NCBI GenBank assembly: GCA_964592405.1
Contig: CAZQBY010000004.1
Location: 73,660-101,521, forward strand
Length of the DNA stretch: 27,862 bases
Reading direction: 5' to 3'
Origin: an uncultured archaeon
GTDB taxonomy: Archaea; Altiarchaeota; Altiarchaeia; JAFGQM01
Shown here: positions 1 through 27,862 of the stretch, piece after piece
Layout: each line of letters begins with the position of its first letter
Numbering within the stretch: position 1 is the first letter of the stretch
The notes under the pieces: generated by a model
Told to the model about the DNA's origin: nothing
The model's database searches: none
The model's input: only the letters and a program-made list of their open reading frames with translations
Program-made: the position numbers and the translations under genes

Positions 1-284
1 GGATACTTCTTCATCTGCTCCCTTATCATGTAGGCTATCATGGATTTCCAGAGGCTCTTCATCTCCTCCGGGTCCAGGCCCAGCTCCTCAGCCCGCTTCT
101 GGACCTTGTCCAGAATGTCTTTTAGCCTCTGCTCGTCGTCGGCCGAGCCTATCTTCTGCTTTATCTTGGCGATTTCCAGGGCGATATCCCTCCTGCGCGC
201 GATTAGCTGCAGAAGCGCCATGTCTATCTCGTCTATCTCGGCCCTCCTCTTCATGACTCCCGACTCGTCAGACCCTTTTGCCAA
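1..284 (-). CDS. Chorismate mutase (AroQ/type II), runs off the left edge of the window
   Basis: Manual minus-strand translation (not in ORF track): MAKGSDESGVMKRRAEIDEIDMALLQLIARRRDIALEIAKIKQKIG...RLKDILDKVQKRAEELGLDPEEMKSLWKSMI...; R-x-EID-x-ID-xx-LL-x-LI-xxR ... K pattern of CM_2. TTG start at 284 follows GAGGAG; alternative ATG at 254. Confidence 0.85.
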   Translation of the reverse strand, partial: MAKGSDESGVMKRRAEIDEIDMALLQLIARRRDIALEIAKIKQKIGSADDEQRLKDILDKVQKRAEELGLDPEEMKSLWKSMIAYMIREQMKKY

Positions 285-426
285 TCTTCTCCTCGATTTT
301 CTCAACTCCGGCCCTCTGGCAGTCCGCGCAGACAGCATAGAGCCTGCCGCCCCTCTTGACGTAAGTACCCTTTATCTTGCCCATGATGCCGGTCTTTATC
401 TCCGAGCCGCATATCTCGCACTTCAC
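268..426 (-). CDS. Small (52 aa) putative zinc-finger protein
   Basis: GTG at 426 to TGA at 268-270: MKCEICGSEIKTGIMGKIKGTYVKRGGRLYAVCADCQRAGVEKIEEKIGKRV. Two CxxC pairs, TATA-like TTTTAAT about 25 nt upstream, overlaps the start of chorismate mutase. Confidence 0.8.
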   Translation of the reverse strand: MKCEICGSEIKTGIMGKIKGTYVKRGGRLYAVCADCQRAGVEKIEEKIGKRV

Positions 427-430
427 GCTT

Positions 431-455
431 ATTTTAAGTCTTGAGTCATTAAAAT
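431..455. promoter_or_regulatory. Inverted pair of TATA-like boxes (ATTTTAA-N11-TTAAAAT) serving divergent genes
   Basis: Only 32 bp separate the divergent GTG starts at 426 (-) and 459 (+); each TTTTAA lies about 25 nt upstream of the start on its own strand. Confidence 0.6.
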
Positions 456-458
456 CAC

Positions 459-989
459 GTGATTCTCATCTGCTACGACCGCAATCGCTACCACAAGCTG
501 CTCTCCGAGGTCGTAAGGCCATCGGACACGGTCATAGAAGTGGGTCCCCACCTGGGCGAGAGCACAAAGGTGATAGCCAGGCGCGCGAAGAGTGTGGTGG
601 CCGTGGACAAGGCCTCACAGGCGGAGAAGGCGTTCAGGGAAAAGCCGGGCAACGTGGAGTTCGTTAGGGGCGACGTCCGCTTTTTCGAGACTATCGACAA
701 GACCCTGAAACTTATAAAATCCTGCGACGTGCTGGCCATGGACATGGGTGGTGGCCGCTTCCCTGACACGGTCTTCAAGGTCTGGGCCGTGTGGTCGGGG
801 GTCTTCAAGCCTCGCGACAGCGTCATACGCAACCGCGGCCTGGGGGAGTTCATCAGGCGCGCGCAGATTAAGGACCCGGTCCTGGAAAAGAATTTCCTGG
901 ACAGTGGCTGGCTCTCTCAATCAGGCAGGAAAAGGCCCCGGCAGCTGAAGGAGGGTCTGAAGGAACTTGGGCTGTGGATGAGGCAATAA
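459..989 (+). CDS. Class I SAM-dependent methyltransferase-like protein (archaeal family)
   Basis: Motif I VIEVGPHLGEST, VVAVDK, VEFVRGDV, then DMGGGRFPDTVFKV and KPRDSVIRNRGL resembling a methanogen-type uncharacterised MTase family. Confidence 0.75.
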   Translation: MILICYDRNRYHKLLSEVVRPSDTVIEVGPHLGESTKVIARRAKSVVAVDKASQAEKAFREKPGNVEFVRGDVRFFETIDKTLKLIKSCDVLAMDMGGGRFPDTVFKVWAVWSGVFKPRDSVIRNRGLGEFIRRAQIKDPVLEKNFLDSGWLSQSGRKRPRQLKEGLKELGLWMRQ

Positions 990-1008
990 CCTGCTTTCTT
1001 GGCCCGAT

Positions 1009-2268
1009 TCAAATAAGTTCACATCTCCCTCCAATGAACTCCGACAGCTTTTTAGCAAGCGCCCTGTTAAGCTCTTCGAGTTCCAGCTTCTTTTCCCAAA
1101 TATCACTCCTTATCTGTTCTACCTTCTTTGACTCTGAGTCTATCTTTTCATCAAGGTCTTCGATCTCACGACGAATCTTTTCGATTTCCCTTGCAACATC
1201 CATCATCTCAGCCTGCATCTCAAGGCTCCGTATTCTGGAGACTGCTGTGTTGTATTTGGAGCGGGCCTTCTCCAGATACGAAAAGCTTATAGCGCGTATT
1301 TTCTTTAAGGATTTCTCGCTTTCACTGGAATCTAAATCCAAGAGACCGGTCTGTATTGCCTTCTGCATCTTGGCTAGCAACTCGGGCAACATGTGTTCAC
1401 CACGCAGATAGGTCTTGACAGGATCCTCCGCATACCTGTCTATATTTGTTCCACTGGCCCTGCCCTCCTTGACTGCGCGTGCATACTTCCTGAAGACCCT
1501 CCTGAGGGGTCCCAAGACATTGAGCACGAGGGTTTCAACCTCCCGCTTTTTGGCCTTCATCTCCTCCAGCTCGAGATTTATGGATGCCAGACTCTCAGCC
1601 CGGTTACTGTGTTTCACCTCTAGCATCCTCTTTTCAGCCTTCTTTTTCCTAGACCTGGCATCCATGAGGGCATTGGATACCTCCCTCTCCCGTTCTTCAA
1701 GCTTTTTGAGTTCCTTCAGCTTGTCCTTTACCCTGCTGAACTCCTTTTCGGCCTCACTGAGTATACTGATTTTCTCTTTTCCATCCCTACCCAGATTATT
1801 GACCTCGTCTGATATGTCAACTAGGGCATTCAGTCCTTTCTTGACTCTGGATAGTTCCTTTTTAAATCCAAAACTCACGCGCTGGCCGTATTTGGCGTCA
1901 ACCTCCTTTATCTTCTCCAGAGCCTTGTTTATCTCATCAATGAGCTTCAGGGGCTCAGCCTCAAAATCTATCTCCTGCAACAACCTCCTTACTTTGGAAA
2001 CATAGTTGTCGCGCGAGCTGGATACTAGAGACCTGATCCTCTGCTGGACCTCCTTATGCATCTCGGCGCTTTCCAACCTATCCAACTCCCCCATTAACTC
2101 TTCCAATACCTGAGGCATCCTGCTCAGGGCAGGTCTAGTCAACTCACCCAGTCTTCCATCTATCTCATTCCTGTGCATGGTCAGCCAGTCGGATAGCTGG
2201 GAAAACTCAACTTTCTCGACCTTGACATTAGTCTTTCGCCCACCCCTGAATCTATCCAGAAGTCCCAT
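1009..2268 (-). CDS. Hypothetical coiled-coil protein (419 aa)
   Basis: Long ORF, E/K/R/L-rich heptad-like helices, no Walker motif seen. TTTAAA box at 2291-2296 about 25 nt upstream of ATG. Confidence 0.8.
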   Translation of the reverse strand: MGLLDRFRGGRKTNVKVEKVEFSQLSDWLTMHRNEIDGRLGELTRPALSRMPQVLEELMGELDRLESAEMHKEVQQRIRSLVSSSRDNYVSKVRRLLQEIDFEAEPLKLIDEINKALEKIKEVDAKYGQRVSFGFKKELSRVKKGLNALVDISDEVNNLGRDGKEKISILSEAEKEFSRVKDKLKELKKLEEREREVSNALMDARSRKKKAEKRMLEVKHSNRAESLASINLELEEMKAKKREVETLVLNVLGPLRRVFRKYARAVKEGRASGTNIDRYAEDPVKTYLRGEHMLPELLAKMQKAIQTGLLDLDSSESEKSLKKIRAISFSYLEKARSKYNTAVSRIRSLEMQAEMMDVAREIEKIRREIEDLDEKIDSESKKVEQIRSDIWEKKLELEELNRALAKKLSEFIGGRCELI

Positions 2269-2396
2269 GGCTTAGTTAGAAGGACAAGGCTTTAAAGCCC
2301 CCCTTCAAAATTTTCCCCCACCTTCCGGATTTTTGTCTTTGTCTGTGCTGTGAGGATATCATCTGGCAAATCTTCATGTTTTTGATTCATCGGTTT

Positions 2397-2420
2397 TTAG
2401 GTTCACCTAAGTTTTATATA
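2397..2420 (+). promoter_or_regulatory. DtxR/MntR/SirR-type operator TTAGGT-TC-ACCTAA (2397-2410) next to TATA box TTTATATA (2413-2420)
   Basis: Perfect 6-bp inverted arms resembling DtxR/MntR/SirR boxes, directly upstream of a DtxR-family gene. The TATA spacing to GTG 2440 fits a leaderless transcript. Confidence 0.8.
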
Positions 2421-2439
2421 ACAACCTTCTAAATAGCTG

Positions 2440-3081
2440 GTGATATCCAAGAACCGGGAAGATTACCTGAAGGCAATATTTGTGCTCAGTGCTGAGAAGA
2501 ACCGCACGGTCAAGACCAAAGAGCTTGCCCATATTCTAGGGGTCTCCAGTGCAAGTGTTACAGAGATGATAAGAAAATTGGTGGAAGACGGCTTAGTGGA
2601 GAATGAACCATATCACGGCTTTTCCCTTACAAAGAGTGGTATAACCAGAGCGCTTTACATTTTGAGGAAACACCGCCTGCTTGAGAAGTTTTTGGTCGAG
2701 ACCCTTGGCCTGCCGAAAGCACAGGTCCATGCGCAGGCGCATCGCTTGGAGCATGTGGTCTCTGATGAGCTACTCGATAGGATTGACTGCCTTCTCAAGA
2801 GTCCCTGCTACTGTCCACATGAGAGCAGAATACCATCAAAGGATACCAAGGTCGCCAGTCTTGCTGATCTACAGCCGGATTCAGAGGCGAGGCTGGTTTT
2901 TTCCAAGCTCAGGGCAGGCAAGATCCTAGACCGCCTGAATTCCATGGGGCTTGTGCCAGATGCTAGGATAAGGGTATTGCGGAAGCTAAGAAAGGGCCCC
3001 ATGCTCATTATGGTTAAGGGCAGTGAGATAGCTCTTGACAAGAGCATCGCTTCGCAGTTCTATGTGGAGGTTTATTCATGA
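2440..3081 (+). CDS. DtxR/MntR-family metal-dependent transcriptional regulator with C-terminal FeoA (SH3-like) domain
   Basis: EDYLKAI, LGVSSASVTEMIRKL (HTH), RKHRLLEKFL, AHRLEH, CPH, and C-terminal RLNSMGLVPDARIRV...GPMLIMVKGSEIAL (FeoA-like). Confidence 0.93.
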   Translation: MISKNREDYLKAIFVLSAEKNRTVKTKELAHILGVSSASVTEMIRKLVEDGLVENEPYHGFSLTKSGITRALYILRKHRLLEKFLVETLGLPKAQVHAQAHRLEHVVSDELLDRIDCLLKSPCYCPHESRIPSKDTKVASLADLQPDSEARLVFSKLRAGKILDRLNSMGLVPDARIRVLRKLRKGPMLIMVKGSEIALDKSIASQFYVEVYS

Positions 3082-5051
3082 GATGGCACATGCGCGGGGG
3101 TAAACATAGAAAACATCAGCAGCGGCTCCATATAGCACTGGTCGGCAATCCCAATGTCGGCAAGAGTTGCCTGTTTAATCATCTAACTGGCATGGGAGTT
3201 GATGTCGCCAACTATCCCGGGACAACAGTCGAGCTATACCGCGGCAGAACCCGGTGTGGGGATGTACATATCGATATAGTAGATCTTCCAGGCGCCTACG
3301 CGACCAGCAACCACTCCATTGAGGCGAGTGTAGTCAGGGACTATCTCTCAAATGACCGGCCTGATGTTGTCATAAATGTAGTGGATGCCAACCTGCTCGA
3401 CAGGAATCTCTACCTCACTCTGCAGTTGCTTGAGATGGGTCTTCCAACAGTAATAGCGCTTAACTTCTATGAAGAATGCAGGGATTGCGGCATAGAGATA
3501 GATACAGCTGGTCTCAGTAGGGAACTTGGCGTGCCGGTGATAGAAATTGACGCCCTCAGAGGTGCTGGTATATCCGAGCTCATGGAAGCGGCTATTGCTG
3601 TTGCGGAGAATCGGCCTACGCCGAGGAGGTTGAGCTATGATGACCACATAGAGGATGCGATAGCCGGAATCTCTAAGATAATACACTTTCGGACATCCAT
3701 GCCAAAGAGGTATTTTTCTATATTACTCCTGCAGGATGACAAGCACGCTTGGCGAATACTTGACTCTAACTGCCCTAGATGTGGCGACGAAGCACGGAGG
3801 ATAATCCGCAAGAAGAGCAAACACTATGACCTGCCGACAGAGGTTGCCCGTGAGCGCCATAGCCAGGCTGCGGTGATAGCCCGGGCAGTCAAAAGGGAGA
3901 AAAAACCTGATTATTCCAACAGTGAGCGACTTGACAGAATAACAACCGAGCCGCTGTCGGGAACAGTGGTAATGTTACTTGTCCTGTTCACATTGTTCTC
4001 ATCTCTCTTCTTTTTTGGAGGTTTTCTTGAAGGGGTGATAGTGAATGCCTTCGAAGGCTTTGTAGCCCCTGTCCTACAGCCGGCCATACAATCTGTCCAG
4101 AACTTGGCTCTCCAAAAGACATTGGAATATTCCCTTATATGGGGCTTGGAGGCAGGGCTATCTATAGCTATCCCTTACATACTCGTATTCTATTTCATAT
4201 TAGCCTTCTTGGAAGATACAGGCTATCTGCCGAGGATGAGTTACCTGCTGGATCGCATCATGCACAAGATAGGCCTGCACGGGAAAGCAATAGTTCCGAT
4301 GATGCTCGGCTTCGGCTGTAGCGTCCCGGCGATAATATCCACCCGCCTGCTCCAGAATCAGCGAGAGCGTTTGATAACCGCAACACTGGTCTCGTTGATA
4401 CCATGCTCCGCACGCACTGCCATAATCTTGGGGGCTGTGGGCTTCTATCTAGGGTGGTCATATGCACTATCAATATATGCCATACTCTTGGGCATAATAC
4501 TGGCAGTTGGTTTCTTCCTAGGCAGGTATCTCCCTGGTGAGCCCGAGGGCCTTATCATGGAGATGCCAAAATACCGGATGCCCTCTCTAATCTCTCTTAT
4601 GAAGAAGACTTGGATACGGATGAAGGGCTTCATCTACATAGCATTTCCCCTGCTTGTAATAGGTTCGGGCATATTGGGTCTCTTGGAAGGCTTGGGGGTC
4701 CTGAGAGCAATAACTGCTCCTTTCAGCCCACTCGTTTCCGGCTGGCTTATGCTTCCCTCTGTGACCGGAGTGGCCCTCATATATGGCGTGCTTAGAAAAG
4801 AAATGGCTCTTGAAACGATACTGGTCCTCGCCGGCACAGCGAACCTCCTAACATTTATGACACCTCTACAGATATACATATTTGCCCTTGTTTCCTCCAT
4901 CTATATACCCTGCATCGCCACGATAGGCGTCTTGGTGAGGGAATTCGGCTGGAGGAGGAGCGTGATGATATCAACTGTTACAGTACTCATAGCATTTCTT
5001 GCCGGCGGGACTGTGGCAAGAGTCTTCCCAATGCTCGGCCTGCTAGTTTAG
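3078..5051 (+). CDS. feoB: Ferrous iron transport protein B
   Basis: G1 GNPNVGKS, G2 NYPGTTVE, G3 DLPG, RNLYLTLQL; membrane part LEDTGYLPR, GFGCSVPA, IPCSAR, IMEMPKYRMP, YIPCIAT. ATGA overlap with the regulator. Confidence 0.96.
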   Translation: MRWHMRGGKHRKHQQRLHIALVGNPNVGKSCLFNHLTGMGVDVANYPGTTVELYRGRTRCGDVHIDIVDLPGAYATSNHSIEASVVRDYLSNDRPDVVINVVDANLLDRNLYLTLQLLEMGLPTVIALNFYEECRDCGIEIDTAGLSRELGVPVIEIDALRGAGISELMEAAIAVAENRPTPRRLSYDDHIEDAIAGISKIIHFRTSMPKRYFSILLLQDDKHAWRILDSNCPRCGDEARRIIRKKSKHYDLPTEVARERHSQAAVIARAVKREKKPDYSNSERLDRITTEPLSGTVVMLLVLFTLFSSLFFFGGFLEGVIVNAFEGFVAPVLQPAIQSVQNLALQKTLEYSLIWGLEAGLSIAIPYILVFYFILAFLEDTGYLPRMSYLLDRIMHKIGLHGKAIVPMMLGFGCSVPAIISTRLLQNQRERLITATLVSLIPCSARTAIILGAVGFYLGWSYALSIYAILLGIILAVGFFLGRYLPGEPEGLIMEMPKYRMPSLISLMKKTWIRMKGFIYIAFPLLVIGSGILGLLEGLGVLRAITAPFSPLVSGWLMLPSVTGVALIYGVLRKEMALETILVLAGTANLLTFMTPLQIYIFALVSSIYIPCIATIGVLVREFGWRRSVMISTVTVLIAFLAGGTVARVFPMLGLLV

Positions 5052-6817
5052 TCTTTCTTTGGCAGATCCAGCTCCAGGTGCAGCTCCTTCAGCTGCTCCC
5101 TGCTGACCTCAGAGGGTGCATTGTCCATGAGGCTTTGAGCGGCCTTGTTCTTGGGAAAAGCAATGACCTCGCGGATGGACTCATTTCCGGTTAGGATGGC
5201 CACAATCCTGTCCAGACCAAAAGCGATGCCTCCGTGGGGCGGAGCACCATAGGTGAATGCATCCAACAGAAAGCCGAATTTCTTCCGGGCTTCTTCCGAT
5301 TCTATACCAAGGGCATTAAAGACCTTTTCCTGAATTTCCCTCCTGTGGATTCTGATGCTTCCTCCACCCAGCTCGACTCCATTGAGAGCCAGATCATAAG
5401 CCTTGGCGTGGACTCTTGAAGGATCAGAGTCCAGATATTTTAGGTCCTCATCCCTTGGCGAGGTGAATGGATGGTGGATAGCTACATGCCTACCCTCATC
5501 TTCATCCCACTCAAGCAGCGGGAAATTGTGAACCCAGATGAAATTGTATTTGTTTTCATCCAGCAGATTCAGACGCTTTGCCAATTCTATCCTGAGCGCT
5601 CCCAGTGCATCATAAACTATCCTATGTTTGTCTGCGACAAATAGGAGAAGATCCCCTTTCTTGGCTCCTGTTCTCTCCACCAACCGCTTTTGAACACCAC
5701 TGGGAAAGAATTTGACTATTGATGATTCCAGACCATTTTCCGTCATCTTCATCCATGCTAGGCCCTTTGTGCCGTAAATGGAGACAAACTGAGTAAGTTC
5801 ATCTATGTCCTTCCTGCTAAAGCCTGCACAGCCCTTGGCGTTTATACACTTCACAATACCGCCTTTCTTAAGAACTTCTTTGAATATCTGAAAATTGGAG
5901 TCTTTGACTATGTCGCCTACCTCAATGAGCTCCAGCCCAAAGCGTGTGTCTGGTTTGTCCGAGCCAAAGCGCTCCATGGCCTCGTGATAACTGATACGCG
6001 GGAAGGGGATCTTTATGTCCTCATTAAGTGCAACCTTCCAGATGTGTTTCATCAGCCGCTCCATAACATCAAAGATATCCTCCTCTTCTACAAATGACAT
6101 CTCAACATCTATCTGTGTGAACTCCGGCTGACGGTCTGCCCTCAGGTCCTCATCGCGGAAGCACTTAACAATTTGTGCATAGCGATCAAAACCAGCTATC
6201 ATCAGAAGCTGTTTGAACAGCTGTGGCGACTGGGGAAGGGCAAAGAACTTGCCGGGATGTACCCTTGATGGCACCAGATAGTCGCGCGCTCCTTCGGGAG
6301 TGGACTTGGCCAGCATCGGTGTTTCAATCTCCAGAAACCCTTCTCTGTCGAAGAAGTCCCTTATAGCTTTGACCACCCTGTGACGCATAATAATGTTTTT
6401 CTGCATCATCGGGCGTCTCAGATCCAGGTAGCGGTATTTCAGCCTGATATCCTCATTCAGGTCTATGCGATCATCTATCTCAAACGGGGGAGTCCTGGAG
6501 ATGTTTAATATTTTCAGTTCAGTGACCTCAACCTCTATATTGCCAGTTTTGAGTTTTGGATTTTCCATACCCTTTGGCCGTGGTACCACCCTCCCATAAA
6601 CCTCTATGACGTACTCCCTCCTCAGGCGTTCTGCCTCTTTGTGTGCTTTCTCTGAGATTTTGGGATCAAAGCGAAGCTGTGTGATGCCATAGCGATCCCG
6701 CAGGTCCACAAATATAACTCCCCCATGATCTCGTCTGGTATTGACCCATCCCTGTAGAATAACTTTACCCCCAATTTCCTTCTTTCCCAACTCACCGCAG
6801 GTGTGTGTCCTTCTCAT
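5048..6817 (-). CDS. aspS: Aspartate--tRNA ligase, bacterial type (589 aa, GAD insert), probably non-discriminating (Asp/Asn)
   Basis: MRRTHTCGEL, RRDHGGVIFVDLRD, RLKYRYLDLRR, STPEGARDYLVPSR, ALPQSPQLFKQLLM, FRDEDLRADRQPEFTQID, GGGSIRIH, GAPPHGGIAFGLDR. Confidence 0.97.
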   Translation of the reverse strand: MRRTHTCGELGKKEIGGKVILQGWVNTRRDHGGVIFVDLRDRYGITQLRFDPKISEKAHKEAERLRREYVIEVYGRVVPRPKGMENPKLKTGNIEVEVTELKILNISRTPPFEIDDRIDLNEDIRLKYRYLDLRRPMMQKNIIMRHRVVKAIRDFFDREGFLEIETPMLAKSTPEGARDYLVPSRVHPGKFFALPQSPQLFKQLLMIAGFDRYAQIVKCFRDEDLRADRQPEFTQIDVEMSFVEEEDIFDVMERLMKHIWKVALNEDIKIPFPRISYHEAMERFGSDKPDTRFGLELIEVGDIVKDSNFQIFKEVLKKGGIVKCINAKGCAGFSRKDIDELTQFVSIYGTKGLAWMKMTENGLESSIVKFFPSGVQKRLVERTGAKKGDLLLFVADKHRIVYDALGALRIELAKRLNLLDENKYNFIWVHNFPLLEWDEDEGRHVAIHHPFTSPRDEDLKYLDSDPSRVHAKAYDLALNGVELGGGSIRIHRREIQEKVFNALGIESEEARKKFGFLLDAFTYGAPPHGGIAFGLDRIVAILTGNESIREVIAFPKNKAAQSLMDNAPSEVSREQLKELHLELDLPKKD

Positions 6818-7271
6818 ATCCGATTTCCACCTCCCCTATCAGGTCCTTTAAGACTCGAGTGGTGCCCACATCTAGAGGTTTGTCAAATATAAGCTTTAAA
6901 ACCTCTTTCCCATCTGGCCTAAAGACCTTGTTCATTGCAACCAATTTGTTTGGTCTGGCCACTGATTTTATTATAAACTCCTTTTTTGAATTTCTGCTCA
7001 GAACCACTACTCTTCTGCCCAGTTTTTTGGCCAGCTCAGCAGCTGTTATTCCTTTGGGACCTATTATTTTTGGTACCTCGTCATCGGAGGCAAGTATAAC
7101 CAGTTTGTTTTCCAGATCTATCAGTGTCTCATAACCGGTCGCCCCATATCTGGCAAGTATGGTGGACACAAGGACATCCAGTTCAGAAACCCTGCCCTCC
7201 CTTACCATCGCCTCGCATTTGGGGCAGAGTATCCCTGAGGATGCGCATTTGTCACAGATGGGGAAGGCCAC
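6792..7271 (-). CDS. Archaeal NusA-like KH-domain protein with N-terminal Zn ribbon
   Basis: N-terminal PICDKCASSGILCPKC and KH GxxG loop IIGPKG...LAKKLGRRVVVL. Confidence 0.8.
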   Translation of the reverse strand: MAFPICDKCASSGILCPKCEAMVREGRVSELDVLVSTILARYGATGYETLIDLENKLVILASDDEVPKIIGPKGITAAELAKKLGRRVVVLSRNSKKEFIIKSVARPNKLVAMNKVFRPDGKEVLKLIFDKPLDVGTTRVLKDLIGEVEIGYEKDTHLR

Positions 7272-7281
7272 ATCTGCCCCC

Positions 7282-7653
7282 CTATTTACTCACCACTATA
7301 TCGATGGTTGAGACATTTATCTTGCCTCCTTCATCTGCTTCCACCTCTTCAGTACCTATCTCAATACTCTTTATCTGAGCCTTTTCCTCAAAGCGGTTCT
7401 TCAACAGTTGTACAACATCCACTGCCTTGCTGATACTTCTGCCTCTTGCCTTCACATGCACTTCCTTTTCACCCTTGTTGAGCTGGGTGATGGTAGCCAT
7501 CACATAATTTATGACTCCCTTCTTGCCCACATAGACGACATTGTCGTCCGCTTTAGATTTTTTCTCGCTTTTCTTGTTACTGTCGGCTTTCTGCTCCATC
7601 TTACTATCCTCTTTTTCCTTCTCTCTGACATCTTGTTTTTCTTCTTCAGCCAT
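7282..7653 (-). CDS. albA: DNA/RNA-binding protein Alba with charged N-terminal extension
   Basis: VYVGKKGVINYV, VHVKARGRSISKAVDVV, IEIGTEEV...NVSTIDIVV. SD-like GGTGGTGA upstream. Confidence 0.93.
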   Translation of the reverse strand: MAEEEKQDVREKEKEDSKMEQKADSNKKSEKKSKADDNVVYVGKKGVINYVMATITQLNKGEKEVHVKARGRSISKAVDVVQLLKNRFEEKAQIKSIEIGTEEVEADEGGKINVSTIDIVVSK

Positions 7654-7803
7654 TTTTCTTCACCACCTGCCTTTGAAATCACTCACATACAAATCCACAA
7701 AAGTCCTCTAGATTGCTCCAACAGCTGTGTTACTGCTGTCACAGCTAGAACTAGCCTTAGTTATTAGGATTGAGGCTATAAAAGTTTTATATTAAAGTTT
7801 TAT

Positions 7804-8148
7804 TCAGATCTCAAATCCCTGCAGATATACAACGTCCAGATGCCCCCTCTTCTCATGCAGGTGGCTTAGCTGCCACCGGTAGTGGCGGTAATCGCGAAGG
7901 GCATGATAAAAAAGCCACATAGAAACCGCTACAAAGCCTATGCCTATAAGCAGGAACCATTCATAATTGGCATCTGAGAAGAAGCGTATTACCAAGAATC
8001 CAAAGGCAGCTATGCCTAGAGCCAGCTGGGCAAGGGCTATGGCTGTGCGCTCCTTTGACAGAAGGGTGCGCTCCTTTGACAGAAGTATCTCTATGGCCTT
8101 GGGATTTCTCCTCATGATCTTCTCCTCAAGATATTCCCTTTCTTTCAT
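7804..8148 (-). CDS. DUF202 (YidH-like) small membrane protein, 114 aa
   Basis: LSKERTLLSKERTAIA followed by two hydrophobic helices. Start reassigned to ATG 8148, which makes an ATGA overlap with the upstream stop. Confidence 0.7.
   Translation of the reverse strand: MKEREYLEEKIMRRNPKAIEILLSKERTLLSKERTAIALAQLALGIAAFGFLVIRFFSDANYEWFLLIGIGFVAVSMWLFYHALRDYRHYRWQLSHLHEKRGHLDVVYLQGFEI
8045..8085. repeat. In-frame tandem duplication, 21-bp period (GTGCGCTCCTTTGACAGAAG x2)
   Basis: 20-nt identical copies at 8045 and 8066, encoding LLSKERT twice. Confidence 0.85.
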
Positions 8149-9107
8149 CGTCTTCCGCTCCGATAATCCCTTATTATATCCTCCAGATCTCTCGGTTTGA
8201 CCTCTCTCCTCGTGTTGCAGGCCTTTTTGATATCCTGCCGGCTGACAAAGAAAAGACCCTCCCATGAGATTATATCTATATCATCCAGAGTGCATGTTGG
8301 AACCAGCGAGTCCACTCTTATGGGGGAGATTATTGCGCCCACTCCCCTCTCTTCAAGGAATCGCAGGCCCCTGCTGTCATTACCCTTGTTTCTGCAGAGG
8401 ATCAAATCACCCCTCTTGATTGGGACACTCCTGATATCAAGGAAGTTCAGGGATGGTAGCTCCCTTAGCATTACCAGCTCACCCCTTGCAACCCTGCGCA
8501 TCAGAGCCTTTGCCTCTTTTGCAGCCTCATGCAGAATTGCTCTTGGTGATCTAGGCCGTGCACGATTCAGGCTCCTGATTTCGGCTTTGAGTTCCCTGTT
8601 TTCCTTCCTCAGGGCGCTCAACTGTGCGCGCAACTCCCTGCATTTGTCATAATCTTCCTGTGGGGCCATGATATCAGAAACCTTTTCTCCCTTCAGGACG
8701 CGTGCCTTGGTGCGCTCCAGCTCCTCCATGACCTGTTTCTCCACCCGACGCAACTTATTCTGGAATTTATAATAGGCATACACGGCAGCTGCAAGAGCAT
8801 CCCTCTCGTGATCGTTTCTAGTCCGCCAGCGCGATGCCAACTCCCGCTTCTTCTCCACCGGCAGATCGCTTTTGGGAGTGAACAGCCGGGCACCAAGTAT
8901 GCTCGCAACCTTGTTGGCCACGGGAGGAGTCGTTGCCTTGTCTGTAGCCACGACTGCAGCCTTTCCAATGGCTGAGATCTCTGTTATTATATCATCTATA
9001 GACAGGCTGCGTGCACTTTTGACCCCAAGGACATTGCCATCTAGGTCAAGAAATGCCAGTCCGACGGTTGTTCCTGGGTCTATCCCCAATATAAACTGCC
9101 TCTCCAC
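8145..9107 (-). CDS. DUF460 domain protein (RNase H-like fold, COG2433-like) with coiled coil
   Basis: ILGIDPGTTVGLAFLDLDG, VVATD, DLPVEKKREL, NDHERDALAAA. Confidence 0.85.
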   Translation of the reverse strand: MERQFILGIDPGTTVGLAFLDLDGNVLGVKSARSLSIDDIITEISAIGKAAVVATDKATTPPVANKVASILGARLFTPKSDLPVEKKRELASRWRTRNDHERDALAAAVYAYYKFQNKLRRVEKQVMEELERTKARVLKGEKVSDIMAPQEDYDKCRELRAQLSALRKENRELKAEIRSLNRARPRSPRAILHEAAKEAKALMRRVARGELVMLRELPSLNFLDIRSVPIKRGDLILCRNKGNDSRGLRFLEERGVGAIISPIRVDSLVPTCTLDDIDIISWEGLFFVSRQDIKKACNTRREVKPRDLEDIIRDYRSGRR

Positions 9108-9114
9108 TCTCGCC

Positions 9115-9513
9115 TCAGACCTCCCTTATAAGGGCGCATTCAGGAGTAACTTCTACGAAGTGCATGGCTGTTTTTCCATAAGCCGGGCACCGGTTCTCGG
9201 GCTGGTTGTCTACTTCCTGCCGTGGATCGTGTGCCACATCACACACCCAATCCGGCGCTATCTGGTTGGACAGGCAGGGACCGTTGCTCAGGTCTATGCC
9301 CTCAGCAAGCTTCTCCCTGCACAGGAGCTCGCAGGCATCCCTTGGTCTCAGAGGCTCTCCGCTCACTTCATCAGTTCCTGCATAAACCTCCTGCGCCCCC
9401 TCTGCTTCTTTCACAATGCCGGCCTTCTCGGGCTTTGGGTTTCCATACTCTATCCAGTAAGCCCCAATCAGCATCAGGGCGACCACCGCCACTACGACTA
9501 TCATACCTTTCAT
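9115..9513 (-). CDS. Secreted or membrane-anchored Cys-rich hypothetical protein
   Basis: N-terminal hydrophobic segment; C-terminal domain with six Cys (ACELLC...GPCLSN...WVCDVAHDPR...NRC...HFVEVTPEC). Confidence 0.8.
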   Translation of the reverse strand: MKGMIVVVAVVALMLIGAYWIEYGNPKPEKAGIVKEAEGAQEVYAGTDEVSGEPLRPRDACELLCREKLAEGIDLSNGPCLSNQIAPDWVCDVAHDPRQEVDNQPENRCPAYGKTAMHFVEVTPECALIREV

Positions 9514-9729
9514 CCGGTATTAGCTAACGCCGATTAGCATAAAAATAAATCATTTCTATGACTTTCACTCAGATGACGAGATAAATATCCCGGTGGAGAT
9601 GCTATTTGACCTCAGGAGGATGGAGGTCACGGTCAAGACCCACCCCTTTTTTCTGACAAAGGACAATCTAGCCTAGCTCAAACTTGCTACCGCTAACCCG
9701 GATAGAATAAAAAGTAAAAGTAGCCGGAA

Positions 9730-10527
9730 TCAGATTCCGGCCAGATAGGAGACAGTCGTCAGCAGAAGTGCGGGTGTCTGACCCGGGTCATATGCAAAGT
9801 ACATTACGGTCCCCAGACCGCTGTTGCCTTCTATTATCGCTGGCACAGTCCCTTCGCCCACGGTGTCAATGGCGTAGATAACCTTGCCCTTGGAGATTAC
9901 CTTCCAGATCTGGGAGGGCATGTTCAACTGGGCTCCTATCAGTTTGATCCCCTTGGCTATCGGGTGGTTTATGTCTGCCGGTCTTAGATCCGAACCATAG
10001 GCCACATCAGACCATCCTGCCCACTCACCGATGAGCTCTGCAGGTACCGGTATGCCCTGACCTGCCGGCCAGGCCCAGCCGGCAACATTACTGTATTCAG
10101 GATGCTTGGAGCCGGCATCTCCAACCACAATCAGCTTGCCTCCGCCATCAACATACTGTTTTATGGCCTCTCTGGTGTTCATGTCAAAGTAGGGATCACC
10201 CTGAAGTATAACGACCTGATAGTTCCTCAACATTTCGACTGTTACGTAATCTGGTTCGAAGTTAATTGGATAGTGAATACCCTTCATCTGGGCTTCCTTC
10301 CCTGACAGCACCCTTACAACATCGGGAGAGGGAACACCAATGACCAATACATTCGCCTCACCACCACAGCCGATGGGTATAATACAGGGTATCACACCCA
10401 GAAATTGCAGCACAAAGAATGCGATCACAATCAACAGAATCAAGGGCAGAACGCCCTCAATGCTGTGGAATCTCCTTCCTCCGCCCGAAGGCATGTATGC
10501 ATACGGGTCTGCTGGATACGCTTCCAT
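9730..10527 (-). CDS. Membrane-anchored hypothetical protein with class I glutamine amidotransferase-like (flavodoxin-like) domain
   Basis: TM helix VLPLILLIVIAFFVLQFLGVI; LRNYQVVILQG...AIKQYVDGGGKLIVVGDAG, HPIAKG, GLGTVMYFAYD typical of GATase1-like/DUF4350-like domains. Confidence 0.7.
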   Translation of the reverse strand: MEAYPADPYAYMPSGGGRRFHSIEGVLPLILLIVIAFFVLQFLGVIPCIIPIGCGGEANVLVIGVPSPDVVRVLSGKEAQMKGIHYPINFEPDYVTVEMLRNYQVVILQGDPYFDMNTREAIKQYVDGGGKLIVVGDAGSKHPEYSNVAGWAWPAGQGIPVPAELIGEWAGWSDVAYGSDLRPADINHPIAKGIKLIGAQLNMPSQIWKVISKGKVIYAIDTVGEGTVPAIIEGNSGLGTVMYFAYDPGQTPALLLTTVSYLAGI

Positions 10528-10671
10528 TTTTCAGTCGGTTTTAATTATATGTGTTTGTATAAAAATCTGAATACTTTAAGCAATTAAAGAATAAAAACAA
10601 AATATGTCCCCCGGAGAGGACAAAAAATCCCGGATTTTTCTGTTTTTTGTTCTCCCCGCTTTAATTATCCG

Positions 10672-11952
10672 ATGGATTTGCAGATCTATCCGGTTGAGAG
10701 GCTGGAAGGCGTTGTGAATGCTCCTCCGAGCAAAAGCTATACGCATAGAGCCATAATACTGGCTGGGCTGAGCAGGGGCATGGTCAGGATATATAACCCC
10801 CTCCTGTCTGCAGACCCGATGGCCACTATAGACGCCATGAGGGCTGCTGGTGCCCGCATAGAAACAACAAGGCAGAACAGTCTCAGAATTCATGGCAATG
10901 CAGGCCAGATTGAAGCCCCGGAACTTGTGGATGTCAGGAACAGCGGAACCACCATAAGGATAATGACCTCGGTGTTCTCCCTTTGCAACAGGAAGGTAAT
11001 CCTGACCGGAGATGAGTCAATACAAAAGAGGCCCATGGGGCCCCTGCTGGAAGCGCTGGAGGAGGTTGGTGTGGAGACCACATCCCATAACGGCATGCCC
11101 CCAATATCTGTGAAGGGCCCGATAAAAGGCAACAGAATACGGATAAGGGGGGATGTCAGCTCACAATATATCTCCGGTCTCCTGATGGCATGCCCCCTAA
11201 GGGAGTGCGACACCACAGTTGAAATAACAACCGGACTGAGATCCAGACCATATCTTGACCTGACATTGGATATAATCCATGACTTTGATGTGGTGATAGA
11301 GAACAAGGGTTACAGGCAGTTCCTCATAAGCGGGGGACAGTCTTACTCCCGGGGCCAATACTTTGTAGAGGGTGATTATTCCGGTGCGGCCTTCATCTTG
11401 GCTGCAGCAGCCATCACAGATTCGGATGTCACAGTCAAAAATCTTTACAGGGATTCAAAGCAGGGGGATAAATACTTTTTGGAGATCCTTCAGAGAATGG
11501 GCGCGGATGTGAAAATATCCAGAGATAATATAACCGTCAGGGGCGGGCAGCCCCTCAGGGGGGTGGATGTTGACCTCTCACAGACTCCGGACATTCTTCC
11601 AGTAATGGCCGTCATATGTGCATCCGCCAACGGCCGGAGTATAATACGCAATGTGGAGCACGCACGCATAAAGGAATGCGATCGCATAAGTGCCATGGCT
11701 CAGGGCCTTAGGAAAATGGGCGTTAAACTGGAGGAAAAACAGGACGGCCTAGTCATTGAGGGTCCGGCTAGGCTTAGGGGCGCAGATATCTGCGGGTTTG
11801 GTGATCACAGAATCGTTATGGCACTATCCGTGGCTGGGCTGAAGGCCGACGGACCGACAAGAATAACAGACGCGGAAACTATTGGGATTTCCTATCCGGG
11901 CTTTCTTGATGCCCTGAAACTGCTGGGGATTCAATATAACATATCTCCTTGA
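10672..11952 (+). CDS. aroA: 3-phosphoshikimate 1-carboxyvinyltransferase (EPSP synthase)
   Basis: PPSKSYTHRA, NSGTTIR, SSQYISGLLM, EGDYS, KECDRI, DHRIVMA. Confidence 0.96.
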   Translation: MDLQIYPVERLEGVVNAPPSKSYTHRAIILAGLSRGMVRIYNPLLSADPMATIDAMRAAGARIETTRQNSLRIHGNAGQIEAPELVDVRNSGTTIRIMTSVFSLCNRKVILTGDESIQKRPMGPLLEALEEVGVETTSHNGMPPISVKGPIKGNRIRIRGDVSSQYISGLLMACPLRECDTTVEITTGLRSRPYLDLTLDIIHDFDVVIENKGYRQFLISGGQSYSRGQYFVEGDYSGAAFILAAAAITDSDVTVKNLYRDSKQGDKYFLEILQRMGADVKISRDNITVRGGQPLRGVDVDLSQTPDILPVMAVICASANGRSIIRNVEHARIKECDRISAMAQGLRKMGVKLEEKQDGLVIEGPARLRGADICGFGDHRIVMALSVAGLKADGPTRITDAETIGISYPGFLDALKLLGIQYNISP

Positions 11953-13183
11953 GTGGAGTCATGGTCATTATGTTCTTGGCCTGTTCGGGATATCTTGCTA
12001 TGAACCTGAGTTCGTCCGCGGTGAGCGGCTTCTGTGTATGGACATTGGCATACCTGACCAATTCAAGTATTCTTCTGGCATGCTCATCATCCGTAAACTC
12101 TATTTCCAGCTCTCCATAGACATTTTTGAATCCTTTGATGCCACTGTATTCTCCGATAGTTATCTTTCTGCCGGTATCTATTATCTCCGGCTCACCCCTG
12201 CCAAGCTCTTCAAAATCATAGAGCTCATAGTTTTTCCGGTCCTTGAGTGCACCATCCACATGTATCCCAGACTCATGGGCAAAGGCATTGGCTCCAACGC
12301 CTGGTTGGTTGATCGGGATTGGTACGTGGAAGGCATAGGAGGCATATTTGCATATCTTCCAAGCTTCCTTCAGGTTTACTCTTTCATCTAGCCTGTATTT
12401 TTTCTCAAATCCACTGGAGTACTTCAGTGCAAGGATGACTGAAACCAAGTCAGCATTTCCAGTACGTTCCCCCATGCCATTCACGGTGGTGTTGATGTAA
12501 GCATCCTGTCCGGCATCTATGCATGCCTTTGCACCGGCTACTGAACAGGCCACAGCCATCCCCAGATCATTGTGGCAGTGAACCTCCAGCGGCATTCTGA
12601 CTTCTTCAGCCAAGATTTTCATCTTTTTGTATATCGTGAACGGGTCATCATAGCCAAGGGTATCACAGTAGCGCACCCTGTCTGCCCCAGCCTTCTTGAC
12701 AGCCTTTGAGAACTCTATCAGTTTCTCCATCTCTGTCCTGGAGGCATCTTCGGCATTCACACCTATGCTCTTTGCTCCATTCTCCCTAGCGACCTCAACG
12801 GCTCTCACCGTATCGGATATTATGTCCTCCCACGTCTTTCTCCCTCCAAATTTTCCCCGAATCATCTGCTCTGAGGTGGATATGGAAAGATTAACGTGCT
12901 TCAGCTTTGGGACCAGCTTCCATGCCTTTTTGACATCGGCCTCTATCGCGCGCAGCCAGCCGGAGAGGCGCATGTTCTTGATTACCCCAAGTTCAGCCAG
13001 CTCCAGATTGGCATTTAAGTAATTGGTTTCGTGGTCTGTAATCGGAAACCCAAATTCGCTCTGGAAGATGCCCATGCTGTCTAGATATATGTTAAGGAGG
13101 GTCTTCTCCAGCTTGGCCAGCCCCAGGCGCGATGTCTGCACCCCGTCACGGTTGGTGACATCGATGAGGTAGATGGTGTTCAT
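11879..13183 (-). CDS. DRE-TIM metallolyase (homocitrate/isopropylmalate synthase family), probable Re-citrate synthase
   Basis: DVTNRDGVQ, NAEDASR, YCDTLG, HCHNDLGMA, NGMGERTGNA, FAHESGIH. No LeuA regulatory domain. Divergent from aconitase and IDH. Confidence 0.85.
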   Translation of the reverse strand: MNTIYLIDVTNRDGVQTSRLGLAKLEKTLLNIYLDSMGIFQSEFGFPITDHETNYLNANLELAELGVIKNMRLSGWLRAIEADVKKAWKLVPKLKHVNLSISTSEQMIRGKFGGRKTWEDIISDTVRAVEVARENGAKSIGVNAEDASRTEMEKLIEFSKAVKKAGADRVRYCDTLGYDDPFTIYKKMKILAEEVRMPLEVHCHNDLGMAVACSVAGAKACIDAGQDAYINTTVNGMGERTGNADLVSVILALKYSSGFEKKYRLDERVNLKEAWKICKYASYAFHVPIPINQPGVGANAFAHESGIHVDGALKDRKNYELYDFEELGRGEPEIIDTGRKITIGEYSGIKGFKNVYGELEIEFTDDEHARRILELVRYANVHTQKPLTADELRFIARYPEQAKNIMTMTPLKEICYIESPAVSGHQESPDRKSQ

Positions 13184-13192
13184 GATTTGAGC

Positions 13193-13220
13193 CTTTTATT
13201 TGTGCAGCTGGAAATAAAAG
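13193..13220. promoter_or_regulatory. Inverted repeat CTTTTATTT-N10-AAATAAAAG: probable paired TATA boxes of a bidirectional promoter
   Basis: Fills most of the 39-bp gap between ATG 13183 (-) and ATG 13223 (+). Confidence 0.6.
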
Positions 13221-13222
13221 CC

Positions 13223-15100
13223 ATGCCTTCTCTGGCCGAGACAATACTAAGAGACCACCTTGTAGATGGAGAGTGGGGCGGTGAAATAGGCATAAGAATA
13301 GACCAGACGTTAACTCAGGATGCAACCGGGACCCTCGCCTATCTCCAGTTTGAGGCCCTTGGAATCCCCAAGGTAAGAACTGAGCTGTCGGTCAGCTATG
13401 TAGACCACAATACTCTCCAGACAGGATTTGAGAATGCTGATGATCACCGTTATCTCCAGAGCGTTGCCGGCATATATGGAGTCAAATTCTCCAGACCGGG
13501 AAACGGCATCTGTCACCAGGTCCATCTAGAGCGCTTTGGCATTCCTGGAAAAACCCTGCTGGGCAGCGACAGCCACACGCCAACCTCTGGCGGACTTGGC
13601 ATGATAGGCATCGGGGCGGGTGGCCTTGATGTGGCCGCCGCAATGGCCGGTGAACCCTTCTACCTCCAGACTCCTGAGATTCTTGGTGTGAAACTCACAG
13701 GCAAACTGCGTCCAACTTCGTCAGCAAAAGACCTGATACTCTACATCCTCGGGGAACTCTCCGTCAGGGGAGGGATAGGGAAGGTGATTGAATACTATGG
13801 TTCTGGGGTCTCCTCCCTCTCTGTCCCGGAGCGTGGCACAATAGCCAATATGGGTGCAGAACTCGGAGCAACAACATCCATATTCCCAAGCGATGGAGCA
13901 ACCCTCTTTTTTCTCAAGTCACAGCAGAGGGGGCAGCACTGGAAAAGGCTGGATGCTGGCGAGGATGGGGACTATGATGAGATCCTGAGAATCAATCTGG
14001 CCGATATTGAGCCGCTTGTGGCAAAACCACACAGCCCGGATAATGTTTCTCCAGTCAGCGAATTGGAGGGCATGCCTGTGGACCAGATCTGTATAGGCAG
14101 TTGTACCAATTCCTCGCTAAAAGACATGATGACTGTGGCTGCCATACTCAAGGGGAAAAAGGTCCACCCGAACGTGAGCCTGACTATCTCTCCCGGCTCC
14201 AGACAGGTATACGAGGCTCTTGCACGCAGCGGAGCGCTTGCTGATATGATAGCCGCAGGCGCGCGCATATTGGAGCCGGTCTGCGGACCGTGTATAGGCA
14301 TGGGTCAGGCGCCACCCTCCGGCGGGGTGTCGCTCAGGACCTTTAACCGCAACTTTGAGGGAAGGAGCGGCACAAGAGATGCAAAGATTTATCTGGTCAG
14401 CCCGGAAACAGCGGCTTTCTCGGCTGTAGAGGGCAGGCTTACAAAGCCGGACAGGATTCCAAAAATCCGGCTTCCTCAAATCAAGATAGACGATTCCATG
14501 GTAATCCAGCCCGGTTTTGTGGGCAGGGCGATTAGGGGTCCGAACATAAAGCCGATACCACTTGGAAAGCCTGTAGGCACGCATGTGGTCGGAGAGGTCC
14601 TGCTCAAGGTTGGCGATAATATAAGCACAGATCACATACTACCGGGCGGGGCGGAAATACTGCCACTCAGAAGCAACATCCCCAAAATAAGCAGGTTTGT
14701 ATTTTCGCAGATGGACCCGAGCTTCGCCACACGCGCAAAGCAGAAGGGGGGCGGCTTTATAGTTGCCGGTGAAAATTATGGACAGGGCTCTTCAAGAGAG
14801 CACGCAGCCATTGCGCCCATGTATCTGGGGGTGCGTGCAGTAATAGCCAAGTCATTTGCCCGTATCCACAGGGCCAATCTCATAAATTTTGGAATTGCGC
14901 CTCTGGAATTCTCGGATGTGGCAGACTATGACAGGATAGAACAGGGAGAGCGCCTGGAAATAAGTCTCAATCCCCCCGCAATCACAAACAGGAGTATAGG
15001 ATTAAGATGTGAGCTGAGTTTGCGACAGGAGGCCATACTGCGCGCAGGAGGGCTCCTCAACTTCATCAAAAATAAGAATCCAGGTGGCAGGAATGCATAG
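13223..15100 (+). CDS. Aconitate hydratase (single-chain, about 625 aa, Aquifex/Dehalococcoides-like putative type)
   Basis: [31 protein letters not shown], 4Fe-4S ligands IGSCTN and [33 protein letters not shown]. Start reassigned from TTG 13187 to ATG 13223. Confidence 0.93.
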
Positions 15101-16169
15101 GGTAACACTCATTCCCGGAGACGGCATAGGGCCCGAGATTTCAGGAGCGGCCAGAAGGGTCATTGAGGCCAGCGGTGCCCGGATAAAGTGGGATGTTGTT
15201 GAGGCAGGAGCAGATGTGGTAGACAGATATGGAACCCCCCTTCCGGAGGAAGTCCTGAAATCAATAAGAAAGAACAGGGTAGCCCTAAAGGGCCCGATTA
15301 CAACCCCCCTTGGAACCGGATTCAGGAGCGTCAATGTTGCGCTGAGAAAAAAGCTCGACCTGTATGCCTGCCTCAGACCCTGCAGATATTATGAAGGGGT
15401 CAGATCAAGATACAGGAATATAGACATTGTTATTGTCAGGGAGAACACGGAAGGCCTCTATGCGGGAGTTGAATTTGAGGAAGGGAGGGAAGACACACTG
15501 GATGTCATAAATTATATCAATAAAAAAGCGGGTTGCAATATACGCCAGGATTCCGGCATAAGCATAAAACCCATATCAGTTTTCGGCACTGGAAGGATAG
15601 TGCGCTTTGCCTTTGAATATGCCCGCAAGAATGGGAGAAAGAAGGTTACCTCTGTTACGAAATCAAATATCATGAAATTTTCTGATGGCCTCTTTATGAG
15701 GATTGCAGAGGAGACTGCTGGTGAATATCCGGATATCGAATATGAACACCGCCTGGTGGACAATATGTGCATGCAGCTTGTCCAGAAACCAGAGCTCTAT
15801 GATGTATTGGTAATGCCGAATCTATATGGAGACATAGTCTCAGATCTGTGTGCCGGCCTGATAGGTGGTTTGGGTGTTGCCCCCGGAGCAAATATCGGCG
15901 ACGAATATGCAGTCTTCGAGCCGACTCATGGCTCGGCTCCCAGATACAAGGGCATGAACAAGGTTAATCCATCCGCCATGATACTTTCCGGTGTGATGAT
16001 GCTAAGACATCTTGGCGAGGGAGCGGCTGCTGAAAGGGTGGAGAAGGCCTTTGCAGCTGTTGTCAGGGAAGGAAGATATGTTACATATGACATGAAACCT
16101 GACAGGAATGATCCAACAGCAGTGGGCACCAGTGAAATGGCTGATGCAATAATAAGGACAATGGACTAG
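15093..16169 (+). CDS. Isocitrate dehydrogenase (isocitrate/isopropylmalate dehydrogenase family, probably NAD-dependent)
   Basis: [29 protein letters not shown] (IDH-type S-x-N-xxx-R loop), [30 protein letters not shown] 15093 follows AGGTGG. Confidence 0.9.
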
Positions 16170-16690
16170 GCCCTGTTCAGCCGATTCAGGGTTTCCACAA
16201 ACTCCTTTTTCAGCTCATCCTTCTTCTTTTTGCTCAGGCCGGTATTGTCAATTATGCCAAAGAGCCGCTTCAGCTCCCTCCTCTCAATCCCTGAATCAAG
16301 AAAGGCCTCCACCACATCTATGCATTTCTCCAATCTTCGGAGCCATTTTTCAATGAGAATCAGAATCTTTCTGTTCCTGATATACTTGGCGTCCAGATTT
16401 ATTGATGCAAAATATCCATCCGTCTGATTGTCTGCCAGTATTTCCACAAATTCCCTGATGTCCTTTTCTATGGCTTCTGTTTTGAGTCCCATCTCTCTCA
16501 GAATGGGATTTGCTGTCCGGGCCGTTTCCCTCATCAGTTTATAGAGATCTTGGGTGTAAGAGTCTATGTTTACTACTGCTATGGATATACGGTCATTTCT
16601 ATCCAGAATATTTTTTATTTCGTTCCTTAGGTCCCGGCTGGCCCACCTTATGAGCTCTAGTCTGTGCTTGAGCCCCCCATATACCATCAT
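16166..16690 (-). CDS. Hypothetical helical protein (174 aa)
   Basis: Open frame coupled to the upstream gene by a 4-nt overlap; shares CTAG stop overlap with idh; no motif recognised. Confidence 0.65.
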
Positions 16691-17175
16691 TCAAGGATTT
16701 CTATATTCGTAGAGGCATTGACTATTGGGGTGTCGTTGTAGTAGAGGACCGCATGGAACTGATAGACTCCCGGCTCTATTCCAGAACAGCCATAACACCT
16801 AGGCACGTTTGTTTTTGTTTCAATGATGTTTTCGCCTTCAGCCAGATTCATATCAAAATATCTTTCATTCTTGTAGGCGCCATACTTGTTCTTGATGCCA
16901 AAGAGGTGTATTGTAGTTCCATCCATTGCTTTTGGGGATACTATCTCTATTGTAATATTTACATCGTCGTGCGAGTGGTAAGTATATCTATCCGTGGAGA
17001 TGGACATTGTATAAACCTCTTCACCCTCAACTCTTGGCGGCCTGTAGCTGTTATTCACCTCCTCAGCCGGCCTGCTGGCCTCTTCACTACCGGTCTTGGC
17101 TGGCAACATAAACAGGGCTGTAACAATAGCACACACAATAACCACTCCAAGGAGGACTGATATACTGATTTTCAT
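16687..17175 (-). CDS. Secreted or membrane-anchored hypothetical protein, probable beta-sandwich
   Basis: N-terminal hydrophobic segment, ISTDRYTY-type first strand, CYGC motif, several N-x-S/T sequons. Confidence 0.75.
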   Translation of the reverse strand: MKISISVLLGVVIVCAIVTALFMLPAKTGSEEASRPAEEVNNSYRPPRVEGEEVYTMSISTDRYTYHSHDDVNITIEIVSPKAMDGTTIHLFGIKNKYGAYKNERYFDMNLAEGENIIETKTNVPRCYGCSGIEPGVYQFHAVLYYNDTPIVNASTNIEILE

Positions 17176-17196
17176 GCTGGAAGTTAGAAGTGCATT

Positions 17197-18159
17197 CTAT
17201 TTAAGTGAATCCTTATAGAACTCATACACATCGTTGGATGCAATTGCGAAGTTCAGACCTTCAACATCCTGATATACTCCCCTTCTGCTCCTGCTTATAC
17301 CAAATGAACTCAGTCCTATCACGCTCCCACTTTTGTCTATGAGTGGCCCTCCCGAGTTCCCATGGGTTATGGCTGCGTCTGTCTGGATCACCGTAACCCT
17401 TGGGGACAGGTCTAGGTCCAGCCCCACATCCTTCTTTATCTGCCGGACCGTCCTGACGGCACTGACTATCCCCTCACTGGCTGAGAAGGCAAATCCTTCT
17501 GGTGCCCCCAAGGCGAATACCTTGCTCCCTGAGGCTACCAGATCCGAATCCGCGAACTCCAGATATGGAGTATTCTGCAGCTTTGCCTTCAGCAGTGCCA
17601 CATCTGCGTCTCCATCTCTGGCCTCAACAGCGGCTACATATATGTTCCCATCCCGGGTTTTGATTCTAATGGTTTTGCCCTTGAACAACTCCACAATATG
17701 GTCCGCCGTTAGTATATACCCATCCTCGGATGCTATAAATCCGGACCCTACAACAGATTCCTTGTCTGTCCATATTACCAGCACAACAGCATTCAGGGCC
17801 TTGTCTATAATGCCCGTATAGTTGAGCTCGGACAGTATGTTCTGTATACCTGCCCGGCTCTCCTCACTTACCCTCTGCACTTCTCCGCCCAGCTGCTCTA
17901 TGAGCATGTTCATTATCCCAATATTCTGGGCGTTCTCTTCCAGCCCGGTATTCAGGGAAGTGATATTGTCAGACATCTTCTGAAAACTCTGGGAGGCTCT
18001 GGCATCCAGCTCCCGGAGATTGGAACTCAGGGCATTCACCCTGTTGCTTACATTGCTTATCTGTGATGTCAGCATGGCATACATAGTGATAAACATAACC
18101 AGATTGACAGCTATTGCTACAATTATCAGGAACTGGGCGCGTTTGATATGATGCTCCAT
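17197..18159 (-). CDS. Trypsin-like (HtrA/S1C) serine protease, N-terminal TM and coiled coil, no PDZ domain
   Basis: GSGFI, ILTADH (His), DVALL (Asp), IQTDAAITHGNSGGPL (Ser), GLNFAI. Confidence 0.92.
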   Translation of the reverse strand: MEHHIKRAQFLIIVAIAVNLVMFITMYAMLTSQISNVSNRVNALSSNLRELDARASQSFQKMSDNITSLNTGLEENAQNIGIMNMLIEQLGGEVQRVSEESRAGIQNILSELNYTGIIDKALNAVVLVIWTDKESVVGSGFIASEDGYILTADHIVELFKGKTIRIKTRDGNIYVAAVEARDGDADVALLKAKLQNTPYLEFADSDLVASGSKVFALGAPEGFAFSASEGIVSAVRTVRQIKKDVGLDLDLSPRVTVIQTDAAITHGNSGGPLIDKSGSVIGLSSFGISRSRRGVYQDVEGLNFAIASNDVYEFYKDSLK

Positions 18160-18197
18160 CGTGGATACTTACGGCAGATTTTTAATAAATCCTTTTT

Positions 18198-18219
18198 TGC
18201 GCATATGCGCATTTTTATA
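18198..18219 (+). promoter_or_regulatory. Perfect 14-bp palindrome TGCGCATATGCGCA (18198-18211) abutting TATA box TTTTTATA (18212-18219)
   Basis: Seen directly; TATA lies about 27-30 nt before ATG 18246 of the DUF134 gene. Confidence 0.7.
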
Positions 18220-18245
18220 GAAGCAGTTTCTAATATAGGCATATA

Positions 18246-18704
18246 ATGGGCCGCTTTGCAAGAGGGCGTGGACGACCCAGAATGCATAGGATAGTTGGCC
18301 AGAAACCGGGGGCAGATTATTTCAAACCGGCCGGCATCCCGCTTCCGGAGCTTGATGTGGTTGTCCTGACAGTTGAGGAGGTGGAGGCCCTGAGGCTCGT
18401 GGACTTTGAAGGGCTTGAGCAGGAGACGGCGGCCGAGAAGATGGGTATCTCCCGGAAAACGCTCTGGAGGGAACTCCAGTCTGCGCGCAAAAAAGTCGCA
18501 GACGCCCTCGTGAATGGTAAGGCTATTCAAATCAAAGGAGGTAACTACAAAATGGCTGGAAGAGGAAGGATGGGCGGCTTTGGCCTGGGCCCTGGAGGGA
18601 ACTGCGTATGCCCCAGCTGTGGCTATACGGAGACTCATATCAGGGGCGTACCATGCTATCAGAAGACCTGTCCCAAATGCGGGTCCAAGATGACTAGGGG
18701 TTAA
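18246..18704 (+). CDS. DUF134 (UPF0251) HTH DNA-binding protein with C-terminal Cys-rich module
   Basis: RPR...YFKPAGIP...[59 protein letters not shown]; tail [12 protein letters not shown]...[14 protein letters not shown]. Confidence 0.92.
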
Positions 18705-18723
18705 AAATCAAAAAACGATAAAA

Positions 18724-19083
18724 ATGCCAGCAGGAGATGGAACAGGCCCCGATGGTAGGGGCGGATGGTGCACACCGCTCTGGATGAGCGGGCAGATCCC
18801 GAGGCCCTTGGGGGGCATCGGATTTGGCAGAGGTAGCTATGGGAGAAGAGCTCCCGGCACAGGCGGCAGGGGTAGAGGGCGGATGAACATGTTCTATGCC
18901 ACCGGACAGCCGGGATGGGCTAGGACATGGCTGACACAGCCCACAGTATCTGCACCACAGCCTGTGGAGGTAGCGACGGCAGACAAGGACCATGCGATAG
19001 GGTTCCTGAAGAACCAGATTGATTCACTTGAGCAGCAATTGGCGGATGCGAAGAAGAGGCTTGAGGAGTTAGAGAAAAAATGA
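18724..19083 (+). CDS. DUF5320 family protein
   Basis: MPAGDGTGP start, Gly/Arg-rich middle, MFYATGQPGWAR, C-terminal coiled coil LKNQIDSLEQQLADAKKRLEELE. Confidence 0.85.
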   Translation: MPAGDGTGPDGRGGWCTPLWMSGQIPRPLGGIGFGRGSYGRRAPGTGGRGRGRMNMFYATGQPGWARTWLTQPTVSAPQPVEVATADKDHAIGFLKNQIDSLEQQLADAKKRLEELEKK

Positions 19084-19550
19084 AAATTGCAGTGGCAACT
19101 ATACAGGGCGGACTGGATGATAGTATCTCCCCGGTCATGGGCAGATGTGCCAGCTTCACCATAGTTGAGGTAGAGGGGGAAGAGATAAAGAGGACAGAGA
19201 TTGTGAATAACGAGTTCGCGGCTGCCATGGGTGGGGCAGGCATACAAGTCGCTCAGTTGCTGGTTAACCAAGGTGTAGAGGTAGTGATAGCCGGTAATTT
19301 TGGTCCAAATGCCTTCAATATACTAAACCAAGCTGGCGTTAAGGCCGTCCGGGCCCAGGGGAACGTGAAGGAAGCAGTGCTCAAGTATGTTAAAGGCGAG
19401 CTGGAGCCAATTGACTCTGCCAGTGTTGGCATGTTCGGCGGAATGGGCCGTGGAATGGGCCGTGGAATGGGCCGTGGAATGGGCCGTGGAATGGGCCGTG
19501 GCGGTTTTAGAGGAGGTCATGGAGGCGGAAGAGGCCGTGGAAGAATATGA
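19080..19550 (+). CDS. NifB/NifX-family (Nitro_FeMo-Co fold) protein with GMGR-repeat tail
   Basis: MKIAVAT...GRCASFTIVE...GGAGIQVAQLL...VVIAGNFGPNAFNIL. Confidence 0.9.
   Translation: MKIAVATIQGGLDDSISPVMGRCASFTIVEVEGEEIKRTEIVNNEFAAAMGGAGIQVAQLLVNQGVEVVIAGNFGPNAFNILNQAGVKAVRAQGNVKEAVLKYVKGELEPIDSASVGMFGGMGRGMGRGMGRGMGRGMGRGGFRGGHGGGRGRGRI
19440..19501 (+). repeat. 12-bp tandem repeat GGAATGGGCCGT x5 (coding GMGR)
   Basis: Five identical units at 19440, 19452, 19464, 19476 and 19488. Confidence 0.95.
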
Positions 19551-19903
19551 AAATAGCGATACCATCTTCTGATGCTTCAGGCCTGGATTCGAGGATATTC
19601 CCTCACTTCGGCAGGTGCCCATTCTATACGCTAGTGGACATAGAGTCGGGCAGGGTTGCTATACTGCCCAATACCAGCATACATTTCGGCGGCTTCAAAA
19701 GCCCACCAGAGCTTCTGCTGGATAAAGGGGTCACAGTGCTCATCTGCAAGGATTTGGGCGAAAAGGCTGTGTCCCTCTTTCAGGACGCGGGTATAGACGT
19801 GTACATCGGAGCCAGAGGAGTCGTCAAAGAGGCGATTGAGGCCTGGAAAAGGGGTGAACTTGAAAAGCCATCGGATGAATATGTCTGCGAAGGGCATAGA
19901 TAA
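19547..19903 (+). CDS. NifB/NifX-family protein
   Basis: MKIAIPS...PHFGRCPFYTLVD...LICKDLGEKAVSLFQDAGIDVY; ends in CEGH. Confidence 0.9.
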   Translation: MKIAIPSSDASGLDSRIFPHFGRCPFYTLVDIESGRVAILPNTSIHFGGFKSPPELLLDKGVTVLICKDLGEKAVSLFQDAGIDVYIGARGVVKEAIEAWKRGELEKPSDEYVCEGHR

Positions 19904-21164
19904 GACCAGGACCCTGGATAGGGTTAGAAAAGCGAAGCTAAGTTTAAAAGAGGGCGAGCGGGCAGCCTTGCTTTCCTCCTGGGTTACGGCACTCCTGGCA
20001 GTGTCCAAGGGACTGGCCGGCTTCCTCTCCGGTAGTGTAGCTCTGCTGGCAGATGCTCTGCATTCCTTCTCAGACATCTTTGGCAGTGCGGCGGTGTGGC
20101 TGGGCCTTCGCATCGCCCAGAGAAAACCGACGGACAGATTCCCATATGGCTATTACAGGGCGGAGAACCTGGCTTCACTCGTCGTTTCCGTTATTGTGAT
20201 ATTAACTGGATTGGGCATCTTTTTGGAAGGCTACGATTCGTTTGTGAATCCAAGCTCTTTGGACATGCCGTTTTTGGGCCTAGCAGTGGCCTTTTTGTCA
20301 ATACTGACCTCTTTCGGACTTGCCGTCTACAAAAACAAAACCGGCAGGAGGATAAAATCTCAGGCCCTGCTCATAGATTCAAAGCACTCCATGGCGGATG
20401 TCTTCTCATCTGTGATAGTCTTTGGCGGAATATTCGCTTCTATAGCCGGCTTTTCCGGCGTGGAGGGTATAGCCGGCATGCTAATTGCGGTGCTGGTGAT
20501 CCTGATGGGGGCATGGAGCACAAAGAACACAGTCCTTGTCCTTATGGATGCCTGGACCGATCCGCTTCTGGAGGAAAGGATTGTCAGAAGCATCAGGACT
20601 GTGAGAGGAGTGAGGGATATCCACGAACTAAAACTAAGGAAATCTGGCTCCTTTATTATGGGCGAGGCCCATGTAGAAGTGGAGGGGACCATGTCTGTAG
20701 AAAAGGCAGATGACATACGCAGAGAAATCGAGATGAAGCTAAAGAAAAAGGTAGAGCGTCTGGATTCAATACTCCTTCAGATAGAGCCCTCCAAATTGCT
20801 TAGATTCAGACTTGCGGTACCTGTCTCAGAGGACAGGGGTTTGGACTCCAAGCCCAGCGGCCACTTCGGGAAATCCCCATATTTCGCCTTCGTGGATCTG
20901 GACAATGGGAAGATAAAGCAGGTAGTGATTAAGAAGAACCCGGCCGCAAAGCTTGAGAAGCGGATTGGTGTAGAGGCCGCGAATTTCATAATAGACAATA
21001 AGGCGGATATAATTGCAGCCGCGGGCATTGGTGAGTCTCCATTTCACATCCTGAGGAGCAATCTGATGCGCATCCTTGTAATTGAGGGCGATACCCTTAG
21101 GGATGTCATAGAAAAGATGTTAAGAAATGAGCTTAAACACCACAGAGAACCTGAAAGAAAATGA
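19881..21164 (+). CDS. Cation diffusion facilitator (FieF-like) fused to a C-terminal NifB/NifX domain
   Basis: SGSVALLADALHSFSD, FPYGYYRAENL, SQALLIDSKHSMAD, cytosolic IHELKLRKSG, then LAVPVSEDRGLDS...HFGKSPYFAFVD. Start uncertain (ATG 19875 or 19881). Confidence 0.92.
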   Translation: MSAKGIDKTRTLDRVRKAKLSLKEGERAALLSSWVTALLAVSKGLAGFLSGSVALLADALHSFSDIFGSAAVWLGLRIAQRKPTDRFPYGYYRAENLASLVVSVIVILTGLGIFLEGYDSFVNPSSLDMPFLGLAVAFLSILTSFGLAVYKNKTGRRIKSQALLIDSKHSMADVFSSVIVFGGIFASIAGFSGVEGIAGMLIAVLVILMGAWSTKNTVLVLMDAWTDPLLEERIVRSIRTVRGVRDIHELKLRKSGSFIMGEAHVEVEGTMSVEKADDIRREIEMKLKKKVERLDSILLQIEPSKLLRFRLAVPVSEDRGLDSKPSGHFGKSPYFAFVDLDNGKIKQVVIKKNPAAKLEKRIGVEAANFIIDNKADIIAAAGIGESPFHILRSNLMRILVIEGDTLRDVIEKMLRNELKHHREPERK

Positions 21165-21418
21165 ATCCTGAATTGAATATGACTGCCTTGACGGCCGGAA
21201 TAATATTTGTATTCAGCCTGATATTCTGGCTGACATCAAAGGACGAAAAGTGCTGGTATAGACGATATATGCTTCCGCTGATGGTAGCCTCCCTGGCATT
21301 GGTCCTGCCCGGCTGGTGGACCAAGCTGGCAGTGATAATTTCTGCTGCACTGATATATGACGGTTATCAAGGCTACGGCAGGAAGCTGAGGACCGAAAAG
21401 AAAGAAACAACACAATAA
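21161..21418 (+). CDS. Small membrane protein (85 aa, about 3 TM helices)
   Basis: ATGA overlap upstream, 1-nt gap downstream, three hydrophobic stretches. Confidence 0.7.
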   Translation: MNPELNMTALTAGIIFVFSLIFWLTSKDEKCWYRRYMLPLMVASLALVLPGWWTKLAVIISAALIYDGYQGYGRKLRTEKKETTQ

Positions 21419-21419
21419 C

Positions 21420-22247
21420 ATGAAGCAAATAGCGGTAACAGGAGGCAAGGGGGGCACGGGCAAGTCCACATTTGCAATACTCCTGACATCCAAGCTGATG
21501 AAGCAGGGAAAGAAGGTCGTCCTGTGCGATGCGGATGTTGAGTGTCCCAATGACCACCTCATACTCGGGGTTGATTTGAAGGAGCCAAAGACTATCTACC
21601 AGGATTTTCCAGTCATAGATGATGAAAAGTGCACCCGGTGTGATAAATGCGTCGAGAACTGCAGGTTCAATGCGCTCTTCCGCATAGGCGATCAAGCGCC
21701 TCAGGTAGTCAGGAACCTCTGCTGTGGATGCGGCCTCTGCTGGGGAATATGCCCCGAGAATGCCATCAGTTCAGAGAAGGAGCCCTGCGGGGAATCCTTT
21801 GCCAGCAGGATTTCGGATGGCTTCTGGCTTGTAACCGGAAGATCACTGGCAGGGGTTGAGGAAACCGGGCCCATAGTACTTGAGACCAAGAGAAGGGCCA
21901 TTGAGCTGGCACGGAAAGTCAGGGCAGATTTCCTTATAGTTGATACTGCAGCCGGCACACATTGTAGTGTAATAAACGCTCTCACCAACTCTGAGCTTGC
22001 ATATGTAGTAACCGAACCAACCCCACTGGGGGCACATGATTCAAGACAGATAATCAGGCTTTTGAATATAATCAATATTCCGGTCGAGCTGGTCCTGAAC
22101 AAGTCGGGTGTGGCCAATGACAAGATCATCGAACGGATTGCAGAAGAATTTGATGTCAAAATAGGTTACAGAATTCCCTACTCCGAGGAGCTGGTAAGAG
22201 CGTATTCCACAGGGCGGCTAAAGGAGTTCAAGCTAAGATGGAAATAA
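21420..22247 (+). CDS. MinD/ParA-superfamily P-loop ATPase with inserted 2x[4Fe-4S] ferredoxin domain (COG1149-like)
   Basis: GGKGGTGKS, DADVECPN, CTRCDKCVENC, CCGCGLCWGICP, DTAAGTHC, VTEPTP. Confidence 0.92.
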   Translation: MKQIAVTGGKGGTGKSTFAILLTSKLMKQGKKVVLCDADVECPNDHLILGVDLKEPKTIYQDFPVIDDEKCTRCDKCVENCRFNALFRIGDQAPQVVRNLCCGCGLCWGICPENAISSEKEPCGESFASRISDGFWLVTGRSLAGVEETGPIVLETKRRAIELARKVRADFLIVDTAAGTHCSVINALTNSELAYVVTEPTPLGAHDSRQIIRLLNIINIPVELVLNKSGVANDKIIERIAEEFDVKIGYRIPYSEELVRAYSTGRLKEFKLRWK

Positions 22248-23038
22248 CGATATTGGTCGAGGACACCGCGAAGCCCGGAAGCGGACTGATAAGCGAGCAC
22301 GGTTTTTCGGCATTCGTTGAGTTCGGGGATAAGACTATACTATTTGACACTGGACAGTCTGATGCCTTCATAAAAAACGCCGGGAAGCTGGGAATAGACC
22401 TTGATTTGACGGATTTCGTGGTGATAAGCCATGGTCATTATGACCACACCGACGGCCTGCCACATCTTATGAAGAGCTTCGACGCCAAGGAGATAACATT
22501 CGTCTCGCATCCTGGCATCTTTGGAGACAAGCTCCACGGAAGCAGGAACTTCATAGGCTGTCCCCTCAGCAGGGCAGAGGTGGAATCGAGCTTCAGGAAC
22601 TCCGTGTTCGCCAGTAGCCCGATTGAGTTCACTCCAGGTGCCACCTTCTTGGGGGAGGTGCCCAGGACTTATGAAGACCCGGGCACATGCGGAGACCATG
22701 TCGTGGCTGGCGCCGAGCAGCCGGACCCCGTGTCCGACGACTCCGCCGTTGCCTTCAAGACCAGGAAGGGCATCGTAGTGCTGACGGGCTGCTCCCATTC
22801 AGGCATATTGAACATCGTGAAGGGGGCGGAGAAGCTGGGCGACATTTATGGAGTAATCGGCGGCTTCCATCTCTGGGGCGCAAGCAAGGAGAGGCTGGAC
22901 AAGATAATAACCACGTTTCGGAAGATGGGTATAAAGGAGCTGCGGCCTGGCCACTGCACAGGCTCCGGGGCCATTGGGAGGATGGAGCTGGAGCTGGGTG
23001 CCAGGAGAATCACAACTGGGGAGGTAATCAGGATATGA
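22238..23038 (+). CDS. Metallo-beta-lactamase-fold protein (COG1237/MJ0301-like)
   Basis: EHGFS, LFDTG, ISHGHYDHTDG, TGCSHSG, GGFHL, PGHCTG. Confidence 0.92.
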   Translation: MEITILVEDTAKPGSGLISEHGFSAFVEFGDKTILFDTGQSDAFIKNAGKLGIDLDLTDFVVISHGHYDHTDGLPHLMKSFDAKEITFVSHPGIFGDKLHGSRNFIGCPLSRAEVESSFRNSVFASSPIEFTPGATFLGEVPRTYEDPGTCGDHVVAGAEQPDPVSDDSAVAFKTRKGIVVLTGCSHSGILNIVKGAEKLGDIYGVIGGFHLWGASKERLDKIITTFRKMGIKELRPGHCTGSGAIGRMELELGARRITTGEVIRI

Positions 23039-23883
23039 AAATAGCAGTAGCATCTGGGAAGGGTGGAGTCGGGAAGTCCATGGTGGCTTCAGCCTTGGCG
23101 ATGCTCTTTGCGAGGGAGAAAAGGATTGTTGCTCTGGATTGTGATGTTGACGCCCCGGATCTGGGCATATGGCTGGGCATCGGTGAGCTGGGCCGAGGTG
23201 AGAGAATATCAACATCAGAGAAGGCAGTCATAGACTACAACAAGTGCATAAACTGTGGCAAGTGTGCTCAAGTATGCAGGTTCGGCGCGATGGAGTTTGA
23301 TGGAAAACCAAGGCTTCTGCCTTATCTCTGCGAGGGTTGCGGCGCCTGCGAGGTGTTCTGCCCTGTCGGTGCAATACATCAGGAAGCGGTCAAAAATGGG
23401 GAAATTATCACAAAAGAGACCAAATATGGCTTTCCACTGGTAACAGGTCTCCTCTATCCCGGGGAGACCGGCTCCGGCAAGGTCGTGACTGAACTAAAAC
23501 AGAGGGCTGAGAAGTTCGAGCACGATGTAATGATACTGGATTCTGCGGCCGGGATAGGCTGCCCCGTCATAGCATCGCTCAATGGTGCCGATTACGCCGT
23601 CTTGGTAACAGAGCCAACCCCCTCCGGCTTTTCTGACCTGCAAAGAGTTCTGGAGATTGTCAACCATTTCAAAATCCCATACGGCGTGGTGATAAACAAG
23701 TGGGACATAAACAAGAGGATGAGTGCAGAGATTGAGAAGTGGGCAGGCAACAAGTTGCTCGGAAAACTGCCCTTCGACAGGGGGATTTTCGTGTCGGTAT
23801 CAGAACTCAGGCCGGTTATGGAAGGCAATTCTGCAGTAGTCGCTGAAATGAAAGGCATATTTAAAAAGCTTATGCAATCATGA
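23035..23883 (+). CDS. Second MinD-like P-loop ATPase with ferredoxin insert (COG1149-like), 282 aa
   Basis: MKIAVASGKGGVGKS, DCDVDAPD, CINCGKCAQVC, CEGCGACEVFCP, DSAAGIGCPVIAS, VTEPTPSG. Start reassigned to ATG 23035 (ATGA overlap). Confidence 0.92.
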   Translation: MKIAVASGKGGVGKSMVASALAMLFAREKRIVALDCDVDAPDLGIWLGIGELGRGERISTSEKAVIDYNKCINCGKCAQVCRFGAMEFDGKPRLLPYLCEGCGACEVFCPVGAIHQEAVKNGEIITKETKYGFPLVTGLLYPGETGSGKVVTELKQRAEKFEHDVMILDSAAGIGCPVIASLNGADYAVLVTEPTPSGFSDLQRVLEIVNHFKIPYGVVINKWDINKRMSAEIEKWAGNKLLGKLPFDRGIFVSVSELRPVMEGNSAVVAEMKGIFKKLMQS

Positions 23884-24413
23884 TCGGCAATAACCCAGAC
23901 AACGATTGGATTATGCCGGAAATAGAATACAAACCGATAGGGATTATCCATTCTCCTTTCAAGAAGGTTAGGGGGACACCCATACAGGCAGAAAGTGCCA
24001 AGGGTGTTGAAGGGACAGTTGAAGTATTTCCTGAATATTCTGAAGGATTAAAAGGTATAGAGGGGTTTTCACATCTTATACTAATCTACCATTTCCACAT
24101 GTCCGGCAAAGCGTCTTTGACCGTAATCCCTTATATGGACATCCATCCACACGGGGTATTTGCGACAAGGGCACCCTCCCGCCCAAACCCAATAGGTTTG
24201 TCAGTAGTGGGCCTTACAGGAGTTGAGGGAAATATCCTCCATGTCCGCGACATAGATGTCATAGAGGGTACTCCCCTTCTGGACATCAAGCCTTATGTGC
24301 CGGAATTTGATGTGAGGGATGCTGAGAGAATAGGATGGCTCGAAAAGAACATACAGAAGCTCTCAAAATCAACAGATGATGGAAGATTTACAAATGGCGG
24401 GATGATAAAATGA
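23880..24413 (+). CDS. tsaA: TsaA/TrmO-family protein (tRNA t6A37 N6-methyltransferase-like, SAM-binding beta-barrel)
   Basis: PIGIIHSPF, GFSHLILIYHFH, GVFATRAPSRPNPIGLS, GTPLLDIKPY. Alternative start ATG 23913. Confidence 0.9.
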   Translation: MIGNNPDNDWIMPEIEYKPIGIIHSPFKKVRGTPIQAESAKGVEGTVEVFPEYSEGLKGIEGFSHLILIYHFHMSGKASLTVIPYMDIHPHGVFATRAPSRPNPIGLSVVGLTGVEGNILHVRDIDVIEGTPLLDIKPYVPEFDVRDAERIGWLEKNIQKLSKSTDDGRFTNGGMIK

Positions 24414-25018
24414 AGCCGCATGAGACAAGGAATTATCTGGATTTCTACAAGACGCATCTTGGGCATGAGATATTAAGGAGGGAGGCCGGCTACGTGCGCG
24501 CATGGCTGGGTGATTGTGAAAGGATACTGGATGTCGGCTGCGGGCCGGGCGTCTTTGAAAAGGAACTGCAGGACATGGACATTACAGGAATTGATGCCTC
24601 CCCGGAGATGATAAAACTGGCCGGCGAGAACTCCGGAAACCGGTTTATCATTGGAAGGGCCGAAGAGCTGCCATTTTCTGACTCCTCTTTTGATGGTGTG
24701 TTTTTCATTACTTCGCTTGAGTTCACACAGGATTATGGGAAAAGTCTGGATGAGGCAGCAAGGGTCCTGAAGGAGGGCGGGAAGATACTGATTCTTATGC
24801 TGAACCCAGAATCGCAGTACTTCAGGGAAAAACTGAAAAAGGGCAGTTATATAGCCACTAATATCAAACATACTGATTTGAATGCGATAAAGGATTATTC
24901 ATCAAAGAAATTTGACATAACAGTAGAGTATCTCTTGGGCATAAGGGGCAAAGAGGTGTTTGTGTCCAAGGATCCAAGATATGCCAGTCTTTATGTCATA
25001 AAGGGTATCAAAAGATGA
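24410..25018 (+). CDS. Class I SAM-dependent methyltransferase (Methyltransf_11-like)
   Basis: ILDVGCGPG, ITGIDASPEM, GRAEELPFSDSSFD, RVLKEGG. Confidence 0.9.
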   Translation: MKPHETRNYLDFYKTHLGHEILRREAGYVRAWLGDCERILDVGCGPGVFEKELQDMDITGIDASPEMIKLAGENSGNRFIIGRAEELPFSDSSFDGVFFITSLEFTQDYGKSLDEAARVLKEGGKILILMLNPESQYFREKLKKGSYIATNIKHTDLNAIKDYSSKKFDITVEYLLGIRGKEVFVSKDPRYASLYVIKGIKR

Positions 25019-25794
25019 AAACAGTCTACGGCCCGGTGCCGTCCTGGAGGCTTGGCAGGTCATTGGGGGTGGACCCCGTCTGCGCGCGGGAGAAGACCTG
25101 CTCTTTTGACTGCGTCTATTGCCAGCTGGGGAGAACAATACATAAGACAGACCAACGAAGGATATTTGTAAGCACAAAAGATGTTGCAAGAGATCTAGAA
25201 CAGATCCTTCCAAAGGTGGAGGCCGATATAATAACGTTCTCCGGCACTGCCGAGCCGACCTTGGCAGGCAACTTGAGCGAGATTGTTGACACTGTGAGGA
25301 AAATCTCGGATTTGCCGCTGGCAATACTGACCAACTCCTCCCTGATAAACCGGAAGGATGTTAGAGCTGACCTGTCAGGATTCGATGTTGTTGTCGCAAA
25401 GCTGGATGCGCCCAATCAAAGCCTGTTTGGGAAGATAAACCGGCCCATTGCCAGTGTGGCATTTGATGAGATGCTTGACGGGATAGAGGCTTTCAGGGAT
25501 GAGTTCAGCGGAAAGCTGGCCCTGCAGATGATGTTCATAGACAAGAACAAGGCCCATGCGAAGGAAATGGCTGCTGTGGCAAGGGAGATAAAACCAGACG
25601 AGGTGCAGATAAACACACCTCTCAGACCATGTCCCGTGAGGGCTCTTCCACCTCATGACCTGATCCACATCACATCTGATTTCCACGGACTCAGGACAGT
25701 CTCTGTCTATGAGGCCAAGAGGCCGGACGTCTCCATGGATGACATAAGGGAGGTCAGAAGAAGGAGGCCGCCCCGCAAAGACGGAAGCTTTTGA
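25015..25794 (+). CDS. Radical SAM protein (COG0731-like, related to the TYW1 radical SAM domain)
   Basis: YGPVPSWRLGRSLGVD, CSFDCVYC (CxxxCxxC), ITFSGTAEPTL, LTNSSL, VQINTPLRP. Confidence 0.9.
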   Translation: MKTVYGPVPSWRLGRSLGVDPVCAREKTCSFDCVYCQLGRTIHKTDQRRIFVSTKDVARDLEQILPKVEADIITFSGTAEPTLAGNLSEIVDTVRKISDLPLAILTNSSLINRKDVRADLSGFDVVVAKLDAPNQSLFGKINRPIASVAFDEMLDGIEAFRDEFSGKLALQMMFIDKNKAHAKEMAAVAREIKPDEVQINTPLRPCPVRALPPHDLIHITSDFHGLRTVSVYEAKRPDVSMDDIREVRRRRPPRKDGSF

Positions 25795-25834
25795 ATAGAA
25801 AACACCTAAAAACAAAACACCAAAACAACTGAAA

Positions 25835-26089
25835 ATGACCGGAGAGCACGAGGGAAGGGAGAACCTTACGGAAGAAACAAAAAATCTGGAGAGGGCAAGG
25901 CAGTCGCTTATCGAGGAGCTGGAGGCGATAAACCGGTATCAGGAGAGAGTGGAGGCTACCAAGGACGCGGAGCTGAAGAAACTGCTGGAGCACAACCGCG
26001 ACGAGGAGAAAGAGCACGCAGCGATGCTAATCGAGTATCTGCGCAAGAGAGACAAGACTCAAGACAGGATGTTCGAGGAGCACGACTGA
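25835..26089 (+). CDS. Encapsulin-associated-type ferritin-like protein (half four-helix bundle), 84 aa
   Basis: RARQSLIEELEAINRYQER...LEHNRDEEKEHAAML, closely matching the EncFtn ferroxidase signature (EELEA..Y..R / HNRDEEKEH). Confidence 0.88.
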   Translation: MTGEHEGRENLTEETKNLERARQSLIEELEAINRYQERVEATKDAELKKLLEHNRDEEKEHAAMLIEYLRKRDKTQDRMFEEHD

Positions 26090-26123
26090 TGGTATTTGTA
26101 TATCTTGCCCCTAAAATATCCCT

Positions 26124-26747
26124 ATGCCACCAAAGCCTCATAGGAGAGCGGTCCTTCTGACTCCCGATGGCAGGCCAAGAACCGGGGCATTTGTCAATAT
26201 ACATGAGAGCAGGCTGGCTGGGAGCGCCCATAGCATAGTCGAGCGCGGCTCTCATGAGGGCAAGCCGGTCATCCTTCGTCGGCCCGAAAACAGATTTGGC
26301 ATACGCATGCTTGTCATGAGCCACGTACTCAATGAGCATCTGAGGAAGCATGGCTTTCCGGTGCCAGAGCTGAACGCCCTTGCACTTGTTCAGGGGGAGT
26401 CTGGCCACAGGAAGCTGGCGCATGTCATGGATGACCTGACGGAGGGTGGAAGGCTGGAGGCTGTCACGATGTTCAAGGATGGATGGGAACTGATGCCTTC
26501 TGCACGATTGTCTCCAAATATCGCAAGATTCGAGAGAGAGGCCCTGCAGCACAAAGCTAGGGCAGAGGCAATGGGATTTAAATTCAGGGGTCCAGAATTT
26601 ATGCTCGTCAGGGATCCGGAAACCAAGAGGATTGTGAGAATCGCCATAACGGACACTAAGACAGTCGATGGACATGGCGAGCACTGGGATGAAGTTATGC
26701 GTAAGTACACCTTCTTGGATAATGCCGTAAGGGGGAAGCTGCACTAA
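26124..26747 (+). CDS. Hypothetical protein with degenerate protein-kinase-like motifs
   Basis: 207-aa ORF; motif order LAGSAHSIVERG, GKPVILRR, GFPVP, VMDDL, PEFMLV, IAITD. Confidence 0.6.
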   Translation: MPPKPHRRAVLLTPDGRPRTGAFVNIHESRLAGSAHSIVERGSHEGKPVILRRPENRFGIRMLVMSHVLNEHLRKHGFPVPELNALALVQGESGHRKLAHVMDDLTEGGRLEAVTMFKDGWELMPSARLSPNIARFEREALQHKARAEAMGFKFRGPEFMLVRDPETKRIVRIAITDTKTVDGHGEHWDEVMRKYTFLDNAVRGKLH

Positions 26748-26751
26748 TCAG

Positions 26752-27600
26752 TTATCTCCTGACCCTCACATACCAGTATATCACGCCCCCCAGCAGCACG
26801 AAGACCAAGACCCAGCTTATCCAACTGTTGTCGGTGCCCTCCTCTCTGCCAGACTCTTCGGGCGCGGCTAGCTCCGGAAACTCCCAGACGCAGACCAAAT
26901 CGTCGAACGGGTTGGTCCACGGGACGAAGTCAGTCTTTTGCCAGACAATCCTAGTCCGGTTACCCTGGCTGGTGGATGAATAGCCGGACGGCGAGCACTT
27001 GACGGATTCTGCTCCCTCCGGCAGCAAGAACTCGAACCTGCCGGCTGGGGTGATGTGATTGTCGGGGGTGCTGCCGTTGATGAGGAGGTTCACGTTGTAG
27101 CCGAAGATGTCTCCGTAGAGGGGCTCGGAGAAGCGGATTACCCATTCTTTCTCCTGGCCGGGGGCGAAGGTCGAGTTCCAGCCCTCCAGGAGCAGGTCAA
27201 CGGTTATGAGGCCCGTGTCCTCATGGAGGGTGGCCCCCTCGGGAAGGTCAAGGGCTCTTATGTGAAACTTCCTCGTCCTGTCGTCAGTGTTCTTGAGCAT
27301 GTAGATGGCTGTGACGTAGGCCTCTCCTCCGGACAGGTCCGCCATGACATTCACGCTCCCTATCCTCAGGGGGCCGTTGTAGCGCAGGGCGTCTTTGAAG
27401 GCCAGCTCGTTGATGAAGAGGTCGGTGAGGTCGCCGGAGGCCGACATAGACTTCAGCTCCTCGTAGCCTGACTTGCTGCAGTACTCCTCTATGCCGTAGC
27501 GGGAGCAGTAGAGGGGCTCGTCTTCAAGGGGGACATACGCGGCCGACGCGAGGGCCGCGAGCAGAGCCAAAGAAACCAGAGCAAAGAGTTTCATTTTCAT
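26752..27600 (-). CDS. Secreted protein with C-terminal transmembrane anchor (282 aa)
   Basis: Signal peptide MKMKLFALVSLALLAALASA; acidic linker; WISWVLVFVLLGGVIYWYV followed by RVRR. Confidence 0.82.
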   Translation of the reverse strand: MKMKLFALVSLALLAALASAAYVPLEDEPLYCSRYGIEEYCSKSGYEELKSMSASGDLTDLFINELAFKDALRYNGPLRIGSVNVMADLSGGEAYVTAIYMLKNTDDRTRKFHIRALDLPEGATLHEDTGLITVDLLLEGWNSTFAPGQEKEWVIRFSEPLYGDIFGYNVNLLINGSTPDNHITPAGRFEFLLPEGAESVKCSPSGYSSTSQGNRTRIVWQKTDFVPWTNPFDDLVCVWEFPELAAPEESGREEGTDNSWISWVLVFVLLGGVIYWYVRVRR

Positions 27601-27631
27601 TTTGGTTATCGCAGGGGATTTAAAAATGAGG

Positions 27632-27862
27632 TCACTGGACTTTGGACCAAGATATGTCGCATTCGCCCAGAGCTTTCTTCAGACCCATGTATTCCTCTCT
27701 TGAAACCCCGGTGCCGCTCAGGTCCAGCCGCTTCAGATTCCTCAGCCCGGAGAGGGGTCTGATGTCGGAGACCTTGGTGTCATACAGCCACAGCCACTTC
27801 AGATTCCTCAGCCCGGAGAGGGGCGTGATGTCGGAGACCCTGGTGTCGCTCAGCCACAGCTC
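27632..27862 (-). CDS. C-terminus of a leucine-rich-repeat protein (22-aa internalin/SDS22-like repeats), truncated at the right edge
   Basis: Manual translation: ELWLSDTRVSDITPLSGLRNLK WLWLYDTKVSDIRPLSGLRNLK RLDLSGTGVSREEYMGLKKALGECDISWSKVQ-stop (27632-27634). Confidence 0.9.
   Translation of the reverse strand, partial: ELWLSDTRVSDITPLSGLRNLKWLWLYDTKVSDIRPLSGLRNLKRLDLSGTGVSREEYMGLKKALGECDISWSKVQ
27731..27862. repeat. 66-bp tandem repeat, two near-identical copies visible (LRR coding units)
   Basis: Copies start at 27731 and 27797 (CTTCAGATTCCTCAGCCCGGAGAGGGG...). Confidence 0.92.

Follow-up and report, generated by a model that had tools for sequence, protein, structure and literature searches.

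Organization of the operon

What kind of system is encoded by 13 closely spaced genes, among them three with a NifX fold, in a small archaeal genome was the question raised by the stretch of DNA analysed here (the window, 27,862 nt of contig CAZQBY010000004.1, assembly GCA_964592405.1), which comes from an uncultured Altiarchaeota archaeon (JAFGQM01; genome 1.13 Mb, 87% complete). The initial annotation had proposed a nitrogenase-independent system of an uncharacterised kind that works as one 13-gene unit; the independence from nitrogenase held, but neither the uncharacterised status nor the single unit did. On balance, we favour an archaeal variant of the ORP/IssA systems, i.e., a self-regulated operon that would buffer, hand on and export iron or iron-sulfur (metal-sulfide) material.

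The cluster is a real, tightly packed operon. All 13 open reading frames (g1 to g13) were found on the forward strand where the initial annotation had placed them, with seven 4-base ATGA overlaps (at 19080, 19547, 21161, 23035, 23880, 24410 and 25015), and the remaining junctions measure +19, -23 or -29 (g4/g5, depending on the start), +1, -10 and +40 nt. Profile searches and motifs bore out the domain content from DUF134 to the EncFtn-like protein, including two ATPases (g7, g9) with two CxxCxxCxxxC motifs each and three NifX-fold domains (PF02579; g3, g4 and the C-terminus of g5), which are the only three PF02579 matches in the genome. As had been claimed, nifHDK is missing: PF00148 had no match anywhere in the genome, and the matches to PF00142 (NifH) were weak cross-hits of at most 52 bits.

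A putative DNA switch upstream of the DUF134 gene

Ahead of the operon, a perfect 14-bp palindrome (TGCGCATATGCGCA, 18198..18211) lies directly before a TATA-like box (TTTTTATA, 18212..18219, + strand), confirming the single palindrome/TATA arrangement noted before. The palindrome stands at the BRE position, 34 nt before the ATG of g1 (18246); the transcript is probably leaderless because this ATG is only 27 nt past the end of the TATA-like box, the transcription start being presumed from general archaeal promoter geometry. Sequence comparisons make an operator for the DUF134 protein the best reading of this palindrome, a connection absent from the initial annotation, and g1 is very probably the repressor of its own operon.

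The palindrome at 18198..18211 is the sole match in the 1.13-Mb genome at up to one mismatch. Its form TGC-N-CATATG-N-GCA was exact in 10 of the 97 fetched loci. Each of the ten belongs to the 17 loci (16 genomes) from the same class and has the palindrome ahead of cluster genes; in seven related loci the palindrome is followed by TTTATATA and, after 21-30 nt, by the DUF134 start. The operator sequence co-varies with the recognition helix of DUF134 (five helix classes, five operator variants), although these classes track kinship, so the co-variation amounts to few independent events. For the SQPTF-type helix the predicted variant was TGAATATATATTCA, which was exact in four of four loci (L029, L032, L038, L058), adjoining DUF134/DUF5320 in each; across 1.37 Mb it has 10 exact copies, all in loci with ORP-type genes, and none in the genome of the window.

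The regulator itself (g1, 18246..18704, +; PF02001, 107 bits) comprises a helix-turn-helix (HTH) domain, a Gly-rich linker and a Cys5-His ribbon (C-x-C-P-x-C-G ... H ... P-C ... C-P-x-C-G). Its model (pLDDT 84.6) shows the HTH at residues 43-90, disorder at 107-116 and a small beta ribbon at 117-152; the HTH superposes on region 4 of ECF sigma factors (0.6-0.9 Å over 46-49 columns), with every Foldseek E-value at 0.04 or above. In most other clusters the ribbon is a small protein on its own (49-101 aa, 21 loci); besides the window, three loci (L124, L058, L038) have it fused to DUF134. A presumably dimeric DUF134 protein would bind the palindrome abutting the TATA box and thereby block transcription initiation of its own operon, and the ribbon may be the metal- or cluster-sensing part. 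Since storage and export are among the functions encoded, our guess, made from gene content, is that the protein represses while free of metal and leaves the DNA once its ribbon has been loaded with iron or an Fe-S cluster.

NifX-fold candidate carriers, a metal exporter and small proteins

The DUF5320 protein (g2, 18724..19083, +; PF17253, 35 bits) is cationic and rich in Gly and Arg over its N-terminal 75 aa (pI 11.7 by composition), whereas its C-terminal 44 aa are acidic and look helical or coiled-coil by eye. Next to it, the IssA-like g3 (19080..19550, +; PF02579, 79 bits) carries a NifX-fold domain (residues 1-108) and a cationic tail of 48 aa with (GMGR)x5 (pI 12.0; 21 Gly, 9 Arg, 6 Met, no Cys); among solved structures it matched MTH1175 best (1eo1, E 3.6e-23), and ORP (2wfb) was also matched (E 2.5e-11). 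The cationic Gly/Arg stretches of both proteins could hold an anionic iron-sulfide polymer. The tail-less NifX-fold protein g4 (19547..19903, +; PF02579, 70 bits) may act as a carrier, with H20, H46, C67, C114 and H117, conserved in an alignment of 19 sequences, as candidate cluster ligands.

The third NifX-fold domain, which is Cys-free, forms the C-terminus of a CDF metal exporter with a ZT_dimer domain (g5, 19881..21164, +; PF01545, PF16916, PF02579; TIGR01297 234 bits, cut-off 82) and with HSFSD and HSMAD in its membrane helices (by motifs and hydrophobic segments). Its start is probably the ATG at 19881 (427 aa, the form in the protein collection) rather than the TTG at 19836. The same three-part fusion was present in 39 of the 42 best relatives, and its cytoplasmic NifX-fold domain may couple export to the same iron/iron-sulfur pool. 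The following gene, g6 (21161..21418, +), encodes an 85-aa hydrophobic protein with two to three hydrophobic segments and no Pfam or NCBIfam match; homologues (45-74% identity) lie within the equivalent cluster in L040, L042 and L045.

Paired ATPases, MBL hydrolase and EncFtn-like protein

Both g7 (21420..22247, +; CbiA, ParA, Fer4) and g9 (23035..23883, +; assigned by families and motifs) are MinD/Mrp-class ATPases into which a 2x[4Fe-4S] ferredoxin module is inserted, and their CbiA/MinD-type Walker A motifs read GKGGTGKS and GKGGVGKS. Orp3/Orp4-like g7 is the A-type or first of the pair, g9 the B-type or second, and no solved structure spans the whole architecture of g9. Walker A and the eight ferredoxin Cys were invariant in both alignments (29 sequences each), together with a further Cys (C182) in the first-of-pair and C176 in the second-of-pair proteins, the latter always scoring higher against g9 than against g7. 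The two would pair as an Orp3/Orp4-type heterodimer and use ATP and electrons to drive loading or unloading.

Between them lies an MBL-fold metallo-hydrolase (g8, 22238..23038, +; PF00753, HGHYDH), whose solved relatives (2p4z, 3h3e (TM1679) and 7dck) bear entry titles that name no function. The last gene of the operon (g13, 25835..26089, +; PF22277, 101 bits) encodes a short EncFtn-like protein with EKEH at residues 58-61, a homologue of which lies directly upstream of an IssA-like gene in L030 and L041. It had been annotated as a ferritin for storage, and the ferroxidase type was upheld. It matches positions 2-80 of the 114 in the encapsulin-cargo profile TIGR04535 (89 bits, cut-off 125) and lacks the cargo-peptide end, and no PF04454 encapsulin shell gene was found in the genome, so that g13 alone is unlikely to store iron; it would contribute a shell-less EncFtn-type ferroxidase to the product set of the operon.

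SAM-using enzymes

Three SAM-using proteins are encoded ahead of g13. The first (g10, 23880..24413, +; PF01980, 139 bits) is a TsaA/TrmO N-domain protein of the SAM-binding beta-barrel family (TIGR00104 142 bits, cut-off 93; AF_0241, 2nv4, E 4e-30) in which the TrmO C-terminal domain was not detected. The second (g11, 24410..25018, +; PF08241, 81 bits; no NCBIfam model at or above cut-off) is a class I SAM methyltransferase, partner of the third, g12 (25015..25794, +; PF04055), a single-domain radical SAM enzyme with CX3CX2C at residues 29-36 (CSFDCVYC). One source labelled g12 COG0731; TYW1, MoaA and NifB were rejected by score, all NCBIfam matches being far below the cut-offs. It has more than 7,500 relatives and no sequence relative in the PDB, and its model (pLDDT 95) ties in fold between PFL-AE and NifB (Z 19.3 each), TYW1 (18.6) and RlmN (18.4).

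That the SAM enzymes belong with the core was borne out by gene fusions: among 29 longer radical SAM homologues, 15 contain a class I methyltransferase domain, two PF02579 (plus one by name), two NifU_N (IscU-like) and one TrmO_N. Together with the MBL hydrolase, the three SAM enzymes may act on the carriers or their cargo.

Conservation and modularity

The 13 genes are modules, not a single fixed unit. Among the 17 class loci, DUF134 was present in 15, a NifX-fold gene in 16, two ATPases in 8, the methyltransferase in 9 as a separate gene and in one (L043) fused to the radical SAM gene, MBL in 7 and radical SAM in 6. CDF (0 of 17), TsaA (2), EncFtn (3) and the small membrane gene (3) rule out one conserved 13-gene unit, so the expected co-occurrence elsewhere applies to parts of the operon and not to the full set.

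In a reverse test, 80 loci from many bacterial and archaeal phyla were picked by radical SAM similarity alone; being the best 80 of 576, they favour close relatives of this subfamily. By partner score thresholds of our own, 34 of these loci have, within 10 kb, a NifX-fold gene or an ATPase of the Orp3/4 type and 24 contain both (MBL in 22, TsaA in 9), so that the link between the radical SAM gene and the core extends far outside this lineage. A further 35 loci, ten of them with full 10-kb flanks, have no partner gene, which argues that the enzyme also works without the core.

DUF5320 was found in 17 of the 41 genomes of the class (including that of the window) and not in two genomes of the same genus (63% and 80% complete). 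SufBD occurs in 11 of the 17 genomes with DUF5320 versus 15 of the 24 without; there is no anti-correlation, so the cluster does not replace SUF in general. Neighbours in other genomes included transporters and regulators of metals as well as thiol-redox proteins: ZIP (3 class loci), DtxR (2, one with two FeoA genes), NikR (2), ABC-3 (1), P-type ATPase (1), thioredoxin (5) and AhpD-like (CMD) proteins (3); the window also holds a DtxR-FeoA fusion and FeoB. Iron or metal-sulfide buffering, delivery and export is the likely role of the operon, and the ZIP, CDF and NikR genes suggest Zn or Ni as much as Fe.

Comparison with the ORP and IssA systems

The core is of a known kind, namely the ORP gene set of Desulfovibrio plus an IssA-like protein in an archaeal variant, as judged from its predicted proteins, and both counterparts are published and partly studied (PMC6345978, PMC5524996). 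According to PMC6345978, the paralogues Orp3 and Orp4 have two [4Fe-4S] motifs, and the NifX-like domain is shared by Orp8 and Orp9; likewise, the window encodes two MinD-type ATPases with 2x[4Fe-4S] motifs each and NifX-fold proteins. The HFGRC ... CEGH of g4 resembles CxHFGHCE ... CDH of the Fe-S-binding MrpORP Di-Nase domain described there. IssA, according to PMC5524996, combines a NifX-like domain with a cationic Gly-rich tail that binds thioferrate; g3 has the same arrangement of domain and tail. MrpORP (NF041136) was the top NCBIfam match of g7, the sole match of g3 and g4, and was also matched by g9 and g5, all five matches being far below cut-off. Two points weigh against this reading: the Mrp-NifX fusion protein Orp9 of the ORP complex is missing from the window, and the cluster bound by the ORP protein in published work is Mo-Cu rather than Fe-S. 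The operon thus appears to be one version of the orange protein/IssA genes for iron-sulfur handling in anaerobes, which are still poorly understood, with its own putative DNA switch and an added set of SAM-using enzymes.

Gene Content and Extent of the Operon

The cluster g1-g13 is a real operon, a variant of the partly studied ORP plus IssA kind (ORP, the "orange protein" gene set of Desulfovibrio; IssA, an iron-sulfur storage protein), and we infer that it serves the buffering, delivery and export of iron or metal sulfide. Thirteen open reading frames, all on the + strand, lie within window positions 18246-26089. By sequence inspection seven of their junctions are ATGA overlaps, and the remaining ones are +19 nt, a 23-nt overlap of g4 and g5 (g5 start at 19881), +1, -10 and +40 nt. 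The initial annotation had described 13 co-oriented genes with seven ATGA overlaps, all of which were recovered at the same positions, and each of its domain assignments was matched by Pfam and NCBIfam: DUF134, DUF5320, three Nitro_FeMo-Co (NifX-fold) domains, CDF with ZT_dimer, two MinD/CbiA ATPases with Fer4 inserts, a metallo-beta-lactamase fold (MBL), TrmO_N, a class I methyltransferase (MTase), radical SAM and an EncFtn-like domain. The motifs checked were GKGGTGKS and GKGGVGKS, two CxxCxxCxxxC per ATPase, HGHYDH, CSFDCVYC and EKEH.

The host genome (1.13 Mb, 22 contigs, 87% complete) carries a 16S gene that matched the archaeal model with 1477 bits over the full model length, and Alba and DUF460 genes were found within the window; these findings, together with the archaeal MAGs that supply the closest radical SAM relatives, indicate an archaeal host. 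All three PF02579 (NifX-fold) matches of the genome fall inside the cluster. The proposed absence of nitrogenase also held in this 87%-complete assembly: no PF00148 match (nitrogenase D/K) was found, and PF00142 gave weak matches only (<=52 bits), i.e., no real NifH. Three hydrothermal vent metagenome DNA runs from three studies contained 71-94% of the sampled words of window 18100-26200, and the assembly may derive from one of these runs.

Directly downstream, g14 (26124-26747, + strand) encodes a 207-aa basic protein (pI 10.1; 13 His, 23 Arg), with a TATA-like TTTGTATAT about 25 nt before its ATG. It matched no Pfam or NCBIfam family, and because none of the 97 fetched loci (0 of the 17 same-class loci among them) contained a homologue, g14 is probably not part of the operon. 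Window 11882-16166 holds an ordinary set of genes for 2-oxoacid chain extension that has no relation to the cluster: an HMGL-like synthase (- strand; homocitrate-synthase-type domain), a fused large and small aconitase-family protein and an isocitrate/isopropylmalate dehydrogenase.

Occurrence in Related Genomes and Genomic Context

DUF5320 is present in 17 of the 41 same-class genomes (host genome counted), and 17 loci were fetched from the 16 other genomes and their ORFs compared with the 14 window proteins. Among the control genomes, Methanosarcina acetivorans and Thermotoga maritima also contain DUF5320 and PF02579. Many of the contigs of the fetched loci stop within the cluster, so the following counts are lower bounds: NifX-fold genes were found in 16 of the 17 loci, DUF134 in 15, the MTase in nine (plus one fused), two ATPase-ferredoxin genes in eight (a single one in three more), MBL in seven, radical SAM in six, and EncFtn and g6 (a hydrophobic protein of 85 aa) in three each. 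TsaA (g10) was detected in two and the CDF gene in none, and gene order varied between families. The 13 genes had been proposed as one system; their parts do co-occur in other genomes, but not as a fixed unit, as the counts for CDF, TsaA and EncFtn demonstrate. The uneven counts and the differing gene order rather indicate a core set with a varying complement of accessory genes.

A Pfam scan of 107 unlabelled neighbour proteins from the 17 class loci detected thioredoxin and PF01910 ("Thiamine_BP") in five loci each, glutaredoxin-like proteins, ZIP, a second radical SAM, AhpD-like CMD and J-domain proteins in three each, DtxR (one locus with two FeoA genes), NikR and DUF89/ARMT1 in two each, and an ABC-3 transporter, a P-type ATPase, CGGC, DsrE and a peroxiredoxin once each. 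The context of the cluster is metal transport, metal sensing and thiol redox. In the window itself, a DtxR-FeoA fusion (213 aa) directly followed by FeoB (657 aa) forms an iron-uptake unit (2440-5048, + strand) 13 kb upstream of the cluster, and in a related class locus (L032) DtxR and two FeoA genes adjoin the ORP-type cluster. NrdD occurs in the related loci L034 and L043, but both genomes belong to one genus and it was not counted as a partner. In another locus, the ORP-type cluster contains insertions of IS110-family transposase genes, of which one is intact and the other apparently split (L029:285-1315 and L029:8210-9241).

The SufB/D core (PF01458) was not found in the host genome (87% complete), in two genomes of the same genus (63% and 80%) or in two genomes of the genus labelled g2; it is present in 26 of the 41 class genomes and in 14 of 14 control genomes. 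The idea that the ORP cluster is a general replacement for SUF was dropped, as SufBD and DUF5320 are not inversely related across the 41 genomes.

The Probable DUF134 Regulator and Its Putative Operator

The first gene, g1, matched PF02001 with 107.3 bits (gathering score 27), and in its predicted model a disordered Gly linker joins an HTH domain to a small ribbon whose fold is predicted with confidence. A fold search gave no whole-chain match at E <= 0.001; the HTH core alone overlaps region 4 of ECF sigma factors. The C-terminal 48 aa constitute a family of their own (GRGRMGG..GPGG-C-x-C-P-x-C-G-x4-H-x3-G-x-P-C-x4-5-C-P-x-C-G). This Cys5-His ribbon occurs as a stand-alone protein of 49-101 aa in 21 ORP-type loci, and its fusion to DUF134 is seen in the window and three fetched loci (L124, L058 and L038); the remaining DUF134 proteins either have another type of C-terminal ribbon (CxxC...CPxC) or are tail-less.

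Upstream of g1, a palindrome, TGCGCATATGCGCA (18198-18211), is directly followed by a TATA-like TTTTTATA, and the ATG lies 34 nt past the palindrome. Ten of the 17 class loci have a TGC-N-CATATG-N-GCA palindrome 5' of a DUF134, DUF5320 or IssA-like gene; in the host genome the palindrome occurs only once. It is directly followed by a TTTATATA-like sequence in the window and seven loci, and the distance to the DUF134 start is 34 nt in the window and 21-30 nt in seven loci. Given the general geometry of archaeal promoters (BRE/TATA position, leaderless start), a palindrome that abuts a TATA-like box at so short a distance from the start codon fits a putative operator placed where BRE and TATA lie in the promoter of a leaderless transcript. 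One genome has the regulator and the other operon genes on separate contigs, and a copy of the site is present on both (L036 and L037).

Alignment of the DUF134 proteins with their sites yielded five putative helix-operator classes, the kinship of the proteins restricting the number of independent events of co-variation: helix SRKTLWRE with TGCGCATATGCGCA, SRRT[YF]WRE with TGCTCATATGAGCA, SRRTLAR with TGCCCATATGGGCA, SRPTFHR / SRPTAGR with TG[AG][GA]CATATG.. variants, and SQPT[FL][FH]R with TGAATATA[TA]ATTCA. The prediction for the SQPTF-type helix came true, an exact TGAATATATATTCA adjoining DUF134 or DUF5320 in all four loci that had no previously known site. Ten exact copies of TGAATATATATTCA are present in the 1.37 Mb of fetched loci, all in loci with ORP-type genes, and none in the host genome. 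The narrow pattern G[CT]NCATATGN[GA]C gave no hits in the 80 distant loci because it is too narrow; other lineages use TG-N3-ATAT-N3-CA variants. DUF134, among the oldest families of "unknown function", would thereby gain a concrete putative operator that co-varies with its recognition helix, and in the window it is fused to a candidate metal-binding sensor module.

The ORP- and IssA-type Core Proteins

The NCBIfam model MrpORP (NF041136, "iron-sulfur cluster carrier protein MrpORP") was the top match of g7 and the sole match of g3 and g4, and g9 and g5 matched it too, all with scores of 25-63 bits that are far below the cut-off of 450. Each of the two ATPases, g7 and g9, has a Walker A motif (GKGG.GKS) and two CxxCxxCxxxC motifs; the eight ferredoxin Cys are invariant in alignments of 29 + 29 homologues. 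So is one extra Cys (C182 in g7, C176 in g9), situated just past the Walker B aspartate, within the motif G-T-x-C / G-I-G-C-P-V, which may be a ligand at the dimer interface. No solved structure spans the whole ATPase-ferredoxin architecture.

Among the NifX-fold proteins, g3 and g4 matched PF02579 with 79 and 70 bits, respectively. The g3 protein consists of a 108-aa NifX-fold domain and a 48-aa tail (pI 12.0, 21 Gly, 9 Arg; window 19404-19550) with five exact GMGR repeats followed by GGFRGGHGGGRGRGR; the tail is Met-rich and not aromatic-rich, and similar Gly/Arg stretches occur in the DUF5320 protein and in the linker of g1.

We consider it unlikely that these proteins form a thiometalate or heterometallic-cluster system, in which Mo/W-sulfide-Cu or other soft-metal sulfides formed in sulfidic vent fluid would be held by the NifX-fold proteins and detoxified or trafficked by the ATPases and the CDF protein. 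The Desulfovibrio orange protein carries a [S2MoS2CuS2MoS2] cluster. Met-rich repeats can bind Cu(I), and the g3 tail has five GMGR repeats. Moreover, g3 matched the ORP protein 2wfb (E 2.5e-11), in g5 a NifX-fold domain is attached to a metal exporter, and the single Cys of the g3 domain and the lack of any in the NifX domain of g5 suit non-covalent binding. Such binding of a Mo-Cu sulfide cluster is described, in the part of the source available, for homologues of Orp8, which is homologous to the Mo-Cu "orange protein" (PMC6345978). However, among the 107 scanned neighbours in the 17 class loci there was no transporter or regulator for molybdate, tungstate or copper, and the metal systems seen were of the Fe, Zn, Ni and Mn type. 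Even for ORP, there is doubt that the Mo-Cu cluster is physiologically relevant. Among solved structures, g3 is closer to MTH1175 (E 3.6e-23) than to the ORP protein, and MTH1175 is termed an IssA-type protein in the available text of PMC5524996.

The CDF::NifX Exporter and the EncFtn-like Protein

The g5 protein is a cation diffusion facilitator by TIGR01297 (234 bits, cut-off 82) and by its matches to PF01545 and PF16916. The CDF::NifX build is common to 39 of its best 42 relatives, some of them named from Thorarchaeota and Aenigmarchaeota MAGs. Judged from this domain arrangement, the fusion of an exporter with a cluster-carrier domain suggests that export is coupled to cluster status.

The last gene, g13, resembles the EncFtn/Flp cargo ferritins in its PF22277 match (101 bits) and its E-x-x-H motif. 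Its TIGR04535 score of 89 bits, however, falls short of the cut-off (125), and the match spans only positions 2-80 of the 114 in the profile, i.e., the C-terminal cargo-peptide part is missing, and no gene for an encapsulin shell (PF04454) was found in the 87%-complete host genome; g13 was therefore rejected as an encapsulin cargo ferritin. Flp cargo is reported to be unable to keep iron soluble without its shell (PMC8346489, as far as its accessible part goes). In two related loci, from different families, an EncFtn-like gene immediately precedes the IssA-like gene and overlaps with it (L030:10666-11420 and L041:7958-8924), which suggests that the two are a ferroxidase-store pair without encapsulin.

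The Radical SAM Protein and Its Module

An alignment of seven radical SAM proteins retrieved 576 relatives in one-genome-per-species contigs, and the best 80 loci, from many archaeal and bacterial phyla, were examined; as the closest of the 576, they are biased towards the g12 subfamily. Partners were searched in the ORFs of these loci with HMMs built from the class homologues, the score thresholds being set by us. ATPase or NifX-fold genes were present in 34 of the 80 loci and both together in 24 (NifX-fold in 32; Orp3/4-type ATPase in 26, as a pair in 22). MBL was found in 22, DUF134 and DUF5320 in 11 each, TsaA in nine, MTase in four and CDF in two. No partner gene was found in 35 loci, ten of which have full 10-kb flanks. 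The chance level for a random 20-kb stretch is about 1-2%, a rough estimate that assumes about one cluster per 1-3 Mb genome. The closest relatives of g12 come from archaeal MAGs, and in one DPANN-type archaeal MAG (L124) the gene content is nearly that of the window cluster, in the order DUF5320, DUF134 with the same Cys tail, IssA-like, CDF::NifX, ATPase, radical SAM, ATPase, MBL. In many loci (e.g., L046, L122 and L124) the two ATPase genes flank the radical SAM gene, and in the related locus L043 the latter is fused to the methyltransferase gene.

Among 29 longer homologues of g12, the second domain was a class I MTase in 15, PF02579 in two (and one more by the name given in the source), NifU_N in two, TrmO_N in one, PAS/kinase in two, and Usp, GNAT or histone-deacetylase domains in three; one was a larger multi-domain protein and two had no recorded second family. 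These fusions tie a very large, uncharacterised radical SAM family (> 7,500 relatives; labelled COG0731 "wyosine synthetase" by one source) to methyltransferase and Fe-S carrier domains. None of the curated NCBIfam families claims g12, and a sequence search against the PDB gave no match. Its predicted model (pLDDT 95) had NifB as the first Foldseek hit (E 1.5e-9), with DesII at an equal E-value and TYW1, viperin and LipA close behind, and VIA-align placed PFL activase and NifB at Z 19.3, TYW1 at 18.6 and RlmN at 18.4. Since PFL activase, NifB, TYW1, RlmN and viperin tie, no function was assigned from the fold.

It is improbable, in our view, that the operon is a patchwork in which only g1-g4, g7 and g9 form the ORP-type system, and TsaA, MTase, radical SAM and MBL are housekeeping genes of RNA/tRNA modification or nucleotide processing that are merely transcribed along with it, possibly because the radical SAM enzyme receives Fe-S clusters as a client. 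The "wyosine synthetase" label and the 35 loci devoid of partners agree with such a patchwork, as does g10, which lies above the cut-off of the TrmO model (TIGR00104, 142 bits against 93; PF01980, 139 bits). Both matches are to the N-domain; no C-terminal TrmO domain was reported, and the closest solved protein is the N-domain-only AF_0241. For the MBL protein g8 (22238-23038), whose relatives of solved structure are deposited under titles that name no function, the look-alike clusters of the Atlas carry Apyc1 (a phage anti-Pycsar cyclic-nucleotide phosphodiesterase) on 26-79% of members, a lead only; on g8 itself Pfam reported no Apyc1 family at E <= 0.01. RNase Z and TYW1 are among the weak NCBIfam hits, but with 21 bits against 293 and 25.7 bits against 318 (TIGR03972), and g12 was rejected as TYW1. 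The core genes, furthermore, accompany the radical SAM gene in 34 of 80 loci picked by radical SAM similarity alone, across many phyla and in varied gene orders; the fusions to NifX-fold and NifU_N domains and the position between the two ATPase genes likewise argue against a patchwork.

A nitrogenase-independent, NifB-like cofactor pathway has, we think, little probability. In it, the radical SAM enzyme and the MTase would tailor an Fe-S cluster on NifX-fold/IscU-like carriers (e.g., by methyl transfer to sulfide followed by a radical step), with the ATPase pair acting like NifH and a complex metallocofactor as the product. The part list does parallel NifB, NifX and NifH: a radical SAM enzyme, NifX-fold carriers and SIMIBI-class Fe-S ATPases are encoded together, the radical SAM domain has been fused independently to PF02579, NifU_N and MTase domains, and NifB ranks at the top, alone in neither fold comparison. 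NifB needs two extra clusters besides its radical SAM cluster. With five Cys overall and one CX3CX2C, g12 is without ligands for these two K-cluster modules, and no NifB model was among its 15 NCBIfam hits, so it was rejected as NifB. The host genome (87% complete) is without nifHDK or nifEN, neither a NifEN-like scaffold nor a candidate for the client enzyme turned up, and the radical SAM/MTase module is missing from many ORP-type clusters.

That the two MinD-like ATPases place the septum or a cellular structure, with the metal proteins as accessories, a role of the kind originally put forward for the ORP complex, is very unlikely: g7 and g9 are of the MinD/ParA class, and the available parts of PMC6345978 and PMC3897727 describe ORP proteins as "putatively involved in cell division", MrpORP at the poles and a MinD-like C-terminal amphipathic helix in Orp3/Orp4, but genes for division or segregation were seen neither in the window nor among the 107 neighbours scanned in the 17 related loci, the context is one of metal transport, metal regulation and thiol redox, and the host genome has two further, ordinary CbiA/MinD-type genes elsewhere.

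Discussion

Returning to the buffering, delivery and export of iron or metal sulfide, the operon could be thought of as a complete, self-sensing homeostat for an iron-sulfide "mineral", combined with cluster-tailoring chemistry. The shell-less EncFtn ferroxidase would feed Fe(III) to the IssA-like store, which would replace the encapsulin shell, and the Orp3/4-type Fe-S ATPases would load and unload this store. Surplus would be exported by the CDF pump, gated by its own NifX-fold domain, and the COG0731-type radical SAM/MTase pair would modify the carried cluster to an organometallic or methylated Fe-S species independently of NifB. That all of these steps hold jointly is improbable.

The available parts of PMC6345978 and PMC8351635 present Fe-S handling in anaerobic archaea as little understood; ORP genes in anaerobes have been known since 2011 and IssA since 2017, with the role of ORP unsettled. 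The ORP and IssA core kinds are thus already known, and the five putative helix-operator classes of DUF134 are added here. The most useful features of the cluster are three testable handles: the DUF134::sensor fusion with its conserved, co-varying putative operator, the radical SAM/MTase module tied to Fe-S carriers by gene fusions, and the CDF::NifX exporter. No published account of the DUF134 operator or sensor fusion, of radical SAM-MTase/carrier fusions or of CDF::NifX was found in a search of mainly open literature, with subscription journals largely outside its scope.

Comparison with Known Systems

Compared with nitrogenase assembly, the ATPases g7 and g9 carry ferredoxin inserts and not the subunit-bridging cluster of NifH; a likeness to NifB is the fusion of radical SAM to a NifX-fold domain in some g12 homologues, g12 itself differing by sequence models and cluster ligands.

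IssA of Pyrococcus furiosus (PF2025) consists, according to the accessible text of PMC5524996, of an IPR003731 domain of 109 aa and a cationic, Gly-rich, unstructured tail of 70 aa that holds anionic thioferrate. The g3 protein is similar in build: roughly its first 108 residues make up an IPR003731/PF02579 domain, and the rest is a tail that is likewise cationic, rich in Gly and unstructured. The g3 tail, however, is 48 aa long instead of 70, Met-rich and aromatic-poor, and contains neither Cys nor a proline-rich segment.

The ORP complex of D. vulgaris Hildenborough was compared by published descriptions, as given in the available parts of the sources. Its paralogues Orp3 and Orp4, with two [4Fe-4S] ferredoxin motifs each (PMC6345978), correspond to the paralogous MinD-type ATPases g7 and g9, and its small single-domain NifX-fold (Di-Nase, PF02579) proteins to g3 and g4. 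The Cys5-His ribbon of g1, which is a small protein by itself in 21 ORP-type loci, may be a counterpart of Orp5, by description homologous to a [2Fe-2S] protein (PMC6345978). Both systems are confined to anaerobes, the orp operons of Desulfovibrio being on only at low redox potential (PMC6345978, PMC8359166). Orp9 (MrpORP), a Mrp ATPase fused to a "Di-Nase" domain (PMC6345978), has no counterpart in the window cluster, which lacks any Mrp-type gene, although a third, Mrp-like ATPase occurs in many of the related class loci. Regulation differs too, with a putative DUF134 repressor at an archaeal TATA promoter here and sigma-54, OrpR and IHF in Desulfovibrio; no EBP-type regulator was among the window genes scanned. 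The window cluster, finally, adds DUF5320, the IssA-like tailed protein, CDF::NifX, MBL, TsaA, MTase, radical SAM and EncFtn to the parts that it has in common with ORP.
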